Positions 1-64,000 of a stretch of DNA of 64,000 bases are shown here, piece by piece (positions within the stretch are counted from its first letter, which is position 1; every line of letters begins with the position of its first letter). A program made the position numbers and the translations under genes. This stretch comes from Acetofilamentum sp. (lineage in GTDB: Bacteria > CAIWAD01), in assembly GCA_020726405.1 (NCBI GenBank), contig DYSB01000001.1, forward strand, positions 7,440-71,439. The letters are read 5' to 3'. The notes under the pieces are model-generated. The model made no database searches, was not told the origin of the DNA, and worked only from the letters and a program-made list of their open reading frames with translations.

Positions 1-19
1 CCCTGCGAGTGGTCCAAAT

Positions 20-215
20 AAAAGAAACCTCTATACGTCACGGTGGGTGCCCGCCTGAATGCGTCTGGAATCCGCCGGTCCCGAAGGACTCCTCACCGAA
101 ATGAGGCGCGGCCTGTCATCGGCACTCGTGAGAGACAAGCTCCCATGTTCATTCTTATACGGTTCTTTTATAAAGGTTGGCACCCGCAGGGGCATTCTTG
201 TGAAAGAACGCCCGC
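20..215 (-). ncRNA. possible 6S RNA (SsrS)-like structured RNA 3' of zapA (approximate boundaries)
   Basis: About 200 nt with no convincing ORF and visibly lower G+C than the flanks. It lies directly downstream of zapA on the same strand; zapA-ssrS synteny is established in E. coli. The minus-strand transcript contains CACAAGAAUG, a 10-mer also present in the central-bubble region of E. coli 6S RNA. GC-rich segments that could pair are present (CCUGCGGGUGCC with GGCGGGCACCCACCG). Not folded computationally. Confidence 0.25.
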
Positions 216-221
216 CGCGTC

Positions 222-512
222 TCAAACGCCGCCGGCCTCCTTGGTCATCAAGTGATTCTCGATCCGCTTGCTTAGAACATCCAATGCGCCGGAGTCCCGG
301 CCGCCCTCGCACTCCCGTCCCAGCAGTTCTCCCGCCAAGTTCAGGGCCACCAGGGCCGCCACAATAGCCGGCTCGCGATGCGTCGCGCCGTGGGCGACCT
401 GATCCATGCGCTGGCGCACCAGCAACACGGCGGCGTCCAAGTCCATGTCGGACAACTCGGTCCGCAGGGGTACCCGGATCCCATGCAAGGTCACGGTTCG
501 GCTGACACTCAT
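222..512 (-). CDS. zapA: cell division protein ZapA
   Basis: ORF 222..698 contains a 96-aa product starting at the internal ATG (512): MSVSRTVTLHGIRVPLRTELSDMDLDAAVLLVRQRMDQV...AALVALNLAGELL. This has ZapA-like length and N-terminal strand / C-terminal helix pattern. Its position after pheT matches the pheST-zapA synteny seen in many bacteria. The upstream extension in the track is Cys/Arg/Trp-rich junk. Confidence 0.7.
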   Translation of the reverse strand: MSVSRTVTLHGIRVPLRTELSDMDLDAAVLLVRQRMDQVAHGATHREPAIVAALVALNLAGELLGRECEGGRDSGALDVLSKRIENHLMTKEAGGV

Positions 513-573
513 GTTGTTTCGCTCGCGGGATTCGGTCCCGTCATCTATGGCCACGACCCGCATCCGGGTCTGT

Positions 574-876
574 TCAGATCTCCAGGGTCTCGAGCAGAGC
601 CTGCAACCGGCGCCGGGCCTCGTCCAGGCTGGCCGGATCGGGCAGGGCCGCCAGACGCTCGCGCAGGAGGCCCCGCTCCTGCTCCAGTTCATGCACACGT
701 TTCAGGGCCTGGGCCAGGCGCTCTTCCAGTTGACGCAGCTTCTGCTGGGCCTCGCCGCGTTCCCGATCACTGCGCAGCAGCTCCTGCAGCGTCCCGCCGT
801 GGGCGGTCAGCAGACGATCCACTTGCTCTTCGAGCCGCGCCAGGGGATCCACGTCAACTCCGCAGCCTGGCTCCAT
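574..876 (-). CDS. hypothetical all-helical coiled-coil protein (ZapB-like?)
   Basis: 100-aa ORF made entirely of heptad-like Leu/Glu/Arg/Gln repeats (LARLEEQVDRLL...QKLRQLEERLAQALKRVHELEQERGLLRERLAAL). It sits between pheT and zapA on the same strand. Start uncertain; it overlaps the pheT end by ~20 nt if it starts at 876. Confidence 0.4.
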   Translation of the reverse strand: MEPGCGVDVDPLARLEEQVDRLLTAHGGTLQELLRSDRERGEAQQKLRQLEERLAQALKRVHELEQERGLLRERLAALPDPASLDEARRRLQALLETLEI

Positions 877-3256
877 GCCGCTGTTCCGCCTGCTTGAGCA
901 GGTCCGTCACCACCGGGTCCACGTCGGCGTCCGACAGGCTGCGCTCCCGGTCGTTGAAGCGCAGCCGGTAGCTGCGGCTCACGCAACCGTCGGGCACACC
1001 CTTGCCCTGATACACGTCCACCACCTGGACCTGCTGCAAGAGCGGACGTCCGGCTTCCAGCAACGTGTCCGCCAAGGCGCCGGCCGGCAACTCCGCGGGG
1101 CTGATCAGGCTCAAGTCCCGCAGGACCGAAGGCTGGCGGGAGAAGGGCTGGTAGCGGGGCAGCCCCGGCGCCAGGCGCGCCACGGACTCCAGGTCCAGAT
1201 CCAAGGCGAAGACCGGCCACTCCGTGCCCATCCGTTCGCACAGACGGGGTTCCAGCTGGCCGAACACGCCCAGACGCTCCCCGTCCCGCTCGATGGCCAG
1301 CGAATTGGCCGAAAAGACGCCGTCAAGGTAGGGAAGCAAGCGGAGGCCTTCAAGGTGAAGATGGCTCAGCAACAGCAGGACGACTTCCTTGAGATCGTGG
1401 AAGCCATAGGCCTCGGCCGGGCCCTGCCAGCTTTCCGGGCGCAGCTGGCCCACCAGCAGCAGGGCCAGGTGCAGGGACTCGCGGCAGCCGGTGGCGCAGG
1501 CGGGGTCGGGATGGAACTCCCGGTCCAGTTCGAAGAGCCGCTGGCCCTCCGCGCGCCGGTTCAGGTTGTAGACGGCGGTCTCCAGCAGACTGGGCAGCAG
1601 GCTGGGCCGCAGCACGGACATCTCCTGGGAGAGCGGATTGCGGATTTGTAGCACCGGGCGCTCGGGCAGCACGCGCTCCAGCTGGCGCGGGTCCGTCATG
1701 CTGTAGCTCATCACTTGGCGGAAGCCCAGGCCGACGGCCTCCCGGCGCACGCGCTCCAGCAGCTCGCGCCGCGGGTTGCCGCGCTGGCCCAGCGGCACGC
1801 GGGCGGAATCCGGCTGGGGCACCTGCTCGTAGCCCTCCAGCCGCACGACTTCCTCGATCAGGTCGATCTCACGCTCCAGATCGTGGCGCCAGCTCGGCGG
1901 TGTCACGCGGAGGCCTTCGGCGCTGGTTTCGCACTCGCAGCCCAGCGCCTCCAGATGCGCGCGCATGCGCTCCGCGCTCAGGGCCAGGCCCAGCACGGCG
2001 TTGCAGCGCGCGCTGCGCAGAGTCAGCGGTTGGGGCTGCCAGGGCCGGGGATCGGCGTCGGCGCAGCCGCCGGCCAATTGGCCGCCGGCAGTCAGGGCCA
2101 CCAGCGAGCTGGCCCGCCGCAGCACGGCCTCCACATCCCGGGGATCCACGCCGCGCTCGAAGCGCCGACTGGAATCCGAGGACAGGCCCGCCCGCCGGGC
2201 GCCCATCCGGATGCCGACGGAATCGAAGACCGCGCACTCCAGCAGGATCTCCGTGGTGTCCGCGGCGATGCCCGAGTTCAGGCCGCCCATGATGCCCGCC
2301 AGGGCCACCGGGCGCTCGCCGTCGCAGATCAGCGTGTGCTCCACGTCCAGCGTGCGCTCCTGGCCATCCAGGGTGGTGAAACGCTCGCCCGCCGCGGCGT
2401 TCCGCACGTGGATGCGCCGACCCCGGACCTCGCGCAGGTCGAAGGCGTGGAGGGGATGGCCCAGCTCCCACATCACGTAGTTGGTCACGTCCACCACGTT
2501 GGAGATGGAGCGCAGCCCGACGGCCTCCAGGCGGTTCACCAGCCAGCGCGGACTGGGGCCCACGCGCACGCCGCTCATCCGCTGGCCCGCGTAGCGCGAA
2601 CAATCGGCGCAGGCGGGGTCGAGCACGATCTCCACGCGCTCGTCGCCATCCGCTGCCGGGGCGGCCGGCGCCTCCGGCCGGCTCAGCGGGACGCCGCGCA
2701 GGGCGGCCAGATCCCGGGCGATGCCCAGGATGGAATAAGCGTCGCCGCGGTTCTGGGTGATCTCCAGATCCAGCACCACGTCCTGCAGGTTGTAGTCCCG
2801 GGCCAGCGGATCGCCGGGCTTCCAGTCCGCTGGGTCGAGGAGTTTCAGTCCGCTGTGGTCGTCGGAAAGGCCCAGCTCCACCTCGCTGCAGAGCATGCCC
2901 TCGCTGTCCACGCCACGGATGCGGGCCTTCTTGAGCGGCTGCTCCACTCCCGGCAACACGGCGCCCAGTTGCGCCAGGGGTACGGTGAGCCCTTCGGCCA
3001 CGTTGGGCGCGCCACAGACCAAGGTCAGCCGACCTGCGCCGTGATTCACCGTGACCAGCCGCAGGCGGTCGGCGTTGGGATGGGGCTCCACCTTCTCCAC
3101 GAAGGCCGCCACCACGCCGATCAACTCACGCCCGATGCGCTGCACGCTCTCCACCTCGAACCCCAGCATGGTGAGTTCGTGGGTCAGCGCCGCCACGCCC
3201 GCCGGGCTGGTGTCCACCGGCAGGAAATCGTTCAGCCAGGAAAGGGAGATCTTCAT
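854..3256 (-). CDS. pheT: phenylalanine--tRNA ligase beta subunit
   Basis: ORF 854..3319. Conserved PheT N-terminus MKISLSWLNDF begins at the internal start (3256). Product ~800 aa with B3/4 and tRNA-binding regions. Confidence 0.95.
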   Translation of the reverse strand: MKISLSWLNDFLPVDTSPAGVAALTHELTMLGFEVESVQRIGRELIGVVAAFVEKVEPHPNADRLRLVTVNHGAGRLTLVCGAPNVAEGLTVPLAQLGAVLPGVEQPLKKARIRGVDSEGMLCSEVELGLSDDHSGLKLLDPADWKPGDPLARDYNLQDVVLDLEITQNRGDAYSILGIARDLAALRGVPLSRPEAPAAPAADGDERVEIVLDPACADCSRYAGQRMSGVRVGPSPRWLVNRLEAVGLRSISNVVDVTNYVMWELGHPLHAFDLREVRGRRIHVRNAAAGERFTTLDGQERTLDVEHTLICDGERPVALAGIMGGLNSGIAADTTEILLECAVFDSVGIRMGARRAGLSSDSSRRFERGVDPRDVEAVLRRASSLVALTAGGQLAGGCADADPRPWQPQPLTLRSARCNAVLGLALSAERMRAHLEALGCECETSAEGLRVTPPSWRHDLEREIDLIEEVVRLEGYEQVPQPDSARVPLGQRGNPRRELLERVRREAVGLGFRQVMSYSMTDPRQLERVLPERPVLQIRNPLSQEMSVLRPSLLPSLLETAVYNLNRRAEGQRLFELDREFHPDPACATGCRESLHLALLLVGQLRPESWQGPAEAYGFHDLKEVVLLLLSHLHLEGLRLLPYLDGVFSANSLAIERDGERLGVFGQLEPRLCERMGTEWPVFALDLDLESVARLAPGLPRYQPFSRQPSVLRDLSLISPAELPAGALADTLLEAGRPLLQQVQVVDVYQGKGVPDGCVSRSYRLRFNDRERSLSDADVDPVVTDLLKQAEQRHGARLRS

Positions 3257-3286
3257 CGTCACACCGCCATCTGGATTTTTCCGGAC

Positions 3287-3413
3287 GGTCACGAAGTTCA
3301 GGAAGAGGCCGAAGAACACGAAGACGAATCAGGGTGTCACCCGACTGCCGCTTCTCTTCGATCGGTCTCCCGCTTCCTGATCTTCGTTCCGCTTCGTGTG
3401 CTTCGTGTCCCGC
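3287..3413. repeat. palindromic intergenic repeat element, copy A (CGAAG-decamer arms)
   Basis: pheS-pheT spacer is unusually long (168 bp). Left arm 3287-3330: GGTCACGAAGTTCAGGAAGAGGCCGAAGAACACGAAGACGAATC. Right arm 3379-3413: GATCTTCGTTCCGCTTCGTGTGCTTCGTGTCCCGC. The arms are inverted relative to each other and each has ~10-nt periodic CGAAG/CTTCG units. Copy B at 12291-12472 shares GGTCACGAAG and the terminal CTTCGTGTCCCGC. Confidence 0.6.
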
Positions 3414-3424
3414 TCCGGGTCCGC

Positions 3425-4426
3425 TCAGAATTGTTCGAGGAAGCGCCAGTCGTTTTCGTAGAAGAGCCGGATGTCGTCCACACCGTAGAGCAGCATGGCC
3501 ATGCGCTCCACGCCCAGGCCGAAGGCGAAGCCCGTCCACTCCTCCGGGTCCAGGTCCACACCGGTCAGCACGGCGGGGTCCACCAGGCCGCTGCCGCCCA
3601 TCTCCAGCCAGCCCGAGTGCTTGCAGACCCGGCAGCCCGCGCCGCCGCAGAAGATGCAGCTCACGTCCACCTCGGCGCTGGGCTCGGTGAAGGGGAAGAA
3701 GTGCGGCCGGAAGCGCAGGCGCGTGTCCGGCCCGAACATGCGGCGGTAGAACTCCAGCAGCGTACCCTTCAGGTCGGCGAAAGTCACGCCGTGATCCACG
3801 TAGAGGCCCTCCACCTGCATGAACATCGGGCTGTGGCTGGCGTCCGGCTTGTCGTTGCGGTAGACGCGGCCCGGCGCAATGATCCGCACCGGCGGCTTGA
3901 CCTGCTCCAGCACGCGGATCTGCACCGGGCTGGTCTCCGTGCGCAGCATGTGGCCCTGCTGCAGGTAGAGGCTGTCGGACTCCATTCGCGCCGGATGCCA
4001 GAAAGGCGTGTTGAGCATGTCGAAGTTGTAGCGCTCGGTCTCCACTTCCGGGCCGTCCTCCACGGTGAAACCCATCCGCGTGAAGATGCCCGTGATGCGG
4101 TCCAGGATCTGCTGCAGCGGGTGCAGGGAGCCCGTCCGGACGGGGTGGCCCGGCAGGGTGAGGTCCACACGGGCCACGCCCTCGCGGTTCAGCAGCTCCT
4201 CCTGGCGGGCCATGAAGACGGCCTCCAGTTCCTCCTTCAGCACGTTGATCTGCGCGCCAAAGGCCGGGCGCTCTTCGGCAGGCAGCTCGCGCATCTGCTT
4301 GAAGAGGTCCTGCAGCCGCCCCTTGCGGCCCAGCCAGCCCTGATGCACGGCCGCCAGGGCCTCGCGGTCCGCGGCGGCGGCCAGGGCGGCGAGGAACTCG
4401 GCGCGCAGGCTGTCGAGGGTGTTCAT
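3425..4426 (-). CDS. pheS: phenylalanine--tRNA ligase alpha subunit
   Basis: ORF 3425..4618. The PheS-like product starts at the internal ATG (4426): MNTLDSLRAEF. Class II aaRS motifs FRPHFFPFTEPS and GLGVERMAMLLYGVDDIRLF are present. Confidence 0.95.
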   Translation of the reverse strand: MNTLDSLRAEFLAALAAAADREALAAVHQGWLGRKGRLQDLFKQMRELPAEERPAFGAQINVLKEELEAVFMARQEELLNREGVARVDLTLPGHPVRTGSLHPLQQILDRITGIFTRMGFTVEDGPEVETERYNFDMLNTPFWHPARMESDSLYLQQGHMLRTETSPVQIRVLEQVKPPVRIIAPGRVYRNDKPDASHSPMFMQVEGLYVDHGVTFADLKGTLLEFYRRMFGPDTRLRFRPHFFPFTEPSAEVDVSCIFCGGAGCRVCKHSGWLEMGGSGLVDPAVLTGVDLDPEEWTGFAFGLGVERMAMLLYGVDDIRLFYENDWRFLEQF

Positions 4427-4583
4427 GGTGTGCTCCACGTCCGTTGAAAACTCAAGCTCCCGGGATCGACCGGTTTTCCAGGTCCGCACTTTGCCGGGCC
4501 ACTCGTCTGCACTGCGCTCCGCGCGCCCCGACAAGGAAAAGTCCCCGCGCGGGGGACATTTCCAGGTGCGATTCCGGGCTGCG

Positions 4584-4934
4584 CTAGCGCAAGGATCGCA
4601 CCAGCTCGCCAAAGGCATCCGGTTCCCGGACGGCCAGGTCGGCCAGCTGGCGGCGGTCCAGCGTGACGCCCTTCACATCCAGCAGATGGATGAACGTGCT
4701 GTAGTTCATCTCGGTGTCGTGGATGCGCACCGCGGCGTTGATGCGGGCGATCCACAAGCGGCGGAACTCGCCCTTGCGAACCTTGCGGTGCATGGTCGAG
4801 GTGGCCAGGGCGCGATCCACGGCTTGCAGCGTCTGGCGCAGCAGGTTCTTGCGACCGCCGCGGAAGCCCTTGGCCAGGGCGAAGACGCGCTTGCGACGAG
4901 CCTTGGAGGCGGGATTGTTTGTTGCTCTCGGCAT
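4584..4934 (-). CDS. rplT: 50S ribosomal protein L20
   Basis: 116 aa, MPRATNNPASKARRKRVFALAKGFRGGRKNL...; typical L20. Confidence 0.97.
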   Translation of the reverse strand: MPRATNNPASKARRKRVFALAKGFRGGRKNLLRQTLQAVDRALATSTMHRKVRKGEFRRLWIARINAAVRIHDTEMNYSTFIHLLDVKGVTLDRRQLADLAVREPDAFGELVRSLR

Positions 4935-4947
4935 CTGTCAGGCCTCC

Positions 4948-5142
4948 TTAGCAGGTCAACATGCGCTTCACGCGCGGCTCATCGGCTTCCGAAACCAGGC
5001 CGGCGTGGCGCAGATTGCGCTTGCGGCCCGGGGACTTGCTGGTCAGAATGTGGCTGGCGTAGGCCTTGTGGCGCTTCACCCGACCGGTGCCGGTCAGTTT
5101 GAAGCGCTTGGCCGCGGCGCGGTTGGTCTTCATCTTGGGCAT
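4948..5142 (-). CDS. rpmI: 50S ribosomal protein L35
   Basis: 64 aa, [37 protein letters not shown]... Confidence 0.95.
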
Positions 5143-5144
5143 CT

Positions 5145-5678
5145 CTATTCCTCCGTCTTCTTCTTCATCACTTTCTTGGGTGAAAGCAGGGCGCTCATGC
5201 TGCGCGGACCGTCCATCTTGGGCTCCTGCTCGACCAGGGCCACGTCCTTGAGGATCTCGATGAACTTGTCCAGCGTGTCCTGGCCGAATTCCTTGTGCGT
5301 GATCATGCGCCCCCGGAACACCACGAAGGCCTTCACCTTGTGCCCGTCGTCCAGGAACTCCCGACCCTGCGCCGCCTTGGTCTCCAGATCGTGCCCGCTG
5401 ATCTTGGGGGTCAGGCGCACACCCTTCACCGTGATGGTGTGCTGCTTGACCTTGGCTGCCTTGTCCTTCTTGGACTGCTGGTAGAGGAACTTCCCGTAAT
5501 CCATGATCTTGCAGACCGGCGGGTCTGCATTGGGCGCGATCTCCACCAGATCCAGCCCGTCCTGGAGTGCCATCTCCCGGGCCACCTGTGTGTCCACGAC
5601 ACCCGCCTGGGAACCATCCGCCGCGATCAGCCGGACATTGGGAATGCGGATGTGCTCGTTGATCCGGTGCTTGGGCAC
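5145..5678 (-). CDS. infC: translation initiation factor IF-3
   Basis: 177 aa with GTG start (cac at 5676-5678). [16 protein letters not shown] resembles the IF3 N-domain, and a C-domain follows. Classic thrS-infC-rpmI-rplT order. Confidence 0.92.
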
Positions 5679-5799
5679 CAGGATCGTCGGGCGTTGCAGG
5701 AATTTCCTTCTGGCGATGATGGGCTCCTTGTGCTGTGCCTGCGCGGTTCAGGCGTTCGCCGTTCCCATGACCGGCGTCCCGCGACGGGATCAGGCGCGA

Positions 5800-7731
5800 C
5801 TACGCCGTCACCGACTCCTCCAGGCGGCGGCCGTCGACCAGGCCCCGCAGTTCGCTGACCAGTTCCGCCACCGGACGCACGCCCAGGTCGCCCTGGCCAT
5901 GCCGGCGCACCGCCACCAGGCCCTGCTCGGCCTCGCGCGCGCCCACCACCAGGATCCAGGGGATCTTGCGCAGCTCGGCGGCGCGGATCTTGTAGCCGAT
6001 CTTCTCCGAGCGCGTCTCCAGCTGGGCCCGCAGGCCCGCCTTGAGCAGCTCCTGTTGCACGCTCCGCGCGGCCTCCAGCTGCCCCTCGGTGATGGGCAGC
6101 ACGATGGCCTGGACGGGCGCCAGCCAGGTGGGCAGGTTGCCGGCGAAGTGCTCGATCAGGATCCCGATGAAGCGCTCGAAGGAGCCGAAGATCGCGCGGT
6201 GGATCATCACGGGGCGCTGGCGGCTGCCATCCTCCGCCGTGTACTCCAGCTCAAAGCGCTCGGGCATGCTGAAGTCCAGCTGGATGGTGGCGCACTGCCA
6301 GCGGCGCCCCAGGCAGTCCTTGATGTGGAAGTCAATCTTCGGACCGTAGAAAGCGCCGTCGCCGGGGTTCAGCTTGTAGGCGGCGCCCACCCGCGCCAGG
6401 GCCGCCTTGAGGGCGCCCTCGGCCTGCTCCCAGACTTCCAGGCTGCCGATGAACTTCTCCTCCGGCCGGGTGGAGAGTTCCATCTCGTAGCCGAAGCCGA
6501 AAGTCGAGTAGATCCAGTCCACCAGCTGGATGACCTTGACGATCTCGTCCTCGATCTGGGGCGGGGTGCAGAAGATGTGCGCGTCGTCCTGGGTGAACAT
6601 GCGCACGCGGAACAGGCCCTGGAGCACGCCGGACTTCTCGTGGCGATGCACCTGGCCCAACTCCGCCAGCTTGAGCGGCAGTTCCTTGTAGGAGTGCGGC
6701 TGGCTGCCGAAGATCGTGCAGCAGCCCGGGCAGTTCATGGGCTTGACCGCGTAGTCCTGCTCGTCGATCTGCGTGAAATACATGTTCTCGCGGTAGTGCT
6801 CCCAGTGGCCGCTCTTGTGCCAGAGACTCTCCGAGAGGATCATGGGCGTGCGGATCTCGCTGTAGCCGGCCTCGCGGTGCAGCTCGCGCCAGAAACGCAC
6901 CAGCTCGTCGTAGACCACGGTGCCGTTGGGATGCCAGAAGGGGAAGCCCGGCCCCACCTCGTGGAAGGAGAACAACTCCAGCTCGCGGCCCAGTTTGCGG
7001 TGGTCGCGCTTCTTGGCTTCCTCGATCAGGAACAGGTGCTGGTCCAGCTCCGCCTGGCTGGGGAAGCTGATGGCGCGCACGCGCTGCAGCTGCTCGTTCT
7101 TCTCGTCCCCGTGCAGGTAGGCGCCGGCCACGCTGAGCACCTTGACGGCCTTGATCTTGCCCGTATCCAACAGGTGCGGACCGCGGCAGAGGTCGGCCCA
7201 GGCGCCCTGCTCGTAGACGCTGATCGACTCGCCGCGCGCCGCGATGGCGTCGATGAGTTCCAGCTTGAAGCGCTCGCCCCGGGCCGCGAAAAAACTGCGG
7301 GCCTCGTCGGCGCAGAGCTCGCGCCGGACCAAGCGCTCCTTGCGTTTGAGCACCTCGCGCATCTTCTCTTCGATGCGGGTGAGGTCCTCTTCGCCGATGG
7401 GAGTGGGGAACTTGATGTCGTAGAAGAAGCCGGCCTCGGTGGCAGGGCCGTCGTCCAGCAGGGCCGCGGGCCACAATTCTTTGACGGCCTGGGCCAGCAC
7501 GTGGGCCGAACTGTGCCAATACACGGTCTTGCCCGCCTCGTCTTCCCAAGTCAGGAAGCGAATGCGGGCATCCTTGTGGATCGGATGGACCAAGGAAACA
7601 AGCTCGCCGTCCAAATCAGCCGCGAGGGCGGCCTTGGCGAGGGAAGGGCTGATTTCCTTGGCGACTTCCAGCGGCGTGGCGCCAGGTTGAACCTGACGCT
7701 GGGCGCCGTCCGGAAAGGTTAGGGTGAACAT
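5800..7731 (-). CDS. thrS: threonine--tRNA ligase
   Basis: 643 aa; TGS-like N-term MFTLTFPDGAQRQV, class II catalytic core (HRAIFGSFERFIGILIEHFAGNLPTWLAPVQAIVLP) and anticodon-binding C-term. Confidence 0.97.
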   Translation of the reverse strand: MFTLTFPDGAQRQVQPGATPLEVAKEISPSLAKAALAADLDGELVSLVHPIHKDARIRFLTWEDEAGKTVYWHSSAHVLAQAVKELWPAALLDDGPATEAGFFYDIKFPTPIGEEDLTRIEEKMREVLKRKERLVRRELCADEARSFFAARGERFKLELIDAIAARGESISVYEQGAWADLCRGPHLLDTGKIKAVKVLSVAGAYLHGDEKNEQLQRVRAISFPSQAELDQHLFLIEEAKKRDHRKLGRELELFSFHEVGPGFPFWHPNGTVVYDELVRFWRELHREAGYSEIRTPMILSESLWHKSGHWEHYRENMYFTQIDEQDYAVKPMNCPGCCTIFGSQPHSYKELPLKLAELGQVHRHEKSGVLQGLFRVRMFTQDDAHIFCTPPQIEDEIVKVIQLVDWIYSTFGFGYEMELSTRPEEKFIGSLEVWEQAEGALKAALARVGAAYKLNPGDGAFYGPKIDFHIKDCLGRRWQCATIQLDFSMPERFELEYTAEDGSRQRPVMIHRAIFGSFERFIGILIEHFAGNLPTWLAPVQAIVLPITEGQLEAARSVQQELLKAGLRAQLETRSEKIGYKIRAAELRKIPWILVVGAREAEQGLVAVRRHGQGDLGVRPVAELVSELRGLVDGRRLEESVTA

Positions 7732-7824
7732 GGTCCCCAGCCTTTCTGTTTGACCGGAGTGACGTGCGCCAGGACGTCATCTCCTTGTCGCGGAATGATT
7801 TCGGTCCTTCAGGACCTCCGCGAG

Positions 7825-7899
7825 TGGGCGACACGGGATTTGAACCTGTGACCTCTTGCGTGTCGAGCAAGCGCTCTAACCAACTGAGCTAGCCGCCCC
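7825..7899 (-). tRNA. tRNA-Val (anticodon GAC)
   Basis: Reverse complement reads GGGCGGCUAGCUCAGUUGGUUAGAGCGCUUGCUCGACACGCAAGAGGUCACAGGUUCAAAUCCCGUGUCGCCCA. 7-bp acceptor stem, D arm GCUC/GAGC, anticodon stem CUUGC/GCAAG with loop UCGACAC (GAC), T loop UUCAAAU. One A-C mismatch in the T stem. CCA not encoded. Confidence 0.85.
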
Positions 7900-7986
7900 C
7901 AGAAGCCGCGAAATGTAGAGTTGCCCGAGGCTGGAGTCAAGAACTCAGGTAGATTTCTCGTTGACTTTGTCGTTGGGGAGGAGATG

Positions 7987-8174
7987 TCCACAGATTACAC
8001 AAATTACACGGATCAAAAACTGTTTTCATCTGAAACCAAATTTTGTCGCAATTGATGGTCATTCTAAATACCTGCAACTTTCAAACCTATTGACAGATAA
8101 TATGAGTTTAACGATGCAGTGTAGCATTTATTCAATTTATTGCCTTAATTCGTGAAATTTGTGTAATCTGTGGA
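7987..8174. mobile_element. MITE-like element with 19-bp perfect terminal inverted repeats
   Basis: TCCACAGATTACACAAATT at 7987-8005 and its exact reverse complement AATTTGTGTAATCTGTGGA at 8156-8174 flank ~150 bp of strongly AT-rich DNA in an otherwise GC-rich genome. The repeat extends to ~24 bp with one mismatch. No transposase-like ORF; track ORF 7961..8155 inside is low-complexity. No clear target-site duplication. Confidence 0.5.
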
Positions 8175-8193
8175 TACCTGGTTTTACCTAACT

Positions 8194-9618
8194 CTACCTC
8201 CCGGCGCCGCGCAGCACCGTGCGCACCGTATAGAGCAAAATGCGCAAGTCCAGGCCCAGGCTCATGTTCTCCAGGTAGAACAGGTCCAGGCTGAGCTTGT
8301 CCTCCAGCCGGGTCAGGCTCTGGTCGTAGCGCTGGCGCACCTGGGCCCAGCCCGTCAGGCCGGGTCGGACGTTGTGGCGGCGGGCGTAGAGCGGCCAGCG
8401 GCGGATGTATTCGTCCACCAGCGCCTTCTGCTCCGGGCGTGGCCCCACCAGCGACATCTGCCCGCGCAGCACGTTCCAGACCTGGGGCCACTCGTCCACC
8501 CGGTAGCGGCGCAGCACGCGGCCCAGCGGCGTCAGGCGCGGATCATGCTCGGTCACCGGGGGCGGGGCGCCGCTCTCCAGGGTCGCGACGGTGTCGGCGT
8601 GCAGCATGGCCACGTGTTCGGCCGGGTGCAGGGTGCGGAACTTGAGCAGCGTGAACTCCCGCCCGCCGCGCCCCACCCGGCGCTGGCGGAAGAGGGCGGG
8701 CGCCCCCGGGCTCTGCCAGTGGATCAGCGGCGGCAGGATGAGCAGCAGCGGCAGGCCGGCCAGCCCCAGCAGCAGGCCCGCGCCCAGATCCAGCCCGCGT
8801 TTGAGCAGGAACTGCCAGGGCGCCATCAGGTGCGGGAAGACCTGGATGACCGGCATGCCCCAGATGTCGAAGGCCTTGAGGTTGCCCAGCACCAAGTCGT
8901 AGAGGTCGGGCACGATGAGCACGTCGGCGCCCTGGCGCGTGGCACGCTGGATCACTTCGAAGAGCAGCTCGCGCTCGGGCTCCGTGACCACCACTTCCAC
9001 CACCTGGCGCTCGCGGATCAGCGGCTCCAGCTCGTCCAGGCCACCATCGGCGGCGGACAGGCCGGCGACCTCGCCCTGCCCGGGCGGCCGCACGCGGGCC
9101 ACCACGCGGTAACCCATCCCGGGATGGAGGCGGAACTGCTCCAGCAGCTGGCGGGCCCGCTCGCCGGAGCCCACCACCAAAGTGGCGCGCTGCCCCAGCC
9201 CGCGCTCCAGCAGGCGCTTCTGCACGGTGCGGAACAGCACGCGGCCGGTGCCCGCCCCCGCCGCCAACACCAGGCCGTAGCTAAGCAGCAGCAGGCGCGA
9301 GGCCGAGAGCGCCGGGCGGCCCGGCTCCAGCGTGATCACGAAGAGCAGGATCAGGCCCACCAGCACGGAGGCCGCCACCTCCTGCACGGCGCGGTAGCGG
9401 CTGACGTGGTAGAGCTTGCGGTACTGCCCGCGCAGGGCGAAGATCGCCAGCCAGAACAGGCTGAGCACCAGGTAGGCGGCCAGAGGTAGTTGGAAGGGCT
9501 CGGGCTCCGTGAACAGGCCCGAGCGGAAGCGCAGAAACCAGGTGAGCCAAGTGGAAGCCCAGATGCTGGCGAAGTCCACCACCACCAGGAACAGCCGTTC
9601 CCAGGACAGGCGTCTCAC
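8194..9618 (-). CDS. undecaprenyl-phosphate sugar phosphotransferase (WbaP/EpsB-like initiating EPS transferase)
   Basis: 474 aa with N-terminal TM helices and a C-terminal bacterial sugar-transferase domain (LVGPRPEQKALVDEYIRRWPLYARRHNVRPGLTGWAQV). Confidence 0.85.
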   Translation of the reverse strand: MRRLSWERLFLVVVDFASIWASTWLTWFLRFRSGLFTEPEPFQLPLAAYLVLSLFWLAIFALRGQYRKLYHVSRYRAVQEVAASVLVGLILLFVITLEPGRPALSASRLLLLSYGLVLAAGAGTGRVLFRTVQKRLLERGLGQRATLVVGSGERARQLLEQFRLHPGMGYRVVARVRPPGQGEVAGLSAADGGLDELEPLIRERQVVEVVVTEPERELLFEVIQRATRQGADVLIVPDLYDLVLGNLKAFDIWGMPVIQVFPHLMAPWQFLLKRGLDLGAGLLLGLAGLPLLLILPPLIHWQSPGAPALFRQRRVGRGGREFTLLKFRTLHPAEHVAMLHADTVATLESGAPPPVTEHDPRLTPLGRVLRRYRVDEWPQVWNVLRGQMSLVGPRPEQKALVDEYIRRWPLYARRHNVRPGLTGWAQVRQRYDQSLTRLEDKLSLDLFYLENMSLGLDLRILLYTVRTVLRGAGR

Positions 9619-9636
9619 GGCGGACTCCTTGCTCTC

Positions 9637-11280
9637 TCAGATACTGCGCGCCACCAGCACAACGGTCATGATCTGGGAGGCAACCAGCAGGCCTTCCTTG
9701 AACTTCTCCCAGGCGGTGAGATCCTCCCGCGGCACCAACATCAGGGCGTCGCCGGCGGCCATTACAGTTCCCAGGGAGGCAGGGCTGAACTGGTCCTCCC
9801 CCACGTGGCGCAGGCGCAGCTCGTTGAGCCGCGCGCCACGCAGCTTGCCGCCCGCGGCTTTCAGGTAGTCGCGGACCGTCCACCCATCCCGCCAAGCCTG
9901 GACACCCGGATGCTTGACGGCGCCCAGCACCTCCACGTCGTCGGAGCGGCGCAGCACGCGGACTTCGTCGCCGTCGGCCAGAATCAGGTGCGCGGCGTCC
10001 AGGCGTCCATTCTCGTAGACCACCGACACCCTGCCGCCCTCCTGGATGACGCGGGCCTTGAGGTATTCCCGTTCGAAGCGCGAGATGTCGCTCCCCGCAC
10101 TTCGCAGCTCCGCGAAGTTCCTCTCCAAGTCCATCTCCGGCCGGCGGGTGACCTTGATGGCCATGAGCGCGGCAGACTGGCTGTCCGGCTGGGCCCACTC
10201 CAGCAATTCCGCCAACGTCGTCTGACCCGGATTGATCGCGTAGGGCCCGGGCCGCAGCACGCGTCCGTTGATGGTCACCTGTTTGGACATGTCCTGGAGG
10301 TTGTCCGCCCGCATGTAAAGGCGGTCGTAGGCTTGAATGCTGATGCCCCGGTACTCGGGGGACTGCTCACTGAAGCGCCAATTGCCGACGAAATTGCCGA
10401 AGGGATCGAAGCGCACCAGTTCGTACGCCACGCCCGTCAGGCCGATGCGCGGCCCGCCCAGAATCTCCACGATGTCCGCCGGCGTATCGCCCTCGCGGAA
10501 CTCCACTTCGTCCTGGCCTTGCCGGAAGGAGCCAAACACGCGGACGATGGAATTGCGGAAGCTGAACAGGATCCGGTCACCGCTCTCCAGCACCGGGTCC
10601 TGCTCCAGATCACCCGTGCGCAGGTATCTGAGCAGGTCCACGTGTAGAGCGCTGTCGCCGCGAACCACTTCCACGTTGCGGAAGGCCAGCGGCATTTCCT
10701 GGGCCAGGGCCGAGACCTGCTGCAGGGCGCCACTGGTGCTGGTGGAAGGCACCATCATTTGCTGAGCCGCCGCGCCACGGAAGTTGGGCAGCCAAGTGGG
10801 CGGCTTGAGCACCGTGTGCAGGCGCGTGGTGTAATTCAACTCCAGAAACCGGGGCACCAGGTCGGCGCCGCTCACCGTCACCTGGATGCGGCGGGGGCGA
10901 GCCACCCACACATCCACGGAGTCGCACCCGTACATGATGGCCAGGCGCGGTCCCAGCCTGCGACGCAGTTCCAGCAGACTCAGTCCGGCCACAGACACGC
11001 GGCCCAGACCTGGCAGTTCCAGCCGGCCGTCCGTGTCCACCAAGTCTTCCTTGCGGTTCAGATCCACGTTGAAGGCCAGATGCCCCACCAGGTCGCCGGG
11101 ACCGAGGATGTACTCCGCCGGGTCCACGGGCTGGTCCAGGATCCAGTCCGCCATGGGGGTCGCCGTGGCGCCGGAGGCGGTGGTTGTTTTCTTGATCATG
11201 CCCAGATCGAACTGGGCGACGCCCGTTCCCACCCCGGCCAGCAGGGTCAGCAGCAGCCAGCAAACCGACATTCGCCTCAT
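9637..11280 (-). CDS. polysaccharide export outer-membrane protein (Wza-like, SLBB domains)
   Basis: Signal peptide MRRMSVCWLLLTLLAGVGTGVA starts at the internal ATG (11280), whose ATGA overlaps the stop of the upstream gene. PGDLV and ILGGPRIGLTGV-type soluble-ligand-binding beta-grasp repeats typical of Wza/KpsD-family exporters. Confidence 0.8.
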   Translation of the reverse strand: MRRMSVCWLLLTLLAGVGTGVAQFDLGMIKKTTTASGATATPMADWILDQPVDPAEYILGPGDLVGHLAFNVDLNRKEDLVDTDGRLELPGLGRVSVAGLSLLELRRRLGPRLAIMYGCDSVDVWVARPRRIQVTVSGADLVPRFLELNYTTRLHTVLKPPTWLPNFRGAAAQQMMVPSTSTSGALQQVSALAQEMPLAFRNVEVVRGDSALHVDLLRYLRTGDLEQDPVLESGDRILFSFRNSIVRVFGSFRQGQDEVEFREGDTPADIVEILGGPRIGLTGVAYELVRFDPFGNFVGNWRFSEQSPEYRGISIQAYDRLYMRADNLQDMSKQVTINGRVLRPGPYAINPGQTTLAELLEWAQPDSQSAALMAIKVTRRPEMDLERNFAELRSAGSDISRFEREYLKARVIQEGGRVSVVYENGRLDAAHLILADGDEVRVLRRSDDVEVLGAVKHPGVQAWRDGWTVRDYLKAAGGKLRGARLNELRLRHVGEDQFSPASLGTVMAAGDALMLVPREDLTAWEKFKEGLLVASQIMTVVLVARSI

Positions 11281-12275
11281 CGTGTCCCGTCCTCCATTCG
11301 TCGGTGCAGGCCGCCCGTCCAGGCCTTGTTGTCGGAGTACCAATCCAGGGTGCGGGCCAGTCCGTCCTCAAAATCGACGCGCGGGCGCCAGCCTAGTTCG
11401 CGTTCCAGTTTCGTGGCGTCGATGGCGTAGCGCAGGTCATGGCCCGGCCGGTCGCCCACGAAGCGGATCAGGCTCTCGGGCTTGCCCAGCTTGCGCAGCA
11501 GCAACCTGACGATCTCGATGTTCCGCCACTCGTTGTTGCCGCCCACGTTGTAGACGGCGCCATCCGCCGCGCGGGTGAAGACGGTCCAGAGCGCCTCCGC
11601 GTGGTCCTCCACGTAGAGCCAGTCGCGCACGTTGAGGCCCCGGCCGTAGACGGGCAGTTCCTCGTCGCGCGTGGCCTTCCAGATCATCAGCGGAATCAGC
11701 TTCTCGGGAAACTGGTAGGGCCCGTAATTGTTGCTGCAGCGCGTGAGCACGGCCTCCACGCCGAAGGTGCGGCGCCAGGCCTGGAGAAGCAGATCGCCCG
11801 CCGCTTTGCTGGCGCTGTAAGGACTGGAGGGCGCAAGCTGCGTCTCTTCCGTGAAGCGCCCGCCGCCCTCGCCCAGGTCGCCGTAGACCTCGTCCGTGGA
11901 CACCTGCAGGAGGCGCAGGCGCCGGCCCCGGGCCTGCTGGGCTCGCAGGCCGTCCAGCAGCACACGCAGCCCCAGGATGTTGGTGCGCAGGAAGACGTCG
12001 GGATCGTCGATGCTGCGGTCCACATGGCTCTCGGCCGCGAAGTTGATCAGGCCGTCCACGCGCTCCAGCAGGGAATTCACCAGCCTTAAGTCCAGGATGT
12101 CCCCGTGGACGAACTCGTAGCCTTCCCGGCCCTCCAGCTCCGCCAGACTCGCGCGGCAGCCGGCGTAGGTCAACGCGTCCAGGTTGACGACGGCGTGCTC
12201 CGGGTGTCGCGCCCGCAGCCAGCGGATGAAGTTGCAGCCGATGAATCCCGCCCCGCCGGTGACCAGCAGCCTCAT
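11277..12275 (-). CDS. rfbB: dTDP-glucose 4,6-dehydratase
   Basis: MRLLVTGGAGFIGCNF Rossmann start (internal ATG at 12275). YSASKA catalytic motif and NNYGPYQFPEKLIP are typical of RfbB. Confidence 0.85.
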   Translation of the reverse strand: MRLLVTGGAGFIGCNFIRWLRARHPEHAVVNLDALTYAGCRASLAELEGREGYEFVHGDILDLRLVNSLLERVDGLINFAAESHVDRSIDDPDVFLRTNILGLRVLLDGLRAQQARGRRLRLLQVSTDEVYGDLGEGGGRFTEETQLAPSSPYSASKAAGDLLLQAWRRTFGVEAVLTRCSNNYGPYQFPEKLIPLMIWKATRDEELPVYGRGLNVRDWLYVEDHAEALWTVFTRAADGAVYNVGGNNEWRNIEIVRLLLRKLGKPESLIRFVGDRPGHDLRYAIDATKLERELGWRPRVDFEDGLARTLDWYSDNKAWTGGLHRRMEDGTR

Positions 12276-12290
12276 GCGGCCTCCGCTCCA

Positions 12291-12472
12291 GAGGTCACGA
12301 AGAGCACGAAGGCCGGAGAAGCACACGAAGAGAAGAATCGAGTTGGGGATCGGATCATTGCGGCATCATCCATGCCATGCGTCAATTGTTCGCTTGCCAC
12401 CAGACAATCCAGTTCTCTCATGCTCTGGCCCTTCGTGCCCTTCTTCCGACTTCGTGAACTTCGTGTCCCGCC
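12291..12472. repeat. palindromic intergenic repeat element, copy B
   Basis: Left arm 12291-12340: GAGGTCACGAAGAGCACGAAGGCCGGAGAAGCACACGAAGAGAAGAATCG. Right arm 12429-12472: CCCTTCGTGCCCTTCTTCCGACTTCGTGAACTTCGTGTCCCGCC, ending 1 nt from the TAG stop of the 592-aa gene. Same architecture and shared end motifs as copy A. Confidence 0.6.
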
Positions 12473-14251
12473 CTAGACCCGCGCCCGGCGGCTCTCCAGG
12501 TAGAGGGCCACGATCAGCACCAGCAGCGCCGTGCCGGCCATCACGGGCCAGGCCAGCAGATCCTGGAAGCGGCCGATGGCCAGGCTGATGCGGCCCATCA
12601 CCGTGTAGCCGAAACTGGCGCCGAAACTCATCATCAGGAAGGCGATGCCCACCTTGGAGACCACGCCCAGCGCGCCCGTGTGCTTCTTGGAGAAGAAGAA
12701 ATAGAACACGCCCGCGCAGACGCCGATCACCACCAGCAGGTTGGAAAAGATCTCCACCAGCATGTTCACGCGCATCTGGGTGGGGCTGCCCGTCACGCCG
12801 TAGGGTTCGAGGAACCCCGCCGGATCCCGGCGGAAAGCGTCCAGTTGGAGCCGCGTGTAGGGCGTCACCCGGTCCGGGCTGGTGTGCAGCGCGATGGTGT
12901 GCCGCAGCCAGCCCTGGCGCAGCAGACGCAGCTCGCGCAACACGCCCGCGCGCCAGTAACTCAGGAAGGCCGCATCGGCCGCCCGCCGGGCGGAATCCGG
13001 CAGCCCGGCGAAGATCGCCAGCTGGGCCTGCAGTTCGGACCGGTACCCGCCGTCCAGCGGGGCCAGCCGCGCCAGCAGGTTCCGCACCTGCTCGGCCTTC
13101 CATTCACCCAGCAGCACGGGCCGCGGATTGACTTCACTCAAGAGCGAGTCCGCCAGCCGACGCGTGACGGGCAGGCTCCAATCGGGCTGGCGTTCCGCGG
13201 GAAAGCCCTCGCTCTTCAGCAGCTGAACCAGGGGCGGACGGCCCGCCGGGAAGGCCAAGGCCTCCGCGGCGACAGCCGGCGCCAAGTCGAGGTAGCGGCC
13301 GCAGGCCTCCAGCAAACCCGCGCGGCCGGCGGGCGACTCCAGCCAGACGCGCGTGGCCACGAGGACCAGCCGGTCCTGCCAGGGCGCCAGCTCCGTTGTG
13401 GGCAGCTGGCCCGGAGCGGGCAGGCTCTCCTCCACGGGCATGCCGCCCAGCCCAGCGCAGAGCAGGCGCTCGAACTCCGCGTCCGCGCCCACCACCGCGG
13501 CTTGGCCCACGCGCATGGCCTTGAAACCCTCGCGCACCCGGGACTCCGGGGCTTCGATGTCGCTCAGACCCGCCAGCCCGTTGAGGCGCTGCTCCAGCTC
13601 CCCTTGCCAGGCCAGTCCGGCAGCGGCGGCGCGGCTGGAATCCTCCCCCAGCGCTTGCAGCCAGTCGGCGATCCAGTCCACCTGGGCCTGGCGACGCGCG
13701 CCCATTTCCCCTTGCGGCAGCACGCCCGCCGACTCCATGGCCGTCACCACCGTCTCCTTGCCGGAGAAGTCCTTCATGGTGGCTTCCAACTGCGGCACCA
13801 GCGCGCCCTGGGCGGCCTGGATGATCTGGATCCCGGCGAAAGCGCCGATCACGTAGGCCAGCGGCCAGCGGCTCAGCCAGTGCAGTTTGCGGCTGATTTT
13901 GAACAGCATCAGGATGCCCAGAGCCAGGAAGACGTAGTAGATGAACTGCCCGTGGGCTAGCCGCTCCAGCAGGCTGACGGGGTGGTCCGGGTAGGCCTCG
14001 GGCGCCAGTTGGCCCGCGCGGAAGAGCTGCTGGCGCACCGCGTCCACGGGCGGCAGCAGGCGGTTGATCAGATTGGGCCGGAGGATCTGGAACCAGACCA
14101 GCACCACGCCGTAGCCCGTGGAGACGCCCACGAAGACGTGCTCGGCGAACTTGTAGAAGGGGTTGTCCTGGTAGAGGAAGCTGAAGATCATCAGCGTCGA
14201 GAAACAGACCAGGAAGGCCCCCAGGACCTCCACGGAGAAGAGCGCGCCCAT
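12473..14251 (-). CDS. uncharacterised integral membrane protein (592 aa); TM helices at both ends, long Ala/Leu/Arg-rich helical middle
   Basis: Hydrophobic N-terminus (MGALFSVEVLGAFLVCFSTLMIFSF..., VFVGVSTGYGVVLVWF). ~350-aa hydrophilic helical region. 3-4 C-terminal TM segments (LVVIGVCAGVFYFFF, IAFLMMSFGASFGY, AGTALLVLIVALYL). Start at 14251 shares a nucleotide with the stop of the upstream gene. No family recognised. Confidence 0.65.
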   Translation of the reverse strand: MGALFSVEVLGAFLVCFSTLMIFSFLYQDNPFYKFAEHVFVGVSTGYGVVLVWFQILRPNLINRLLPPVDAVRQQLFRAGQLAPEAYPDHPVSLLERLAHGQFIYYVFLALGILMLFKISRKLHWLSRWPLAYVIGAFAGIQIIQAAQGALVPQLEATMKDFSGKETVVTAMESAGVLPQGEMGARRQAQVDWIADWLQALGEDSSRAAAAGLAWQGELEQRLNGLAGLSDIEAPESRVREGFKAMRVGQAAVVGADAEFERLLCAGLGGMPVEESLPAPGQLPTTELAPWQDRLVLVATRVWLESPAGRAGLLEACGRYLDLAPAVAAEALAFPAGRPPLVQLLKSEGFPAERQPDWSLPVTRRLADSLLSEVNPRPVLLGEWKAEQVRNLLARLAPLDGGYRSELQAQLAIFAGLPDSARRAADAAFLSYWRAGVLRELRLLRQGWLRHTIALHTSPDRVTPYTRLQLDAFRRDPAGFLEPYGVTGSPTQMRVNMLVEIFSNLLVVIGVCAGVFYFFFSKKHTGALGVVSKVGIAFLMMSFGASFGYTVMGRISLAIGRFQDLLAWPVMAGTALLVLIVALYLESRRARV

Positions 14252-15105
14252 CAGTTTCTCCTCCCGCGGGTCATGAAGTAGGCCACGTTGCCCAGGGCGA
14301 TGAAGGCGATGATCAGCAGGTGCCCGAAACTCTGGGCGTCCATGCCGCGCGTGGCCAGCCCGGGCACGCCCACCAGCTGCTCATAGTCCGCGCTGCCTTT
14401 CATGCCGCCCGCCAGTCCGGCGAGCTGGCCGGCCTCGTAGTAGGGGATGTTGTCCGGCGCCATCACGGCCGTGCAGGCGGCCACCATCTTCAGCCCGAAG
14501 CGGCCCTGGGCCGTCTCCACCCACTCCTTGGTGCCCGGGCTGCCGCCCGAGACGTTCACGAACAGGTCGCTGTCCCCCAGTTTGCGCAGGCTCTGCATCA
14601 GCGAGATTTGTGACACGGGCGTGCCGTCGTAGCTCTGCGGAAACGTGGCGTGGATGTTCTCGCCCATCCCCAGCATGGCCAGCTGGCGGCCGTCCTTGTA
14701 GCCCAGGTTGACGTAGTCGATTTTCTCCCGCAGCCCCAGTGGCTTGACCTCTTCCGCCTGCAGGGCCTGCTCGATGGCCTGGTTGACCAGCGGCGGTGCG
14801 CCGGCCCACAGGCAGCTCACCACCACTTTCAACTTGCGGCGGAAGATGTGGCGGAACAGCGCTTCGGTAAAGGGCTGCAGCTCGGGTTTGGAGCCTGGAT
14901 CGTAATCGCACGAGACCAGCACCACGCTGCCCTCGTCCAGGTCCTCGATGGCCTGGTAGAGGTTCTCCACCGCGGGATCCGTGCTGAACGGCAGACCGAA
15001 GGGCACGATCAGCGGCGTGAGGATGCAGAGCGCCATCAAGAGGAAAATCCAGCGCCGGTCCAGGGCCAGGAAACGCTGCAGGCCGCGCAGGAGGGCGTTC
15101 ATCAC
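14251..15105 (-). CDS. uncharacterised membrane-anchored protein (284 aa)
   Basis: N-terminal TM (WIFLLMALCILTPLIV) and C-terminal TM (LLIIAFIALGNVAYFM) flank a ~200-aa hydrophilic domain. ATGA-type overlap with the next gene at 15102-15105. Confidence 0.65.
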   Translation of the reverse strand: MMNALLRGLQRFLALDRRWIFLLMALCILTPLIVPFGLPFSTDPAVENLYQAIEDLDEGSVVLVSCDYDPGSKPELQPFTEALFRHIFRRKLKVVVSCLWAGAPPLVNQAIEQALQAEEVKPLGLREKIDYVNLGYKDGRQLAMLGMGENIHATFPQSYDGTPVSQISLMQSLRKLGDSDLFVNVSGGSPGTKEWVETAQGRFGLKMVAACTAVMAPDNIPYYEAGQLAGLAGGMKGSADYEQLVGVPGLATRGMDAQSFGHLLIIAFIALGNVAYFMTRGRRN

Positions 15106-15722
15106 TCACCTCCCAGGTAGCTGCGCTCCAGACCCAGGATCACGCGCAGACCGGTGGAGATGGCCCCCAGCGAAGCGCCGATCATGATCGCCCGCTTGCC
15201 CGCCAGGTTGGGGAAATTCATGATCCAGTCGCTGATGCCCGGCAGCCCGCTCCAGATCTTCTCCCCCACCGGGATGCGCCCGATCATCACCAGCGTGGCG
15301 CAGCCCAGCAGCAGCGTGGCCTCCAGGCTGCGGGCCCGGAAGGCGCGGAAGGCCGCGCTGGCGATGTAAAAGGCCAACAGGCTGAACATGGTGGCCTGGA
15401 GCGGCACGTAGAGATTCAGGTAGAGCCAATTGAAGGGCGAGCCCTCGGCGATGCCGCGCCAGAAGCCCAGCCCCACCATCAGGGCCAGGGCGGCCAGCAG
15501 GGCGAGCTTGGGCACGACGTCCTGGCCGCGCTTGATCCGGGCCACGTTCACCGAGACGATGCTATAGATGCCCAGCACGTAGGTGAAGGCCATGATCACG
15601 ATGCCGCCGTTGGTGATGGCCTCCTTGGTGGTGCTGACCCAGGGAATTCCCGTCAGGAAATTCTCCAGGATCATCCAGGTGCCCAGCAGGAAGGCGATGA
15701 TCAGCGGGATTTCTTTTTTCAT
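15102..15722 (-). CDS. uncharacterised polytopic membrane protein (206 aa, ~6 TM)
   Basis: MKKEIPLIIAFLLGTWMILENF... with repeated hydrophobic stretches throughout; translationally coupled to both neighbours. Confidence 0.65.
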   Translation of the reverse strand: MKKEIPLIIAFLLGTWMILENFLTGIPWVSTTKEAITNGGIVIMAFTYVLGIYSIVSVNVARIKRGQDVVPKLALLAALALMVGLGFWRGIAEGSPFNWLYLNLYVPLQATMFSLLAFYIASAAFRAFRARSLEATLLLGCATLVMIGRIPVGEKIWSGLPGISDWIMNFPNLAGKRAIMIGASLGAISTGLRVILGLERSYLGGE

Positions 15723-15764
15723 GTCGGTGTGGACTCCTCGGCGCTGCGGGCGCGGTTGCCGGGC

Positions 15765-16598
15765 CTATTGGATCAGGAACCAGTCCCGGAAGCGCCCGGC
15801 GCCCTCCAGCCAGCCCAGGGAGTCCAGGGTGACCAAGAGGGAGCCCAGCAGCATCACGGCGATGCAGACGATCTTGTACCAGTCCGTGGCCTTGAGATTG
15901 GAGAGCAGCTTGGGGTCGCGGCTCAGGTAGGCCGAGGCGGCGAACAGCTCCTCGCCGATCAGCGTGTAGTCGCAGGCCGCGATGAAGAAGGGCAGTTGGG
16001 TGACCTCAGCCGTCCCCGCCACCTGGATGGCCTTGGCCTCGAAGCCCGTCTCCGAGAGGATCAGCGACTCGGCGAAGAAGCGCCCCAGCAGCAGGTTGGC
16101 GGCGGGGCGCTCGCGCAGCATGATGCCGTTGACGCCCGCCGTGTAGGCGAACTGCTCATCCGAGATGAAACTGATGTTGCCCGGCTTGTGGTCTTCCGGC
16201 ACGCCGGCGTTGTAGAAGCCCTGGCGCACCATCTCTTCGGCCACGCTCATGACGAACGGAATGCGGCAGGGCACGAAGATCTCGGTCTTGTAGCGGGCCG
16301 CTGTCTCGGCCACCTTCCCCAGGATCAGCATCGAGGCGATGGTCTGAATGTCCTGCATGTCCTCGATGCCCGGCACGTAGAGGATGGGCCGGCCCATCTC
16401 CGTGCAGCGGCCCACGGCCTCCTCGATGGCGTCGATGCCCGCGATGCGCCGGATGAACAGGGAGCCGGGATCGCGCTTGATCCGCTGGTAGAAGTAGAAG
16501 AGCAGGACCACCATCAGCACGATGGTGCAGAAGACCGTGATCTGCCCGGCGCTGAGTGTGAGCGACCCCAGGGCGACCTGGGCAAGGGAGACCGGCAT
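15765..16598 (-). CDS. uncharacterised membrane-anchored protein (278 aa)
   Basis: Track ORF 15765..16991 runs through tRNA-Ser, so it is trimmed to the internal ATG at 16598. MPVSLAQVALGSLTLSAGQITVFCTIVLMVVLLFYFY (TM), a soluble middle, and C-terminal TM IVCIAVMLLGSLLVTL. Confidence 0.6.
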   Translation of the reverse strand: MPVSLAQVALGSLTLSAGQITVFCTIVLMVVLLFYFYQRIKRDPGSLFIRRIAGIDAIEEAVGRCTEMGRPILYVPGIEDMQDIQTIASMLILGKVAETAARYKTEIFVPCRIPFVMSVAEEMVRQGFYNAGVPEDHKPGNISFISDEQFAYTAGVNGIMLRERPAANLLLGRFFAESLILSETGFEAKAIQVAGTAEVTQLPFFIAACDYTLIGEELFAASAYLSRDPKLLSNLKATDWYKIVCIAVMLLGSLLVTLDSLGWLEGAGRFRDWFLIQ

Positions 16599-16761
16599 GA
16601 GACCCCCGGATTGTCGGATCGGTGTGCGGCCGGTGCAGCCGAATCGGCGTCTCGGCACGGCTCCGTCAGTGGCCCGCGGGTGGGTGCGGGCGCCCGGCAG
16701 TGTAACGAATGGTCGGGGCCGGAGAAAGGCTGCAAGCGGCGCGGCGGGCTGCCGAACCGGC

Positions 16762-16793
16762 CGGAAACAACAAGCCCCGCCAGGGCGGGGCTT
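16762..16793 (-). terminator. intrinsic terminator 3' of tRNA-Ser
   Basis: GCCCCGC / GCGGGGC 7-bp GC stem with 4-nt loop at 16774-16791. On the minus strand it is followed by UUGUUGUUUCC. Confidence 0.55.
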
Positions 16794-16797
16794 GCGA

Positions 16798-16888
16798 CGG
16801 AGGAGGTGGGATTCGAACCCACGGTGCACAGTTAAGCACACAACGGATTTCGAGTCCGTCCGATTCAACCACTCTCGCACTCCTCCGG
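16798..16888 (-). tRNA. tRNA-Ser (anticodon CGA)
   Basis: Reverse complement: GGAGGAGUGCGAGAGUGGUUGAAUCGGACGGACUCGAAAUCCGUUGUGUGCUUAACUGUGCACCGUGGGUUCGAAUCCCACCUCCUCCG. Anticodon stem ACGGA/UCCGU with loop CUCGAAA, long variable arm, T arm GUGGG-UUCGAAU-CCCAC, 7-bp acceptor stem plus G discriminator. Confidence 0.85.
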
Positions 16889-17246
16889 GATGCTGGTCAA
16901 CTGGTTCGCCGGAGCCAACGGCCCCTGGACGAACCACGCCTAACCAATCACCGGCGTCAGGCCGGGTCGAACGGGCAGCAACGTAACACACGAGGCAGCC
17001 GGAGCCAAGCTGCGCCGGGCTGTCCGCCGGGCTGGACAGTTGGGACGTGGCGTGGGACAGGCGGCGAGCCCGGGTCCGCGCACCTTGACGCCAGCAAAAA
17101 ATAGTGGCTCTGGGACCCCACTTTACGGGGAACCTGAATAGGCCTAAGTTCTGTTCAGCCGCTCCCCAAGCCTTTGGGCGGGTGGGGGGCGGTGGGATGG
17201 CTCGTCAATACTTACTTCCGAACTCCCCCAACAAGCTCGGCAGCGC

Positions 17247-17567
17247 TCAGCGGAAGGCCACGGCGGTCCCGCTCACGCTCACCATCAGCATGCTGCCCGA
17301 ACTCCCCACCACTTCGTAGTCCAGGTCGACGCCCACCACGGCATCCGCGCCTTTGGCCCGGGCCTGCTCCTCCAGCTCGCGCAGGGCCACTTCGCGCGCC
17401 TTCTGCAGCTCCTTTTCATAGGCCTGGGCACGCCCGCCCACGATGTCGCGGATGTTGGCGAAAAAGTCCTGGATGATGTTGGCGCCCAGGATGGCCTCGC
17501 CCGTGACGATGCCCAGATAGCGGGCAATGGGCTGGCCTTCAATACTCGGGGTCGTCGTCACGATCAT
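17247..17567 (-). CDS. YbjQ/UPF0145 family protein
   Basis: [46 protein letters not shown]... is the hallmark YbjQ start (internal ATG at 17567) and length (~106 aa). Confidence 0.8.
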
Positions 17568-18060
17568 GGAGCACCTCCGGTTGTTCACGTGTCCTGGCCA
17601 GGCGGGCTTCCGCCCGGCGCTCCCGAAAAAACCCGCGTAGCAGCTCGCCGCACTCGAGCTCGCGCACGCCGCCCAGCAGTTCCACCCGGTGGTTCAGCTC
17701 CGATCGTTGGACCACGTTGTGGACGCTGCCGCAGGCCCCGGCCTTGGGATCCCAGGCGCCGAACACCACCAGCGGAATCCGCGCCAGCACGATGGCGCCG
17801 CCGCACATGGTGCAGGGCTCCAGCGTGACATAGAGCGTGCAGGCCTCCAGGCGCCAGGAACCCAACTGATTGGCCGCGGCGGTGATGGCCAGCACTTCGG
17901 CGTGCGCCGTGGGATCCTGCAGGCTCTCCGTGCGATTGTGGCCGCGGCCGATTACCTGACCTTGGTGGACGATCACGGCGCCCACGGGCACCTCGCCCAG
18001 TTCGGCCGCCCGGCGAGCCTCGCGCAGGGCCATGTCCAGAAAGAGCTCGTGTGGATTCAC
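17539..18060 (-). CDS. tadA: tRNA-specific adenosine deaminase
   Basis: CDA-fold zinc motifs HAEVLAI and PCTMCGGAI; 173 aa. Confidence 0.9.
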
Positions 18061-18656
18061 CGCGGCTTCCGGCGCTCTTCCGGCAATTCCGCACGATGCA
18101 GCCAGCCGCTGGTCCCAGCGGGGCTCTTCACCTGCAGGAAGCCCTGGCGGCTCTCCGGGGCCAGCACCGTCAGAACCTGGCGCCCGGGCAGCACCTGGTG
18201 TTCGCCCAGCAGATCCTGCTGCGAATAGAGCAGCGCTCCGGCCAGGCTCAGGGTGTCGCCGGCCACCGGCGGTCGGCAGGCCAGGCCCCGGGCCAGCTCG
18301 GCGGGCAGCGCCACGACGCGGCCGCCCGTCCCGCTCGCCCGGACTTCCAGCTCGCTACGGTAAACCCAGACGCGCCGCCGGGGCTGGGTGTCCAGCGCTT
18401 CCAGCTCCAAGTGGTAAAACCCGCCCTGGACCCCCAGCACCTTGGCCTTGCGGTCCTGCTTGAGGGATTGGGAGGAGTCCGCGAAGGACGGGGCCAGGAA
18501 GACCCGGGTGGGAGCCAGGGTGATGGTCTCGCCCGTCTGCAGAGGCGCGCGGCCGCCGACGGGGAGGTGATCCGGCAGCAGGACTTGGGCGCCGGCCGTC
18601 CCCAGCGCCAGCAATAGGTTCATGAGCAGGTGCAAGAGCAGGATGCGTGCGTACAT
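18057..18656 (-). CDS. hypothetical secreted protein
   Basis: Signal peptide MYARILLLHLLMNLLLALGTAGAQV starts at the internal ATG (18656). No family recognised. Lies between tadA and pilD on the same strand. Confidence 0.55.
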   Translation of the reverse strand: MYARILLLHLLMNLLLALGTAGAQVLLPDHLPVGGRAPLQTGETITLAPTRVFLAPSFADSSQSLKQDRKAKVLGVQGGFYHLELEALDTQPRRRVWVYRSELEVRASGTGGRVVALPAELARGLACRPPVAGDTLSLAGALLYSQQDLLGEHQVLPGRQVLTVLAPESRQGFLQVKSPAGTSGWLHRAELPEERRKPR

Positions 18657-18744
18657 GGTCGACCTTTCGTTGGGGATCCCGGGCGGGCTCAAGGTACGCA
18701 GCCCGGCAGGCCTCCGCCAGCGCCGTTGCGCACCGGCGGACCCG

Positions 18745-19545
18745 TTACAGGCCCAGGGCCCAGTCCAGATAGGCTCGGATCCACTCCGGCCCCTGCAGCA
18801 GGGCCAGCCAGCTGCCCAGAGTCAGCCAGGGGCCGAAGGCCAGCTCCACGCCGCGCCGTTTGAGCAGCAGGCCCCCGATGCTGCCGCCCAGCGCGGCCAG
18901 GAAGATGGCCAGCAGCGTGGACTGCCAGCCCAGCAGCAGGCCCAGCGCGGCCATCAGTTTCACATCGCCGGCGCCCATGCCTTCACGCTTGAAGAGCAGC
19001 CAGCCCAGCCAGGCGAAACCCCAGAGCAGACCGCCCCCCGCCAGAACTCCCAGGAGCGCGTCCGGCAGGGCAGGCAGGCGGCTCTCAGCGCCAGCCAGGC
19101 CGCTGGCGCTGAGGATCAGGCCCAGTCCGCCCAGCGCGCCCAGGGTCGCGGTCAGCGGGTTGGGCAGGCGGCGACAGTCCAAGTCGATCACCGCCAAGGC
19201 CACCAGCAGCGCCAGGGCCGGCAGCCAGACCAGCCAGGACCAGCCCAGCGGCACGCGCCAGGCCACGCTGAGGGCCGTGAGCGCCGTCAACAGCTCCACC
19301 AGCGGATAGCGGACGGGAATCCGCCAGCCGCAACCCGCGCAGCGTCCGCGCAGGCCCAGCCAACTCAGAACGGGCACGTTCTCCCAGGGCCGGATCCGCC
19401 GGCCGCAGGACGGACACGAGGATCCCGGCCGCACCAGGCTCAGGCCCTGGGGCACGCGGTGGATCAGCACGTTGTTGAAACTGCCCAGCGCCAGCCCCAG
19501 CAGAAGGGCCAGCCACCAGGGCGTCCAGAGAACGAGGGTCTCCAT
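18745..19545 (-). CDS. pilD: prepilin peptidase (A24 family)
   Basis: N-terminal CxxC...CxxC zinc-finger pairs (SCPSCGRR, CAGCGW), polytopic membrane body, GMGAGDVKLMAALGLLLGW. Confidence 0.92.
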   Translation of the reverse strand: METLVLWTPWWLALLLGLALGSFNNVLIHRVPQGLSLVRPGSSCPSCGRRIRPWENVPVLSWLGLRGRCAGCGWRIPVRYPLVELLTALTALSVAWRVPLGWSWLVWLPALALLVALAVIDLDCRRLPNPLTATLGALGGLGLILSASGLAGAESRLPALPDALLGVLAGGGLLWGFAWLGWLLFKREGMGAGDVKLMAALGLLLGWQSTLLAIFLAALGGSIGGLLLKRRGVELAFGPWLTLGSWLALLQGPEWIRAYLDWALGL

Positions 19546-19718
19546 CCTGTCTCCTCACGTGACGGTGTCGGGCCGGCTGTGGCGCCGCATGCTCCAACTC
19601 TCCGGCCGGCCGCTCGGGTCAAATCTCCGGCAGCCCGGGGCCCAATCCCACCTCCCCGCGCGCCAAAGAAAAGGGGCCGGAGCACGCTCCGACCCCTGGT
19701 CGTCGTCGTGCGCGGGGC

Positions 19719-20966
19719 TTAGTAGCCCAACTGCTGCACGGCCTGGCCAAACTCGAAGACCGGCAGGTAAATCACAATCACGATGGTGGCGATGACCACA
19801 CCGATGCCGATGATCATCATGGGTTCGATCAAGCTGGTCAAGCGCGTGATCACCGATTCCACCTGCTTCTGGTAGAACTCCGCCGCCTTCTTGAGCAGCG
19901 TGTCCAGCTCGCCTGTCTCCTCACCCGTCTGGGTGAGCTGGATCAGGGTGGGCGGGAAGATGCTGGTCTTGATCATGGCGTTGGAGAGCGAGTAGCCGTC
20001 CTTCAGCATCTCCTGCAGGTCGCCCACACCGCGGGAGACCACGGCGTTGCCCACCACGCCCTGCACCAGCTTCAGCGCCTCGGTCACCGTGACGCCCGAG
20101 CCGAACAGGATGCCCAGGGTCTTGGCATACTTGTTCATCACACTGTCGTGGATCAAGCCGCCAAAGACCGGCATCCTGAGCAGCATCTGATCCAGCGCCA
20201 ATTCGCCGCGATCCGTCAGGGTCAGCACCCAGAGCCAGAACGCGATGAACAGGATGCCGAAGACCGAAATGAAGAAGTTCTGCGCGATGATGTCGGAGAG
20301 CGTCACCATCAGGCGCGTGGGAGCGGGCAGCGTTGCCCCCAGCTGGGTGTAGATGTCCGTGAACTGGGGAATGATCTTCCAGAGCAGGATGAACACCACC
20401 ACCAGCAGGAAGCCGAACATGAAGATCGGGTAGTACATGGCGCCCTTGACTTCCTGGCGCGTGTCCTCCACGGTCTCCAGGTAGTCCGCCAGATCCTGCA
20501 GCACGGTGTGCAGCGAGCCCGACACCTCGCCGGCCTTGGTCAGCGCGACGTAGAGGCTGTTGAAGTGATAGGGGTAGTGGGCCATGGCGTCGGAGAGCTG
20601 CAGGCCCTGCTTGATCTCCATGTGGACGCCCATCAGGGTGCGCTTGAACTTCTTGTTGCGCTCCTCCCGGGCCAGGTTGCCAATCGCCTTCTCCAGGGTC
20701 AGGCCGGCGGAGAACATGGTGGAGAGCTGGCGCGTGAAGAAGACCATGACCTTGAGCGGCACGTGGTTCTTCAGGCTCTCCATGGCCGCGTTGATCTTGT
20801 CCAGCACGGTCACGCGCTGCACCTGATCGGCCTTGACCTCTTTGAGCTGGATCAAGGTGCCCTGGTTCTTCACCACCTCCAGGGCGGCGTCGAAATTGGC
20901 GGCCGTCAGCGAGGATTCCACCCGCTGCCCGGCGGCATTGCGAATCACATAATTGAATTTCGGCAT
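19719..20966 (-). CDS. pilC: type IV pilus inner-membrane platform protein
   Basis: 415 aa GspF-family protein with two repeated cytoplasmic domains plus 3 TM. Confidence 0.93.
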   Translation of the reverse strand: MPKFNYVIRNAAGQRVESSLTAANFDAALEVVKNQGTLIQLKEVKADQVQRVTVLDKINAAMESLKNHVPLKVMVFFTRQLSTMFSAGLTLEKAIGNLAREERNKKFKRTLMGVHMEIKQGLQLSDAMAHYPYHFNSLYVALTKAGEVSGSLHTVLQDLADYLETVEDTRQEVKGAMYYPIFMFGFLLVVVFILLWKIIPQFTDIYTQLGATLPAPTRLMVTLSDIIAQNFFISVFGILFIAFWLWVLTLTDRGELALDQMLLRMPVFGGLIHDSVMNKYAKTLGILFGSGVTVTEALKLVQGVVGNAVVSRGVGDLQEMLKDGYSLSNAMIKTSIFPPTLIQLTQTGEETGELDTLLKKAAEFYQKQVESVITRLTSLIEPMMIIGIGVVIATIVIVIYLPVFEFGQAVQQLGY

Positions 20967-20976
20967 TCAGACCTTC

Positions 20977-22677
20977 CTAGAAGTCTTCCACCGTGGCACG
21001 CTTCACTTCCGCCAGCGTCGTGATTCCATTCATGGCTCGGCTCAGGCCCGCGTAGCGCAGGGAGATCATGCCGTGTTCCTTGATGGCCACTTCGCGGATG
21101 CGCTCCTGGCTGGCATTGTCATAGATCAGCTTGCGGATGTCCTGCCGCACTTCCAGCACCTCGAAGATGCCGGTCCGGCCGCGATAGCCGGAATTGCGGC
21201 AATGCGGACAACCCTTGCCGGCGTAGATCGCCTTGCCCGTGAACTTGTCCGGATCCTCGTGGATGGCCAGCCAATCCTCGGGTGTGGAGATCTTCTCCTC
21301 TTTGCAGTGGGCGCAGATCCGGCGCACGAGGCGCTGGGCCATCACCAGGTTCAGGCAGCTGCCCACCAGGAAGGGCGGAACGCCCAGGTCGATGTAACGC
21401 GTGATGGTGGAGGGCGCGTCGTTGGCGTGCAGGGTGGTGAAGACCAGGTGGCCGGTCAAAGCGAACTTGATCGCGATGTCCGCCGTCTCCTGGTCGCGAA
21501 TTTCACCGATCAGCAGGGTGTCCGGGTCCTGACGCAGGATGGAGCGCAGCGAGGCGGCGAAGGTCAGGCCGATCTTCTCCCGCACTTGCACCTGGCTGAT
21601 GCCCTCCACCTGATACTCCACCGGGTCTTCCACCGTGGTGATGTTCGAGGTGATGGAACGCACCTCGCTCAGCGCGGCGTAGAGGGTGGTGGACTTGCCC
21701 GAGCCCGTCGGGCCGGAGATGATCACCATGCCGTAAGGCTGGGTGATCCAGTGGCTGAATTTGACGTGGTCGTCGTCGTTGAAACCCAAGTTGCGCAGGC
21801 TGAACATGAAGCCCGACTTGTCCAACAATCGCAGCACCACCTTCTCGCCGAAGACCGTGGGCAGGATGCTCACGCGGACGTCCACCAGGCGGTCCTGGGT
21901 CTTGATGGAGAGGCGGCCGTCCTGGGTCAAGCGCCGTTCGGCGATGTTGAGCTTGGAGATGATCTTGATGCGGCTGACGATGCCCGCATGGCTGCTGATG
22001 GGAATGCTCATGGCCTCCATCAACACGCCGTCGATGCGGTAGCGGATGCGCAGCACGTTTTCCTGGGGCTCCACGTGGATGTCCGTGGCGCGCTCCTGGA
22101 TGGCCTGGGTGAACATCTGGTTCACCAGGCGCACCACCGGGCTGTCCGCCAGGTCGCGCTCGACTTCCAGCCCGCCTTCCTTGTCGTCCGCGTCGGGATC
22201 GGCCACGAACTCCATCTTCGAGATGGTGTCATGGATTTCCGTCGAGCGCCGGATCTTGGTGTAGAGCCGGTCCACGGCTTCGTCGATGGTGCGTTCGCCG
22301 CCCAGCCGGGCCTGGATGGGCATGGTCACCGAGCGCTTGAGGCCGTCCAGCACCACCAGGTCGTCGGTGTCGGCCATGGCCACCACCAGCAGGCCGTTCT
22401 CGATGCAGATGGGCACCGCGCGATTGGCCTTGGCGAACTCCTCGCTGACCTTGATCAGCGCGTCGTCGTCCGCCAGCAGGATGCGCTCCGAGGAGACCCA
22501 GTCCACGCCCAACTGCTCGGCCAGGCCTTCCACCAACTGGTCCTCGCTGAGCAGGTTCAGGTCCAGCATGACCTGACCGATGCGCTTGCCCATGTAATTC
22601 TGGCTGATGGCTTGCCGGACCTGATCCTGGGTGACGTACCCCTTGCGGACCAGGATTTCGCCGATCTTTTCAAACAT
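20977..22677 (-). CDS. pilB: type IV pilus assembly ATPase
   Basis: 566 aa GspE-family: Walker A GPTGSGKSTT, Asp box, His box, tetracysteine CAHC...CPHC. Confidence 0.95.
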   Translation of the reverse strand: MFEKIGEILVRKGYVTQDQVRQAISQNYMGKRIGQVMLDLNLLSEDQLVEGLAEQLGVDWVSSERILLADDDALIKVSEEFAKANRAVPICIENGLLVVAMADTDDLVVLDGLKRSVTMPIQARLGGERTIDEAVDRLYTKIRRSTEIHDTISKMEFVADPDADDKEGGLEVERDLADSPVVRLVNQMFTQAIQERATDIHVEPQENVLRIRYRIDGVLMEAMSIPISSHAGIVSRIKIISKLNIAERRLTQDGRLSIKTQDRLVDVRVSILPTVFGEKVVLRLLDKSGFMFSLRNLGFNDDDHVKFSHWITQPYGMVIISGPTGSGKSTTLYAALSEVRSITSNITTVEDPVEYQVEGISQVQVREKIGLTFAASLRSILRQDPDTLLIGEIRDQETADIAIKFALTGHLVFTTLHANDAPSTITRYIDLGVPPFLVGSCLNLVMAQRLVRRICAHCKEEKISTPEDWLAIHEDPDKFTGKAIYAGKGCPHCRNSGYRGRTGIFEVLEVRQDIRKLIYDNASQERIREVAIKEHGMISLRYAGLSRAMNGITTLAEVKRATVEDF

Positions 22678-22711
22678 GCGGATTCATTCCAATGCTAGAA
22701 ATCGTGAAGCG

Positions 22712-22750
22712 TGATGAAAACGGCGGGGGCCCACCCGGTGGACCCCCGCC
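22712..22750 (-). terminator. strong hairpin plus U-tract between the Ig-domain lipoprotein gene and pilB (intra-locus attenuator/terminator)
   Basis: GGCGGGGG-C-CCAC...GTGG-A-CCCCCGCC at 22722-22750. On the minus strand it is followed by GUUUUCAUCACGCUUCACGAUUUCU; ~40 nt upstream of the pilB start. Confidence 0.5.
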
Positions 22751-22759
22751 GGAACTGCA

Positions 22760-25717
22760 TCAGTCGCAGGGACGCGTGACCTGAATGATGCCCACGTCCG
22801 AGGACGGGCCACCCGGCTGGCGGACGGCGCCCAGGCTCAGGTTGTAGGGATTGTACCGGTAGCAGGGCGGGGTGTCGTCGTCGCACAGCACGCCCGTGTT
22901 CTCCAGCACGTCCGGACAGATGGTCAGGGTGACGGTCACCTGGCCCATGATGTCCGTGATGCCTTCGGTGGGATCGAAGGTGCCGCCGTTGGAGCACCAG
23001 AACTGGATCAGCTGATTGCTCACCAGGCAGCCGTAGCCGTCGCGCAGCGTGGCGCGCACGGTCACATCCTGACAGGGCGGCATGCCCGGGCAGGGCAGCA
23101 TGGGGAACACCACCTGGTCCGTGCTGACCTCGATGGTCAGGTTGTCGTCGCGATCGCCGGGCTGGAAGGGCAGCTGGAATTCCGCCGTGCCGTCCGGGGT
23201 CTGCTTGAAGACGCAGACGTTGCCCGTGCGCCAACCCGTGATTTCTTCCGGATCGAAGGGATTCTCGAAGAGCGGGATCTCGCCGGCCGTGCAGGCCCAG
23301 GCCGTGTCGATGACGGCGCCGATGGCCTGGCAGTGGTACAGCATGTAATCCTTGGCCACGCCGTGCAGGTCTTCCTCGTCCTCGGCGTCAAAGCCCGTCA
23401 TGCCGAAGCCGTCCATGGAGGCCAGGTTCGGCGGATCCAGGAAGAAGTATACAGCCGTGCTGTCCTTGACGTCGTTGGAATAGCGATCCCAGAAGTGCGC
23501 GGCCCAGGTGACGCGCCACATGGAGGCGCCCACCTGATCGCCCGTGGGATCGAAGTCCAGCGTGCCGTAGGCCGGCGGACCGGCCACGATGGTCACCAGC
23601 GGATAGCTGGAATACACGTCGATGCCCATGTCGTTGATCACCGCGCCCACCTGGACCACGCCCGGCCGGCGGCCGGCGTTGATCACCATCTGGGCGATGC
23701 CGTTCTGGGACACCGCGACCAGCGTGTCACCCATGAAATGGACGTCCTCCATGCCCGGGGTGGACAGATAGCTCTCCGGCGGGCTGGCCTGCAGGAAGAA
23801 CTTGACCGGGATGTCCATGGTCACCAGCGAGCCCGAGGCGTCCACCACGCGGGCCTGCACCAGCGCCTGGGAGGCCGTGCCGAAGCCCAGGATCTGGATG
23901 CGCGGCGTGGCCGTGGCCATGGTGACGTTCACGGGCAGGCCTGAGTTCACGGTCACGGTGGAGACGTTGCTCCAGAGGGTGTCGGCCTGGGTGCCCGAAC
24001 CCGTCACGAAGTAGGCGCGCACGCTGCTCACGCCCGTCTGGTTGTTCATGCTGAAGATGGCCGAGGCCTGGCCCTGCTCGTTGGTGAAGGCACCCGCGGT
24101 GACCTGGCCGATGCCGTTGGTTTTGAAGCCCAGCGGGACGCCCGAGCCCAGGCGCTGGTTCTGGCTGTTGAAGACGGTGGCCAGCACGTTGCTCTGCAGG
24201 GAACCGTTGACGGGATTCGGCAGGGTCTGGTTGTCGATGCTGAGCGTGATGTGGTGCGGCGTGCCCAGCGGCAGGTCCACCGGGTAGTCCTGCACGTCCT
24301 GCAGGTTCGTGGCCGCGCCGTAGCCCACCAGCGCCACGCTGAGGGAGAGGGTCTGGCCGGCATGGCTCTCGTCGCAGTCATGCCAGGTCACGCTGGCCAC
24401 GCCGTTGGCGTCCGTCGTGGCCGTGGCGCCCATCTGGCCGAAGGTGGCGCTGAAGGTCACGGTCTTGCCCACGATGGCCGTGTTGGTGTCGTTGTACTTC
24501 AGCGACGCCCGCACGTTGGTAACGTTCTCTTCCAGGCACTCGCTGTCGATTTCCAGCTCGCCGCCCGGCACCGGATTGAAGATCACCAGGTCGATGGGCC
24601 GCGCGTCCGCCACCTCAAAGAGATAGTTGAAGGCCCGCCCGCTGGTGTGCACCATGGAGAGCATTAGGTCGCCGCCCTCGAGCTCGCAAGAGCGCCAGGC
24701 GAAGGTCAGGATGCCGGCGTCGTCGGTGACGAGGCTGTACATGCTCTGGTCGGTCAATTCGCCGAAGCTGGGCTCGATGTTGAAGCGCGCGCCGGCCACC
24801 GGGTTGTTGCTGCGGTCGCGGTACTGATAGACGAAACGGGTGGAATCCGAACAGAGCTGGTCGCCGCGCAGCTGCGGATTCTGGGGCAGCACGCGCTGCA
24901 GGCTGTAGCCGAAGTCGTTCAGCAGGTGGACGGTAGAGGTGGTGAAGAAATCCGAGCTGCCCGAGACGGCGGCCGTGAAGCGGATCCGCACCGAGTCCGT
25001 CGGCTGGTTCGAAGAATTGGCGTAATACACGTTGTTGGTGACGCCGTCGGCGCCCGTCACGCCCTGGGCGGAAACGACGCCCGCGATGCCCGGGCCCACG
25101 GAGGCGACACTGAAGTTGAGCGCCACGCCCTGCACGCCAACGCGCTGGGTCTCGTTGCCCACAACTACATCACGATAGGCGTAGACCTGCACGGGCAGGG
25201 TTTCAGCCGCATCCTCCATCCGATAGATGGTGCTGCCGTCCGCCGGGTTGAGGAAGGCCAGCTGGATGTCGCTCTGCTCGATCAGGGTCAGGCTGGCTGA
25301 GCCGGTCCGGTTGCCCGCCGTGGCCACGAAGGTGACGGTCTGTTCGCCCTCGAAGGCCTGGTCGCTGGGCAGCACGCGGAAGGCGTAGCGCGCCTCGCCG
25401 TTGTCGTCCGTCAGGTGGTTGGTCAGCGGAATCAGGGCGCCGCCGAACGCGGACTGCACCTGGCAGCTCACCGTCACACCGGCAATGGCCGTGCGTTCGG
25501 CGTCCAGCACCAGCACGGTGACCGTGTCGCGGATGGCCGTGCGCGAGGACTGGCTGTAGTAGACCTCGCCGTTCTGCACGCTGACTTCCACCTGTGCCAC
25601 TTGTCGGCCGCCCGCGCCCGTGTTGTCCTGGTTGGTCACCGTGCGACTGTCGCAGGCCGTCCACATGAGGGCAGCGAACGCCAGGAGCGCGGGGAGTAGG
25701 AATCTCAGACTCTTCAT
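22760..25717 (-). CDS. large secreted lipoprotein with tandem invasin-type Ig-like (Big) repeats and a Cys-rich C-terminal domain
   Basis: 985 aa. Signal MKSLRFLLPALLAFAALMWTAC. Repeated DxNGxAxx motifs (DDNGEARYAFRVL, TDANGVASVTWHD, TNEQGQASAIF) typical of Big_1 domains, and a Thr/Ser/Asn/Val-rich beta composition. The last ~200 aa contain 11 Cys (CPGMPPC, WCSNGG, LCDDDTPPC). Sits between pilQ and pilB. Confidence 0.8.
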   Translation of the reverse strand: MKSLRFLLPALLAFAALMWTACDSRTVTNQDNTGAGGRQVAQVEVSVQNGEVYYSQSSRTAIRDTVTVLVLDAERTAIAGVTVSCQVQSAFGGALIPLTNHLTDDNGEARYAFRVLPSDQAFEGEQTVTFVATAGNRTGSASLTLIEQSDIQLAFLNPADGSTIYRMEDAAETLPVQVYAYRDVVVGNETQRVGVQGVALNFSVASVGPGIAGVVSAQGVTGADGVTNNVYYANSSNQPTDSVRIRFTAAVSGSSDFFTTSTVHLLNDFGYSLQRVLPQNPQLRGDQLCSDSTRFVYQYRDRSNNPVAGARFNIEPSFGELTDQSMYSLVTDDAGILTFAWRSCELEGGDLMLSMVHTSGRAFNYLFEVADARPIDLVIFNPVPGGELEIDSECLEENVTNVRASLKYNDTNTAIVGKTVTFSATFGQMGATATTDANGVASVTWHDCDESHAGQTLSLSVALVGYGAATNLQDVQDYPVDLPLGTPHHITLSIDNQTLPNPVNGSLQSNVLATVFNSQNQRLGSGVPLGFKTNGIGQVTAGAFTNEQGQASAIFSMNNQTGVSSVRAYFVTGSGTQADTLWSNVSTVTVNSGLPVNVTMATATPRIQILGFGTASQALVQARVVDASGSLVTMDIPVKFFLQASPPESYLSTPGMEDVHFMGDTLVAVSQNGIAQMVINAGRRPGVVQVGAVINDMGIDVYSSYPLVTIVAGPPAYGTLDFDPTGDQVGASMWRVTWAAHFWDRYSNDVKDSTAVYFFLDPPNLASMDGFGMTGFDAEDEEDLHGVAKDYMLYHCQAIGAVIDTAWACTAGEIPLFENPFDPEEITGWRTGNVCVFKQTPDGTAEFQLPFQPGDRDDNLTIEVSTDQVVFPMLPCPGMPPCQDVTVRATLRDGYGCLVSNQLIQFWCSNGGTFDPTEGITDIMGQVTVTLTICPDVLENTGVLCDDDTPPCYRYNPYNLSLGAVRQPGGPSSDVGIIQVTRPCD

Positions 25718-25728
25718 CGTGGCACTCC

Positions 25729-27177
25729 TTACTTGTCGTTATCCATGATCAGGTCGTCCAGGCGCAGTTCGTCCTCGACCTCCTGGATGTTGGCCGGCAG
25801 CGGCTCGGTCCAGGTGCCTTCGGGCATGAGGATGTGCGGGGTGATCTGGATGACCAGGTCAGTCTTCGAGATGCGCTCCTCGTTGGAGCGGAACAGGCCG
25901 CCAAGGAAGGGCAGCTTGGAGAGAATGGGCATGCGATAGACCACGCGGGTCTTCTGGGTCTCCAGCAGGCCGGCGATGATGATGGACTCGCTGTCCTTCA
26001 CGCGTACCGTGGTGGTCGCCGTCCGGCGCTTGACCTGGGGGATGTCGGCGTTGACGCCCTTCCAGTCCACGATGGAACTGACTTCCGGGGAGACCTCGGT
26101 GGTGATCCAGCCTTCAGGGTTGATATGGGGCAGGATGCTCAGCTTGATGCCGACTTCCTGCTCCTTGACCGTGATCTGCTGGGTCTGGCCGCCGGCGTTG
26201 AACACGTAGCTGACCACGTCCACCACACTGATGTTGGCGGGGCGGTTGTTCAGGGTGGCCACGCGGCTGGCCGCCAGAACGCTGGCCTTGTTGTTGCGCA
26301 GCATGAAGTTCAGTGTGACGTCGAAGGCGGTCATCTGGCGGCTGAAGTGGCCGATGTTGTCCAGGTCCAGCGGCTGGAAGGGCGCCGTCTGGGGCAGGGA
26401 GCCCTGCGGGATCTGGATCTCATTCATCCACAGCCAGGGGCCGCCGGCGTTGTTCTTCCAGCCCTGGTTGGAGGTCGGATTCCCCCAATCGTCCGGGATC
26501 ATCCAGTCCTGCCGGACGGTCCCGTTCTCGGCCAGGATGTTGGTGATCTTGTTCAGCTTGCCCCAGTCCACGCCCATCAGTTCCTGGTCGCCCACGACCA
26601 CTTCGATGAGCTTGGCCTCAAGCATCACCTGGGGCGCCGGGCGGTCCACCCGGGCGACCACGTCGCGCACTTCCTCGAGCACCTTGGTGGAGGTGCGCAG
26701 GATCAGCGCGTTGCCGCTGGTGTCCACCTGGGCCAGCTTGGTCATGTCCTGGACCATCTTCAGCACTTCACTGGCCGAGACGTAGTTCAGCGGGATCACG
26801 TAGCTGTTGAGGCCCACCTGGGTCTGGATCTTGGCGGGATCGGCCACCAGGAAGCTGTTGCCCACTTTTTCGTAGGAAAGACCCGCCGCGCGCACCACCA
26901 GGTCCAGGGCTTCCTGAACCGGCGTGTCTTTGATGTGCAGCGAGATGCGGCCGAAGTCGTTCTCCTTTTCCTGGCTGAGCTCGGAGCCGGTGACAATGTT
27001 GTAGCCTGACTGGCGCGCCAGAATGGCCAGAATGTCCGCCAGATTGGCATCCTGGGCGTCAATGCTGACCCGGTTGTCCAGACTGGGAGTGACGGCCAGG
27101 GCCGTCGGCGCGAGCCAGCACGAGGATGCCAGCAGGATGCCTCCGCAGCAGATGGAAAGGAGGGATCGTTTGGTCAT
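25729..27177 (-). CDS. pilQ: type IV pilus secretin (short form)
   Basis: 482 aa. Signal MTKRSLLSICCGGILLASSCWLAPTALA, secretin-N domains, and a C-terminal secretin core (VVYRMPILSKLPFLGGLFRSNEERISKTDLVIQITPHIL). Confidence 0.88.
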   Translation of the reverse strand: MTKRSLLSICCGGILLASSCWLAPTALAVTPSLDNRVSIDAQDANLADILAILARQSGYNIVTGSELSQEKENDFGRISLHIKDTPVQEALDLVVRAAGLSYEKVGNSFLVADPAKIQTQVGLNSYVIPLNYVSASEVLKMVQDMTKLAQVDTSGNALILRTSTKVLEEVRDVVARVDRPAPQVMLEAKLIEVVVGDQELMGVDWGKLNKITNILAENGTVRQDWMIPDDWGNPTSNQGWKNNAGGPWLWMNEIQIPQGSLPQTAPFQPLDLDNIGHFSRQMTAFDVTLNFMLRNNKASVLAASRVATLNNRPANISVVDVVSYVFNAGGQTQQITVKEQEVGIKLSILPHINPEGWITTEVSPEVSSIVDWKGVNADIPQVKRRTATTTVRVKDSESIIIAGLLETQKTRVVYRMPILSKLPFLGGLFRSNEERISKTDLVIQITPHILMPEGTWTEPLPANIQEVEDELRLDDLIMDNDK

Positions 27178-27210
27178 CGGGGTCTATCTCCGTGTTTCAG
27201 TGAATTCGAC

Positions 27211-27744
27211 CTAGAATTCGAAGTTGCCCTGGGACAGGCGCTTGGCCAGATCCTTGGTGGCGGCTTCCACCTTGAGGGTCAGGGATTGGCCGTTGCCGTT
27301 CAAGCGGACTTGATCGCGACCAATGTCCGCCACCTGGTAGCCCTCGAAGCGGTCACCCGCGGACACCACGTGGTTTTTGTTGCGCAGCCGGATGATCGCC
27401 CGGGGCAGGTCGCCGCTGATGATGCAGGACAGCCGGGGCTTCTTCTCCAGGGCAGCGAGGAAGTTCTTGTCGTCCATCATGATGTTCTTGGAGATCACCA
27501 CGCGGGACAGTTCCAGCGGATCGATCCGGCTCTCGAAGACGAAGGTCTGGCGCTCCTTCAAGCGGGCCTCCAGTTCGTCCACCGTGCTTTGCAGGCGCTG
27601 GTCGCTGCCCACGGTGATGTCCGGCTTGGCCTTCAACTCGGCCACCTGCTGGTGCAGGCCCCAGGCCTGCCAGCCGAACCAGCCAATGGAGACGAAGAAG
27701 AGGGTGATCAGCAGATTCCAGAACAGCTGGTTGTAGGTTTTCAT
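27211..27744 (-). CDS. pilP: PilP-like pilus assembly protein
   Basis: 177 aa: N-terminal TM, a coiled-coil, and a C-terminal beta domain. Positioned between pilO and pilQ as in canonical pilMNOPQ operons. Confidence 0.55.
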   Translation of the reverse strand: MKTYNQLFWNLLITLFFVSIGWFGWQAWGLHQQVAELKAKPDITVGSDQRLQSTVDELEARLKERQTFVFESRIDPLELSRVVISKNIMMDDKNFLAALEKKPRLSCIISGDLPRAIIRLRNKNHVVSAGDRFEGYQVADIGRDQVRLNGNGQSLTLKVEAATKDLAKRLSQGNFEF

Positions 27745-28448
27745 TTGCCCGCCTCCTTGGGGCTCTTGCCGGTTGCCTGCCCGACAGCCTGTACGTCGGA
27801 ATCGACCTTGGCACTGCCGCCCGCGTTGGCGCGCGCGCTGGCGGCCGGCTGATTGCCCGGCTCGTCCCCGGAGGCAACGGCGTCCGTGTCCTGGTCACTG
27901 CGCACCAGCGTCAGGGTGGACATCTTGATGGTGAAGTCATGCTTCTTCAGGTCGTCGAAGGTCCGGGCGAAGTTCAGTTGGACCAGGTCGTTGCTGACCT
28001 TGAAGAACTCCATCGTCACCAGACGGCTGTCCTTCTCCAGTTCGTTGAGCAGTTTGCCGAACTGGGTGAAGTTGCCCTTGAAGGAGACCTGGTAGGGCGT
28101 GCGGATGTACTCGGAGATGTTCTTGTCCCGGGGATAGGTCTTCATGTCGGTGATTTCGCAGCCCAGGCTGTTGAGCCGGCCGATGAGGCTGTTGAGGAAA
28201 TCCAGGCTGGCCTCCTCGGTCAGGCCGTCGCGCGTGGATCCCGCCAGGTTCTCGGAGATCAGGTTGGACACGCTGCGCAGCTCGCTGGCCAGGATCTGGG
28301 CGCTGATGAGCTTTTCCTGATGGAATTTCAGCTCGGCGTCCAGTTCGGCGATGCGCTGCGGTTTGGCGATCACCACGCTGCCGAAGAGCCAGCTCATGAA
28401 CAGCGCGAAGCCAATCAGCAGCACGTATCCGGTGATGTTGCGTTTCAT
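27741..28448 (-). CDS. pilO: type IV pilus assembly protein PilO
   Basis: Single TM (ITGYVLLIGFALFMSWLFGSVVIA), a coiled coil, then a ferredoxin-like domain. Start taken at the internal ATG MKRNITGY (28448); the track ORF extends to 28526. Confidence 0.7.
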   Translation of the reverse strand: MKRNITGYVLLIGFALFMSWLFGSVVIAKPQRIAELDAELKFHQEKLISAQILASELRSVSNLISENLAGSTRDGLTEEASLDFLNSLIGRLNSLGCEITDMKTYPRDKNISEYIRTPYQVSFKGNFTQFGKLLNELEKDSRLVTMEFFKVSNDLVQLNFARTFDDLKKHDFTIKMSTLTLVRSDQDTDAVASGDEPGNQPAASARANAGGSAKVDSDVQAVGQATGKSPKEAGK

Positions 28449-28468
28449 TCGGGGCTTCCTTTGCTGTC

Positions 28469-29077
28469 CTAGGATTCCGGAGTGATCGAGGCGTCCTTCG
28501 CCAGGAAGCGCGGCAAGACCTTGCACTGGATTTCGAAGAGCAGGGCCTTCTGGTCATGGCTGATGATGTCTTGGCTGGAGGCGAACTGCACGCTCTCGAA
28601 GTCCTGGTTGAAGAGCTGGTTTGCCTTGAGCTGGTCCACAAAGGCCATGATGTTGTCGATGGGATCCTGTCCCTCGCGCACCTTGTGGATGCCCACGACG
28701 TACAGGTAGCCCTTTTCGAAGCGCACGCTGGTCAGGGCCATGTCACGGGAGACTTCCATGCCCAGGCCCATGACCTTCTGGGTCCAGAGCAGGCGGCTCT
28801 TCTCCAGCTTGGCCAGTTTCAGGATGTCCCGCTTGGACAGCTTGTTGCCCGTGTCCGTCAGCTGCTGCAGGTCGGCTTTGACCTTTTCAATCTTCGCCTG
28901 CTTGTCGGCGATCATCTGGTCCAGCTGCCGGTTCTCCGCCCAGGCCATCCAGCCCACGCCGATGGAGACCAGGGCAAACACGATGAGGAGGGCCCAGCGC
29001 TGGTTGTCCAGCTGCTGCGCGATGCGCGCGGCCTTGTCCTCGCCCTTGTTCAGGTTGATGCGATAGATGTGTTGCAA
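28469..29077 (-). CDS. pilN: type IV pilus assembly protein PilN
   Basis: 202 aa; N-terminal cytoplasmic tail MQHIYRINLNKGED, a TM helix and a periplasmic coiled coil. Confidence 0.8.
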   Translation of the reverse strand: MQHIYRINLNKGEDKAARIAQQLDNQRWALLIVFALVSIGVGWMAWAENRQLDQMIADKQAKIEKVKADLQQLTDTGNKLSKRDILKLAKLEKSRLLWTQKVMGLGMEVSRDMALTSVRFEKGYLYVVGIHKVREGQDPIDNIMAFVDQLKANQLFNQDFESVQFASSQDIISHDQKALLFEIQCKVLPRFLAKDASITPES

Positions 29078-29078
29078 C

Positions 29079-30137
29079 TCAGTCCCTCCTCAGCGCCAGG
29101 CCCACGCAATGGGCGAATTGCGGTCCTCGCGCCCCGGCCGGAGCGCCTTCCATTCCGGCCAGCGGATCCCAGATCTCCACGGGCAGGGCGAACTTGTCGG
29201 CCAAAAGCTCGGGCAGGCCGGGCATGGCCGCGCCGCCGCCCGTGAGCAGCACTTTGCCGAAGTCGCTCTTGCCGGTCTCCTTGGCGTAGAAGCGCAACGT
29301 GCGCCGCACTTCGTCCAGGAAGTCCTCGATGACCGTGCGCTGCTGCAGGGCCAGCGCGGGTTTGCCGTCACTGCCGGCGCCGTGGAAGGCTTCCACGCCC
29401 TGGCGGCACTTGCGGGTCTCGGCCTCTTCCAGGGTGATGGACTGCTGGCGGGCCAGGTCCTCGCTCAGGTGGAAGCCGCCGATGGGGATTTCGCGGTAGA
29501 ACACCCGGCTCTGGTGCCCGGTGACGATGAACTGCGTGCCGCGGGCGCCCAGGCTCAGGAAGAGCACCAGGCCCTGGTCGGGCAGTTCCTGCGTCATGTT
29601 GTAGCTGTTGAGCAGGGCCAGGGGCTCGAGGTCCACCACGCCTGGCTTGAAGCCCGAGTCCTTGAGGATGGCCTCGTGCCAGCCGTACATCTTGCGCGTG
29701 GTGGCCACCAGCAGGATCCGGGACTTCTGCGGATCCTCGGGATCCTCGCCCAGGCTCTGGTGGTCGATGATGGTGTCGGAATCGTCCAGGGGCAGGTGCT
29801 TGCGAGCTTCGAAGATCAGGCTGGAGGCCAGCTCCTCATCCGACATGCGCACTGAGACGATTTCCTTCATGCTGGTGGCCGGACCACCCAGCGCCGACAC
29901 CAGGAACTTCACCTTGCCGGGATTGATGCGCATTTCGCTCATCAGCTCACGCAGGGTGAGCAAGGTCTCGGCACGGCGCAGCTTCTTGGGCTCGTAGCCC
30001 GTCTCGCCGCGGATCTCCCGCACCCCGGCCTTGAGGATCCGGGGAGTTTTGTGATGGGACTCGCACAGCACCGCCTTGATGGAGTGCGTGCCGATGTCAA
30101 GCCCCAGCGTTTGATTGGACCTTCCACCGAAGAACAT
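29079..30137 (-). CDS. pilM: type IV pilus assembly protein PilM (actin-like ATPase fold)
   Basis: 352 aa; LGLDIGTHSIKAVL FtsA/actin-like start; typical PilM length. Confidence 0.92.
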   Translation of the reverse strand: MFFGGRSNQTLGLDIGTHSIKAVLCESHHKTPRILKAGVREIRGETGYEPKKLRRAETLLTLRELMSEMRINPGKVKFLVSALGGPATSMKEIVSVRMSDEELASSLIFEARKHLPLDDSDTIIDHQSLGEDPEDPQKSRILLVATTRKMYGWHEAILKDSGFKPGVVDLEPLALLNSYNMTQELPDQGLVLFLSLGARGTQFIVTGHQSRVFYREIPIGGFHLSEDLARQQSITLEEAETRKCRQGVEAFHGAGSDGKPALALQQRTVIEDFLDEVRRTLRFYAKETGKSDFGKVLLTGGGAAMPGLPELLADKFALPVEIWDPLAGMEGAPAGARGPQFAHCVGLALRRD

Positions 30138-30174
30138 GCGCAGTGTCCTTGCTATTGCTGATCGCCCGAAAAAC

Positions 30175-32052
30175 TTACTCGTTCAATTCCGTCTGCCGCA
30201 GGCTGCGCCAGCGGTCGTAATCCGGCACCACCATCTCCGTCGCCACATCCTGGGCGCCGCTGTCGTAGGTCACGCGGAACCAGACCGGCGGCCCGCCGGA
30301 GAGGAAATTCTCGTCGTAGCGGTAGTTCTTCTGCTGATAACCGATCCAGGCCTGGCCCCAGGGTCCCACCGGGTCGCGGAAGATGAAGCCGCGGTGGGTC
30401 TGGACGATGGAGCCGCAGATGTGGATCGTCCCGCGCCGGTCGGCCAGGTCGGTGGAGCCGAGGCAGTCCGGCCGGAAGCCGCCGGGCACGTTGTCCCAGA
30501 CGGTGACGTTCTGGTTGGCCAGGCCGAAACAGCCCTCCACTTGGGGTGAGGGCGCGGGCACCGTGGCCCCCCAGGCCGTGGTCTTCCAGAATTCCGCCTC
30601 GAAACTGCAGCCCACGGCGAAAATGGCCGCGGTGATGATCACGTCCCGCCGGCCCTGGCTGCAGAGGTTGCCGATGTTGCTGTCGATGCCCGGATCGAAG
30701 TCCAGGCCACACTCCACGCCCGGGGTCAGCATGCCGTTGGCGAAGCCGTTGGCCAGCGTAGCGGCCACGATGATGTCCTTCTCGCAGGCCAGCCCGATGC
30801 GGTTGGGGCTGCCCAGCGGGACCATGCCGAAGGGCGTGTTCTCCGCGGGCGGGTCGCCCGGGCAGGGCCCCAGCACCGTGTCCTCGGTGATGATGTTGTC
30901 CATGATGAACATGCTGTCGCTGGAGAGCACGGTGACCTTGCCGCGCACGATGCCTTCCAGCCGGCAGACGCCCTTGACGTAGATCAGCTCGCGGCCCGCC
31001 CCGGTGGGCAGGTACTTGGTCTGCCAGTCCAGCCCGCCGCCGAGGACGAAGAGCGTGTCGCCCCCCGGCCCCAGGCTGTCGGCGATGTACTGGGCCACGT
31101 GGTAGCGGCTGCGGTCGAACTTGAGGTAGGTGGTCACCGGATGCTCGTTGCCGCTGTCGAGGCGGATTTTGTCCTCGTAGGTGTGGCTGGGCTGGCGCTG
31201 TTCCTTGATCTGGTCGATGGCGCGATCCGGCGGCCAGGCGATGCGCTGGTAGGGAATGATCCAGCCGCCCTGGAAGACTGACGGGTACAGGCCCTCGACC
31301 AGATTGATCACCGCCGGCTCCGTCTGGCTGAACAGGCCGTAGAAGATCGGGTTGCCCGCCGGGGACATCTCGGCGGCGCCGTTGATGTGCACGCGGCCGT
31401 AGATGCGTTCGCCCACGCCGAAGCGGACGGGGTTGCCCTCCGGGCCGATCTCGCCGTTGGAGAAATACATGAAGCGCGAGAAGTCCCCGAAGGTGACGCC
31501 CACCGCGCTGCGGTGCATGACGGAATGGTCGCGGCCCCGGTCGTCGCGCCAGGTCACCTCGCCCTGGGCGGACACGAAGTAGTAGGGCTTGGAACTGGAG
31601 ACGTCGAAGACCTTGTCCATCTTCAAATCGCGGTAGTTGAAGCGGAAGCCGTGCGCCGAATTCCCCTCCATGTAGGCATCGGCGAGGATGTCGTTGAGGT
31701 CGTTGGGCTCGATCCGGTTGTCGTTTTCGGAGCCCGCATCGGCCAGCTCCGGGTTCTGCATGAAGCGCGGCAGTCCGTGAACGGCCACGGCGTACTCCGC
31801 CGTGTAGCGGGCGTAGACCTGGGCGCGCTCGCGCATCAGCTGGAAGCGGTGCGAGCGGTTCTGCATGAAGTGCGAGGTGGCGATGCTCAGGGCCACCATG
31901 CTGAGGATGGCCGTGAGCAGCAGGATGGCCACACCACTGTCGCCCGAGGCGGCCCAGCGCAGGCTGGGACGGCGCTGCTTGAGTTCCTTCATGGCGGATT
32001 CCTCCCTCGAGGTCGGATGGAAGGCGGTTCCGGGCCGGCGGGGCGCGCTCAT
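30175..32052 (-). CDS. large membrane-anchored pilus-locus protein with Cys-rich C-terminal domain (PilY1-position analogue?)
   Basis: 625 aa. Chosen over the overlapping Arg/Gly-rich alternative frame 30152..32062. ATGA overlap with the upstream pilin-like gene at 32049-32052. N-terminal TM (GVAILLLTAILSMVALSIATS); the last ~200 aa hold ~8 Cys (GPCPGD, GLACEKD, VECGLD, GNLCSQG, RPDCLG, HICGS). Confidence 0.65.
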   Translation of the reverse strand: MSAPRRPGTAFHPTSREESAMKELKQRRPSLRWAASGDSGVAILLLTAILSMVALSIATSHFMQNRSHRFQLMRERAQVYARYTAEYAVAVHGLPRFMQNPELADAGSENDNRIEPNDLNDILADAYMEGNSAHGFRFNYRDLKMDKVFDVSSSKPYYFVSAQGEVTWRDDRGRDHSVMHRSAVGVTFGDFSRFMYFSNGEIGPEGNPVRFGVGERIYGRVHINGAAEMSPAGNPIFYGLFSQTEPAVINLVEGLYPSVFQGGWIIPYQRIAWPPDRAIDQIKEQRQPSHTYEDKIRLDSGNEHPVTTYLKFDRSRYHVAQYIADSLGPGGDTLFVLGGGLDWQTKYLPTGAGRELIYVKGVCRLEGIVRGKVTVLSSDSMFIMDNIITEDTVLGPCPGDPPAENTPFGMVPLGSPNRIGLACEKDIIVAATLANGFANGMLTPGVECGLDFDPGIDSNIGNLCSQGRRDVIITAAIFAVGCSFEAEFWKTTAWGATVPAPSPQVEGCFGLANQNVTVWDNVPGGFRPDCLGSTDLADRRGTIHICGSIVQTHRGFIFRDPVGPWGQAWIGYQQKNYRYDENFLSGGPPVWFRVTYDSGAQDVATEMVVPDYDRWRSLRQTELNE

Positions 32053-32690
32053 TCCCCATCACCGAGGTTTTGCTGACGCATTTCCTGGATGTGCTTGTTG
32101 GGAACCGTGACGATGCGGCGGAAGGAGCGGCTGACCCGCTGCTCCTGCTCCCGATCCTCCACCTCCAGGGTCAGCAGCACTTCCGTCAGGATGTTGGTGA
32201 TGCGCGAATTGACGAAGGGCCGATCTTGATAGGGCCGCAGGCGGAAGTCCGTCACGTAGACGCGGAAGCGCTTGCCGTTGTTGATGCGCGGATCCAGCTG
32301 GGGGGGCGGAAAGTCGTCGATCCATTCCGGCCGGATGCCATTGTGCTGGATGATCACCTTGCGCTCGCCCTCCCGCGAGAGGGCGGTTTCCACCTGGCGG
32401 CCGGTGTTGAAGGAGCCCAGAAAGTTGAACTCGATGTCCTCCTTGGCCCGTCCGCCGGCATTGGCGTTGCGGGTGACCTCATGGGCCGCGCCGAAGGAGT
32501 CGCAGGCTTCGGTCAGGATCTGGTCCGCGTAGAAGTGGAGGTCGTTGAGGATCTTGTCGCGGGCCATCTGGCGGGCCTGGACGATCAACACGGTGGTCAG
32601 GCCCAGCACCATGACGCCCATCATGGAGATGGAGACCATCAGCTCCATCAGGTAGATGCCCCGCTCGGAACGCAGTCGACAGGGCTTCAT
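32049..32690 (-). CDS. type IV pilin-like protein (minor pilin), paralogue 1
   Basis: Starts at the internal ATG (32690): MKPCRLRSERG|IYLMELMVSISMMGVMVLGLTTVLIV. This is the prepilin peptidase motif (Gly, then Glu at +5, then a hydrophobic helix). The track's upstream extension is junk. Confidence 0.75.
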   Translation of the reverse strand: MKPCRLRSERGIYLMELMVSISMMGVMVLGLTTVLIVQARQMARDKILNDLHFYADQILTEACDSFGAAHEVTRNANAGGRAKEDIEFNFLGSFNTGRQVETALSREGERKVIIQHNGIRPEWIDDFPPPQLDPRINNGKRFRVYVTDFRLRPYQDRPFVNSRITNILTEVLLTLEVEDREQEQRVSRSFRRIVTVPNKHIQEMRQQNLGDGE

Positions 32691-33439
32691 GTGGACTCCC
32701 CTCTGACCCTGGACGGGTCGAATGAGCGGTTGAAGCGGTTCGTGGGGGGCCACAAGGCCGTATTGGGCCGGAGACGGTCCCGCTGCTCGCGCTCGCGTTC
32801 CCAGAGCGGGGTGCGCAGGCGCAGCAGGGCGGCGTTGGGCAGGGAGACCACGCGGCGGTACTCCCGGCTCAGGCGCTGACCGTTGTCGCGGTCCTCCAGC
32901 TCCAGCACCAGCCGGAGCTCCACCAGATCCTGCCAGAGCACGTAGGGCATGTGCCACTGGCGGTCCGGGTAATCGCCCACCGTCAGCTCCCGCACGCTGA
33001 CGCGCTGGCGCCGGCCATTGCCGCGCCGGGGATCCAGTTCGGCCGGCGGGAAGTCGTTGCACCAGTCCAGCCGCTGATTGTTGCGCAGGATCAGCACGTT
33101 GCGCCGCTGATTGAGCAGCAGGCGGGTCTCCAGGGTGCGGCCCAGGTTTCGGTAGGCGATGCCGCGGAACTCCAGCTCCTCCGAAAAGCGGGCACCGGTC
33201 AAGCTGTTGGGCAGCACGCGGCTGGCCTGGGCGGCGGCGGCGGCGGCTTCATCCAGCACGGCGTCGGCGTAGAAATACAGGTCGGTGAGCACTTTGTCCT
33301 GGGCCAGCTGCCGCGCTTGAACCACCAGCAGGGTGGCCATGCCCAGCACAACCACGCCGAGGAGCGCCACACCGGCCAGCATCTCCACCAGGGAGACACC
33401 GGCGTCGGAGCGCTGCGGAGCGTGGAGCCTCATGGTCAT
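32687..33439 (-). CDS. type IV pilin-like protein (minor pilin), paralogue 2
   Basis: MTMRLHAPQRSDAG|VSLVEMLAGVALLGVVVLGMATLLVV, again G/xxxxE. Shares QARQ(M/L)A(R/Q)DK(I/V)L(N/T)DL(H/Y)FYAD with paralogue 1, so it is a tandem duplicate. Confidence 0.75.
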   Translation of the reverse strand: MTMRLHAPQRSDAGVSLVEMLAGVALLGVVVLGMATLLVVQARQLAQDKVLTDLYFYADAVLDEAAAAAAQASRVLPNSLTGARFSEELEFRGIAYRNLGRTLETRLLLNQRRNVLILRNNQRLDWCNDFPPAELDPRRGNGRRQRVSVRELTVGDYPDRQWHMPYVLWQDLVELRLVLELEDRDNGQRLSREYRRVVSLPNAALLRLRTPLWEREREQRDRLRPNTALWPPTNRFNRSFDPSRVRGEST

Positions 33440-33444
33440 CCTTT

Positions 33445-33900
33445 CTAGCGCAACTGGTTCACGGCCGTGCGCAGGGTTTCGCGGCGCATGGCGGTGCCTT
33501 CGGGCCAGGTGATGGACACGGTGATCTGGAAGGCGTCGATTCCCGCCAGACGGATCAGGTCGATCTGCGGCGCCGGTGCGAATTCCGCCAGCACGTAGTC
33601 GCGCTCCCGGCGGTTGCCCGTGTCCAGGGCCACGAAGTGCCGCGCGCTGGGCCGTGGATGGTTGATGCCGAAGACATAGACCGAGGCTTTCCAGAACTCG
33701 ATCTCGCCCTGCAACTCCTCCAGGGCCCGCATGCGGCGGTATTCCTGCTTGGTCAGCTCGTGGGCCTGGTAGATGTTCTTCACCAGGGCCGTGGAGGTGA
33801 CCATCAGCAGCAGCACGGCGATGAGCAGCTGCGGGTAGAAGGCGATGCCCGTCTCCCCCAGGATCCAGGCCCGCCGGGCCGGCGTCTCGTGTGGCCGCAT
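33445..33900 (-). CDS. small membrane protein of the minor-pilin module
   Basis: 151 aa. One TM (IAFYPQLLIAVLLLMVTSTALV) but no canonical G/xxxxE motif. Located between pilT and the pilin-like genes. Confidence 0.45.
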   Translation of the reverse strand: MRPHETPARRAWILGETGIAFYPQLLIAVLLLMVTSTALVKNIYQAHELTKQEYRRMRALEELQGEIEFWKASVYVFGINHPRPSARHFVALDTGNRRERDYVLAEFAPAPQIDLIRLAGIDAFQITVSITWPEGTAMRRETLRTAVNQLR

Positions 33901-33924
33901 GGTCCCTCCTTCCCGTCGCCGGGA

Positions 33925-34992
33925 TCAGACGTAATGGTCGCCCAGCTCCAGATCGAAGACCTTGGGATTCTCCGCGATCTGGATGGCTTCCTGCCGGTCC
34001 ACCTTGCCCTCGCGCACCAGCCGCAGCAGGTCGCCGTCCAGCGTGTGCATGCCGGACTTGGACCCGCTCTGGATCACGTTGGGAATCTGGAAGATCTTGT
34101 CTTCGCGGATCAGGTTGCGCACCGCCGTGGTGGCCACCATCACCTCCGTCACCACCACGCGGCCCTTGCCGTCCTTGGTGGGCAGCAGGCGCTGGGCCAC
34201 CACCGCCTCCAGCGACTCGGACAGCATGGAGCGGACCTGCTGTTTCTGCGCACTGGGGAAGATGTCGATGATGCGGTCGATGGTCTTGGTCGCGCTGGAA
34301 GTGTGCAGGGTGGCCAGCACCAGGTGGCCGGTCTCGGCCGCTGTCAGCGCCAGCTGCACGGTCTCCAGGTCGCGCATCTCACCCACCAGGATCACGTCCG
34401 GGTCCTCGCGCAAGGCCACGCGCAGGGCGCTGGCGAAGGAATGCGTGTTGGCCCCCACTTCGCGCTGGTTGATCATGCAGTTGCGCGAGGTGTGGAAGAA
34501 CTCGATGGGATCTTCAATGGTGATGACGTGCTTCTCGTAGGCGTCGTTGATGATGTCCACCATGGCGGCCAGGGTGGTGGACTTGCCCGAGCCCGTGGGC
34601 CCGGTGAGCAGCACGAGGCCGCGGTCCTTGAGGGCCAGTTCCGTCAGCACCTTGGAGGGCAGCCCCAACTCGTCCAGGGACTTCAGGGATTCCGGGATGG
34701 TGCGGAAGACGGCCGAGGTGCCGAGGATCTGCTGAAAGAAGTTGACGCGGAAGCGCGCCACGCCTTCCAGCTTGTAGGAGAAGTCCACCTCGTACTTCTC
34801 CTCGAAAACCTGCTTCATGCGGGAGTTCATCACCCGGGAGCCGTAGGCGTCCATCTCCTCCTGGGTCATCACTCCCATGTTCAGCTTCTTCAGCGAGCCG
34901 TGCAGGCGGATCATGGGCGTGTTGCCCACCGACAGGTGCAGGTCAGAGGCGCCCTGCTCCACCGCAAAAGTCAACAGCTGGTCGATTTCCAC
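33925..34992 (-). CDS. pilT: twitching motility retraction ATPase
   Basis: 355 aa; Walker A GPTGSGKSTT, PilT signature AIRNLIREDKIFQIPNVIQSG. Confidence 0.95.
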   Translation of the reverse strand: MEIDQLLTFAVEQGASDLHLSVGNTPMIRLHGSLKKLNMGVMTQEEMDAYGSRVMNSRMKQVFEEKYEVDFSYKLEGVARFRVNFFQQILGTSAVFRTIPESLKSLDELGLPSKVLTELALKDRGLVLLTGPTGSGKSTTLAAMVDIINDAYEKHVITIEDPIEFFHTSRNCMINQREVGANTHSFASALRVALREDPDVILVGEMRDLETVQLALTAAETGHLVLATLHTSSATKTIDRIIDIFPSAQKQQVRSMLSESLEAVVAQRLLPTKDGKGRVVVTEVMVATTAVRNLIREDKIFQIPNVIQSGSKSGMHTLDGDLLRLVREGKVDRQEAIQIAENPKVFDLELGDHYV

Positions 34993-35100
34993 GCGGACCC
35001 CAGTGCTTGGTCAGGATTGAGAAGTGGCATGTCCGGCGGTCCGGGCATTCCAGCCACTTGCCCCGATGTGTGGTCGGGAACGGTCAGGTTGAGCGTGCCG

Positions 35101-35136
35101 ATCCGGCAAACGGCCAGCCGTCCCGAAGGACGGCCG
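35101..35136 (-). terminator. GC hairpin 3' of pilA (weak U-tract)
   Basis: GCCGTCC-CGAA-GGACGGC 7-bp stem at 35117-35134. On the minus strand it is followed by UGGCCGUUUGCC. Confidence 0.35.
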
Positions 35137-35150
35137 GCCCGTGCGAATCG

Positions 35151-35558
35151 CTACTCGCCGGCAGTCTTGGGGAAGCCGTAGCCTTCCCAGCGCCCTTCCT
35201 GGATGTTGAAGGTGACCACGTTGCCCGCGCCGCCCTTCATTTCGGCGGTGGAGGTGGCCTGGATCTGCTGGTCGCCAACCAACTGGAAGGTCCACTGACG
35301 CAAGGTGGCGTTGTCCAGCTCCAGGTAGCCGCCCTCGGACATGATCGTCAAGTCCGACGGCCACGAGCCCGTCTCCTGCTCGTAGATCTTGGCCGCGTTC
35401 AGGATGGCGTTGATCTGCACCTTGGCATCGGACGCGCGGGCGCCGCGAACGGCCTGGATGTACTTGGGCACGGCGATGGCAGCCAGAATGGCCACCAGGA
35501 TCACCACGATCAGCACTTCGACCAGGGTAAAGCCGCGTTCGTCTTTGCGGAACTTCAT
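35151..35558 (-). CDS. pilA: type IV major pilin
   Basis: Internal ATG at 35558 with GGGGAGA RBS: MKFRKDERG|FTLVEVLIVVILVAILAAIAVP. Textbook type IVa prepilin leader and N-terminal helix; 135 aa. Confidence 0.9.
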   Translation of the reverse strand: MKFRKDERGFTLVEVLIVVILVAILAAIAVPKYIQAVRGARASDAKVQINAILNAAKIYEQETGSWPSDLTIMSEGGYLELDNATLRQWTFQLVGDQQIQATSTAEMKGGAGNVVTFNIQEGRWEGYGFPKTAGE

Positions 35559-35816
35559 TCCATGTCTCCCCGAGTTGAAAGGTTTCTGAGTGGCCCGCCG
35601 GCCCTTGCAGGCCTGGCCCCATTGAACGATTTCCAAAGTAGGTACCTGCCCAGAGGCAGACAAGGACAAGGATTCGGAAGGGCGCTTTCCCCTCCCCCGG
35701 CCGCGTTCATCAAACCTTACACCTTGCCTTGGCCCTTAACATGCCGCCGCCCCAGCCTGACGGACGGGCGACCCGAATCAGGCTTTCAGCCCGGTTTTCG
35801 GCCATCCCGAAACAGG

Positions 35817-35832
35817 TGCAAGAATTCGGCCA
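35817..35832 (-). promoter_or_regulatory. candidate sigma-54 (-24/-12) promoter upstream of pilA
   Basis: Minus strand reads TGGCCGAATTCTTGCA, i.e. GG-N10-GC with TTGCA at -12. About 250 nt upstream of the pilA ATG. pilA is sigma-54 dependent in several bacteria. Confidence 0.25.
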
Positions 35833-35949
35833 ATAAATGCCCTTGTTGCTTCAGGAGCGGGAACCTGGGCCGGCCTCCAGAGCGCGGCGGCCCCGGGTCG
35901 GAACCGGGAGACGGGACGGGAATCGCGGCAACTTGGCGCGGGCAGACTC

Positions 35950-38238
35950 CTAGAATTCCAAGGTCAGCCCGTAGACCGGCATGATTTTCCAGCCATACCA
36001 GGTTTTGACTTCCCCATCCGTGTGGTGCCAATAGCGGTAGGCTACATTTTTCTGGCTGTAGGCGTTCTCGATGTCCCAGAACTGGACCAGGTTGAAGCGC
36101 CGGCCCTGGATCCGGTGGTCCAGCCGCAGATCCAGCCGGTGATAGACGGGCAGCCGCTCGCTCTGGTAGTCCGCCAGGTTCAGGCGCGTGTCCCCGGCCA
36201 ATGCACTGGCTGCCACATCCACGGGCGTCGTGGGCAAGCCGCCACTGATCCGCCATTTCAGACTCAGCTCCCAGCGATGGTTGGGAATCCAGCCCAGGAT
36301 CAGCGTGCCCATGTGCCGGCGGTCGAAGGGTCCGGGCAGCCAGGGGCCGCTCGGGGTTTTGTAGCCGGAGACGGACCAGGAGTAGCTGGCGCTGCCATAG
36401 GTTCCCGCACTCAGCTTTTTCTGCGCCAGCAGTTCGAGGCCGTGGCTGTGGCCCGTCCCGCTGGATTCCAGCCGCCCCAGGTAGGTGTAGCCGTAATAGC
36501 TGCCCGCGTCCGCCAGGGGCACGTCCGGGGAGAGCTGGCTGACGGGCAGGTCCAGGTAGCGGCGCACGAACAGATCCAGCGAGACCAGCCACTCCGGCCG
36601 GGGCCGCCACTCCAGCCCGGCCTGGGCATGCCGGCTTTTCATGCTGGTGACCGCGTCCCGCTCGGCGCTTTGCACGCGCCAGGAGACGGGCAGGCCCTGG
36701 GCGTAGCCGCCCGCCGCCAGGTTGAGGGCCCAGTTCGGCGCCAGCTCCTGGCGCAGGGAGGCGCGCGGCTGCAGGTCCAGGCTGCCCGTGTCGTCGTCGT
36801 GGTCCAGCCGCAGGCCCAGCCGCAGGGAGCGGCCGGGGGCGGGGCGCCATTCCGCCTGGGTCAGCGCCCAGAACCGCTGCTGGCCGTGGCGCAGATCCAG
36901 GCGTTGGTCGGGCAGGCTGTCGCCCCAGCTGGAGCGCATCTCCGCCAGGCGCACATCGTGGACGGAGACGCTGTGGTCCAAACCCAGCCCCCATGTCAGG
37001 TCCAGCCGCCGGCCCAGCCGGACCCGCTCGTGGGCCAGGCTGAGGGTCTGTTCGCGGGCCTCGTTGCGAATCCGGTTGCTGCCGTTCCAGGCGGAGAAGT
37101 CGTGGTTGAAATCCAGGTGGTTGAGGGTGAGGCGCCAGGACTGCAGCCGCCCCTCCGCCGAGCTCCGGCGCAGGGCCAGGCCGCCGGCCAGCGTGCGCTG
37201 CAACTGGTCCACGTTGTAGTTCTGGTCCGGGTCCTCGGCCGTGGTGAAGCGGATGCGGTTCACGCCGCTAAGCAGCAGGCCCGACAGCCGCCAAGCGGGC
37301 GCCACGTCCAGCGTGAACGAGCCGCCCAGGTCGGCCATCACCGGCACGTTGGAATAGCCGATCTGGCTCTTGAGCAACTCCAGATAGCTGCGCCGCGCCC
37401 CGGCCAGCCAGGAGCCACGCCCGCCGGCCAGCGGGCCTTCCAGCTCCAGACCCAGTCCGGCCATGCTGAGGAAGGCTTCTCCCTGGGTGCGCTCCCGGTC
37501 GCCCTCGCGGAAGCGGATCTCCATCACCGAGCTGAGCCGGTCGCCGTAGCGTGTGTCGAAGCCGCCCGGCGAGAAATGCACCTGGTCGATGAAGTCCACG
37601 TGGATCATGCCCATCGGGCCGCCCGTGCCGCCCTGGCTGCCGAAGTGGTTGAGGTTGTGGATGGGGTGGCCGTCCACCAGGAAGAGGTTTTCCAGCGGGT
37701 TGCCACCGCGGACGATGATGTCGTTGCGCTGGTCGTCGGCGCCCATCCCCACGGAGGGCAGCGACTGCACCAGGCGGTTGACGTCCTCCGCGCTGCCCGG
37801 CGCCCGGCGGATCTCTTCGCGCCCGAACTCCTGGGTGACGGCGCCCGTCTGCTGGCGCCCGGAGAAGTACTCGGGACGCACGGTGACGTCCGTCAGCCGC
37901 AGATCCGTGGGAGTCAGCCGCGCCAGCAGCGGATCCTCCCGCCCCGGCCGCGCCACCACGTCCGTCAGCACCACGCTGCCGTAGCCCAGCCGGCTCACCT
38001 GCAGGGAGTAGGTTCCGGCAGGCACCTGGAGGATGCGGAAACGCCCCGCCAGATCGGTGGCGGCGCCCAGGCGTAGGCCCAGCACTTCCACGTTGGCCCC
38101 GGCCAGGGGTTGTTCGGTGCGGGCGTCCAGCACGGTTCCCGCCAGGCTGCCGCGGGGATCCGCCTGCTGGGCGGCGGGCAGCGGGTGCCCACCCAACACA
38201 AGGAGCAGGCTCAAGAGGAAGAACAAGGCGCGCCGCAT
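35950..38238 (-). CDS. TonB-dependent-receptor-like outer-membrane protein with N-terminal carboxypeptidase-regulatory-like domain
   Basis: 762 aa. Signal MRRALFFLLSLLLVLGGHPLPAAQ, CarboxypepD_reg-like GTVLDARTEQPLAGANVEVLG, plug region, beta-barrel ending in aromatic ...YGLTLEF. Confidence 0.8.
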   Translation of the reverse strand: MRRALFFLLSLLLVLGGHPLPAAQQADPRGSLAGTVLDARTEQPLAGANVEVLGLRLGAATDLAGRFRILQVPAGTYSLQVSRLGYGSVVLTDVVARPGREDPLLARLTPTDLRLTDVTVRPEYFSGRQQTGAVTQEFGREEIRRAPGSAEDVNRLVQSLPSVGMGADDQRNDIIVRGGNPLENLFLVDGHPIHNLNHFGSQGGTGGPMGMIHVDFIDQVHFSPGGFDTRYGDRLSSVMEIRFREGDRERTQGEAFLSMAGLGLELEGPLAGGRGSWLAGARRSYLELLKSQIGYSNVPVMADLGGSFTLDVAPAWRLSGLLLSGVNRIRFTTAEDPDQNYNVDQLQRTLAGGLALRRSSAEGRLQSWRLTLNHLDFNHDFSAWNGSNRIRNEAREQTLSLAHERVRLGRRLDLTWGLGLDHSVSVHDVRLAEMRSSWGDSLPDQRLDLRHGQQRFWALTQAEWRPAPGRSLRLGLRLDHDDDTGSLDLQPRASLRQELAPNWALNLAAGGYAQGLPVSWRVQSAERDAVTSMKSRHAQAGLEWRPRPEWLVSLDLFVRRYLDLPVSQLSPDVPLADAGSYYGYTYLGRLESSGTGHSHGLELLAQKKLSAGTYGSASYSWSVSGYKTPSGPWLPGPFDRRHMGTLILGWIPNHRWELSLKWRISGGLPTTPVDVAASALAGDTRLNLADYQSERLPVYHRLDLRLDHRIQGRRFNLVQFWDIENAYSQKNVAYRYWHHTDGEVKTWYGWKIMPVYGLTLEF

Positions 38239-38506
38239 CCGGGGACATCCTCAGACATGATAACGTAGAATCCTCAGCCAAATTTCCCATTGACCGTCAA
38301 CGAGATAGGCTGGCCACCTCGCCCATTCGCGGTGTTCTCGGGAGCATGGAAGCTTTCAAATGCCCTTCGATTGTACATTTTCTGAACACGAGCGCAGAAT
38401 GGCCACTTTTACCGAATAACCGCAGGCTGCTTCTACTACGTATCATGTCCTCAGATTCCCGCCCCCGGGATTCACACCCACATCGAGACCCAGGTCCACC
38501 AGGTTG

Positions 38507-40111
38507 CTACAGCAGCTGCCGGAAGAAGTCGTTGCCCTTGTTGTCCACCAGGATGATCGCCGGGAAGTCGCGCACCTCGATCTCCCAGACCGCCTCCATC
38601 CCGAACTCGACGAAGTCCAGGACCTTCTGGCTGAAGATGTGCTCCTGGGCCAGCAGCGCGGCCGGTCCGCCCGGGCTGCCCAGATAGAAGCCGCCGTTGG
38701 CCTGGCAGGCGTCCGTGACAACCTGGCCGCGGTTGCCCTTGGCGATCATCACATGGCTGCCGCCGGCCTTCTGGAAAGCGTCCACGTAGGGATCCATCCG
38801 CTGGGCCGTGGTGGGGCCGAAGGAGCCGGTGGCCTTGCCGTTGGGCGTCTTGGCCGGGCCGGCGTAGTAGATCGGGTGGTCACGGAAGTAGGCGGGCAGC
38901 GGCTGGCCGGCCTGCAGCATCTCGAAGAGCCGGGCGTGGGCCATGTCCCGGGCGACGACCAGCTTGCCGCTCAGGCGCAGCAGGGTCTTCACCGGGTACT
39001 GCGAGAGTTCCTCGCGGATCTCCGTCATGGGCCGGTTCAGGTCCACGGGCACGCCCGCGGCGAAGTCCAGCTGGCGGCCCTTCAGGAAGCGGCCCGGATC
39101 CAGCTCCAGCTCCTCCAGCCAGACGCCCTCGGCGTCGATGCGCCCCTTGATGTTGCGGTCGGCGCTGCAGGAGACGCCCATCCCGATCGGGCAGCTGGCG
39201 CCATGGCGCGGCAGGCGGATCACCCGCACGTCGTGGCAGAAGTACTTGCCCCCGAACTGGGCGCCGATGCCCAGCCGGCGGGTCTCCTCCAACAGCTCGG
39301 CCTCCAGCTCCAGGTCGCGGAAGGCTTCGCCGCCGGGGCCGCCCTGGGTGGGCAGACTGTCATACCAGCCGCAGGTGGCCAGCTTGACGGTCTTCATCAC
39401 GGTCTCGGCGCTGGTCCCGCCGATCACGAAGCACAAGTGGTAGGGCGGGCAGGCCGCCGTGCCCAGGGTGCGCAGCTTGTCCACCAGGAAGGGTTTGAGC
39501 GCCGCCGGGGTGAGCACGGCCTTGGTCATCTGGAAGAGTTGGCTCTTGTTGGCGCTGCCGCCGCCCTTGGCCACGAACAGGAAGCGGTAATCCGTGCCGT
39601 GGGAGGCCACAATGTCGATCTGGGCGGGCAGGTTGCTGCCGCTGTTCCTCTCCTCGTACATGCTCAGGGGCAGCATCTGCGAATAGCGGAAACTCTCCTG
39701 GGTGTAGGCTCGGAAGACGCCGCGCGAGAGGGCCTCCTCGTCACGCCCGGAGGTGGCCACGTGGTGGCCCTTCTTGGCGAAGATGATGGCCGTGCCCGTG
39801 TCCTGGCAGAAGGGCAAATGGCGCTCGGCGGAGATGACCGCGTTGCGCAGCATGGCCTGGGCCACGTAGCGGTCATTGTCGCTGGCCTCGGGATCGTCCA
39901 GGATGCGCGCCACCAGTTCCTGATGGCTGGGGCGCAGCAGGTAGTTGACGTCGGAGAAGGCGCGGCGGGCCAGTAAGGAGAGGGCCTCATGCCCGACGTA
40001 GAGCAGTTCGTCACCCTGGAAAGCCTGCAACTTCACGTCGTCCTGGCCCAGCAGGGCGTAGGGCGCGGTGTCCGGGCCCAAAGGGAAAGGATTGTGGTAC
40101 TTGAATTCCAT
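38507..40111 (-). CDS. class I (Fe-S) fumarate hydratase, fused alpha/beta form
   Basis: Start MEFKYHNPF (internal, 40111). Cys ligands ([10 protein letters not shown] ... [12 protein letters not shown]), 534 aa, typical FumA/FumB size. Confidence 0.85.
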
Positions 40112-40239
40112 GGCTCCTCCTCTGATCAACATCTCGGTAAATTGCGATCGCCGGCACCGTCATCCAACGCCCGGCTTCCGGCGAAGCCGGATTCCCTCGG
40201 CCTTCGTTATCACTTCGGCGCAGGTTCGCGCAGCGACTT

Positions 40240-40264
40240 CTTCCCCCGCCCCCGGCGGGGGAAG
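40240..40264 (-). terminator. perfect 11-bp GC stem-loop 3' of folE (no U-tract)
   Basis: CTTCCCCCGCC-CCC-GGCGGGGGAAG at 40240-40264. A second hairpin, CCGGCTTC-CGGC-GAAGCCGG, lies ~70 nt further downstream. Confidence 0.35.
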
Positions 40265-40300
40265 GGACTCGGGCTTCGCCGGGATTACAGGTCCCCACCC

Positions 40301-40876
40301 TCAGATGGTTTTCATCCCGATGATCGACATGAATTCCGCCCGGGTCTCCTGGTCGTCGTGGAACTCGCCCAGCATGGCGCTGGTGGTGGCGTAGCTGTTC
40401 TGCTTCTCCACGCCGCGCATCTGCATGCACATGTGGCGGGCCTCCAGCACCACGGCCACGCCGCCCGGCTCCAGCACGTGCATCATGGTCTGGGCCACAT
40501 CGTGGGTGAGGCGCTCCTGCACCTGCAAGCGCCGGGCGTGCATGTCGAGGATCCGCGGAATCTTGGAAAGCCCGATGACTTTGCCGCGCGGCAGGTAGCC
40601 CACGTGGGCGCGGCCGAAGAAGGGCAGCAGGTGATGCTCGCACAGGCTGAAGAACTCCACGTCCTTGACGACCACCATCTCGCTGCAGTCCTCGTGGAAG
40701 ACCGCGTCGTTGAGCAGCTTGTCCAGATCCATCCGGTAGCCGTTGGAGAGGAACTCCCAGGCCTTGGCCACCCGCTGCGGTGTGCGCAACAAGCCTTCGC
40801 GCTCCGGGTTCTCCCCCAGCCGGGCCAGCAGCTCGCGGGTGAGTTCCTCCACCCGGGTCAGATCGGCAGGCGTCAT
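40301..40876 (-). CDS. folE: GTP cyclohydrolase I
   Basis: 191 aa. [21 protein letters not shown] and CMQMRGV motifs diagnostic of FolE. Confidence 0.93.
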
Positions 40877-40913
40877 GCCAGCGTCCTTTCGTTATCAGCC
40901 TGTCGGACTTGGT

Positions 40914-41570
40914 TCACGCGGTCGCCGCGGGGCACAGATCCGCCAGACCGCAGTCCGCGCAGCGCGGCCGCCGGGCCACACAGACCGCCCGGCCGTGATC
41001 GATGATCCGGTGGGTGAAGGCCACCCACTCCTCCGGCGGCAGCAGCTCCGTCACCTCGCACTCGATCTGCACCGGATCCCGGGACTCCGTCAAGCCCAGC
41101 AACCCCAGGATGCGGATCATGTGCGTGTCCACCACCACGGCGGGCTGGCCGTACCAGGTGCCCAGCACGCAGTTGGCCGTCTTGCGACCCACGCCGGGCA
41201 GCCGCACCAGTTCGTCCAGCCGGTCGGGCACGCGCCCCGCGTGCTCCTCGACGATCAGCCGGCAGCAGCCCTGGATGGCACGGGCCTTCTGGTTATGGTA
41301 GCCGCAGCTGTGCACGGCCCCGGCCAGCTCCTCCAGCCCGGCCCCGGCCAGGGCCGCGGCGTCGGGCCAGCGCCCGAACAGGTCCGGAGTCACCTGGTTG
41401 ACCCGGGCATCCGTGCACTGGGCGGACAGGATGGTTGAGACCAGCAGCTCCAGTGCCGAGGTATGCCGCAGCGCGCAGCCACTGTCCGGGTAGGCCTCCC
41501 GCAGCCGGCGCGCCACCGCCCGGGCCCGGGTCCGCCGGGCGGTCGCCGACTCTCCTGCCCGCCGACTCAC
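40914..41570 (-). CDS. nth: endonuclease III
   Basis: HhH-GPD motif LPGVGRKTANCVL and the [4Fe-4S] cluster C-x6-C-x2-C-x5-C (CVARRPRCADCGLADLC). Proposed GTG start at 41570, giving the usual ~219 aa and a GTGA overlap with the stop of the upstream gene; the track ORF extends further. Confidence 0.75.
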   Translation of the reverse strand: MSRRAGESATARRTRARAVARRLREAYPDSGCALRHTSALELLVSTILSAQCTDARVNQVTPDLFGRWPDAAALAGAGLEELAGAVHSCGYHNQKARAIQGCCRLIVEEHAGRVPDRLDELVRLPGVGRKTANCVLGTWYGQPAVVVDTHMIRILGLLGLTESRDPVQIECEVTELLPPEEWVAFTHRIIDHGRAVCVARRPRCADCGLADLCPAATA

Positions 41571-41959
41571 GGGGTCTCGCCCCGGAGTGATGTTTCCGTC
41601 CAAAGATCGGCAGGCCGGCTCTCCCAATTCGGCCTGGCCAGCCGTTCCAGCAGCAGGTGGGGCAGCGGCAAGCCCAGCCCCGTGGCCCACTCGGGTTCCT
41701 GGAATTCCGTCGTCATCAGGCGTCCCAGCTTGATCGTGGCCTTCTCCCGCAGACTCTGGGCGCCCGCGGTGTTGCCGCTCTCCCGGTGCAGCTGGGACAC
41801 AACCAGCTGGATCAGCGCCTGTAGCCAGAGCCGATCGTCTCCGGTCAATTCCAGCCACAGCTCCTCCCAGATCTCGTGGGCGGAATAGGTGTGGCCGCGG
41901 CGGGCCTGGCGCAGCCCGCGGGAGGCCAACGAGCGGCGCCGATCGGCGGGTGTGCTCAC
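41567..41959 (-). CDS. DUF309-like small protein
   Basis: C-terminal 130 aa of track ORF 41567..42814 (the rest is antisense to the kinase). YSAHEIWEELWLELTGDDRLWLQALIQLVVSQLH matches the DUF309 HE-x-WE-x-LW pattern. GTG at 41959 overlaps the TGA of the hybrid kinase (GTGA). Confidence 0.55.
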   Translation of the reverse strand: MSTPADRRRSLASRGLRQARRGHTYSAHEIWEELWLELTGDDRLWLQALIQLVVSQLHRESGNTAGAQSLREKATIKLGRLMTTEFQEPEWATGLGLPLPHLLLERLARPNWESRPADLWTETSLRGETP

Positions 41960-44385
41960 GCGCCGGACTCCCGCGCGCCGGCCGGCGTCTCCAGGGCCTG
42001 GCGCACACGCCGGCTCAGGGATTCCAGCGTGAAGGGTTTGCCCAGCAGGGGCGCGCCCTGAGCGGGACTGAGGTCGTGCCGACTGAGTTCGCCGTCCGTG
42101 TAGCCGCTGCAGAACAGCACGCGCGCGCCGGGCCAGATCTCCAGCAGACGCCGCACGGCGGCGGGCCCGCTCATTACGGGCATGATCACATCGCTGAAGA
42201 TGAGGTCGGCGGGCCGGAGCTGAGCGCGGGCCAGCTCCAGGGCCTCCATCCCGTCGGCGGCGGCCAGCACGTGGTAGCCACAGTGCTCCAGGAGGCGCAC
42301 GGTCAGTTCGCGCACGGCGGGGTCGTCCTCCAGCACCAGGATGGTCTCGCTGCCCCGGGGCAGCTCGCCGCTCTCCTGCGGCACCTCGACCTGGCGGACC
42401 TGCAGGGCCCCGATGGAGGGGAAGTAGAGCCGGAAGCGCGTGCCCGAGCCCGGCCGGCTCTCCACGGTAATGGCGCCGCCGCACTTCTTGACGATGGCGT
42501 AGACGATGGAGAGCCCCAGGCCCGTGCCCTTGCCCAGGGCCTTGGTGGTGAAGAAGGGTTCGAAGATCCGGCTGTGCAGGGTCTCCTCGATCCCGTGCCC
42601 CGTGTCGCTCACTTCCAGCTGGACGTAGGGACCGGGCGACAGACTCATCACGCGCCGGGCCTGGCCGGCACTGAGTTCCAGGTTGCGCACGCGCAGGCTC
42701 AGTTTGCCGCCGTCGGGCATGGCGTCCCGGGCGTTCACCACCAGGTTGATCACCACCTGCTCGATCTGGCCGGGATCCGCCCGGATGGCCCAGCCCTCGT
42801 CGCCCGGTATCCACTCCAGTTCCACCGACTCGCCGATCAGCCGGCGCAGCATGTTCTCCAGGTCATCCAGCAGGCGCTGCAGCATGAGCGGCCGGGGGGC
42901 CATCTCCTCCTGGCGGCTGAAGGTGAGCAGCCGGCGGGTCAAATCCGCGGCGCGCTGGCAGATCTGGATCTGGTCCTGCAGGTAGCGGCGCACAGAGTCC
43001 GGCTCGTCCATGTGCTGGAGCGCCAGCTCGGCGTTGCCGCTGATCCCCGTCAGCAGGTTGTTGAAGTCGTGGGCCAGGCCGCCCGCCAGGTTGCCGATGG
43101 CGTCCAGCTTCTGGGCCTGACGCAACTGCTGCTCCAGATTGCGCAGCTCCGTGACGTCCTGGACCATGAGGATCGCCCCGCTCACGCGGCCGACGGCGTC
43201 CGCGTGGGGTGAGATCTGCACCAGCAGCTGGCTGCGCACCCCGTAAATCGAGGTGTAGTCCAGCTCCAGGTTGCGCACCACCTCGCCGCGCCCCACCCGC
43301 TTGAGCAGGTCGTCGATGGGCACGCCATGCAGGCCGGGCAGCTCGGCCAGCGGCCGACCCAGCGCCCGGGACGCCGCCTGGCGCGGTACACCCATCATCT
43401 GCTCCATGGCGGGGTTTTCGTAGACCAGGACGCCGGAGAGATCCACGTACATCACGCCCATGGGTGCGTGCTGGATCAGGCCCCGGTTGAATTCCTCCGA
43501 GGCCTTCAGGACCGCCTCGGCGTACTTGCGGTCGGTGATGTCGCGCACGATGGCCAGCAGGAAGTGGCGTTCCCCCAGATCCAGGGGCGAGAGCAAGACC
43601 TCGGCGTCGAACGTGCTGCCGTCCACCCGGGCGTGCAGCCACTCGAAGAACTGGCGCTTGCCCGCCACGGCGGCGGAGATGTGCCGGGCGGCCTGCTGCT
43701 CGCTGGAGCGTCCGTTCCGCTGCAGGGGCGGCGACAGATCCAGCGGTCGCATGCCGGTCAGCGTCTCCGCGGCACGCCCGAGCATGCGCGCGGCGGCGGG
43801 ATTGCACTCGACGAAGCGCTCACCCTCCATCAGGAAGATGGCGTCCAGGGCCTCCTCAAACAGGCCGCGGTAGCGGATCTCGCTCTGGCGCAAAGCGCTC
43901 AGGGTCTCCAGCTGCGAACTCAGGTCCTGCACGCTGCCCAACAGGCCCAGCGCGCCTTGCTGCTCGTCGCGCAGGACGCAGAGCCGGACCTGGACCGGCA
44001 GTTCTCGACCGTCCGGTCGCTTCAGGTTAGTCGACAGCTCCAGGGGCCACTGCTCCACCCCGCCCGCCAGGACCTCATCCAGCCCGAATCCGGGCATGAA
44101 CTCCGTCACCAGCCGGCCTTCCACCTGACTGTGGGCCAGACCCAGCAGGTCGCCCAGGGCTTGGTTGCAATAGGTGATCCGCCCCAGCGGGTGGATAAAG
44201 AACAGGGGCGCGGGCACCAGATCGCCCATTTCCTGCAGCATCAGGGCCGTTTCGTGGCCGAGGCGCGGACTGAGCTCACTGCCGGCGCCCAGATCCTGGA
44301 AGCGCTTCCGTAGCATGTGTTCCAGGGCCAGCAGGCGCTCGCGCAGCTGACACAGGCTTTCCGCGCGGTCCGGGTGGATCGTCAT
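41956..44385 (-). CDS. PAS-domain hybrid sensor histidine kinase (multiple PAS, HisKA, HATPase_c, C-terminal receiver)
   Basis: 809 aa. PAS repeats, H-box [16 protein letters not shown], ATPase G-boxes, and a C-terminal REC ([13 protein letters not shown]...[10 protein letters not shown]). Confidence 0.9.
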
Positions 44386-44673
44386 GCCGCACTCCTTTCC
44401 GGGCTCCGTGGGCTCCAGTTCCTCTACAAGGGCGCGTCACCCTGTGGAAATCCGGGGCGCCGGCAAGCGGAAAGCTGGTCTGGAGACGCGCTGCGTTCGA
44501 ATCAGAACGTGATTCAAGGTACTCGACAAGGCCCGATCCCCCAAGGCCTGAGTTCAACTTAGGTTCAATCCAGGCGCAATCTCCCCCGCGCAACTGCCGA
44601 TAAGCCGGGGACCAACTGGCAAAGGAAGAGAAAAACGGGCGGACGGATCCACATCAGCCAGCATCCGGGCCGG

Positions 44674-45327
44674 GTGCGCAATTCCACTGAGGACTGGGCC
44701 GCCGGCGAGGAGCGGGCGGGCCGGCTGGCCTGCGCCATCTGCGATGGCATGGGGGGCATGCGCCACGGCGACCGGGCCTCCCGGGCAGTGGCCGACCGCT
44801 TCCTGGCCCTTTGTCTGCACGACGAGCGCAGCCTGAGTGCCGTCTGGCCGCCCAGCTCCCAGCGCGTGCAGTTGGAATTGGCCGTGGTGATGGCCCGCCT
44901 GCAGGCTGAGCTGCGGGAGCGCCGGGTGGCCACCACGTTCACGGGTCTGGCACTGGCCGGGTTGCGCGGACGGCTCTACCACGTGGGGGACAGCCGGGCG
45001 TACCTGCTGCGCGACGGGTTCGCGCACCAGCTTAGCCGCGACCACCGGGTGAGCGCGGACCAGCCCCAGCTGCTCAGCCAGGCCCTGGGCTCGCCCCAAC
45101 ACGACCGGCTGGAGTGCCTGGACCTGGAGCTGGACCCCGGCGACCGCTTGTTGCTCTGCAGCGACGGTTTCACTCAAACGGGGCTGGAATCCGAGGAACT
45201 GCTGCGCCTGCTGGCGTCGAACGAAGCGGACGCCCGTGTGCCGGAGCTGCTGTTGGAAGAGGCCCTGCGGCGCGGCGCGGAGGACAACCTGAGTCTGGTC
45301 TGGATCATTCCCGAGGCGGCGGCATGA
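44674..45327 (+). CDS. PP2C-family Ser/Thr phosphatase (compact)
   Basis: GTG start. Metal-binding motif CDGMGG, plus YHVGDSRAY and LLLCSDGF. TGA overlaps the ATG of the downstream kinase (ATGA at 45324-45327). Confidence 0.8.
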   Translation: MRNSTEDWAAGEERAGRLACAICDGMGGMRHGDRASRAVADRFLALCLHDERSLSAVWPPSSQRVQLELAVVMARLQAELRERRVATTFTGLALAGLRGRLYHVGDSRAYLLRDGFAHQLSRDHRVSADQPQLLSQALGSPQHDRLECLDLELDPGDRLLLCSDGFTQTGLESEELLRLLASNEADARVPELLLEEALRRGAEDNLSLVWIIPEAAA

Positions 45328-48300
45328 ACCCCCATCCGGCAGCCGATTCCCTGCGCTTCACGGAGCTTCGCCCCCAGGGCGAGGGCGCCAGTGCGCGGGT
45401 CAGTTGTGCGCGGGACCGCTGGACGGGCCGCGAGGTCGTGCTCAAAGAGGCCCGCTCGCTGGGCCAGGACGTCCACGGTTTCCTGAAGGAGGCGCGGCTG
45501 CTCCAGATGCTGCGCTCCCCGGTCTTCCCCGAACTGGTGGAATTCGATCCCGGCGACGACCAGCATCCCGCCCGGCTGGTGCTGGAGAAGCGCCCGGGAC
45601 TGGCCCTGGCCGAGCTGACGGACTCTCCGGCCTGGTCCTTGGCCGCCGGCGAAGCGGACTGGATCACCATCCAGGTCCTGCAGGGGCTGACGGAGTTGGC
45701 CGAGCGCGGCTGGGTCCACGGCGACCTGGGTCCGGCCAACCTGCTGCTGGACGGCAGCCGAGCCAGCCTGCTGGACCTGGGTCTGGCCCGCTCCACACGG
45801 GACCGCCACCGCGCCCGCTCGGGAACGCTCAGCGTGATGCCGCCGGAAATCCTCAGCGATGGGCTGCCCCATCCGCGCTCGGATATTTTCTCCCTGGGGG
45901 CCCTGCTCTTCCAACTGCTCTGCGGCGCCTCGCCCTTCCCGGACGATCCCGACGAGGCCGTGGGCGCCATCCTGGCCGGTCGTCTGCGCCCGGCCGGCCG
46001 CGCGGCCACGCATCCGCTCTTCCCCTTCATCCTGCGCTGCCTGCACACGGAGCCCGGCCGGCGGCCCGCCCCTCAGGAAGCCCTGGCCGAGCTGACGGCC
46101 GCCCTGTCACCTGCCCGCACGGCCCTGCTGCTGCCCCGGCGCGGCCCGGGGACCTGGGAGACCAGCCTGCTGAAGCAGGTGGTGTCACGGCTCGCCGCCG
46201 GCACCTGCGTGCGCCTGCATAGCGGCAGTGCGGGACCCTGGCGCGCCCGGCTGGAACAGCTCCAGGTAGAGGTATCCGCCCGGCGCGGCCCGCTGCTCAG
46301 CATCCGGCGCGCCGAGGGGGAGTCGCTGCTGGATTGGCTGGCCCGCCGCGTGGACCATCCCGGCCGCTTGCGGCACTACCCGGAACTGGCCGGCGCCCTG
46401 GAGCGCCGCCGGGGCGGACCGGACCTGCTGCGCCTGGTGCTGGGCTTCCTGGACGACCAACTGGGCCGGCCCCGCCAAGGCCTGTGCTGGCTGACCCGAC
46501 CCGGCGACCCCGACGCCGCCCGATTGCACGATCTCGTCGCCCTCTGCGAGCGGCAGGCCCGCCCGCTTTTAATCCTGGAACTGGACTCCGACCCGGCGGA
46601 CGCTCTGCGCTTGGAAGCACCCGGCCGGGAGACCTGGCAGGGCTGGCTGCGTCGGCCGGCCCCCGGTATCGAATTGAGCGCGCCAGCCGCCGCAGCCCTG
46701 GACTCCCTCACAGGCGGGCAGAGCGAGCGCATCCCGCCGCTGGTGGCCCGCTGCATCAGTGAAGAGCGCCTCCTGCGCCGGAACGGACTCTGGGAACTGG
46801 GTCCGCTGGGCCTGCCCGCCCAGGAAGCCCGCGGAGCCGCGGACCTGGCGGCTCTGGGCGGACCCGTCCGCCGAGCCCTGCTGCGGGCCTGTGCCTGGCT
46901 GGAGCCCGCACCAGCCGGTGCCTGGCGCTCCCAGGTCCAGCAAGGCCGCGAGCGCGAGCTGGAGAGCCTGGAAGGAGCCGGCTGGTTGCGCGACCGGGGT
47001 GACGGCCAGCTGGAGCCCCAGGCCGGTGTGCGCGAGCTGCTGGGCCCGGCCAGCCTGCAGCCCGAGCACCTGCAGATCCTGCACGAACTGTGGAAGCTCC
47101 CCGAGCCGCCCGCCGAGCTCTGCCTTTTGCACCTGGGCCGCTGCGAACTGGGGCTGGCCGATCCGCTGGTGGCGCGCGACGTCCTGCTGGCCGCCCACGG
47201 GCTGGTGGATCCGGCGCGCCGGGTTCGGCTGATCCAGGAGTTGCTGCCTTTTTTGGCCCTGGGCGAGGTGGACGAACTGGAGACCCTGCTGGCCACGGGC
47301 CTGCTGGCCCAGGGCCGCCCGGCAGAGGCCCGGCGTCTGTTGCGCCGCCTGTTGCGCCGTGCCCGGGGCGAGTTCGTACTGCCGCTGATCAGCCGCCTGG
47401 CCTTCGTCTACATTTTGTTGGGCCGCCACCGGCTGGCCCTGCGCCTGCTGGACCGGGCCCGGCAACTCGCCGCCGATCCATTGGACCGCCTGCTGCTGCG
47501 GGTGACGGCGCTGGATCCGCTGCTGCGCAGCGGACAACAGGCCCGGGCAGTGGCGGAGCTGGCGGCCTGCCTGCCCGAGCTGCTGGACTGCGATCCGGCC
47601 GCCGGGCCCCAACAGGCCCACGCGCTCAATTCCGCCGGGGCCGCGGCCTTCCAACTAGGCCGCATGGACGATGCCGCGCGCCTCTGGACCCAGCTCGACC
47701 GGGCCGGCCGACAGCAGCTCCAGGTCCAGCAGCGGGTTTGGCTGGCCAACAATCTGGGCATTCTGCACCTGCAGGCCGGGCGGATCGAGCAGGCCCGCGG
47801 GGAACTGGAGCAGGCCGGACGCGAGGCCGCGCTCTACCACCTGGAACGCTACGAACTGATGGCCCGGGTCAACCTGGCGCTGGCCCAACTGCGGCGCGGT
47901 GCGGCGGACCAGGCCGTGCGCGAGCTGGAGCCGGCCTTGCAACAGGCCCGCGATCTCCAGGAGCCGGTGACGGAACTGGCCGTGCTGGATCATCTGGGGG
48001 ACTCCTGGGCCGCCCTGGGCGACCTGGAGGGTGCCGAGCGCGTCTGGCACGAGGAGCTGGCCAAGGCCCGGGAACTGGACAGCCCCAAGGACGAGCTGGA
48101 CCCATTGGCCCAGCTACTGCGCCTGGATCTGGACCTGGGGCTGGCGCCGCGCGGCGACCTACTGGCACGGTTTGAGGAATTGGCCGCGCTCCACGATTCG
48201 CCTCCGGCCCGCCAGTGGCGCCTGCTCAAGAACCTGCAGGACTGCCTGGCGCCGGAGCGGAGCAAGAGCCCAAGTCCCGGAACCGATTGGCCCGCGGACC

Positions 48301-48758
48301 TTGCCCCCGCGCTACGTTTGCAGGCCGCCGGCCGCGAGGTGCCCCGGGATGAACTGTTGCACGCGCTGCTCGAGCTGGATCCCCGCCTGGACGGCGTCCG
48401 GGTGGCGCTGGCCATGCTGGAGCACCGCCTGGCCTGGCTGGCCGACTGGTCCACGCCCTTGCGCGAGGAGCGCGAGATGCACCGACTGCAGCAGATCCGT
48501 CTGCTGGCCCTGGAAGGCGAGCTGGCCGCGCGGCGCGAGAATTGGCCCGAAGCGGGCCAGCGGCTGGGCCGCGCTGTTCGCATGCTGCACGGCATGGTCC
48601 AGGACCTGTCGCCCGCCTGGCAGGCCCGGCTGAAGGAATCACCCTGGCTGAGCCACTTGCTGACCCGGGCCGAGGATTGTCTGCATCGAGTGAACGAACT
48701 GGAGAGGAGAGACCATGGCCACACTGCTGGAACAGTTGGCCGCGCTGCAGGAGCTTGA
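45324..48758 (+). CDS. Ser/Thr protein kinase with ~850-aa C-terminal TPR-like helical repeat region
   Basis: Track ORF starts at 45114, but the ATG at 45324 (MNPHPAAD) is translationally coupled to the phosphatase. Kinase motifs: VVLKEA (beta-3 Lys), HGDLGPANLLL (HRD variant, non-RD), DLGLA (DFG variant), SVMPPE (APE-like). A long Leu/Ala/Arg-rich repeat tail follows. Confidence 0.85.
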   Translation: MNPHPAADSLRFTELRPQGEGASARVSCARDRWTGREVVLKEARSLGQDVHGFLKEARLLQMLRSPVFPELVEFDPGDDQHPARLVLEKRPGLALAELTDSPAWSLAAGEADWITIQVLQGLTELAERGWVHGDLGPANLLLDGSRASLLDLGLARSTRDRHRARSGTLSVMPPEILSDGLPHPRSDIFSLGALLFQLLCGASPFPDDPDEAVGAILAGRLRPAGRAATHPLFPFILRCLHTEPGRRPAPQEALAELTAALSPARTALLLPRRGPGTWETSLLKQVVSRLAAGTCVRLHSGSAGPWRARLEQLQVEVSARRGPLLSIRRAEGESLLDWLARRVDHPGRLRHYPELAGALERRRGGPDLLRLVLGFLDDQLGRPRQGLCWLTRPGDPDAARLHDLVALCERQARPLLILELDSDPADALRLEAPGRETWQGWLRRPAPGIELSAPAAAALDSLTGGQSERIPPLVARCISEERLLRRNGLWELGPLGLPAQEARGAADLAALGGPVRRALLRACAWLEPAPAGAWRSQVQQGRERELESLEGAGWLRDRGDGQLEPQAGVRELLGPASLQPEHLQILHELWKLPEPPAELCLLHLGRCELGLADPLVARDVLLAAHGLVDPARRVRLIQELLPFLALGEVDELETLLATGLLAQGRPAEARRLLRRLLRRARGEFVLPLISRLAFVYILLGRHRLALRLLDRARQLAADPLDRLLLRVTALDPLLRSGQQARAVAELAACLPELLDCDPAAGPQQAHALNSAGAAAFQLGRMDDAARLWTQLDRAGRQQLQVQQRVWLANNLGILHLQAGRIEQARGELEQAGREAALYHLERYELMARVNLALAQLRRGAADQAVRELEPALQQARDLQEPVTELAVLDHLGDSWAALGDLEGAERVWHEELAKARELDSPKDELDPLAQLLRLDLDLGLAPRGDLLARFEELAALHDSPPARQWRLLKNLQDCLAPERSKSPSPGTDWPADLAPALRLQAAGREVPRDELLHALLELDPRLDGVRVALAMLEHRLAWLADWSTPLREEREMHRLQQIRLLALEGELAARRENWPEAGQRLGRAVRMLHGMVQDLSPAWQARLKESPWLSHLLTRAEDCLHRVNELERRDHGHTAGTVGRAAGA

Positions 48759-50433
48759 ACTCAGGAGCGAGGGGTTGGCCCAGCGCCAGGAACGCTTCTC
48801 CCGCCGGGAGTTGGACCTGGTGATGGGCCTGGCCCGCGAACTGAACACCTGCACCACGCCGGGCGAGGCCCTGCACTTCCTGCTCCACCAGGCCATCCGC
48901 CTGGCGGGGGCCCAGCGCGGCGCCATCGTGGAACTGGACGAGCAGGCCGAGGGCGGCCTGCGCTTCACGCTGGGCGCGGATCGCGATGGCTTCCCCCTGG
49001 CGCGACCCGAGACCCAGGTCTCGCACTCCATCATCCATCTGGTGCTGGAGAGCGGCCAACCCCTGCGCAGCTCCAACCTCTCCCAGCTGGAGGAGCTGGC
49101 CCAGGCCCGCTCGGTGATCGACCTGGACTTGAAGAGCAGCCTCTGCGCGCCCCTGCGTCGCCATGGCCGGGTCTTCGGCGCGCTCTACGTGGACAGCTCC
49201 AGCACCACGCTCTACAGCGAGCACATGCTGGTCCTGCTGGACGGCTTCTGCGAATTGTGCTCGCTGACCCTGACCCAACTGCAGCTGCGCCGCTCCGAAC
49301 AAGCCCAGCAGAAGCGCTTCGACCACTTCGAGCGCCTGCACCTGCACATCGTGGACTCGCTGCCCAATGCGCTGGCGCTCTACGACGACCAGCAGCGCCT
49401 GCACTTCGCCAACCTGACCTTCCGGCGCGAGCTGGGCTCGCTCTCCCTCGTCCAGCCGGACGCCGAGTCCCCGCTGGGCTGGCGCTTCGAGAACACCTTT
49501 GCCCGCTTCCTCGCCACACTGGGCGAGCGGCAGGAGCGCACGGCGGATTGGTCCGTGGACGGCCGCCGGCTGCGTTGCCGGCCCTTTCCCCTGGCGCCGG
49601 AGGAGGGCGGCGACGCGGTCTGGGGCCTGATCCTCAGCGACGTCACCACCGAGGTGCGCATGCAGCAGGAGCTGTTGGAGAGCGAGAAGTTCGCCATGAT
49701 GAGCCGCACGGCCGGCTCCATCGCCCATGAGATCCGCAACGCGCTGGCACCTTTGCACGGCCACGTGCAGCTGGCCCGCCTGACGTTGCAGGAGCGGCCC
49801 TCCGTCCTGGACGATCTGGATCCCGACCTCCAGGTGGTGGAGGAGATGGCCGGCCGCATCGAGCGCATCGTGCGCACGCTCTCCGACCTCTCCCGTCCGC
49901 CCCAGCGCCAACTGGGGGAGGTGGACCTCAACGCCCTGGCCGCGGGCACTGTCACCCTGCTCAAGGAAATGGGCGGCAAGATCAAGCGCTTCGACCTGTC
50001 CGTGGGCGGCCCGGAACCCGACATCGACGACCGCGCCGGCCTGCGCATCCGGCTGGACGCCATGCCGCGCCTGCCCAAGTTGCTGGCCGATCAGGAGCAG
50101 CTGCAGCAGATGCTGCTCAACCTGCTGATCAACGCGGCGCACGCCGTGGAGGCTGTGGGCGGCGGCTGGGTGCAGTGCCGCACGCGCGTGATGGGCGACC
50201 AGCTGTTGCTGACGGTGGAGGACACGGGCTGCGGGATGGATGAACAGGTGCTGGCGCGGCTCTGGGAGCCCTACTACACGACCAAGGGCGAGGGCGGCTC
50301 GGGGCTGGGCATGCCCCTGGTCCGGCAGGTGGTGGAGGCACACCAGGGACTGATCCAGGTCCAGAGCAAGCCCGGCGTGGGCACCACGTTCCGCATTCTC
50401 TTCCCCGTGGCCAACCCGCGCAACCCGGCCTGA
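48715..50433 (+). CDS. cytoplasmic GAF/PAS sensor histidine kinase
   Basis: ATG preceded by GGAGAGGAGAGACC; overlaps the kinase gene by 44 nt. GAF-like N-terminal region, H-box SIAHEIRNALAPL, HATPase_c (GCGMDEQVLARLWEPYYTTKGEGGSGLGM). No TM segments. Confidence 0.9.
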   Translation: MATLLEQLAALQELELRSEGLAQRQERFSRRELDLVMGLARELNTCTTPGEALHFLLHQAIRLAGAQRGAIVELDEQAEGGLRFTLGADRDGFPLARPETQVSHSIIHLVLESGQPLRSSNLSQLEELAQARSVIDLDLKSSLCAPLRRHGRVFGALYVDSSSTTLYSEHMLVLLDGFCELCSLTLTQLQLRRSEQAQQKRFDHFERLHLHIVDSLPNALALYDDQQRLHFANLTFRRELGSLSLVQPDAESPLGWRFENTFARFLATLGERQERTADWSVDGRRLRCRPFPLAPEEGGDAVWGLILSDVTTEVRMQQELLESEKFAMMSRTAGSIAHEIRNALAPLHGHVQLARLTLQERPSVLDDLDPDLQVVEEMAGRIERIVRTLSDLSRPPQRQLGEVDLNALAAGTVTLLKEMGGKIKRFDLSVGGPEPDIDDRAGLRIRLDAMPRLPKLLADQEQLQQMLLNLLINAAHAVEAVGGGWVQCRTRVMGDQLLLTVEDTGCGMDEQVLARLWEPYYTTKGEGGSGLGMPLVRQVVEAHQGLIQVQSKPGVGTTFRILFPVANPRNPA

Positions 50434-50484
50434 AAAGGAACCGCCCCGGCGGGGCCGGGGCGGCAGGTTCCAGTCGCGGAACTC

Positions 50485-51075
50485 CTACCGGTTGCCACCA
50501 GCAGGTCTGTCGTCGGGCGGCGGGCCCGTGGCGATGAGATACTTGGAGAAGTGTTCGAGGCGGACGTCCACGCGGGCTTCCTCGTCCGCGCTCATCCAGT
50601 GCACCTCGTTGGACACCACTTCATACCAGCCATCCTGGAGGTCGTAGACCACCAGCAGTTCGTCGCCAGCGGGCAGGTCGGCTTCGCTGAGCGGCAGCAC
50701 CAGCTCGAATTCCAGCGGCGCCAGAAATTCCTGGCCCTCCGGCCCGAACTCGAAGCCGATGGCCGGCGTGGCTTCGTCGCCCTGCCAGTTGGCTACGATG
50801 GTCACCGGCGCGCTCACCGCACCGGCCGGCGCCTTCAAACTGAAGCCCGCACCCGTGTACTCGGACGCCGCGCCCGGAGTCACCACCAAGGTGAAATCCG
50901 TCATGGCATCCAGGTCGTGGGCTTTGGCGGGGAGGTCCGCCGGCGTGAGCAGGCGGATTTGGTCGCGGGACAGCAGCCGTCCGCTCGACTCAGGCGCACG
51001 GCTCCCGTCAGTGGAGCAACCGAGCGCGAGAAGCAGGGCCAGACCGGCTGCACCAAGGGGCAGGAAGCGTCTCAT
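50485..51075 (-). CDS. lipoprotein of unknown function (paralogue A)
   Basis: MRRFLPLGAAGLALLLALGCS lipobox (internal ATG at 51075). Acidic beta-rich body. C-terminus HFSKYLIATGPPPD is shared with the neighbouring paralogue. Confidence 0.7.
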   Translation of the reverse strand: MRRFLPLGAAGLALLLALGCSTDGSRAPESSGRLLSRDQIRLLTPADLPAKAHDLDAMTDFTLVVTPGAASEYTGAGFSLKAPAGAVSAPVTIVANWQGDEATPAIGFEFGPEGQEFLAPLEFELVLPLSEADLPAGDELLVVYDLQDGWYEVVSNEVHWMSADEEARVDVRLEHFSKYLIATGPPPDDRPAGGNR

Positions 51076-51223
51076 GAACACCTCGTTCTGTTGTGGGGTG
51101 GTACAACTGCTTGCTCCGGAGGACACGTCCTCAGTGGAACGCTCAGAGTTTAGTCAACGAGGTGGCTGGGAAAAAGCAAAAAGTGTGTAAAAAACAACTA
51201 CTTGCTCTCAGAAACAGGAAAGA

Positions 51224-51245
51224 CCCGTTCCAGGTGAGGAACGGG
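51224..51245 (-). terminator. hairpin plus U-rich tail 3' of lipoprotein paralogue B
   Basis: CCCGTTCC-AGGTGA-GGAACGGG. On the minus strand it is followed by CUUUCCUGUUUCUG. Confidence 0.4.
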
Positions 51246-51270
51246 CCAGGCAATGCGGCGCGGGTTTCGG

Positions 51271-51866
51271 TCAGCGCGTGGTGGTGTTGTCCGGCGGCGG
51301 GCCGGTGGCGATCAGGTAGCGGCAGAAATGGTCGATCTCGGCCCGGATCTTGACTCCGTGGGGATTGTCCAGATCCCCCTCCGGCATCGCTTCCACGACA
51401 CTGGGAATGATCTCATAGGTGCCATCCTCGTGATCGAGCACCACCAACAGGCAAGCTGGATCCAGCCCTTCCAGATCGCGCGCCTTGAGTTTAAACTCCA
51501 CCTGCAGGGGCAGCAAGAACTCCTGCAAGAACTCCAGGCCGTCGGGACCGTAGTTGTAGCCGATGACCGGATTCTCGTTCTCATCCCCCAACCAGTCGCC
51601 CGTGATGGTGGCTTCCTGGCCAACGCAGCCCCGCGGGGCACGCAGACGGAAGCCCGGCAGATCCAGCGCGGCCGATCGCTGGGGGGTCAAGTCCAGGCTG
51701 AAGTCGCCGCCCAGGTCCGCGTTCATATCCTTGGCAACCGCTGGTACCAGGATCTGCAGCTGATCGGCCTGCAGCAGTCGGGTGGCGGGTTCGTCGTCGG
51801 TGTTGGCGCAACCGCTGAAGAAGGCAGGGGCAACAGCAGCGCGAGCAAGTATCTGGGGTGACTCAT
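51271..51866 (-). pseudogene. lipoprotein paralogue B, disrupted by a -1 frameshift between signal peptide and mature domain
   Basis: ATG at 51866 (AAGGAA RBS) encodes MSHPRYLLALLLPLPSSAVA... then stops after 47 codons. The lipobox and mature domain (FFSGCANTDDEPATRLLQADQLQIL...DHFCRYLIATGPPPD) continue in the -1 frame and align well to paralogue A. No start codon exists in that frame upstream of the lipobox. The switch lies near a CCCC run. Confidence 0.55.
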
Positions 51867-52100
51867 CGGTCTGTTCCTTCGTTTAGGATTCCTACCCGTC
51901 CTCGCTGCAGACTGAGGCCAATGTCGTGCCAGAAAACTCCTGCCATATGCTTTCCACACCGTAAGGATACTTCACGACTAGAGCTGGGCCGGTCCCCATT
52001 TCGGTGCATTTACCCCACCCAATCCCGTTTGCTGGCAATTGACGCACCAAGAAAACGGGCGGCCCGGGCCGCCCGCTTCACATGCTGTTGCTGATTGCGC

Positions 52101-52556
52101 TCAGTTGCCTTCCAGCACGCGCTCGTCGTACTCGGCCTCGAAGCGCCGCTTGTGCAGGCCCTCCTCCTCTGCCAGGCGCTCGAAGAGCGCGCGCAGGGAA
52201 TCGCCGGGCGCCACGCGGGCCAGATCCAGGTAGAGCTGGCGGGCCGCCGCCTCGCGCTTCATGGCCACGATCAGGGCCTGGGCGTAGTCCAGGTCGGTGG
52301 TGATCTCCGGCATCTCCACATAGTCGGAGATCTTCAGGTCCGCGAAGGCGGCCGCCGCGGCCTGTTCGAAACCGCCCTGGTCGCGCACGGCGATCAGCCG
52401 GTCGCGGTGGCTCTTCTCTTCCTCGGCCATCTCCAGCAGGGCGTCGCGCATCTCGCGCCTCTGCATCTTCACCGAGAGCTGGGTGTAGAAGCGCGCGGCC
52501 TCGATCTCCCGCTTGATGGCGAAGTTCAGGGCCTCTTCGGCGTTGGCGAATTGCAT
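52101..52556 (-). CDS. rubrerythrin/ferritin-like diiron protein
   Basis: 151 aa, all-helical, with paired E-x-x-H-like motifs (EMAEEEKSHRDRL ... AEEEGLHKRRFEAEYDE). Confidence 0.65.
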   Translation of the reverse strand: MQFANAEEALNFAIKREIEAARFYTQLSVKMQRREMRDALLEMAEEEKSHRDRLIAVRDQGGFEQAAAAAFADLKISDYVEMPEITTDLDYAQALIVAMKREAAARQLYLDLARVAPGDSLRALFERLAEEEGLHKRRFEAEYDERVLEGN

Positions 52557-52602
52557 CGGTCGATCTCCTGCCTGCTCGCTTCTACTACATCAACCCGAGA
52601 CT

Positions 52603-52713
52603 CAACACAGAGACACAGCATCAGAGATGGCTTGGAAACGAATCGGATCCTGCACTTTCCGCCGCGCCTGTTTCTCATTCAATCTTCGTCTCTGTGCCTC
52701 TGTGCCTCTGTGG
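52603..52713. repeat. diverged third copy of the palindromic intergenic repeat (CACAGAG/CTCTGTG arms) with an 8-bp tandem repeat
   Basis: Left arm AACACAGAGACACAGCATCAGAGA (52604-52627). Right arm AATCTTCGTCTCTGTGCCTCTGTGCCTCTGTGG (52681-52713), containing TCTGTGCC x2.9. Arm ends AACAC...ATCAG and ATCTTCGT match copy A (AACACGAAGACGAATCAG and GATCTTCGT). Lies 26 nt 3' of the nfnB stop and ~45 nt 5' of the rubrerythrin start. Confidence 0.45.
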
Positions 52714-52741
52714 TGAGAGGCCTCCCCCGGTCGAATCCCCC

Positions 52742-54181
52742 TCAGGCGGCGGATCCTTCCTTGCCCATCAGGTCCTCGTGGATGGCCAGGGCCGCGCTCT
52801 TGCCAGCGCCCATGGCCAGGATCACCGTCGCCGCGCCGATCACGATGTCGCCGCCAGCGTAGACGCCGGGCATGCTCGTGCGGCCCGTGCTGTCCTCGGC
52901 CACAATGTTGCCCCACTTGTTGAGCTTCAGTTCGGGCGTGACCTCGGTTAGCAGCGGGTTGGCCCCGTTGCCGATGCTGACCACCACCGTGTCCGCTTCC
53001 ACCACGAATTCGCTGCCCTCCACGGGCACCGGCCGGCGCCGCCCACTGGCGTCGGGCTCGCCCAGCTCCATGCGCAGGCAGGTCACGCCGCTCACGTTGC
53101 CCTGGCCGTCCCCCAGGATGTTGACCGGGTTGCAGAGCAGGCGCATGTGGATGCCCTCCTCCTCGGCGTGGTGGATCTCCTCGCGCCGGGCGGGCATCTC
53201 CTCCATCGAGCGCCGGTAGATGACGCTGACTTCCGCGGCGCCCAGGCGCAGCGCGGTGCGGGCCGCGTCCATGGCCACGTTGCCGCCGCCGAAGACGGCC
53301 ACCCGCTGACCGGGCCGGACGGGCGTGTCGTTGCGGGGAAAATCGTAGGCCTTCATCAGGTTGACGCGGGTGAGATATTCGTTGGCGCTGTAGACGCCGT
53401 TGAGGTTCTCCCCGGGGATGTTCATGAAGTAGGGCAGGCCGGCGCCCAGGCCCAGGAAGACGGCCTGGAAGCCCTCCTCCTCCAGCAGCTCCTGGACGGT
53501 GATCATCTTGCCGATCACGGCATTGTAGACGATCTCCACGCCCAGTTTGCGCACGTAGTCCACCTCCGCCTCCACGATGTCCTTGGGCAGGCGGAATTCG
53601 GGGATGCCGTACATCAGCACGCCGCCGGGCTTGTGCAGCGCCTCGAAGATGGTCACCGAGTGGCCGCGCAGGGCCAGTTCGCCAGCCACCGTCAGGCCGG
53701 CCGGCCCGCTGCCCACCACGGCGATGCGCTTGCCTGTGGACGGGGCCAATGCCGGGGCCTTGACCTCGCCCTGCTCGCGCTCCCAGTCGGCCGCGAAGCG
53801 CTCCAGCCGGCCGATGGCCACGGGCGTGTGCTTGCGGCCCACCACGCAGACCTGCTCGCATTGGGTCTCCTGGGGGCAGACCCGGCCGCAGACGGCGGGC
53901 AGGGCGTTGTCGTGCTTGATCAGGTCGATGGCGCCCTGGAAATCGCCCTGGCGGATCTTCACCACGAAGCCGCGGATGTCGATGCCCACCGGGCAGCCCT
54001 GGATGCAGGCGGGATCCTTGCACTCCAGGCAGCGGCTGGCCTCCACCATGGCCGTCTCCGGCGAATAGCCGATGGGCACCTCGAGAAAATTGCGGGCCCG
54101 CACCTGGGGATCCTGCTCGGGCATGGGCTGCCGCGTCACGGCGCCTAGTTTGGCCTTGGGCAGGGCGGCGTACTCGCTCAT
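52742..54181 (-). CDS. NADPH-dependent glutamate-synthase-beta-like oxidoreductase, large subunit (NfnB/SudA/GltD family)
   Basis: Start MSEYAALPK (internal, 54181). N-terminal 2x[4Fe-4S] Cys motifs (CLECKDPACIQGCP, CGRVCPQETQCEQVC). FAD and NAD(P) Rossmann folds (VAVVGSGPAGL, VAVFGGGNVAMD). Confidence 0.85.
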   Translation of the reverse strand: MSEYAALPKAKLGAVTRQPMPEQDPQVRARNFLEVPIGYSPETAMVEASRCLECKDPACIQGCPVGIDIRGFVVKIRQGDFQGAIDLIKHDNALPAVCGRVCPQETQCEQVCVVGRKHTPVAIGRLERFAADWEREQGEVKAPALAPSTGKRIAVVGSGPAGLTVAGELALRGHSVTIFEALHKPGGVLMYGIPEFRLPKDIVEAEVDYVRKLGVEIVYNAVIGKMITVQELLEEEGFQAVFLGLGAGLPYFMNIPGENLNGVYSANEYLTRVNLMKAYDFPRNDTPVRPGQRVAVFGGGNVAMDAARTALRLGAAEVSVIYRRSMEEMPARREEIHHAEEEGIHMRLLCNPVNILGDGQGNVSGVTCLRMELGEPDASGRRRPVPVEGSEFVVEADTVVVSIGNGANPLLTEVTPELKLNKWGNIVAEDSTGRTSMPGVYAGGDIVIGAATVILAMGAGKSAALAIHEDLMGKEGSAA

Positions 54182-55050
54182 GACGTCCTCCCGGCATAGG
54201 GCTGGTCGCGGCCGATGTGGCAGACGTGGTCGGCCTCGAGGGCCTGGCGTTCCTGGGTCAGATAGGCGCGCTGGCGCTGCTGCAGCTCGGCGAAATCCAC
54301 CGCGTGGCCGTCGAATTCCGGGCCGTCCACGCAGACGAAGCGGCTGCGGCCGTCCACTGTCACGCGGCAGCCGCCGCACATGCCCGTGCCATCCACCATG
54401 GTGGCGTTGAGGCTGACCACCGTGGGAATGCCGTGGGCGCGGGTGACTTCGCTCACCGCGCGCATCATCACCACCGGGCCGATGGCCACCACCTCGTGGA
54501 TGGTCTCGCCGCGGTCGATGAGATCCTGCAGCACGTTGGTGACGAAGCCCTGGCGGCCCTTGCTGCCGTCGTCCGTGCAGATCAGCAGCTCGTCGCTGGT
54601 GGCGCCCATCTCATCTTCCATGATCAGCAGCTCGGCCGTGCGGGCGCCGAGGATCGAAATCACGCGGTTGCCCGCGGCCTTCATGGCGCAGGCGATGGGA
54701 TGGACCGGCGCGGTGCCGATGCCGCCGCCCACGCAGACCACCGTGCCCTTGTTCTCGATGTGGGTGGGGCGACCCAGCGGTCCGGCCAGGTCGAGGATGG
54801 AGTCCCCCACCTCCAGGCGGCCCAGCTCCAGGGTGGAGTGGCCGACTTCCTGGAAGATCAGGCGGATCCAGCCCGCCTCCGGATCGGCGTCGGCAATGGT
54901 GAGCGGAATGCGCTCGCCCGTTTCGCTGACCCGCAGCATGACGAACTGGCCGGCCTGGCGCTTCCGGGCGATGCGCGGAGTTTCCACCAGCAGGTCCTTC
55001 ACGCCGGGCGAGAGGATCCGTTTGCGTAGAATTTTGTTCATGTTCTCCAT
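54178..55050 (-). CDS. FAD/NAD(P)-binding [2Fe-2S] oxidoreductase small subunit (PyrK/NfnA/SudB-like)
   Basis: 290 aa with a ferredoxin-NADP reductase-like fold and C-terminal GMCGGCRV Cys cluster. Stop overlaps the start of the large subunit. Confidence 0.85.
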   Translation of the reverse strand: MENMNKILRKRILSPGVKDLLVETPRIARKRQAGQFVMLRVSETGERIPLTIADADPEAGWIRLIFQEVGHSTLELGRLEVGDSILDLAGPLGRPTHIENKGTVVCVGGGIGTAPVHPIACAMKAAGNRVISILGARTAELLIMEDEMGATSDELLICTDDGSKGRQGFVTNVLQDLIDRGETIHEVVAIGPVVMMRAVSEVTRAHGIPTVVSLNATMVDGTGMCGGCRVTVDGRSRFVCVDGPEFDGHAVDFAELQQRQRAYLTQERQALEADHVCHIGRDQPYAGRTS

Positions 55051-55340
55051 CCGTATATGGGGCGTCCTGCGGAAAAGATTAACAGCTACCGGGCGGAACT
55101 CAAAGCTCCCAGGAGACTGTTTTGCCTTTGAACTACATGCGCGCCCGCTCCGCCGGCCCTCCCGACCTCAACCTGTGCGCCTTGACATTCAATTGGCAAT
55201 CTGGCGGGAGATCAATCCGGCCGCAGAGTTGTGTTGGAAATCTACCATGAATTCCCAACCGAATGACCCCGACCCAACTGATCTGCCTCCACTGAATCCA
55301 CCCCCTGCTTTGGTCGATAGGACGGGGAAAGGAGCACGCC

Positions 55341-56125
55341 ATGAGCCAGATCCTGCGCATCCGCCTGGAAAGCCAAGGTCCCCGTGTCCTGCGCGGACGA
55401 CGGGCCGAACGCCGGCACGCGCATCCTCCCATCCAGCCGGAGGGCCGCAGCTCCACCTACGAGCTGGGCATGTATGACGTCCAGGGCCGTGAGCGCACCC
55501 TCTTGGTGACCGGCAACCCGCTGCGCAATCGTCAGGGCGGGATCGTCGGCTCCTTCGGCGTGCTCAAGGACATCACCGAGCGCAAGGCCCGGGAGCAGGC
55601 CCTGGAGACGCGCCTGCTGCTGGACCAGGCCGTCTCGGATCCGTCCGGGCCCTGGTGCGGCCGGGGCAATTCGCCGAGGCCCTGAACGTGGCCCTGGGAG
55701 GCCTGGGCATCCTGCTCAACGCCGACTGCGTGCGTGTGTACCAGCTGAATCCGGCCCGGCACGAACTGAGCTGCACCCAGGAGTGGCCGCCCCTGCGCGG
55801 CGAGCGCAGCGTGCTGGGACGCCCCTTCTCCGCGGGCCACTATCAGTGGTGGATGTCATCCTTGCGCAGCGGCGAGATCCTCTACATCAAGCAGCTGAGC
55901 GACGTCCCCGCCACGGCCACCGAGGAGCGGGAGACGATGGAGGCGCTGGCCATCCGCAGCCTGCTGGCCATCCCCCTGCTGCAGAACGGCGTCCTGCTGG
56001 GCTTCGTTTCGCTGGAGAATCCCGATCCCTTCGGCGAAGTGTTGAGCGGCGACCTGGGCAGCCTGCTGGTGTTCGGCGACGTGCTGGCCGCCGCCCTGGC
56101 CCAGCGCGAGCCATCGTCGGCCTGA
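55341..56125 (+). pseudogene. PAS-GAF sensory-domain remnant, frameshifted, with no output domain
   Basis: ORF 55341..55685 holds only the C-terminal half of a PAS fold (YELGMYDVQGRERTLLVTG...GIVGSFGVLKDITERKAREQALE). A GAF-like segment continues in the -1 frame (55655..56125: ...LLGFVSLENPDPFGEVL). No kinase or other output domain follows. Confidence 0.5.
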
Positions 56126-56327
56126 TCAGCGCCCGGTTACCCGGCCAGTTGTCAACTCTTATCTTGGACTATAATGGTTCAAGATCAATCTTCGTCGGCC
56201 CGGCAGGGCCGAGCCTGCCCGGCGCAGCGACGCCTGCCAACACGGGCGACTCCGGCCATGAGCAATGGCCTGACGGGACCACTCCTGCCGCTGGACCGAC
56301 CCCCAGTGGCCCCGCAGGAGGTGTGAG

Positions 56328-57024
56328 ATGTGGCCCTTCCTGATCGTCCACTGGTTCACCTCGCTGTTCTTCCAGACCTTCTACCATCACCGCTACGCGT
56401 CGCATCAAATGTTCAGCCTGACGCCGCGCACGGAGCGCGTGATCCACGTGCTGGCCTTCCTGGCCCAGAGTCCGTCCTTCCTCTAACCCCCGGGCCTACG
56501 CCATCCTGCACCGCCAGCACCACGCCTACAGCGACACGGCGCGCGACCCGCACAGCCCCGTCCGGCACCGCACGGTGATCGGCATGCTGCGCGACACCCT
56601 GACCCACTTCGACGCGGCCCGCCGGCGGGACAACCCCGAGATGGAGCGCCTGGCCGCCCACACGCCGGACTGGCCGGCCTTCGACCGCTTCGCGGACACC
56701 TGGACCACGCGCATCGCGTTGGGCGGCGTCTGGACACTTGTCTACCTGCTCTGGGCGCCCTCTCCCTGGTGGCTGCTGGCCCTGCCTGTCCACTGGCTGA
56801 TGGGGCCGATCCACGGCGCCATCGTCAACTGGGCGGGCCACAAGTACGGCTACGTCAACCACGGGGACACGGACGACCATTCCCGCAACACGCTGCCCGT
56901 GGACCTGCTGCTGCTGGGGGAACTCTACCAGAACCACCACCACCACGCGCCCACCCGGCTGAACTTCGCCCACCGCTGGTTCGAGCTGGATCCGGCCTAC
57001 TGGATCATCCGGCTGCTGGGCTGA
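56328..57024 (+). pseudogene. fatty-acid desaturase (membrane diiron, His-box family) interrupted by +1 frameshift and in-frame TAA
   Basis: ATG 56328 with AGGAGG RBS. His box 1 (FYHHRYASH), then TAA at 56484-56486 after 52 codons. The +1 frame continues through His box 2 (ILHRQHHAYSDTARDPHSP) and His box 3 (YQNHHHHAPTRLN) to 57024. Removing one nucleotide near CTCTAACCCCC would restore ...SPSFSNPRAYAILHRQHH. Confidence 0.6.
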
Positions 57025-57077
57025 CTGGGCGTGGTGCGGGCCCGACCCGGCGCCCGGTGAACCGCAGGGCGTCCCTG

Positions 57078-57113
57078 CAAAGAAAAAGCGGGGCGCGCTT
57101 CCGCGCACCCCGC
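57078..57113 (-). terminator. intrinsic terminator 3' of OMP paralogue 1
   Basis: Minus strand: GCGGGGUGCGCG-GAAG-CGCGCCCCGC followed by UUUUUCUUUG. Confidence 0.65.
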
Positions 57114-57139
57114 CTGGGTCCAACCGGCTGGACTGCCGC

Positions 57140-58192
57140 TTAGATCTTGAACTCGAAGTTGACGCGATAGTACGTCACCGCGTCTCGGTCGGAATCTTCA
57201 AAACTGGTCAGCCGCAGGTTGGGCGCGATGACCAGGCCCTTCACCGGGGACAACTTCACGCCCGCCAGGATGGTGGTCTCGTTGTTCTCGTCATCAGAGT
57301 CCGTGTCGGGGTCGTAGCGATCCAGCCGGGTGAAGGCCTCGAGGCCCGCCACCGGCAACTTGTAGTTGACCGTCACGCCCAGGATACTCTGGACCACGTC
57401 CGTCGCCCCCGTGGTGGTCTTGGTGTCATACTCCAGGCCCAGCCGAGCGCCCATTCCGGCCCAGCCTCCGAAGAGGCCCAGGACGGTCTTGTTCTCCACA
57501 TCATCCGCCGCCTGGAAGGGCTCCAGCGAGTAGGCCACGCCCGCGTTCCAGCCGTCCTTCTTGTTCAGCGCCTGCTCGCCGACGGACAGGTTGACTGAGT
57601 ACTTCTTGAATCGATCGTTCTCGGCCTTTTTGTAGCCACCCCCGTTGGCAATCATCGCGCTGGCCTTCACCAAGCCGAAATCCCTGCCCCAGCGCATGCC
57701 CAGGTCGGCGCTGCAGACGAAGTCGTGGGCGTCCATCAACGGCAGGTCCAGGAAACGGTTGCAGAAGGTGGCGTCCTGGGTGTAGTTCAGGTTGGTGGGC
57801 TGCACGCCGAATGTCCAGGTGCCCCAGTCCGTGCTCCAGTCCACGCAGGCATTCTTCACGTAGAGGTAGAAGCCCGCGTTCGAGCTGCTCAGGCTGTAGG
57901 TGTTGACGTCCACCACGTCGCCGTCGGAGTCCGTGAGCGTCGTGCTGCCGCTGGCCAGCGTGTAGCTCTTCAGCTGGCCGGCGTCGAACTGCACGCGGTA
58001 GGCCAGGTTGTCCGCTGGCTTGTCCGTCACGGTCAGGTAACTGCGGACGAAGTTGAATGCCCCGTCGCTGGTCCCGCCCTGGGTGGCATCATGGGTGTAG
58101 TCGAAGTAGATCAGGCTGCTGATGTCCGCCGCCAACAGGCCGCCTGCGGCCATGGACGAGAACACGACACTCAAGAGAATGCGCTTGGTCAT
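57140..58192 (-). CDS. outer-membrane beta-barrel protein of unknown function (paralogue 1, intact)
   Basis: 350 aa. Signal MTKRILLSVVFSSMAAGGLLAA. Alternating-hydrophobic beta composition rich in G/Y/T/N/D. C-terminal aromatic signature YYRVNFEFKI. Confidence 0.75.
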   Translation of the reverse strand: MTKRILLSVVFSSMAAGGLLAADISSLIYFDYTHDATQGGTSDGAFNFVRSYLTVTDKPADNLAYRVQFDAGQLKSYTLASGSTTLTDSDGDVVDVNTYSLSSSNAGFYLYVKNACVDWSTDWGTWTFGVQPTNLNYTQDATFCNRFLDLPLMDAHDFVCSADLGMRWGRDFGLVKASAMIANGGGYKKAENDRFKKYSVNLSVGEQALNKKDGWNAGVAYSLEPFQAADDVENKTVLGLFGGWAGMGARLGLEYDTKTTTGATDVVQSILGVTVNYKLPVAGLEAFTRLDRYDPDTDSDDENNETTILAGVKLSPVKGLVIAPNLRLTSFEDSDRDAVTYYRVNFEFKI

Positions 58193-58410
58193 GGTCGGCT
58201 CCTTTGTGGATGGGTGAGTTAGAATCCTGTTAAGCGCTCAGTCCCACCAGTTATCGGCAGAACTGTGGCCAATCTTCCAACCGCACGAATCCCGGTGGAA
58301 GCACCGGGCCAGGAGGCCGATTCCGGCACCTCCGTCCACAGGCAACAGGGAAACGCTCCCCCTCCCGCTCCCTGCCAGGGCCGGCCCGCCCGCCGCGCAA
58401 GGCTGGACGC

Positions 58411-58420
58411 GGGGGGGGGG
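58411..58420. repeat. homopolymeric G10 tract (C10 on the gene strand) in the OMP intergenic region
   Basis: gggggggggg at 58411-58420 flanked by c on both sides. ~220 bp upstream of the OMP paralogue 1 start and ~100 bp 3' of the degraded OMP paralogue 2. Confidence 0.9.
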
Positions 58421-58465
58421 CGAAAACTGCCCAGTGGAGGTGGCGGCCCGGCCGGACACACGAAC

Positions 58466-58489
58466 GGGGTGCGCGTCGCCGCGCACCCC
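58466..58489 (-). terminator. 10-bp GC hairpin 3' of OMP paralogue 2 (duplicate of the paralogue-1 terminator stem)
   Basis: GGGGTGCGCG-TCGC-CGCGCACCCC. The same GGGGUGCGCG...CGCGC(A)CCCC stem occurs in the terminator after paralogue 1. Confidence 0.45.
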
Positions 58490-58519
58490 GCAAGGCAATC
58501 GGACGGATCCGGCTGTGCG

Positions 58520-59527
58520 TCAGATCTTCAATTCGAAGTTGATCCGGTAGTAGGTCAGGGCGTCGCGGTCGGAGTCCTCGTAGGGAATGGTCTTCAGGTT
58601 CGGGGCGATGATCAGGCCCTTCACTGGCGCGTACTTCAGACCCAGGATGATCCCCGTCTCGTTGTTCTTGCTCTCGTCCAGGGGCGTGCCGGCGTTGTCG
58701 GTCACGTCGTCCGTGTTGGGATCGTATATGTCCAGGCTGCCGAAAACGGACAGGCCGGGGCGAAGGAGAGTTTGTAGTCGCCGTAGAGGCCGATGATCTG
58801 CTCGGTCAGGTCGGTGGCGCCCGTGGTGGTCTTGGTGTCGAACTCGGCCCCCATGCGCACACCCATGCCCGCCCAGCCGCCGAACAAACCCAGCACGGCC
58901 CGACCATCGTCGGCGTTGATGGCCTCGGTGCTGAAGGCCAGGCCGGCGTTCCACCCGTCGTTCTTGCCCAGGGCGGGTTCGCCGGCCACCAGCTGCAGGC
59001 TGAGCTTCTTGTACTTGTCGTCCTCGGCCTTCTTGTAGCCCACGCCGTTGGTGAACAGCAGGCTGGCCTGAATCAGCCCACCAAACCCGTTGCCGTAGCC
59101 GATGCCCAGTCCGCGCTGCTGGAGAAGCCGTTGGCATCCATCAGGGGCTTGGCCAGGACCGGTAACCCGAGGTGTTCTCCTGCACGTTGAACATGTTCAT
59201 GCCCTGCATGCCGAAGGTGAACTTGCCGTAGTCGGTCATCCAGTCCACGCAGGCGTTCTTGAGGAAGACTTCGAGGAACTTGTCGTTGTCGTCGGCCCCG
59301 TCCTTCATCCGCCCGACGTCGAACTGCAGCTTGTAGGACAGGTTGTCCGCCGGCTTGTCCGTGATCGTCAGGTAGGCGCGGGTGGTCTCGAAGGAACTGT
59401 CCTAGTCAACGCCTTGCGTGGCGTTGTGGGTGTATTCGTAGAAGATCAGGCTGCTGATCTCCGCCGCAACGGCACTGCCGGCGGCCAGGGTCGCGCTGGC
59501 GACACACACGAGTAAGCGATTGGTCAT
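58520..59527 (-). pseudogene. outer-membrane beta-barrel protein paralogue 2, degraded (in-frame amber plus frameshifts)
   Basis: ATG 59527 with AAGGAG RBS. MTNRLLVCVASATLAAGSAVAAEISSLIFYEYTHNATQGVD, then TAG at codon 42 (59402-59404). Homology to paralogue 1 continues in pieces across three frames (e.g. 58702..59043 GYKKAEDDKYKK...GLFGGWAGMG; 58520.. ...YAPVKGLIIAPNLKTIPYEDSDRDALTYYRINFELKI). Confidence 0.6.
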
Positions 59528-59572
59528 GGTCGACTCCTTGGTCAACGGGTGATTCAAGCTCCGCTTCGTCGG

Positions 59573-60298
59573 TCAGCATGACTGGTCCCCGGCACGATCA
59601 TCGCGATCCTTCCACACGCGCAGATCGCGCAGGGCGCCGTGGCGCGGGATTTCTCCTGTCGCCATGTAGATCACGTCTTCGGCGATGTTGGTGGCGTGGT
59701 CGGCGATGCGCTCCAGGCTGCGGCTGACGCTGATCGCGCGCATCAGGCACTCGATGCGCTCCAGGCTGCGGGCGCCCTGATCCGCCGCCAGGGTATCCTG
59801 GATCGTCGAGCGGAACAGCGAGTACAGGTGGTCCACGTCGTCGTCGGCGGCGCAGACCCGCAAGGCCAGCTGGCTGTCCTGGCGCATCAGGCTGTCCAGG
59901 CCCTGGTGCAGCATGTCCTGGCTGCGGCCGGCCAGCCGCAGCAGGATCTCCGTCAGGCGCGGGTCGCCGTCCAGGTTGATCTTGCCCGCGTTGCCGGCGA
60001 TGTTCACGGCCAGGTCGCCGATGCGCTCCAGGTCGTTGTTGAGCTTGAGCACGCCCACCAGCAGGCGCAGGTCCGTGGCGACGGGCTGATGCAGTGCCAG
60101 CACCTTCAGGCACTCCTCCTCCACCTCCACCTCGGCCAGGTCGATGGCCCGGTCGCCTTCGATCACGCGCACGGCCAGGGTCTCATCGCGGGTCATCACG
60201 CTCTGCAAAGAGTCGGCCACGGCGCGCTGCACCGTGCGGCCCAGCTCCTCCACGCGCTCCTTGAGCCGGTCCAGGGCGTGCAGCATGTGCTTGGTCAT
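59573..60298 (-). CDS. phoU: phosphate-transport regulator PhoU
   Basis: 241 aa, two PhoU repeats (ERIGDLAVNIAGNA and ERIADHATNIAEDV). Confidence 0.9.
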   Translation of the reverse strand: MTKHMLHALDRLKERVEELGRTVQRAVADSLQSVMTRDETLAVRVIEGDRAIDLAEVEVEEECLKVLALHQPVATDLRLLVGVLKLNNDLERIGDLAVNIAGNAGKINLDGDPRLTEILLRLAGRSQDMLHQGLDSLMRQDSQLALRVCAADDDVDHLYSLFRSTIQDTLAADQGARSLERIECLMRAISVSRSLERIADHATNIAEDVIYMATGEIPRHGALRDLRVWKDRDDRAGDQSC

Positions 60299-60316
60299 GG
60301 TCTCCTCCGCGCGGAA

Positions 60317-61120
60317 TCAGCCGAAGCGGCCGGTAATGTAGTCATTGGTCTGGGCGTGTTCGGGCTTGGTGAACAGGCGCCGGGTCTCGTTGAATTCGAT
60401 CAGGTTGCCCTCGTAGAGGAAGGCCGTGTAGTCCGAGACGCGCGCCGCCTGCTGCATGTTGTGGGTCACGATCACGATGGTGTAGAGGTCGCGCAGCTCG
60501 GTGATCAGGTCCTCGATGCGCGAGGTGGAGCGCGGGTCCAGGGCCGAGGCGGGCTCGTCCATCAGCAGGACGGTGGGCCCCACGGCCAGGGCGCGGGCGA
60601 TGCAGAGGCGCTGCTGCTGTCCGCCGGAGAGATCCAGCGCGCTGGACTTCAGCCGGTCCTTCACCTCGTCCCAGAGCGCCACGCGCTTCAGGCAGGTCTC
60701 GACAATCCCGTCCAGCTGTTGGCGCTCACTCTGGCCGTGCACGCGCGGCCCGTAGGCCACGTTGTCGTAGATCGACTTGCTGAAGGGATTGGATTTCTGG
60801 AAGACCATGCCCACTTCGCGGCGCAGGTCTTCCAGGGCCGTCTCCGGCGCATGGATATCCTTGCCGTGGACCTCGATCCGGCCCTTCACGCGGCAGTCGG
60901 GAATCAGGTCGTTCATGCGGTTGAAGCAACGCAGCAACGTGCTCTTGCCGCAGCCCGAGGGGCCGATGAAGGCCGTCACCCGGCGGACCGGGATGCGCAG
61001 GTCGATGCCGTGCACGCTGCGCGCGGGTCCGTACCAGACCTCCACGCCAGTGGCCAGTACAGCGGTCTCCGTCTCCTCCAGTGCCGCGCGCTCGATCACT
61101 TGCGGTTTCATCAGTTCCAT
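60317..61120 (-). CDS. pstB: phosphate ABC transporter ATP-binding protein
   Basis: Track ORF 60317..62761 is chimeric; only the last 267 aa from the ATG at 61120 (MELMKPQV) form PstB. Walker [10 protein letters not shown], signature [14 protein letters not shown], Walker B LLMDEP. TAATG overlap with the pstA stop. Confidence 0.93.
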
Positions 61121-62727
61121 TAAAACGCCGCCTGTTTGTAGCGCTTGCGCAGATGGTTGCGCAGCAGGATGGCCGTCAGGTTGAGCAGCAGCACGATGCC
61201 GATCAGCAGCAGGGCCGTGCCAAAGAGCATGGGCTTGGCCGCCTCCACGTTGGGGCTCTGGAAGCCCAGGTCGTAAATGTGGAAGCCCAGGTGCATGAAC
61301 TTGCGGTCCAGGTGCAGGAAAGGCGCGTCGCCGTCCAGGGCCAGGCTGGGCGCCAGCTTGACCACGCCCGTGATCATCAGCGGGGCCACTTCGCCAGCGG
61401 CGCGGCTGACCGCCAGAATCAGGCCCGTCAGGATGCCCGGCATGGCATTGGGCAGCACCACCTGGCGGATCATCTGCCAGCGCGTGGCGCCCAGCGCCAG
61501 GGCGGCCATGCGCGTGGTGCGCGAGACGGCGCCCAGGCCTTCCAGCGTGGCCACCACCACCACGGGCAACGTGAGCAGCGCCAGGGTCAGGCTGGCCCAG
61601 AGGATGCCGCCCGTGCCGAAGGTGGGCTCGGGCAGGCGCTCCGGAAAGAAGGCCGCGTCCAGCGTGCCACCGGTGAAGTAGATGAAGAATCCCAGCCCGA
61701 AGATGCCGAACACGATGGAGGGCACGCCGGCCAGGTTGTTGACGGAGAGCCGGATCAGCCGCACCACCAGGCCCTGGCGCGCGTAGTCGTGCAGGTAGAC
61801 GGCGGTCATCACGCCCAGCGGCGCGGCGGCCAGGGACATCAGCAGGACCATCAGCACTGTGCCGAACATGGCCGGCCAGATGCCGCCCGCGGTGTTGGAT
61901 TCCCGCGGGTCCTCCGTCAGGAAGCCCCAGAACCGGCGGCCGTACAAGCGTAAGCGGCCCAGCATGCCGAGTTCGTTGGTCGGCACCCAGCGCACCACTT
62001 GCAAAAGCGGCAGATCGGATTGCGAGCCGTCCGCCGTGTTCAGTCGCAGGGTCCAAAGGTTGGCGGCGGCGCGCAGGCTGTCCAGGCTGCGCTCCAGCCC
62101 GCTCAGGCGCAGCGCGCTGGCGTCCAGCTTCTCCTGCAAGGCCGCGACCCCGGCCGGACTCGCCTGCCGGCGTTCCAGCTCTTCTTCCCAGCGGCCGCGC
62201 TTGAGGGACAGGCGCCGGGCCCGCTCCTGCTCGCGCAACAGTTGTTCGTCCAGTTCCCCCACCCGCTCCACGGCCAAGTCCAACTGGCGGCGCAGGCGGG
62301 GCGAGTCGCCCTGGATCTCCACGCCCGGCCCGGACAGGCCGTCCAGCCAACCCAGGAAGACGCCGTTCTCGTTGCGTTCCACCAGCACGGCGTCCCGGGG
62401 CCGCGTGATGGCGGCGATCTCCGACTGGTCCAGCAGGATGATGTCCTGGCCCGTCAGTTCGCGGTTGCCCACCCGCAGCCGCAGGCGGCCGCCCTCCGGC
62501 GTCTCCAGCCGCTCCCAGATCTCGCCCAGCAGCACAGTGCCGTCCTTCAGCTCGAAGCGCTCCAGCCGCTGAGGCCAGAAGGCCGCCAGCCCGCGGGAGA
62601 GAATCAACCAGAGCACGAGGAGCAGCATCAGCAGGATCAGCACCAGGCCCAGCCCGGTGACCATCACGGGCACGCTGTCCCGCGAGCCGGAGCGGCCCTT
62701 GACCGGATGCGGCGTGCGCGCGCTCAC
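61120..62727 (-). CDS. pstA: phosphate ABC transporter permease PstA (long form with large periplasmic loop)
   Basis: 535 aa. TM1, then a ~230-aa periplasmic insert, then a C-terminal PstA core ([31 protein letters not shown]). Confidence 0.88.
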
Positions 62728-64000
62728 GAGATCCTCCCGTGGCTCTTGCGCAGGCGCTCACCGATCCAGCTGGCCGCGCTGTTGATGACGAACGTGAACA
62801 GGAAGAGCAGCAGGGCTGTCAGGAAGAGCAGGCGGTAGAGCGTGCTGCCCATGGGCGCCTCGGGGATCTCCACGGCGATGCACGCGCTCATGGCGCGGAA
62901 GCCGTTGAGTGGACTGATGTCCATCACGGGCGTGTTGCCCGTGGCCATCAGCACGATCATTGTCTCGCCGATGGCCCGGCCCAGGCCGATCATGATGGCC
63001 GCGAACACGCCCGCCGCGGCGCCGGGCAATACCACGCGGGCCACGGTGGTCCAGCGCGAGGCCCCCAGAGCCAGCGAGGCGCTCACCAGCGCGTCCGGCA
63101 CGTTGGAGAGGGCGTCCTCGGCCATGGTGAAGATGATCGGGATGACCGCGAAGCCCAGCGCGAAACCCACCACCAGGCTGTTGCGCTGATCGTAGACCAC
63201 GCCGGCCTTCTCCTGCAGCCAGACGATCAGGTTGCCTCCGAAGACCACAGAGTCCAGCCAGGGCGCCAGGCCATAGGCCAGGCCCAGGGCGAGCAGACTC
63301 AGCACTAGGCCCTGGGCCAGCTGCGGCAGGCCTTTGGGGCCCAGCCTGTGGCCCGGGATCCGCGCCCAGACGGGGACCATCGCCAGGATCAGCAGGGGCA
63401 GCAGCACCACGAAGGCCAGCAGGGCCGTGAAATGCAGCTCGAGATAGGGGGCGAAGACCAGTCCCGCCAGGAAGCCGATGATCACGCTGGGCAGCGCGGC
63501 CATGATCTCGATGGCGGGTTTGATGCTGCGCGCCAGCCAGGTGGGCGCGAACTGGGAGATGTAGATCGCCCCCAGCAGGGCCAGCGGCACGCTGATGAGC
63601 AGCGCGAAGAACGTGCCCTTGAGAGTGCCGAAGATCAGTGGCAGCAGGCTGAACTTGGGCTCGAAATCGTCCCCGCCGCCCGTGGACTGCCAGACGGACT
63701 GGCGGCCCTCGTAGGATTCGTACTGCAGGCGCCCGAACAGCGCGCGCCAACTGACTTCCGGGTGCGGGTTGGCGAGTTCCACGGCCTGCAGCAGGCCCGG
63801 TCCCGCCAGTACCAGCGCGTCGCCCCGCGGCCCGAACGAGGCGGTCGTCGCGCCCAGCTCCGCTTCCAGCAGCGTGCGGCCGGTGGTCACGTAGTGCAGG
63901 ATCCCGTGACCCGCGGCGTCCAGCGACACCAGGCTGCGGTCCCGCGGGCCGGGCAGCAGGCGCGTGATCGCCGCCGTGTGGCCCGTCAGGGATTCGCCGG
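62724..64000 (-). CDS. pstC: phosphate ABC transporter permease PstC, long form (5' end beyond window)
   Basis: Permease core at the C-terminus ([51 protein letters not shown]). The reading frame stays open upstream of the GTG at 63929 to the window edge with no stop, and the first ~110 residues are non-membrane, so the true start with TM1 lies beyond 64000. Confidence 0.85.

Follow-up and report, generated by a model that had tools for sequence, protein, structure and literature searches.

The question raised by this locus is what kind of sequence occupies the spacer between pheS and pheT, and whether it acts as DNA or as RNA. In the window, that is, the whole 64,000-nucleotide stretch analysed here, pheS (3425-4618) and pheT (854-3256) are both encoded on the minus strand (Pfam) and are separated by a spacer of 168 nt (3257-3424). 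The 397-residue pheS open reading frame is probably annotated with a start that lies too far upstream. The initial annotation placed a palindrome built from repeated decamers at 3287-3413 in this spacer, with a second copy between the gene for a 592-residue protein and rfbB, and a diverged third copy between nfnB and the rubrerythrin gene. The sequence in the pheS-pheT spacer is as it was described, and all three copies are real, but the window holds four, the one overlooked being called copy D here. The complete elements span 3281-3418 (copy A), 12293-12468 (copy B), 52601-52717 (copy C) and 7987-8174 (copy D), and their parts are as follows.

3281-3323, left arm of copy A: CCGGACGGT-CACGAAG-tt-CAGGAAG-aggc-CGAAG-aa-CACGAAG, with heptads at 3290, 3299 and 3317 (plus strand)
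3324-3372, central loop of copy A: 49 nt, 61% G+C, with no relation to the other three loops
3373-3418, right arm of copy A: minus-strand units CTTCCTG at 3373, CTTCGTT at 3382, CTTCGTG at 3392 and CTTCGTG at 3401, then TCCCGCTCCGG
7987-8016, left arm of copy D: TC-CACAGAT-ta-CACAAAT-ta-CACGGAT-caa
8017-8144, loop of copy D: 128 nt, 32% G+C
8145-8174, right arm of copy D: ttaATTCGTG-aa-ATTTGTG-ta-ATCTGTG-ga
12293-12330, left arm of copy B: exact CACGAAG at 12296, 12305 and 12324
12431-12468, right arm of copy B: exact CTTCGTG at 12431, 12450 and 12459
52601-52627, left arm of copy C: degenerate units of the CACAGAG type (CACAGAG, CACAGCA, TCAGAGA)
52689-52717, right arm of copy C: three exact CTCTGTG with an 8-nt period (52690, 52698, 52706), then GTGAG

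Each copy is an inverted pair of arrays with three to four heptads per array in a phase of 8-10 nt, and the loops of the four copies are unrelated. The heptad is CACGAAG in copies A and B, CACAGAG in copy C, and CACAGAT or CACAAAT in copy D, where CACGGAT and CACGAAT are also found. The arms are internally periodic and inverted, as had been claimed, but the decamer does not stand as the unit: the repeated core is 7 nt long and recurs with a period of 9-10 nt in copy A and of 8 nt in copy C, the latter being a copy of another unit type and not simply a diverged one. Copy D is a compositional outlier, with 32% G+C in a window of 67% G+C.

The arms were detected by gapped and by regular-expression methods, since gapless inverted-repeat detection misses three of the four copies because of indels within the arms. 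Gapped self-alignment gives inverted-repeat scores of 31, 36, 28 and 45 for copies A, B, C and D, respectively, and for none of the four is the observed score reached in 1000 dinucleotide shuffles. The shuffled sequences score about 14 on average and 27 at most for copies A-C (mean 14.4 and maximum 27 for copy A itself). The window contains 23 occurrences of the heptad CACGAAG where 8.6 are expected; none of 100 shuffles attains this number, and 10 of the 23 lie within copies A and B. Arrays of at least three generalised units, C[AG]CN[AG]A[GT], number three in the window, against 0.075 expected and a maximum of two in 200 shuffles.

All four copies lie close behind a stop codon. The initial annotation had an arm starting 1-26 nt after the stop codon of the upstream gene in its three copies, and this holds with the refined arm ends: the right arm is separated by 6 nt from the pheS stop codon (3425-3427) in copy A, by 4 nt from that of the 592-residue gene (12473-12475) in copy B, and by 24 nt from that of the NfnB-like gene (52742-52744) in copy C. 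For copy D the distance is 19 nt, measured from the stop codon of a sugar-transferase gene (8194-9618, minus strand). At the other side of copy B, a gap of 17 nt separates the left arm from the start codon (12273-12275) of a dTDP-glucose dehydratase-like gene (11277-12275), whose product is RmlB/GDP-mannose-dehydratase-like according to Pfam. Copy D lies entirely upstream of the tRNA-Val gene (7824-7898) and of its conserved promoter-like site (7940-7912). Pfam further identifies the rubrerythrin (52101-52556) and the NfnB-like oxidoreductase (52742-54379) next to copy C, as well as thrS and the sugar transferase. A 123-residue open reading frame at 12105-12476, which spans copy B, is spurious.

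The proposal that these copies belong to a dispersed intergenic family is borne out by the many copies that lie outside the window; a lack of further copies, which the initial annotation had named as a ground for refutation, is decisively contradicted. Loci were collected by exact heptad patterns, with 8-15 kb taken per locus and genes called there by crude ORF heuristics. In contigs representing one genome per species, the pattern CACGAAGNNCACGAAGN{2,14}CACGAAG has at least 120 matches, against about 3-4 expected by chance. Judged by record titles, the species representatives among the matches listed belong to at least 15 phyla, and these matches include Acidobacteriota, Planctomycetota, Verrucomicrobiota, Chloroflexota, Desulfobacterota, Alpha-, Beta- and Gammaproteobacteria, Nitrospirota, Gemmatimonadota, Spirochaetota, Chlamydiota, Methylomirabilota, Binatia, Bacteroidota and others. 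Several of the listed matches are isolates, namely Herpetosiphon aurantiacus DSM 785, two more Herpetosiphon, Desulfobacter vibrioformis DSM 8776 and Thioalkalivibrio denitrificans ALJD. The terminus of the type seen in copies A and B, CGGGACACGAAGNNCACGAAG, was found at 76 loci in a complete metagenome scan.

The family also extends to phages. A set of viral contigs, which may include non-viral DNA, yields at least 120 matches to CACGAAGNNCACGAAG, with clean inverted pairs among them, and at least 120 matches each to triples of CACGAAG and triples of CACAGAG. The arm type of copy D, CACAGATNNCACAAATNNCAC, is uninformative in this set, as its matches are nearly all coding repeats, for example PQM tracts. 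A BLASTN search of the PLSDB plasmids and the INPHARED phages with the canonical element gave no match, so that either these collections of cultured plasmids and phages are free of the element or the short query was too weak.

By combining the loci listed, it is possible to describe the anatomy of the family in some detail. The canonical form reads tt[c/a]AC-(CACGAAG-RR)2-CACGAAG ... CTTCGTG-(YY-CTTCGTG)2-GT[g/t]aa. In 123 exact triple arms, the position directly before the first heptad is C in 85% and the one before that is A in 75-79%. Arms most often have three units, and the spacing from unit to unit is 9 nt in 524 of 653 steps. The heptads are invariant while the 2-nt spacers between them vary (GA 28, CG 16, GG 15, AG 14, AA 12, and others). 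The loops range from 6 to more than 370 nt, and a typical element is 60-250 nt long. The same architecture is found at the same loci with the related heptads CACAGAG, CACGGAG, CGCGAAG, CACGGAT, CACGAAT and CACAAAG. As these heptads share one architecture, they can be united into a CACRRAK superfamily, which includes copies C and D of the window.

When a CACRRAG array is designated F and its complement R, the order F..R is found 164 times and R..F 16 times among the loci listed, so that the inverted pair is a unit. Many solo arrays are present among these loci as well. The heptad is identical in both arms of 103 pairs and different in 61, a clean hybrid being locus L075, where three CACGAAG are paired with three CTCTGTG. 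The inter-heptad spacers of the two arms are fully complementary in 23 of 66 cases, compared to 10 expected and a maximum of 21 in 2000 permutations. This excess indicates that the arms are related as copies, the pairing of the spacers not being maintained. Minus-strand genes seem to be in excess between F..R arrays, but this was set aside, because the arrangement is strand-symmetric by construction.

Occupancy of the spacers turns over rapidly among close relatives. The organism is uncultured; the closest PheS to that of the window is 91% identical (a JGI metagenome), and the named relatives, at 60-73% identity, are Calditrichaeota, KSB1 and Zixibacteria metagenome-assembled genomes (MAGs). 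An element of the CACGAAG type is present in the pheS-pheT spacer of the window, of L001 (PheS 91% identical) and of L248 (89%). In L250 (87%) the element in this spacer is of the CACGAAT type and its period is 10 nt, and in L002, L005 and L249 (83-85%) the spacer has no element and measures 93, 44 and 43 nt, respectively; L002 and L249 are also devoid of copies B and D. L412 and L428, whose flanks are about 95% identical, carry elements of the CACAGAG type and of the CGCAGAT type, respectively. In another pair with flanks of about 95% identity, L422 carries CACAGAG/CTTCGTG arrays and L434 an unrelated TAGTCTA tandem repeat. The exchange of variants between such similar flanks points to replacement and not to gradual divergence.

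Elements have also been found to share their interior. A composite of about 230 nt, consisting of a CACGAAG hairpin with the same loop, is present in unrelated flanks in five contigs from lake metagenomes (L481, L516, L528, L534 and L539); one of the five has lost three units, and L539 and L534 differ in unit number. Loop-sharing copies are found in L454 and L139. In L283 a complete CACGAAG element is nested inside the loop of a CACGGAG element, and whole elements are amplified in tandem in L194 and L217. The MAG MFD02416.bin.2.262 has elements with near-perfect arms and with loops that are unrelated in both length and sequence, and so does the sample SR_TP_S13sol. Unrelated loops within one genome are unusual for copy-and-paste MITEs and call for either loop turnover or arm-specific maintenance.

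The reading that we prefer, with a rough probability of one half (0.5), is that the element is a non-autonomous repeat acting at the level of DNA, either mobile or subject to rapid replacement in gene spacers, and recognised via its phased heptads. The observations establish that the family exists, what its architecture is and how widely it occurs, and they establish the constraint on the heptads, the strand symmetry and the rapid turnover, while active transposition and a cognate protein are inferred. In favour of this reading are the presence or absence of an element at the pheS-pheT site, the replacement between similar flanks, the dispersal and nesting of copies, the breadth of the family, the deviating composition of copy D, the preference for the F..R order, the constancy of the heptads beside variable spacers, which is not expected from slippage alone, and the strand symmetry. 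The element would consist of two inverted arrays, usually of three CAC-R-R-A-K heptads each at a spacing of 8-10 bp (mostly 9), with the ends ...AC-CAC...GTG-GT... and a loop of 20-200 bp of free sequence. A putative trans-acting DNA-binding enzyme would recognise either the two terminal sets of phased heptads or the hairpin that they form in single-stranded DNA. By its action, gene spacers and the loops of older copies might receive an element or have one exchanged for another, with the target left unduplicated. Slippage would subsequently shift the number of units, and the hairpin in the mRNA would be a by-product.

Further observations speak against simple copy-and-paste. Direct repeats of 2, 3, 4, 5 and 6 nt, as expected of a target-site duplication, flank 4, 0, 0, 0 and 0 of about 65 elements, compared to 5.2, 1.0, 0.3, 0.2 and 0.01 expected. 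There are 23 pairs of arrays that lie 0.4-3.5 kb apart, and the 10 inner ORFs scanned in them are ordinary genes, with no transposase among them; nor does a transposase lie next to the arrays at the loci listed. The relatives compared offered no sufficiently close empty site from which the exact boundaries of an insertion could be read.

In a wider and more tentative form of this proposal, the elements may constitute a pan-bacterial, phage-borne superfamily with CACRRAK units and ...AC-CAC termini. Its spread might be due either to an undescribed mode of transposition, which reads the heptads or a hairpin in single-stranded DNA and does not duplicate its target, or to a widely transferred protein that selects its own arrays.

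It is less probable, and on the whole unlikely, that the arrays are operator-like sites for a chromosomal DNA-binding protein, such as a nucleoid-associated protein or a global regulator, selected by the host or by the phage, with the pairing of the arrays reflecting the symmetry of the complex. Such sites would account for the invariance of the heptads in the presence of variable spacers and loops, for the 9-bp phasing in 524 of 653 steps, for the combination of different but related heptads in one pair, and for the many solo arrays. The same conclusion was reached by the authors who annotated similar sites in Geobacter (PMC2700814). The phage loci are instructive in this respect. One contig (L423) belongs to a crAss-like phage, in which PHROGs identify a head closure protein Hc3 and a virion structural protein and Pfam gives no matches. 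This structural module has about 10 clusters of CACAGAG arrays in 14 kb, some of them directly upstream of start codons. The usual order there is a stop codon, an F array, a loop, an R array, and an extra R array that ends with ...CTCTGTGAGAGATAATTATG at the next start codon. The density of arrays in such a compact genome suggests that they are used there as a signal and looks less like the work of a parasite, which speaks against the mobile reading and keeps both protein binding and a function in RNA in contention.

Several observations are difficult to reconcile with operator-like sites. No gene function is enriched near the arrays: clustering of the neighbouring proteins over the 8-15 kb of each listed locus reveals no recurrent gene family, and the clusters obtained are generic (sigma-54 activators, ABC ATPases, TPR, enoyl-CoA hydratase and AMP-binding proteins). 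The distance between the arrays, which varies from 6 to more than 370 bp, is hard to fit to one complex. The occupancy of orthologous spacers changes or vanishes among close relatives, and a cognate protein for the same heptad would be needed in more than 15 phyla. Protein binding and mobility are not mutually exclusive, however, because a transposase is itself a binding protein.

The initial annotation favoured a function in RNA, in which the element forms a long imperfect hairpin behind a cistron and serves as a 3'-end stabiliser, an RNase III site or an attenuator. The position of the elements speaks for it. At the loci listed, they follow a stop codon by a median of 23 nt and precede the next start codon by a median of 38 nt. 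They are enriched in co-directional spacers: the pairs that could be placed lie between co-directional, convergent and divergent genes in 90, 18 and 16 cases, respectively, compared to 321, 103 and 103 for the background spacers of at least 60 nt at the same loci. The predicted hairpin itself survives in part: long arm-to-arm helices are predicted in all four copies of the window, but only copies B (z=-2.9) and D (z=-4.7) are clearly more stable than shuffled sequences, while copies A (z=-1.5) and C (z=-0.8) fold no better than these. In addition, the tandem copies of L194 pair CACGAAG with CTTTGTG, which is compatible with G·U pairing on one strand only.

The remaining evidence speaks against a mechanism acting through the transcript. 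In the 38 elements with a defined sense strand, the folding energy shows no difference between this strand and the antisense strand (p=0.47), and transition mismatches compatible with G·U pairing number 82 in the sense and 80 in the antisense orientation of 97 elements, with no bias towards the sense strand. The flanks at the loci listed are T-rich on the 5' side and A-rich on the 3' side of both strands, so that in neither orientation is the stem followed by a U-tract, and a terminator scan found nothing at copies A-D. At gathering and E-value thresholds, a search of Rfam 15 with the window yields two tRNAs only, and the canonical copies give nothing except sub-threshold, miRNA-like hairpin noise. 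Inter-heptad spacers often remain unpaired (only 23 of 66 are fully complementary), and the two arms of an element are at times of different unit types. Structure alone would also leave the identity of the sequence across phyla unexplained. Taken together, the strand symmetry, the absent U-tract and the absent Rfam match leave selection on a transcript unsupported and favour a feature of the DNA. A function in RNA is thus doubtful as the main explanation.

It is very improbable that the elements are a passive by-product which no factor recognises, made in permissive spacers by replication slippage and quasi-palindrome correction. The unit number does vary (L539 compared to L534), tandem amplification does occur (L194 and L217), and among the long simple repeats of prokaryotes those with heptanucleotide units are the most frequent (Mrazek 2007, cited in PMC4679880). 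But slippage would copy whole 9-mers, whereas here identical heptads are joined by differing spacers; the same heptads recur across phyla, as does the AC-CAC terminus, and the F..R order is strongly preferred.

The DNA-level, mobile or rapidly replaced repeat preferred here can be compared with a number of known systems. Several candidates were dropped for a poor fit of sequence: parS, Chi, integron attC and the ends of Mu and Tn7; NarL 7-2-7 heptads, MraZ boxes and mimicry of the sarcin-ricin loop or of the anti-Shine-Dalgarno sequence; and DnaA boxes, for which a resemblance to TTATCCACA is seen only at the ends of copy D. The heptad elements differ from an intrinsic terminator in having no U-tract.

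Cyanobacterial STRR are grouped with heptamer repeats that cross phyla. Compared to LSSR/STRR simple repeats, the present elements have an invariant heptad and a variable 2-nt spacer, although polymorphism in unit number does occur in them. Arrays of the heptamer TAACTGA are known from Beggiatoaceae, Cyanobacteria and Bacteroidetes, with no known means of spread or binding factor (MacGregor 2015, PMC4679880). They resemble the present family in that one heptamer is repeated in the intergenic DNA of distant phyla. However, their 7-nt direct repeats are contiguous, hardly ever inverted and mostly located just upstream of start codons (PMC4679880), whereas the elements described here have a 7-nt core with a period of 8-10 nt, a variable spacer and inverted pairs.

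MITEs, such as the Correia elements of Neisseria, are alike in being non-coding, 60-250 bp long and intergenic, in having terminal inverted repeats, and in showing insertion polymorphism and nesting. The present elements are unlike them in that no target-site duplication is seen and no autonomous partner was found within the 8-15 kb of each locus. Moreover, the internal sequence is often unrelated within a genome, and the inverted repeats are built from phased sub-repeats. The Foldback (FB) transposons of eukaryotes have long inverted termini made of short sub-repeats, a variable middle and a variable number of sub-repeats. They are eukaryotic, far larger and associated with target-site duplications, so that this likeness is an analogy only.

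The roles proposed for REP and BIME sequences include mRNA stabilisation and protein binding. The behaviour that the initial annotation compared to these sequences is indeed observed, with intercistronic position, mosaic combinations and a high copy number outside the window. REP, BIME and REPIN are also extragenic and palindromic, occupy co-directional gaps after stop codons, form mosaic clusters and leave no target duplication. A REP, however, is a single palindrome of 20-40 bp with a GTAG or CGTC tag, often linked to a RAYT (PMC3733652). The arms of the present elements are direct arrays of heptads that are not self-complementary and can pair only arm to arm, and the terminus logo of 123-147 arms contains neither GTAG nor CGTC. 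REP sequences are species-specific, whereas the heptads are common to many phyla. In the REPIN/RAYT system, a RAYT gene (Y1 HUH) is flanked by the repeats and the spacer of the doublet is conserved among copies. At the present loci no RAYT was found nearby (8-15 kb per locus), and the loops are unrelated in MFD02416.bin.2.262 and conserved in some subfamilies.

The initial annotation regarded the family as novel, and the absence of an Rfam match and the failure of the REP criteria are in agreement with this, but similar paired triple repeats were annotated in Geobacter metallireducens in 2009 (PMC2700814). There, the 'class 2 predicted global regulator binding sites' comprise 21 pairs, every single site having three tandem copies of TCTCCGTS[Y] (= CACGGAGA) (Aklujkar et al. 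2009, PMC2700814). The paired arrays are placed on opposite strands at a variable distance in intergenic DNA, including positions within operons, as between proB and proA for a sister class. The authors regarded the sites as unique to that genome and as putative IHF/HU-type regulator sites. The architecture is the same, with about three tandem units of about 9 nt, paired on opposite strands at a variable distance. The unit is different: comparison with the published consensus sets RCACGGAGA against CACGAAG, CACAGAG and CACAGAT/CACAAAT in the window. At the listed loci, copies of the CACGGAG and CACGAAG types have the terminus ttCAC-CAC...GTG-GTGaa in common and are found nested. By their sequence, the copies in the window are sister variants of the Geobacter class 2 sites and do not share the same unit.

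A literature search by sequence strings returned primers and unrelated matches only. The architecture is known from one genome, and the heptad grammar, its variants and its spread across phyla and phages appear not to be described in the literature searched. If the proposal is correct, one DNA grammar (three phased CACRRAG heptads, inverted, around any loop) fills the gene spacers of many phyla and of phages. Such elements break assemblies, create spurious ORFs and inflate spacers inside essential operons such as pheST, and they may affect expression or recombination. The question can be tested in cultured carriers, namely H. aurantiacus DSM 785, D. vibrioformis DSM 8776, T. denitrificans ALJD and G. 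metallireducens GS-15. On the wider and more tentative proposal, the family would be a repeat system that is comparable to REP/RAYT in reach and is conserved in sequence across phyla, having so far been annotated in one Geobacter genome.

Copy D, one of the heptad-array elements (intergenic inverted pairs of CACRRAG-type heptad arrays around a loop), is inserted just upstream of a promoter-like sequence of tRNA-Val, TTGACTC-N16-CTCTAC(A/C)TTTCGCGG. This sequence is conserved at the following positions:

window 7912-7940, minus strand: promoter-like sequence upstream of tRNA-Val
L002:6485-6520: the same sequence in a relative
L005:6497-6535: the same sequence in another relative

The whole of copy B is covered by a 123-aa ORF on the plus strand of the window (12105-12476). 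This ORF is spurious, and it exemplifies how heptad-array elements are able to yield false gene calls.

A further inverted repeat is found in intergenic DNA at window positions 40178-40282, where the flanking genes end or start at 40132 and 40301. Its arms, CCGGCGAAGCCGGATTCCCT and AGGGACTCGGGCTTCGCCGG, are 90% complementary, and it carries CGAAG/CTTCG motifs together with an inner hairpin, GGGGGAAG...CTTCCCCC. This repeat is different from the heptad-array type.

In the window, the fatty-acid-desaturase-like reading frame at 56328-57024 looks broken and is possibly a pseudogene: its N-terminal piece of 52 aa runs into a stop codon at ~56486, and for a second, distinct ORF (56575-57024) the match to PF00487 is confined to the C-terminal half and falls under the gathering score. 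Adjoining a PhoU/Pst phosphate-transport operon is a tandem pair of paralogous genes (57140-58192 and ~58500-59570), to which the direct repeats D2, D8 and D11 belong (71-76% identity, offset ~1.4 kb). The second paralogue is broken up into short ORFs and may have decayed. Neither paralogue has a Pfam match.

Outside the window, a Bacteroidales MAG (L194:5250-5900) contains at least seven 85-nt units in tandem, each of which is a hairpin of three CACGAAG heptads against three CTTTGTG heptads, a pairing compatible with G·U on just one strand. In the crAss-like phage contig IMGVR_UViG_3300005936_000040 (L423), CACAGAG arrays occupy nearly all spacers of the structural module. As two R arrays (the reverse-complement orientation) often occur there in succession, the second stopping 10 nt short of the start codon (CTCTGTGAGAGATAATTATG), the F arm (CACRRAG orientation) could pair with either of them.

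Metagenome contigs of ~40% G+C (L471, L500, L503, L509 and L538) present the heptads in a different context: two CACGAAG units come immediately after the palindrome TCCCGATAGCTATCGGGA, and there is no partner array near them. A viral contig of 70% G+C (L302) has solo CACGAAG triple arrays and then runs of CAACGG-type repeats. It seems to combine arrays of differing repeat grammars. In Herpetosiphon spp. (L168, L169, L212, L238 and L147), tandem heptamers of several further types (GGGGTCA, CGCGAAG, GATGAGG and TAGAGCA) lie next to CACGAAG arrays and crowd the intergenic regions. The picture resembles the STRR repeats of cyanobacteria.

Follow-up and report, generated by a model that had tools for sequence, protein, structure and literature searches.

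The palindromic element between a sugar transferase gene and tRNA-Val is best explained, with a probability of roughly 0.6, as an acquired member of a widespread family of interspersed repeats, palindromic and non-autonomous, which would spread in trans by way of its hairpin DNA and would exert an effect on the 3′ end of the preceding transcript similar to that of REP sequences. It was studied in a window of 64,000 nucleotides (the whole stretch of DNA that was analysed), from an uncultured bacterial host whose ThrS is ~58% identical to the nearest named sequences (Fibrobacterota/Chitinispirillia, Sumerlaeota). Read along the minus strand, the locus comprises a polysaccharide-export gene, a WbaP-like transferase gene, the element, the tRNA-Val promoter, tRNA-Val(GAC) and thrS, with the following coordinates.

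9637-11343, minus strand: polysaccharide-export gene
8194..9618, minus strand: WbaP-like priming sugar transferase (Pfam Bac_transf, 2.4e-54, and CoA_binding_3), the upstream gene by transcription
7987..8174, no strand: whole palindromic element, 188 bp, bounded by perfect 19-nt arms
8145..8179, minus strand: right arm, an inverted unit array in which the minus strand reads TCCACAGAT-TACACAAAT-TTCACGAAT
8017..8144, no strand: interior, 128 nt, 31% GC
7982..8016, plus strand: left arm, tandem units TCCACAGAT-TACACAAAT-TACACGGAT with CRCRRAT at 9-nt spacing and a weak outward extension
7912..7940, minus strand: sigma-70-like tRNA-Val promoter TTGACT-17-TACATT, outside the element
7824..7898, minus strand: tRNA-Val(GAC), downstream of the element and separated from it by 88 nt
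7731-5800, minus strand: thrS

The arms of the element form by far the strongest local inverted repeat of the 64-kb window. The sequence TCCACAGATTACACAAATT occupies positions 7987-8005 on the plus strand and its exact reverse complement positions 8156-8174, and the inverted repeat spans 24 nt if one mismatch is allowed and 35 nt if complementarity is relaxed to 86% (7982-8016 / 8145-8179). Only one copy of the element is visible in the window, and no gene that could mobilise it is present there. No other match to TCCACAGATTACACAAATT with up to three mismatches occurs elsewhere in its 64 kb (0/100 shuffles gave one), and the CRCRRAT units form a single forward cluster (7988-8013, three units) and a single reverse cluster (8147-8172, three units). 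The left arm matches a locus from a Bacteroidales metagenome-assembled genome (MAG), L008, at 27/27 nt.

The AT-rich interior is compositionally foreign. Mean GC is 0.67 across the window and drops to 0.30-0.39 in 100-nt steps across 7950-8199, which is the only island with GC below 0.42 save a marginal patch at 51135-51229. This patch (GC 0.43) is intergenic, contains an A-rich run and carries neither the arm motif nor a strong inverted repeat. Given that most interiors in the family track the GC of their host, whereas this one stands at 0.31 against 0.67, it probably represents foreign DNA from a low-GC donor. No similarity to the interior was found in 119 other loci. A 20-mer derived from it matched JGI metagenomes at the orthologous site only and had no match in plasmids, so that neither yielded a further copy of the exact element.

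Several other identities were tried and rejected. No conserved ORF lies within the element: a 64-aa ORF at 7961-8155 has no Pfam match, and a 23-codon ORF at 7984-8055 on the plus strand, which is opened by an SD-like GGAGGAG and an ATG at 7984 and runs into the left arm antisense to all neighbours, is probably non-coding because a stop after 10 codons truncates its ortholog in L127, a JGI metagenome contig; the element was thus dismissed as a small-protein gene. It is not a promoter carrier either, since the sole sigma-70-like site belongs to the tRNA, falls beyond the bounds of the element and is kept in element-less relatives. An intrinsic terminator was ruled out, as a terminator scan of 7700-8400 detected no Rho-independent terminator and the minus strand continues after the stem with CATCTCCTCCCC, without a U-tract. 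In a search of the window against Rfam 15, tRNA-Val alone reached its gathering score and the element had no match at E up to 10. Folding of the minus strand as RNA yields -59 kcal/mol (z = -6.55 against shuffles), that of the opposite, plus strand -56.6 kcal/mol (z = -6.3), and folding of the element as DNA gives z = -4.6. The element lies 19 nt beyond the transferase stop codon and 46 nt before the tRNA-Val promoter, and no target-site duplication surrounds it. These results bear out the original prediction in its description of the site, namely perfect 19-bp terminal inverted repeats that extend to ~24 bp with one mismatch, AT-rich sequence in a GC-rich genome, a location next to tRNA-Val (88 nt) and to the 3′ end of the WbaP-like gene (measured here at 19 nt from its stop codon), and the absence of both a transposase ORF and a target-site duplication.

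Comparison of the site across relatives establishes that the element was acquired in the host lineage, in the 3′ flank of the transferase gene and upstream of the tRNA-Val promoter. In relatives with 84-88% identical ThrS the order Poly_export - Bac_transf - tRNA-Val - thrS - infC - rpmI - rplT - pheS - pheT is kept, and the difference falls exactly at the element site. In L124, ~30 nt separates the transferase stop codon from the tRNA promoter and no element is present; in L125, a GC-rich 110-nt spacer takes its place. The tRNA-Val promoter box TTGACT...TAC(T/C)TT is kept in L122-L126, element-less relatives included. Two assemblies of the host organism itself (L120 and L121, with a ThrS identical to that of the window) carry the element unchanged, and L127 contains a diverged copy at the orthologous site. 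The original prediction had proposed this empty-site comparison and had named a single genomic occurrence, together with the presence of this sequence at the corresponding site of every relative, as the outcome that would speak against an insertion; syntenic relatives without the element show otherwise. Since these relatives have the gene order but lack the element, it is dispensable.

The region upstream of the tRNA-Val promoter is a recurrent insertion hot spot, as indicated by an AAA_14/DUF4143 ATPase gene that sits between transferase and tRNA-Val in L122 (2397-3533, minus strand) and L123 (2418-3569, plus strand), in opposite orientations. At the same site, L122 has an independent hairpin element of ~150 nt with CCACGAATG / AACCACGAATGAACAC arms, which abuts the tRNA promoter. 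Within 10 kb, L122 has three hairpin elements that measure 150-180 nt, have a GC-rich interior and bear arms of the AACCACGAATGGACACGAATG type, built of 10-nt units (768-923, 3645-3790 and 8341-8522), and those at 768-923 and 8341-8522 start 16-17 nt past a stop codon. The window counterpart of the position of the first of them (768-923) spans at most 18 nt. Only the arms are common to the three L122 elements, the local similarity of their interiors being marginal (p ~0.003-0.007 before correction, 12 tests). A conserved interior core TTGYCGCA..TGATGGTCA common to the window and one L122 element was likewise discarded, as it is only marginal after 12 comparisons.

Divergence from L127 indicates how the element has behaved since its insertion. 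Window and L127 differ at 25/188 positions of the element (13%), at 5.8% of the transferase 3′ end, at 1.1% of the promoter region and at 0% of the tRNA; the interior has diverged by ~15% versus 1-6% for the flanks. From these figures, the interior drifts at about the largely synonymous rate of the flanking gene. In the outer stem (~32 bp) five pairs have changed and 5/5 are still paired, with one double change from G-C to A-U and four Watson-Crick/G-U switches on the transcribed strand. Since the insertion, the interior has evolved at a roughly neutral rate and the arms have stayed mutually complementary.

The arms belong to a family that extends far beyond the host lineage. In a collection with one genome per species, the exact 19-mer is found in at least 119 genome stretches, when ~4 would be expected by chance (by arithmetic from the stated collection size, 596 Gb). 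Its hosts cover at least 10 phyla: Bacteroidota, Acidobacteriota (many Pyrinomonadaceae), Cyanobacteria, Planctomycetota, Verrucomicrobiota and Chloroflexota are among the matches listed, together with Gemmatimonadota, Cloacimonadota, Nitrospirota, Nitrospinota and Desulfobacterota-type lineages. The GC content of the loci spans 0.30 to 0.65, which argues against mis-binned contigs or contamination from one clade. Two loci (a Bacilli MAG and Leptospira) have no further units and are probable chance matches. Cultured carriers of the arm family include Bacteroides finegoldii, Phocaeicola and Persicobacter, and none of 5,426 E. coli genomes contains the arm motif. Among viral contigs the family is nearly absent (one IMG/VR match and a few uncultured faecal phage records), and a phage origin was rejected on this basis. 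In Prevotellaceae MAGs from the termite gut (L067, L068, L089 and L117) the arm is followed, ~60-90 nt inward of the 19-mer, by a second, unrelated repeated palindrome, GGTGTCATTCCCGCG..GGCGGGAATCTCC. Sequence-string and keyword searches of the searchable literature found no description of the arm motif; a prior description, or a named parent element in ISfinder or Dfam, may exist. The PM2 near-palindromic promoter motif of B. thetaiotaomicron was considered and dropped, as the text gives no sequence and there is no evident link (PMC7366714).

Membership of the family was defined operationally: each arm has at least two tandem CRCRRAT units at 9-10-nt spacing, of which the outermost is TCCACAG; the arms are inverted around a non-conserved interior; the arms of one element are mutually most complementary; and the whole is intergenic, shortly after a stop codon. 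The window element has the unit arrays, the inverted complementary arms and the intergenic position after a stop. Units are spaced by 9 nt in 284 cases and by 10 nt in 97, and their variants (CACAGAT, CGCAGAT, CACGGAT, CACGAAT and CACAAAT) are almost all purine transitions. At about half of the 19-mer sites listed an inverted partner lies 35-300 nt away, and a few pairs enclose a gene. Many members have an interior of 0-150 nt with no trace of a lost gene; some genomes contain tandem arrays of arms, and arm-only copies also occur. The ends of the elements are fuzzy arrays of 9-nt units instead of defined termini, their interiors have no homology with one another even within one genome, and in 50 elements examined for target-site duplications the lengths of direct repeats equal the shuffled expectation. 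No match at the Rfam gathering score was obtained in 18 family loci (126 kb in total). The units of the two arms need not come in the same order, an example being L033.

Both the pairing of the arms and their placement relative to genes depart from chance. Over 65 hairpins, 86.2% of cells are paired versus 81.0 +/- 0.6% after shuffling and 30-46% in slid controls, and 84 cells have changed on both sides versus 38.9 +/- 5.6, both values being reached by 0/500 shuffles. Inverted duplication or gene conversion, as opposed to selection, may account for this covariation. Family elements occupy tight intergenic gaps, at a median of 22 nt past a stop versus 61 nt before the next start; they lie nearer the stop than the start in 24 cases versus 12, a modest excess (p = 0.065) obtained with crude ORF-based gene calls, and with the same kind of calls convergent gene pairs around them outnumber divergent ones by 8 to 1 (p = 0.04). 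Asymmetry between G-U and A-C according to the direction of transcription is not significant (9 vs 8 hairpins, 19 vs 12 pairs).

A candidate partner has emerged from the genes that accompany the arms. Among 57 small genes located at most 120 nt from arms, PDDEXK_3 (GxxExxY) is the only recurring Pfam family (6/57). No Y1_Tnp or other transposase was found among these 57 genes and the arm-flanked ORFs (~0.9 Mb surveyed), and an association with four-helix-bundle / 23S rRNA IVS proteins was rejected, there being no 23S_rRNA_IVP match among the 57 neighbours. In the ~0.9 Mb of loci, tblastn detected eight GxxExxY genes, several of them between a forward and a reverse arm in cassettes of 520-780 bp. 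Two GxxExxY genes fetched independently of the motif are also embedded in arm arrays. In L131, 12 arm copies lie upstream of the gene with a ~104-nt period and one right after its stop codon (59-1230 and 1890-1915); in L137, an array with a 58-nt period lies downstream of it (1930-2072). The same arrangement is seen on a Delongbacteria contig, where a GxxExxY gene is embedded in an arm array. The arm-flanked GxxExxY proteins of L080 (4091-4465) and L073 (5820-6191), from Odoribacter sp. and unclassified Bacteroidota MAGs, are 96% identical, as might be expected if the cassette had been transferred recently. It is suggested that GxxExxY genes in repeats regularly break metagenome assemblies, because most close homologues come from contigs of less than 2 kb. 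The association is correlative and has been found in Bacteroidota and one Delongbacteria contig only. A bolder proposal, offered here as a tentative and rather doubtful one, is that nucleases of the GxxExxY (PDDEXK_3) family recognise the CRCRRAT arms as their sites, in a pan-phylum partnership of repeat and enzyme that would resemble REP-RAYT with a nuclease as its driver, and of which the window element would be a gene-less satellite.

Among known systems, the element compares most closely with REP/REPINs and with MITEs. In the REPIN architecture, short extragenic repeats are arranged as inverted pairs that form a hairpin around a spacer (PMC3116915). The REP/BIME/REPIN sequences of Proteobacteria, which owe their mobility to the Y1 transposase RAYT (IS200/IS605 superfamily), resemble the present family in their inverted pairs, their hairpins, their extragenic location and the lack of target-site duplication, and also in a high copy number in some genomes, in clusters and arrays, in a preference for gene 3′ ends and in the avoidance of promoter regions. 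A small gene can be found between inverted copies in both, GxxExxY here and RAYT there. There are also differences. Each REP is an imperfect palindrome with a GT[AG]G-type head, whereas the arms described here are non-palindromic 9-nt tandem arrays; REPs are specific to a species or genus, whereas the arm sequence of 19-27 nt is present in at least 10 phyla; and no Y1/RAYT gene was found beside the arms (57 genes), the associated gene encoding a PD-(D/E)XK nuclease. Classical MITEs (Correia/NEMIS in Neisseria, ERIC/IRU in enterobacteria, RUP in pneumococci and Nezha in cyanobacteria) are similarly non-coding, 100-200 bp in length, bounded by terminal inverted repeats and intergenic; they are co-transcribed with their neighbours, form long RNA hairpins and vary in presence between relatives. 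However, MITEs are characterised by defined termini, by a target duplication (often TA) and by a common interior, none of which is seen here, and by the terminal inverted repeats of a parent IS, of which no example was found among the 57 genes and the arm-flanked ORFs. The element is therefore a REP/REPIN/MITE-like non-autonomous palindromic repeat and not a classical IS-derived MITE, and it falls outside the definitions of REP/REPINs and MITEs alike. The original prediction of a non-autonomous transposable element or foreign insertion thus stands in part: the element is non-coding and lineage-specific, has a foreign interior and bears the arms of a dispersed multi-copy family. The label of classical MITE is not supported, in view of the absence of duplication in 50 members, the fuzzy ends, the interiors that are not common and the fact that no transposase-bearing parent was seen.

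More distant analogies concern integron attC sites and pdif modules, which share conserved ends, an interior of variable length, a palindromic form that is kept and small single genes between sites. Unlike these, the arms have neither the core sites RYYYAAC / GTTRRRY nor an 11-6-11 Xer site, no integrase lies nearby, and the copies are dispersed and not gathered in one array. In the Rivularia/Richelia loci L022 (4574-4640) and L042 (7700-7780) the arm abuts AATTACC tandem heptamers, which recalls cyanobacterial small dispersed repeats (SDR). According to Elhai et al. in 2008, SDRs of heterocyst-forming cyanobacteria are reportedly very short, intergenic and mobile-looking, have no known enzyme and occur beside heptamer tandem repeats. 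The likeness of the L022 and L042 arms to them is by description only, and SDRs are described within one cyanobacterial group whereas the arm family is found across phyla.

As a copy of such a family, the element is built as follows. In each arm, 9-10-nt CRCRRAT(T) units form a short tandem run with TCCACAG at its end, and the two arms, in inverted orientation, enclose either a freely varying interior of ~0 to 250 nt or, in some members, a small gene. Spread would take place in trans, with hairpin or cruciform DNA recognised by its arms in the manner of REP/REPINs instead of being cut and pasted like an IS, and the best candidate for the enzyme would be the GxxExxY PD-(D/E)XK nuclease that recurs inside arms. 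At the locus itself, read-through of the transferase operon would produce a stem of ~32 bp, 19 nt past the stop codon, which may serve as a REP-like barrier or processing site at the 3′ end before tRNA-Val-thrS.

This last possibility raises the question of whether the element is rather a functional RNA in its own right, that is, a 3′-UTR or intercistronic hairpin that would insulate the operon from tRNA-Val-thrS by terminating transcription without a U-tract, by offering RNase III a site or by stopping exonucleases. The family would then owe its conservation to an RNA-binding or RNA-processing factor, itself conserved, which recognises the CACAGAU repeats. Such a role is judged unlikely. The stem begins 19 nt past the stop, just beyond the footprint of a terminating ribosome and near the family median of 22 nt, and divergent promoter regions are avoided by 8 to 1; yet close relatives with the same gene order live without the element, and tandem arrays and arm-only copies are hard to fit with RNA signals. 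The strong minus-strand fold (-59 kcal/mol, z = -6.55) speaks for an RNA, but the opposite strand folds nearly as well (-56.6 kcal/mol), and neither a U-tract nor an Rfam match is present. Pairing has been preserved in 5/5 changed stem pairs relative to L127, as Watson-Crick or G-U on the transcribed strand, and arms co-vary over 65 hairpins, whereas 17 hairpins show no strand asymmetry of G-U vs A-C and the conservation of sequence across phyla, beyond that of structure, is unusual for a terminator. Strand-specific RNA selection found no support, as two tests of G-U vs A-C against gene direction gave 13 vs 11 and 9 vs 8. What makes a role at the RNA level plausible is position only, because these tests were negative or inconclusive and both strands fold alike.

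Two further readings look to DNA. The element might be the remnant of a horizontally acquired, arm-flanked cassette (for example F-arm - GxxExxY gene - R-arm) that lost its gene and left a scrap of AT-rich donor DNA behind, which appears quite improbable. In its favour, inverted arms do enclose a GxxExxY gene in known cassettes of 520-780 bp, a Bacteroidales MAG has an arm that matches the one in the window at 27/27 nt, and an interior GC of 0.31 vs 0.67 is unlike most interiors of the family, which track the host; nevertheless, tblastn with GxxExxY proteins detected no such gene in the window, the interior resembles none of the fetched loci, cassette flanks included, and the many members with interiors of 0-150 nt bear no trace of a lost gene. 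That the 9-bp units are iterated sites of a chromosomal DNA-binding protein, forming a regulatory or DnaA-titrating site, is more improbable still. The terminal xTCCACA resembles the DnaA box (consensus TTATCCACA), in which case two inverted arrays of boxes would frame AT-rich DNA, and against this consensus the window ends GTATCCACA and ATGTCCACA score 8/9 and 7/9. The variants CGCAGAT, CACGGAT and CACGAAT nonetheless break the CACA core of the box, the two T's that begin it are not conserved in the flanks, and the conserved part reaches GAT(T), which is absent from it; a DnaA-box cluster or origin-like element was accordingly rejected, since inner units and common variants break the box core and there is no origin context. 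The strict 9-10-bp periodicity of the units and the absence of the motif from E. coli would suit an array of protein-binding sites, as would the differing order of units between the arms of L033, which implies that units, and not exact complementarity, are partly what is kept. On the other hand, covariation of the arms beyond the consensus is not expected of independent sites, the genes around the element encode a sugar transferase, tRNA-Val and ThrS, with no dnaA or dnaN beside it, and relatives lack the element. An acquired copy of the dispersed repeat family remains the preferred reading.

At the level of the locus the significance is modest, the element being a dispensable repeat that separates a polysaccharide operon from a tRNA/thrS unit and marks an insertion hot spot upstream of tRNA-Val. 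The family is of broader interest. As a rule, short interspersed repeats are confined to one species or genus, and the occurrence of the same arm in genomes of 30-65% GC across phyla requires one of two explanations, a conserved trans-acting partner or frequent transfer between phyla. The arm family probably breaks metagenome assemblies and may have an effect on the 3′ ends of mRNAs in the gut Bacteroides used as models. It also offers a concrete, testable candidate function for GxxExxY/PDDEXK_3 proteins. If the partnership with the nuclease were true, it would account for a non-coding sequence of 19-27 nt that is near-identical from Bacteroidota to Acidobacteriota, Cyanobacteria, Planctomycetota and the host lineage, and would give a role to a large nuclease family for which no reported function was found.

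Follow-up and report, generated by a model that had tools for sequence, protein, structure and literature searches.

A hairpin-forming repeat upstream of an rfbB-like gene as a probable insertion of a dispersed family of polar CAC-heptamer repeats

Copy B, a 180-base hairpin-forming repeat in the spacer upstream of an rfbB-like gene, is probably, though by no means certainly, one insertion of a dispersed non-coding repeat resembling REP elements and foldback transposons, whose heptamers would be read by a putative factor and which would be co-transcribed with its neighbors as a stem-loop. We studied it in a 64,000-nucleotide stretch of an Acetofilamentum sp. contig (DYSB01000001.1, assembly GCA_020726405.1), hereafter the window, to which positions refer unless another sequence is named. 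Judged by comparison with relatives, copy B is not a conserved regulator of the polysaccharide-gene operon in which it lies; a stabilizing or insulating effect on the upstream message would be a possible side effect.

Results

Structure of copy B and its locus

All genes concerned at the locus lie on the minus strand. The intergenic spacer that holds copy B (12276 to 12472, 197 bp) extends from the TAG (12473-12475) of a 592-aa ORF (12473 to 14251), which has no Pfam domain and is the last gene of a four-gene module led by DUF6754, to the ATG (12275) of the rfbB-like gene (11277 to 12275), predicted to encode a NAD-dependent sugar dehydratase (GDP_Man_Dehyd, E = 6e-77; Epimerase, E = 2e-61). 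Read in the mRNA sense, copy B starts 5 nt past the stop codon of the 592-aa ORF, between same-direction genes, with an arm of four units (12431 to 12468, minus strand), GGACACGAAG TT CACGAAG TC GGAAGAAG GG CACGAAG. This is followed by a loop of 100 nt (12331 to 12430, minus strand) with a small hairpin of its own inside, and then by the 3′ arm (12293 to 12330, minus strand), CTTCGTG TG CTTCTCC GGC CTTCGTG CT CTTCGTG ACC, which ends 18 nt before the rfbB ATG. In an inverted-repeat search, the two arms were 38 nt each, 79% complementary, and 100 nt apart. The CACGAAG heptamers of each arm are split by 2, 3, and 2 nt (spacing 7-2-7-3-7-2-7), and the third is degenerate. Since copy B is palindromic, both strands read CACGAAG arm, loop, CTTCGTG arm. 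The sense RNA has a predicted fold of -85.1 kcal/mol (z = -2.9), a stability reached by 3 of 200 shuffles.

The earlier note on this DNA quoted arm sequences that are indeed found in the window where it placed them, and the 197-bp spacer that it described upstream of the rfbB-like gene agrees with 12276-12472. It also took copy B to be a repeat in common with copy A, which is borne out by shared end blocks and the same four-unit arm layout. The unit, which it called a decamer, is instead a 7-nt core plus a 2- to 3-nt spacer, giving a period of 9 to 10 nt.

We note some further features of the locus. The loop of copy B contains the ATG (12421) of a 49-codon ORF on the minus strand (12272-12421), which reads across the 3′ arm and whose stop overlaps the rfbB start as ATGA. 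Both of the loop positions at which the related sequences L118/L150 differ are non-synonymous in this frame, and copy A has no equivalent ORF. Upstream of copy B, the four-gene module opens with the gene for the DUF6754 protein (15765-16790). The ORF listed there (15765 to 16991) overlaps a tRNA-Ser gene (16796-16887), so its real start must lie downstream of the tRNA. For the first two window ORFs tried, no exact protein match was on record, and the choice of start codon is the probable reason.

Three further elements in the window

Copy A, in the pheS/pheT spacer (3287 to 3413, minus strand), belongs to the same subfamily as copy B, with end blocks GCGGGACACGAAG ... CTTCGTGACC and four-unit arms. 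The two copies have in common these end blocks, the 7-2-7-3-7-2-7 layout, and an inner GATTC block, but their loops differ. The end block CTTCGTGTCCCGC occurs exactly in the window only at 3401 and 12459. We counted 23 occurrences of the heptamer CACGAAG or its complement CTTCGTG in the window, where 8.6 ± 3.0 were expected; none of 100 shuffles reached this count. Six of the occurrences are in copy B and four in copy A. Element C, in the wbaP/tRNA-Val spacer (7982 to 8179, minus strand), is AT-rich and has arms of 35 nt that are 86% complementary, built from units CACAGAT / CACAAAT / CACGAAT (z = -5.1); it is about one-third GC in a genome of 66% GC. Element D (52597 to 52716, minus strand), between a gltD-like oxidoreductase gene and a rubrerythrin gene, is of the CACAGAG variant, with its units at 8-nt spacing. 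All four elements lie between same-direction genes, and none of their loops, that of copy B included, matches anything else among the sequence fetched. The other window spacers that were read contain no such arrays, and some of them hold ordinary short GC-rich hairpins.

Elements of the same architecture in other phyla and viral contigs

We searched a one-genome-per-species collection with the 18-base end pattern GGGACACGAAGNNCACGAAG, which matched at least 117 stretches in many phyla. These include Acidobacteriota, Planctomycetota, Verrucomicrobiota, Chloroflexota, Gemmatimonadota, and Bacteroidota and, among the matches listed, Alpha-, Beta-, and Gammaproteobacteria and others. Roughly a third of the listed matches were full hairpins with a partner array downstream; the remaining ones were long direct arrays or chance matches in coding sequence. 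In all, we found no fewer than 100 non-identical elements with this architecture elsewhere. In viral contigs, the full-hairpin pattern was found at 14 loci for CACGAAG and 31 loci for CACAGAG, and the same pattern with its arms swapped at 0 and 0. Among the fetched loci, 55 had the CAC arm first and 9 were reversed, most of these 9 being junctions between adjacent elements. As the swapped arrangement would pair equally well, this polarity is a real property of the family.

Family termini usually read (T)CAC|CAC... ...GTG|GTG(A), with a flank consensus of TtnAC| ... |GTnAA. The loops, with a median of 30 nt, are often AT-rich and unrelated between genomes; within L158 and L173, copies with common loops occur in both orientations.

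Several of the loci differ from the common form. A contig from the viral collection (L140, 1100-6900) carries about six elements in 7.5 kb, approximately one per intergenic spacer. Direct arrays of CACGAAGGG(A), with 11 to more than 30 units and no inverted partner, are present in L024 (7393-7728), L026 (2621-2903), and L077 (6961-7057); their GGG runs every 9 to 10 nt are compatible with a G-quadruplex pattern. Two Streptomyces loci (L039 and L065) have short arrays directly upstream of an ATG. In L161 (650-1860), palindromes are nested, with CACAGAG hairpins lying within outer inverted arrays of the 9-nt unit CGCAAAGnn. In L078 (5400-5585, Bacteroidota), all four 5′-arm units are CACGGAG and all four 3′-arm units are CTTCGTG, so each pair reads as G.T on one strand and as A.C on the opposite strand; the flanking genes were called on the A.C strand. 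When arrays 0.6 to 1.8 kb apart were inspected for an enclosed gene, L105 (3217-5061) was found to have a pair of arms, alike in their layout of units and spacers, that are 1.8 kb apart and enclose a 426-aa ORF without a Pfam domain. This could be a cargo-carrying or autonomous version of the element and provides a lead; a GTAG-type REP also lies within the same interval.

The family is apparently undescribed. We searched Rfam with the window, copy B, and six clean family members, using both the gathering score and permissive E-values. In the window, only two tRNAs reached the gathering score; below it, the matches were far-below-threshold miRNA-precursor models and one sub-threshold Xoo2 sRNA located away from the elements. 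Searches of the searchable literature by arm sequence and by concept returned no description of the family, and the sole sequence match was a Bacteroides fragilis PCR primer whose final bases are, by coincidence, CTCTGTGTTCTCTGTGGTG. A BLAST search of a plasmid collection with the consensus arm gave one chance match in a coding region only.

Presence, absence, and replacement in relatives

The closest relative contig is JBAYTZ010000002.1 of GCA_041675285.1, which is 94% identical to the window; the PheS of this MAG is assigned to Candidatus Delongbacteria by one source. Syntenic sequences form a graded series: L131 and L132 are of the same strain as the window, L118/L150, L151, and L152 are about 94-96% identical, and L126 is 85% identical. 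Further out, the PheS proteins of L127/L128 and L129/L130 are 84% and 83% identical to that of the window.

Between the 592-aa ORF and rfbB, copy B is present in L131, where it is identical, and in L118/L150 (192 of 197 positions), while in L127/L128 this spacer is 68 bp long and element-free. The pheS/pheT spacer is likewise element-free in L127/L128 (93 bp) and L129/L130 (44 bp). At this site, L126 and L150/L151/L152 have one element in common, A′, whose ends read TTCAC|CACGAAG ... CTTCGTG|GTGAA; the window has copy A with B-type ends in its place, next to a TGA stop where all relatives have TAG. The stretches compared were 3257-3424 of the window, 11003-11206 of L150, and 4104-4308 of L126, in genomes about 6% apart. 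L131 and L132, independent assemblies of the strain of the window, both end about 255 nt before the pheS stop. L150 also has element C at wbaP/tRNA-Val; L127 and L129 do not. A heptamer-chain scan of the 21-kb syntenic loci L127 and L129 found 0 arrays, and the same region of the window has three elements. In L151 (2106-2321), which is 96% identical to the window in thrS-pheS, a different gene lies upstream of tRNA-Val and element C is missing; a short palindrome there, GTGTGGATACC...GTCCACAAAT, resembles the termini of element C.

On this distribution, the elements at the three sites are lineage-specific insertions. The comparison shows that copy B entered the 592-aa ORF/rfbB spacer recently, within the Candidatus Delongbacteria lineage of the window. 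It likewise shows that family elements turn over at a given site, the element in pheS/pheT having been replaced within a sequence divergence of about 6%. The ends of copy B have no direct repeat next to them, and there was no close empty site by which to define junctions or a target-site duplication.

Conservation of arms and loops

We compared identity within the elements to identity at four-fold sites of the same genomes. Between L150 and L126, the A′ arms are identical at 94 of 103 positions and four-fold sites at 333 of 456 (73%; P = 4e-6), and the whole A′ spacer is identical at 159 of 217 positions (73%). The differences in the A′ arms are confined to spacer or degenerate positions. Copy B, compared between the window and L118, is 97.5% identical over the spacer (192/197), with four-fold sites at 305/343 and 157/176 (89%; P = 9e-6). 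For element C, compared between the window and L150, identity over the element and its downstream spacer is 269/297 (91%), with four-fold sites at 89-93%; nearly all of the differences fall within the element, and its divergence is roughly neutral. Within its arms, one pair has changed in a compensatory manner (G-C to A-T) and another from A-T to G.T. The 80 nt from element C to tRNA-Val are 99% conserved.

Taken together, these alignments show arms that are maintained well above the neutral rate and loops that generally are not. Such conservation fits selection on the hairpin, as well as homogenization or gene conversion among copies, besides a binding protein. At 98% identity in L150/L118, the loop of copy B is itself conserved, which is unexplained by a view limited to the arms and may reflect either constraint or a recent shared origin of the segment.

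Pairing of the arms and the case for a regulatory RNA

In a set of 71 non-identical elements, the dinucleotides that separate the heptamers show 49% complementarity from arm to arm, compared to 36 ± 4.5% in a shuffled null, so half of these positions are mismatched. Of the paired heptamers, 121 are identical and 52 carry a single difference. In the elements with units listed, unit variants differ by G/A transitions; within the heptamer CAC is invariant and is followed by a purine run. In elements with mixed variants, the variants do not follow a complementary order, with 15 unit matches in palindromic order and 22 in direct order. In elements between tandem genes, arm mismatches that are G.U-compatible on the sense strand and those that are A.C-incompatible number 15 and 15 (18:18 in a separate count), and the equality means that there is no family-wide sign of selection on an RNA helix. 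The heptamer is conserved beyond what a hairpin needs, from which we infer recognition by a factor, probably on DNA. Other motifs considered (DnaA box, parS, CsrA, sigma-54, G-quadruplex) misfit the heptamers, or misfit some of their variants, and were rejected.

Within the lineage of the window, the sense fold was at least as stable as the antisense fold in 6 of 6 comparisons, two of which differ by no more than 1.5 kcal/mol; across phyla, the sense strand was the more stable in 13 cases and the antisense strand in 8. Strand-specific RNA selection was rejected as a line of evidence.

These results bear on the idea, put forward in the earlier note, that copy B is a dedicated cis-regulatory RNA stem-loop that uncouples the expression or stability of the DUF6754 four-gene message from that of rfbB-wza-wbaP. 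We consider this unlikely. Its location immediately past one stop and shortly before the next start in a same-direction array would suit such a role, as would a very stable fold that is stabler on the sense strand (-77.1 vs -67.3 kcal/mol for the antisense in a separate strand comparison) and an identity of 97.5% over the whole element, loop included, where four-fold sites are at 89%. However, the syntenic spacer of L127/L128 does without the element, and the same element type is found in the unrelated gene pairs pheS/pheT, wbaP/tRNA-Val, and gltD-like/rubrerythrin, the first of which encodes the two subunits of one enzyme. No U-tract follows the stem of copy B, and the family lacks a sense-strand G.U bias. 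An insertion of a dispersed repeat is the reading that we prefer for these observations.

Gene context, termination, and operators

We next consider the 50 elements with both flanking genes called, of which 40 lie between tandem, 7 between convergent, and 3 between divergent genes; with 25% expected, 3 or fewer divergent cases have P = 5e-4. The median element lies about 40 nt past the upstream stop and about 45 nt short of the next start. Gene calls at the foreign loci were made with a home-made ORF and GC3 heuristic, which is noisy; applied to the window, it failed to call rfbB and pheT.

An intrinsic (Rho-independent) terminator or attenuator, possibly bidirectional, is an improbable account of copy B. 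In its favor, some family members in other phyla (for example, L011, L038, and L056) have an A-run on their upstream side and a T-run on their downstream side, and the seven elements between convergent genes lie within a few tens of nt of both stops. But only 24 of 98 elements are followed within 22 nt by at least four consecutive T, and the 3′ foot of copy B is followed by TCTGGAGCGGAGG, with no T-run or U-tract after the stem. Promoter and terminator scans predicted no site overlapping copy B and none in its loop. The preponderance of same-direction arrays (40 of 50) also speaks against termination, and the element within pheS/pheT, two subunits of one enzyme, argues against strong termination in particular.

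More improbable still is a double-stranded DNA operator array through which a local transcription factor or nucleoid protein would control rfbB. Directional heptamers at fixed spacing in inverted arrays, conserved more than pairing demands, would be expected of such an array, but there is no promoter-like site in or near copy B, the family avoids divergent, promoter-bearing spacers (3 of 50), its members are dispersed among unrelated genes and phyla, and relatives with the same operon lack the element. Finally, the notion that copy B is an inverted repeat that arose by chance or by simple slippage and belongs to no family, which might have been suspected as inverted repeats of 22-28 nt with 70-78% complementarity are common in the GC-rich window, is refuted by the heptamer enrichment that no shuffle reached, the exact 13-nt end blocks shared with copy A, the conservation of copy B in relatives, and the 100 or more non-identical elements of the same architecture elsewhere.

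Discussion

A putative factor reading polar heptamers

Our preferred reading, that copy B is one insertion of a dispersed repeat, can be put in terms of a candidate mechanism. Each arm is a short tandem array of the polar heptamer CACRRRG (here CACGAAG) at 9- to 10-nt spacing, and the arms face inward, such that both strands present CAC arm, loop, and GTG arm around a variable loop that bears no family signature. The heptamers may serve as recognition sites for a trans-acting protein, i.e., a transposase, a recombinase, or another DNA-binding factor, which would copy the arms or homogenize them. Placed as it is among genes of one direction, the element is probably transcribed with its neighbors, and the transcript would fold as a long imperfect stem-loop right past the stop codon. 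By analogy with REP elements, this stem-loop could impede 3′-exonucleases or provide a processing site. Any such effect on the mRNA would be a consequence of the insertion and not the cause of its presence.

We searched for the factor near the elements. A Pfam search of about 50 window ORFs found no transposase, recombinase, RAYT/Y1, or integrase domain, and eleven of the ORFs had no domain at all. No recurrent neighbor gene family emerged from an all-against-all BLAST of ORFs within 3 kb of the 117 loci. The copies in the genome of the window share no interior, so classical copy-and-paste of a master element is not supported.

More tentatively, we propose that these elements form an unnamed cross-phylum superfamily of polar CAC-heptamer foldback repeats, maintained by a conserved candidate factor that reads the heptamers. 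It would be defined by CACRRRG units with a 9- to 10-nt period, termini of (T)CAC...GTG(A), a CAC arm that always comes first, and free loops. The factor might belong to new bacterial or phage mobile-DNA machinery, or the heptamers might interact with a universal machine. With regard to the latter, the invariant YGTG every 9 to 10 nt presumably resembles the downstream half of the RNA polymerase elemental pause consensus, and we take its spacing to be about one RNA-DNA hybrid length.

For the locus of copy B the outcome is deflationary, as the hairpin is a recent passenger in an operon spacer. More broadly, one architecture with strict polarity recurs over many phyla and viral contigs and in some genomes occupies nearly every operon spacer. 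If a single factor reads the heptamers, its identification would explain a widespread class of bacterial non-coding DNA, and the elements could act as markers of strain-level turnover.

Comparison with known systems

REP elements within operons stabilize upstream mRNA, as in malE-malF. Copy B is like REP, BIME, and REPIN sequences in being short, non-coding, extragenic, hairpin-forming, and dispersed in many copies, mostly downstream of genes in transcribed spacers and with lineage-specific presence; the family is, in addition, rarely found between divergent genes, as the counts given above attest. A REP unit is a single imperfect palindrome of 20-40 nt with a GTAG or CGTC tag (PMC3733652), and a REPIN consists of two inverted REPs (PMC3116915). 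The arms of copy B, in contrast, are 38-nt arrays of four direct heptamers around a 100-nt loop, and its ends, those given above for the subfamily, show no GTAG/CTAC or CGTC/GACG at either foot. The family also differs from REPs in its long and variable loops and in having the same heptamers across phyla, and no RAYT was among the window ORFs scanned.

The FB elements of Drosophila have the same foldback design, and their middle region may carry nothing. Galileo, also of the foldback type, has long terminal inverted repeats composed of short tandem repeats around a variable middle (PMC3573991). Inverted arms of short tandem repeats around a variable middle are thus what copy B shares with FB and Galileo. 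These are, however, eukaryotic and kilobase-scale, with identified transposases, whereas the elements of the present family are 50-260 bp long and bacterial or phage-borne, and no transposase was found for them.

Bacterial MITEs (for example, Correia, Nezha, and Chunjie) are likewise small and non-autonomous, with inverted ends and insertion polymorphism between relatives, and copy B does possess terminal inverted repeats. MITE copies, however, share an interior and have target-site duplications and an IS parent, whereas copies A and B share only their arms and no parent element was found. In the window, the loops of A, B, C, and D are each unique, although some copies in L158 and L173 do share loops.

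Tandemly amplified heptanucleotides in intergenic DNA are known as the STRR of heterocystous cyanobacteria. Copy B has tandem heptamers in intergenic DNA as well, but STRR have other sequences, occur in other taxa, and form direct arrays with no fixed inverted arrangement. The attC sites of integrons are imperfect palindromes of variable length and sequence with heptamer cores RYYYAAC ... GTTRRRY, which have an RRR/YYY center. The family resembles them as variable imperfect palindromes defined by heptamer cores, but its polarity is opposite (CACRRRG ... CYYYGTG, with the conserved triplet outermost), it has three or four units per arm where attC has two, and the window offers neither an integrase nor a cassette context. 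An intrinsic terminator has a GC-rich stem directly followed by a U-tract, a succession that copy B does not show.

Copy B thus shows neither the unit form and tag that define REPs, nor the shared interior and parent element that define MITEs, nor the U-tract that defines intrinsic terminators. By analogy, it is likest REP/REPIN sequences in its location and in the expected behavior of its transcript, and likest foldback transposons in its anatomy.

Follow-up and report, generated by a model that had tools for sequence, protein, structure and literature searches.

Results

The window, i.e., the whole 64-kb stretch of DNA that was analyzed, contains a block of seven genes on the minus strand, starting with four genes designated P4, P3, P2, and P1 in order of transcription (Table 1). 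As had been predicted, these four are consecutive, with overlapping stops and starts, which agrees with their coordinates as well as with the P3/P2 and P2/P1 junctions; both junctions read TGATG with one shared base, and GGAGG-type Shine-Dalgarno motifs lie closely upstream of the overlapping starts. P4 and P3 are separated by a 42-nt spacer with GAGGAG inside, and starts and stops also abut or overlap in relatives of the cassette. The mechanically called open reading frame (ORF) of P4 extends to 16991 and runs into the tRNA-Ser(CGA) gene; the ATG at 16598 agrees with the 277-aa homologues. A terminator-like hairpin (16774-16786; terminator scan, sequence) is found right after this tRNA gene, and both mark the predicted upstream limit of the transcription unit of the cassette.

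Table 1. Features of the seven-gene block and its boundaries, in order of transcription.
Feature	Position	Strand	Evidence
tRNA-Ser(CGA)	16796..16887	(-)	ARAGORN, Rfam
P4, DUF6754 protein, 277 aa	15765..16598	(-)	ORF and homologue lengths
P3, 206-aa polytopic membrane protein	15102..15722	(-)	ORF, hydropathy
P2, 283/284-aa bitopic protein	14251..15102/15105	(-)	ORF, hydropathy, AlphaFold2
P1, 592 aa	12473..14251	(-)	ORF, homologue comparison
P1 insertion, ~346 aa, residues about 152-497	12761..13798	(-)	Homologue alignment
rfbB, dTDP-glucose 4,6-dehydratase	11277..12275	(-)	TIGR01181, 454.5 bits (cutoff 365)
Divergent Wza-like outer-membrane polysaccharide export (OPX) protein	9637..11280	(-)	Poly_export, SLBB, SLBB_2
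WbaP-like polyprenyl-phosphate glycosylphosphotransferase (PGT)	8194..9618	(-)	Bac_transf (2.4e-54), CoA_binding_3
tRNA-Val(GAC), downstream limit of the seven-gene block	7824..7898	(-)	ARAGORN, Rfam

The three genes downstream on the same strand had been named as rfbB, a Wza-like, and a wbaP-like gene, and these identities were upheld by TIGR01181, weak Poly_export/SLBB matches, and TIGR03025 (360.9 bits for the PGT, cutoff 295.6), respectively. The distance between P1 and rfbB is 197 nt. The OPX protein matches Poly_export (8.9e-9; 35.9 bits, cutoff 28), SLBB (6e-9; 36 bits, cutoff 27), and SLBB_2 (1e-9; 38.8 bits, cutoff 27), and thus carries both the PES and SLBB domains of this class; it is a divergent Wza/OPX member, because its scores against all NCBIfam equivalogs are far under the cutoffs. 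The precomputed Pfam calls for ~18 kb around these genes contain no Wzx, Wzy, polysaccharide co-polymerase (PCP), or glycosyltransferase, in line with the original prediction.

Subunit architecture

Pfam and NCBIfam searches assigned none of the four proteins to a well-characterized family and recognized P4 alone, as a full-length DUF6754 member (PF20539; E = 1.8e-102; 342.3 bits, gathering threshold 27 bits) that spans profile positions 10-249 of 257. The initial description of the proteins as lacking a recognizable family therefore holds for P1, P2, and P3, for which Pfam, NCBIfam, PADLOC, PHROGs, and PDB searches gave no family, but not for P4, whose family is recognized by Pfam and uncharacterized; the literature searched holds no mention of DUF6754 or PF20539. 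Transmembrane (TM) helices, predicted earlier for all four proteins, were backed by hydropathy and, for P4 and P2, by AlphaFold2 models, and the predicted topologies (P4 and P2 each with one TM helix at either end, P3 with about six) were recovered as well; helices and sidedness were assigned on basis of a crude hydropathy scan and the positive-inside rule.

P4, the best-conserved of the four subunits with 55-60% identity between phyla, consists of an N-terminal TM helix, a probably cytoplasmic Rossmann-like alpha/beta domain, and a C-terminal TM helix (AlphaFold2, pLDDT 85; hydropathy). Many homologues have a longer N-terminal extension, and two were named FN3-domain proteins by NCBI. P2 is modeled as a Rossmann-like alpha/beta domain between two TM helices (AlphaFold2, pLDDT 93) and, according to the positive-inside rule, this domain is probably periplasmic. 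In the models, both Rossmann-like domains appear generic in fold, and the GxGxxG phosphate-binding loop after the first beta strand, the criterion for an RCK/KTN nucleotide-binding domain, was not found. Both termini of P3 are predicted inside, and its homologues form 6445 clusters; of the 120 listed, almost every one is 205-207 aa long. Pfam and NCBIfam yielded no meaningful match for P3, nor did individual scans of 35 members, and a profile search of PDB sequences gave nothing credible, with one match (E = 0.003) to a designed coiled-coil protein.

P1 belongs to a ~210-aa, six-TM family, whose members are mostly 200-270 aa, and had no Pfam (E <= 1), NCBIfam, or PDB match. Compared with its family, the P1 encoded here (TM helices ~4 + 3 by hydropathy) has an extra C-terminal TM helix and an Ala-, Leu-, Arg-, and Gly-rich insertion between TM4 and TM5, which is predicted to be periplasmic from three Lys/Arg-rich short P1 loops that face the opposite side. 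The 1668 clusters of the family (50% identity) align solely to residues about 4-165 and 495-590, the long form accounts for five of these clusters, and the insertion is missing from all 34 aligned homologues from other phyla. It is found in 559-649-aa forms of one Delongbacteria subclade, within which it can be aligned and displays scattered invariant residues. The hydrophilic region of ~350 aa that had been likened to a co-polymerase trait is therefore present, but as a clade-specific insertion and not as a family feature, and sequence comparison indicates that this insertion is the source of the PCP-like look of P1. Invariant loops of P1 are DNPxYKxxEH and FFSKxHxG. Within the cassette, conservation peaks on the predicted cytoplasmic face, with scores of 0.87 and 0.88 for P1 loops and 0.79 for the P4 domain, vs 0.19 and 0.05 for P1 loops and 0.64 for the P2 domain on the periplasmic side.

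Genomic distribution and linked genes

The four-gene set is carried by many uncultured bacterial lineages. Eighty loci from other phyla were compared, of which 73 were long enough to test gene order, and P4-P3-P2-P1 occurred together in identical order in 72 of these. Two to three tandem cassettes are present in 14 loci, and the cassette subfamilies are ancient, because DUF6754 paralogues within one locus are only 50-65% identical. The neighborhood analysis proposed with the original prediction thus confirmed that the four genes co-occur, whereas co-occurrence with wza or wbaP hardly extended beyond the Delongbacteria lineage: rfbB and wbaP were found near none of the 80 cassettes, and a Wza-like gene near one (a weak 24% match). 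An NDP-sugar pyrophosphorylase gene (NTP_transferase) lies directly 3' of the cassette in four other loci, and PGI/PMI upstream of it in Ignavibacteria loci; the cassette may be connected in some way with the metabolism of sugar nucleotides or glycans.

In most other lineages the cassette is preceded by genes for a small TM protein, a GlmL-like ASKHA ATPase, and an RnfC_N/NqrA_N-like barrel-sandwich protein. At least one of the ATPase and the barrel-sandwich protein is encoded in 57 of the 80 loci (the ATPase itself in 53) and in 33 of the 44 that span 18 kb or more, and this linkage persists through local rearrangements. The ATPase and its partners were not found within the present window, and 11 of the 44 long loci likewise lack them up to 10 kb from the cassette. 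The barrel-sandwich protein (375 aa) matches RnfC_N in 18 (best 4.9e-8), NQRA_N in 9 (best 1.5e-5), and Biotin_lipoyl in 22 of 31 members, and has a KOW-like C-terminus without an Fe-S domain. Moreover, about 20 of the 80 loci have GcvT or GcvH and LplA on the flanks of the system, and genes for a TonB-dependent receptor, ExbB, and TonB are found downstream in Fermentibacteria-type loci.

Among the loci sampled, adjacency to polysaccharide genes is peculiar to the Delongbacteria lineage, where rfbB comes after the cassette in every locus that reaches far enough, at a spacing from a 4-nt overlap (locus L087) or a 2-nt gap (L085) to about 200 nt. Cassette, rfbB, OPX, and PGT genes are contiguous in five genomes of one subclade, with four distinct flank pairs; among these genomes the OPX protein is just 36-39% identical and RfbB 67-73%. 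This subclade, the sole lineage sampled in which OPX and PGT genes follow, is also the one with the P1 insertion, whereas locus L091 encodes a short P1 and has rfbB only. We propose that the cassette came to lie beside rfbB in this lineage, and that one subclade would then have gained the ~350-aa insertion, the extra TM helix, and the OPX and PGT genes; the co-appearance of the insertion with these genes is probably a single evolutionary event. The arrangement could represent plain operon hitch-hiking or lineage-specific co-option.

Discussion

It appears somewhat probable that P1 to P4 assemble into a single hetero-oligomeric complex of the inner membrane, an independent and ancient module that is not polysaccharide-specific; on the best reading, it has so far been undescribed. 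P3 and P1 would form the membrane core, with the P4 domain projecting towards the cytoplasm and the P2 domain towards the periplasm. The working surface would be cytoplasmic, formed by the P4 domain and the invariant P1 loops, while the periplasmic side would be variable and accept lineage-specific add-ons (FN3 domains for P4, insertions for P1). Given this conserved cytoplasmic surface and variable periplasmic side, the complex most likely moves a substrate, or passes energy or a signal, over the cytoplasmic membrane. This designation as putative transporter or transducer is founded on architecture; no substrate or cofactor motif was found for the cassette, nor any glycine, cobalamin, or other riboswitch in the window or 14 related loci. 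In lineages that encode the GlmL-like ATPase next to the cassette, this enzyme probably powers or regulates the process. A more far-reaching version, which we regard as quite unlikely, is that of an unrecognized class of envelope machines in which a GlmL-type ASKHA ATPase would power a conserved cytoplasmic face (DUF6754 domain, P1 and P3 loops) and variable periplasmic modules would fit the machine to different tasks, with the 350-aa P1 insertion of the Delongbacteria subclade connecting it to the OPX exporter in the manner of a co-polymerase; if true, the motor of the machine would be of the GlmL type rather than ABC, AAA+, or ion-motive.

That the four ORFs are unrelated or spurious and merely adjacent in a high-GC genome might be suggested by the GC content of the window (~67%) and by long antisense ORFs, e.g., one of 426 aa on the plus strand (12680-13960). 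The probability of this chance reading is negligible, as it is refuted by the hundreds to thousands of homologue clusters for every one of the proteins, the kept gene order, the confident models of P4 and P2, and the coupling of neighboring starts and stops. It is unlikely that the four proteins, together with the downstream PGT and OPX protein, supply the missing flippase, polymerase, or co-polymerase steps in a non-canonical form. The Delongbacteria loci argue for such a role through the retained cassette-rfbB-OPX-PGT order, the tight P1-rfbB spacing, the joint arrival of the periplasmic insertion with OPX and PGT, and the lack of Wzx, Wzy, PCP, or glycosyltransferase genes within about 10 kb, to which the NTP_transferase and PGI/PMI neighbors elsewhere may be added. 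However, the polysaccharide genes are virtually missing from the loci of other phyla, Wzx, Wzy, and glycosyltransferase genes may sit elsewhere in the genome, and the co-appearance of insertion and OPX/PGT genes counts probably as one event. Moreover, 35 members each of the P3 and P1 families had no match to Wzz, Wzx, or Wzy families at E <= 5, both proteins have only about six TM helices, and the inter-phylum identity of DUF6754 is unlike that of serotype-variable assembly proteins. Wzx and Wzy proteins are usually very divergent. Of the two readings put forward originally, an unrelated envelope complex that hitch-hikes in the operon is thus better supported than polysaccharide assembly or export as a general role.

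Two further functions were weighed against the hetero-oligomeric module proposed above. An ion-translocating or energy-converting complex of Rnf/Nqr-like layout, with P1 and P3 corresponding to RnfA/E or NqrD/E, P2 to RnfG/NqrC, and P4 to NqrF, is very unlikely. It is suggested by the parallel subunit sizes and topologies, by conserved polar residues of P3 and P1 that lie within or close to the membrane, and by the RnfC_N and NQRA_N matches of the upstream protein, but the latter domain is a widespread module that also matches Biotin_lipoyl, and the partner genes are missing from this window. Furthermore, 1 of 35 P3 members hit the Rnf-Nqr family (PF02508; E = 0.066), which is absent from the list of families for P1. 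P3 and P1 have no Cys at invariant positions that could serve Fe-S binding, no FMN_bind match was obtained for P2, and no flavin or NAD motif was seen. Structures of Rnf and Nqr exist in the PDB, and PDB sequence profile searches with P1 and P3 gave no credible match. Rather improbable, too, is a secondary or binding-domain-assisted importer of small metabolites, e.g., glycine, lipoate, amino-acid-related compounds, or a corrinoid. The gcvT/gcvH and lplA neighbors, the TonB-type genes, and the NCBIfam names NF040745 and NF040744, according to which characterized GlmL relatives serve B12-dependent amino-acid mutases, point in this direction, and ancient tandem paralogous cassettes fit diversification of substrate specificity. 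Nevertheless, the gcv/lplA neighbors are limited to candidate phyla that are related to one another, in which the synteny may have been inherited, the riboswitch searches were negative, no match to a known transporter family or fold was obtained, and conservation is centered on the cytoplasmic face instead of a periplasmic binding domain.

Comparison with known systems

Pfam DUF6754 covers a single subunit, P4, whereas the families of P1, P2, and P3 are without any Pfam model. P1 of the subclade resembles a PCP (Wzz/Wzc) in that TM helices flank a large region that is helix-rich and probably periplasmic, and in being encoded upstream of an OPX gene. It differs in its TM helices (4 + 3 vs 1 + 1), in that the hydrophilic region is missing from >99% of the P1 family, and in the frequent Pro and Gly residues of the insertion, which would argue against a long coiled-coil hairpin. 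The Wzz domain (PF02706) and GNVR (PF13807) were not among the weak hits (E <= 5) of 35 P1-family members, and on these grounds, together with its helix number and the restricted occurrence of the region, P1 was rejected as a PCP. Likewise, P1 and P3 were rejected as Wzx (MOP superfamily) or Wzy, having ~6-7 vs 10-14 TM helices and no Polysacc_synt or O-antigen-ligase-type match. The cassette-linked ATPase is like GlmL/MutL (PF13941, NF040745) in matching PF13941 at 5.6e-128, but scores 224 bits vs the equivalog cutoff of 475, is about 150 aa longer, and adjoins membrane proteins, with no mutase recognized among the recurrent neighbors. Finally, although no sequence relation to Rnf-Nqr membrane subunits, Fe-S cysteines, or flavin motifs were detected, the cassette shares with Rnf and Na+-NQR a layout of two ~200-aa subunits with six TM helices, a bitopic periplasmic subunit, and a TM-anchored cytoplasmic Rossmann-like subunit, joined in other phyla by a peripheral RnfC_N/NqrA_N-like barrel-sandwich protein.

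Methods

Cassette loci were collected by scanning one genome per GTDB species, which yielded at least 583 loci; the best 80, all from MAGs, were kept. Neighbourhood counts refer to these 80 best-scoring loci and were obtained by crude ORF calling, with tblastn as support. Loci from the sampled genomes carry L-numbers, L081 being the window itself. Membrane topology was predicted from hydropathy and the positive-inside rule.

Results

ORF calling in the window recovered the four membrane-protein genes of the cassette, transcribed in the order P4, P3, P2, P1, as consecutive minus-strand ORFs with exactly the coordinates of the original prediction (see table). A one-base TGATG overlap, with a GGAGG-type motif ahead of it, was found at both the P3/P2 and the P2/P1 junction, and the 42-nt spacer between P4 and P3 includes GAGGAG. 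The longest mechanical P4 ORF runs through a tRNA-Ser gene, and the start is best placed at the ATG at 16598, because homologues have 277 aa. A terminator-like hairpin is located after tRNA-Ser, upstream of P4 (terminator scan and sequence); apart from this hairpin, the promoter and terminator scan of the window, which has a GC content of about 67%, stayed at background level. Automated gene calling could be misled by two high-GC artefacts, the long P4 ORF and an antisense ORF inside P1. The exact 277-aa P4 product was encountered only on contigs of at most 50 kb, and an identical P3 on a 427-kb contig; a protein identical to P3 is present in a Candidatus Delongbacteria MAG (NCBI naming).

The genes expected downstream of the cassette, rfbB, a Wza-like exporter gene (OPX) and a WbaP-like transferase gene (PGT), were borne out by family matches, and are followed by tRNA-Val and ThrRS. 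Upstream of tRNA-Ser, genes for YbjQ, TadA, an unannotated 199-aa protein, a prepilin peptidase and T2SS E/F-type proteins were found. The 199-aa protein, a conserved hypothetical encoded between TadA and the prepilin peptidase, had no Pfam or NCBIfam match. The type II secretion or type IV pilus-like apparatus genes encode an A24 prepilin peptidase, T2SS-F, T2SS-E with MshEN, a 985-aa Big_1-domain protein and a secretin, and Por_Secre_tail (T9SS cargo) proteins are encoded nearby in the close relatives L089-L093.

Coordinates of features in the window (L081) and of gene groups at other cassette loci
Feature	Locus	Position	Strand	Length	Remark
PGT, WbaP-like phosphoglycosyl transferase	L081	8194-9618			Downstream of cassette; TIGR03025, above cutoff
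OPX, divergent Wza-like exporter	L081	9637-11280			Downstream of cassette; Poly_export and SLBB, just over Pfam thresholds
rfbB, dTDP-glucose 4,6-dehydratase	L081	11277-12275			Downstream of cassette; TIGR01181, above cutoff
P1	L081	12473-14251	minus	592 aa	
Antisense ORF inside P1	L081	12680-13960	plus	426 aa	
P2	L081	14251-15102/15105	minus	283/284 aa	
P3	L081	15102-15722	minus	206 aa	
P4	L081	15765-16598	minus	277 aa	
Longest mechanical P4 ORF	L081	15765-16991		408 aa	
tRNA-Ser	L081	16796-16887			
Conserved hypothetical	L081	18057-18692	minus	199 aa	
Secretion/pilus-like apparatus genes	L081	18745-27177	minus		
Upstream trio	L022	6281-9687			
Upstream trio	L011	6274-9640			
Upstream trio	L004	5918-9130			
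PtsI, PGI/PMI, cassette, NTP_transferase, MetK	L065	6972-14900			Ignavibacteria
PtsI, PGI/PMI, cassette, NTP_transferase, MetK	L070	7032-15300			Ignavibacteria

The original prediction placed all four proteins in no recognisable family. This held for P1, P2 and P3, for which nothing was found in Pfam, NCBIfam, PADLOC or PHROGs, and failed for P4, which belongs to Pfam DUF6754 (1.8e-102). The searches of PADLOC and PHROGs thus did not point to a defence or phage origin. When 35 P3 and 35 P1 family members were scanned singly against Pfam (E ≤ 5), only scattered hydrophobic noise was obtained, such as TMD0_ABC in 10/35 P3 members and DUF3704 in 8/35 P1 members. Profile searches of all PDB sequences returned nothing credible for the four families or for a linked 375-aa protein, and a Foldseek search of the P2 model against the whole PDB gave zero matches at E ≤ 1e-3. 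By hhalign, P2 was not detectably related to P4, nor P3 to P1; despite this result, P2 and P4 have a common plan, in which a Rossmann-like domain is flanked by two TM helices. No paper mentioning DUF6754 or PF20539 was found in a literature search, and searches on PF13941/GlmL and Delongbacteria yielded nothing relevant. The DUF6754 family comprises at least 8000 clusters, the P3 family 6445 (nearly all of 205-207 aa among the 120 listed), the P2 family about 2000 and the P1 family 1668 (50% identity). DUF6754 proteins are 55-60% identical between phyla, with 46 invariant positions across 101 sequences. The only Rfam matches in the window were the two tRNAs, and 14 related loci gave none; there was thus no riboswitch to hint at a ligand.

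The AlphaFold2 models, both confident, consist of a TM helix, a five- to six-stranded alpha/beta domain and a TM helix for P4 (pLDDT 85), and of a TM helix, a six-stranded alpha/beta domain and a TM helix for P2 (pLDDT 93); charge distribution suggests that the domain is cytoplasmic in P4 and periplasmic in P2. Many P4 homologues have a longer N-terminal extension, with an FN3 domain by NCBI name in two of them. Hydropathy of P3 indicates six TM helices with both ends inside. Members of the P1 family are typically 200-270 aa long, and the window P1 matches them only at residues about 4-165 and 495-590. It carries a 346-aa insertion (residues about 152-497; Ala 14.5%, Leu 14.2%, Arg 9.2%, Gly 8.7%, Pro 7.2%), and an extra C-terminal TM helix that is clade-specific as well. 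The insertion can be aligned within its subclade, with scattered invariants (LGG, PWQ, DSL, several Trp and Arg), and therefore looks like a folded domain. It probably lies in the periplasm, since three short segments rich in Lys and Arg (SRKLHWLSRW, FFSKKHTG and the RRAR tail) share one side of the membrane in a 7-TM topology.

Mean conservation amounted to 0.87 and 0.88 in the P1 cytoplasmic loops DNPFYKFAEH and FFSKKHTG, 0.79 in the P4 cytoplasmic domain (83/201 positions at least 95% conserved), about 0.75 from TM4 to TM5 of P3, 0.64 in the P2 periplasmic domain, 0.19 in the P1 periplasmic loop and 0.05 in the P1 insertion. The predicted cytoplasmic face is conserved, and the predicted periplasmic face variable.

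The 80 loci represent Myxococcota, Zixibacteria, Eisenbacteria, Fermentibacteria, Aegiribacteria, Ignavibacteria, Coatesbacteria, Rifleibacterium and other lineages. Neighbourhood analysis by tblastn established the four genes as a conserved unit: P4-P3-P2-P1 was complete and in unchanged order in 72 of the 73 loci with enough downstream sequence. Tandem cassettes, two or three per locus, occur in 14 of the best 80 loci. DUF6754 copies within one locus are 50-65% identical, and the paralogous cassette subfamilies are therefore ancient. Whole-cassette duplications or triplications were seen in Zixibacteria, Ignavibacteria and Coatesbacteria-type loci, with three copies each in L008, L010, L020, L072 and L078, and two each in L007, L030, L038, L040, L041, L048, L053, L054, L056 and L061. 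None of the 80 loci gave a tblastn match to rfbB or wbaP at a distance of up to 10 kb, and one had a weak Wza-like match near the cassette.

Directly upstream of the cassette, most phyla encode a trio consisting, in that order, of a small TM protein (about 130 aa), a GlmL/MutL-like ASKHA ATPase (about 610 aa) and an unannotated protein of 375 aa. The ATPase matches PF13941 at 5.6e-128, yet falls well short of the GlmL equivalog cutoffs. The 375-aa protein has a barrel-sandwich N-terminus, RnfC_N/NqrA_N-like (RnfC_N in 18/31 members, NQRA_N in 9/31, Biotin_lipoyl in 22/31), and a KOW-like C-terminus. The ATPase and/or the 375-aa protein are present in 57/80 loci, and in 33 of the 44 loci of at least 18 kb; their linkage to the cassette persists through local rearrangements. 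Searches of the 64-kb window by tblastn, with up to 40 members each, found no GlmL-like ATPase, barrel-sandwich protein or either of two small TM proteins.

Other neighbours are lineage-specific. In about 20 of the 80 loci (Eisenbacteria, Fermentibacteria-type), gcvT-H-PA-PB precedes, and lplA or the gene of a TonB-dependent receptor follows. The seven-gene system of trio and cassette lies between gcvT-gcvH-gcvPA-gcvPB and genes for lipoate-protein ligase or a TonB-dependent receptor in L011, L014, L018, L022, L039, L059, L060, L071 and L075, and Aegiribacteria-type loci are also among those in which gcv genes flank it. Rfam detected no glycine riboswitch upstream of gcvT in L011, L014, L022 and L039, and the recurrent neighbours included no recognisable B12-dependent mutase. 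The Ignavibacteria loci L065, L070 and L073 share the order PtsI (PTS enzyme I-like), PGI/PMI, cassette, NTP_transferase and MetK, in which the stop of the bifunctional PGI/PMI-type SIS protein gene overlaps the DUF6754 start; in L055 and L077 the cassette is likewise followed by NTP_transferase and MetK. A general sugar-nucleotide theme was dropped, as NTP_transferase is downstream of the cassette in only 4/80 loci and PGI/PMI upstream in only 3/80.

Five Delongbacteria genomes (L081, L085, L087, L089/L090, L093), in which DUF6754 or P3 is about 75-100% identical to that of the window, form the subclade in which cassette, rfbB, OPX and PGT are contiguous in all members. They have four distinct flank pairs, an upstream RND-pump context being common to three, and spacings from P1 to rfbB of 197, 2, -4, 54 and 12 nt, respectively. 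All five encode a long P1 (592-648 aa). In L091/L092, a deeper Delongbacteria lineage, P1 is short (238 aa) and an rfbB-like gene comes after it, but OPX and PGT genes are absent; adjacency to rfbB thus extends to the whole lineage. In the nearest outgroup, L088, P1 measures 253 aa and polysaccharide genes are missing. The P1 insertion and the OPX/PGT adjacency, both confined to one subclade, are most simply explained as one evolutionary event. Between the window and L085, L087, L089 and L093, OPX is 36-39% identical, PGT 59-63% and rfbB 67-73%; with OPX far more divergent than the other two, the exporter evolves unusually fast.

Discussion

The cassette is characterized by co-inheritance and coupling of its genes, by the domain architecture of its products, and by the lack of both a known homologue and a general polysaccharide linkage. 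A central role at the cell envelope is almost certain, because phyla share 55-60% identity in DUF6754 and many lineages have retained the four genes side by side. We lean towards the interpretation that the four proteins form one hetero-oligomeric inner-membrane complex, an independent ancient module. In such a complex the four subunits would physically assemble and may transport or transduce, and the GlmL-like ATPase could drive or regulate it.

A metabolite importer, tied to the glycine-cleavage or B12-type neighbours, seems unlikely, as positive sequence or motif support and a riboswitch ligand clue are lacking. An Rnf/Nqr-like energy converter, for which positive sequence or motif evidence is likewise lacking, is very improbable. 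The evidence is in line with the alternative offered in the original prediction, in which an unrelated envelope complex rides along in the operon. Lineage-specific co-option of the cassette to polysaccharide export is possible, because the seven-gene block of cassette, rfbB, OPX and PGT is maintained between changing flanks, and because the P1 insertion made its appearance together with the OPX and PGT genes.

With three of the four subunits in no family database and none resembling a solved structure, defining the cassette would close a gap in what is known of the cell envelope in these mostly uncultured lineages. Should the link to the GlmL-like ASKHA ATPase prove functional, a new means of powering a membrane process could come to light. 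For annotation, the polysaccharide context belongs to one lineage only and is an unfit basis for naming these proteins.

Sequence, structure and literature searches connected no described system to the cassette, of whose subunits P4 belongs to a Pfam DUF and the other three have no Pfam model. Wzx- or Wzy-like roles of the four proteins are unsupported. The likening of P1 to the polysaccharide co-polymerases fails, as P1 differs from the Wzz and Wzc proteins in having no Wzz domain, in its number of TM helices, and in that its hydrophilic region is a feature of one subclade and not of the P1 family.
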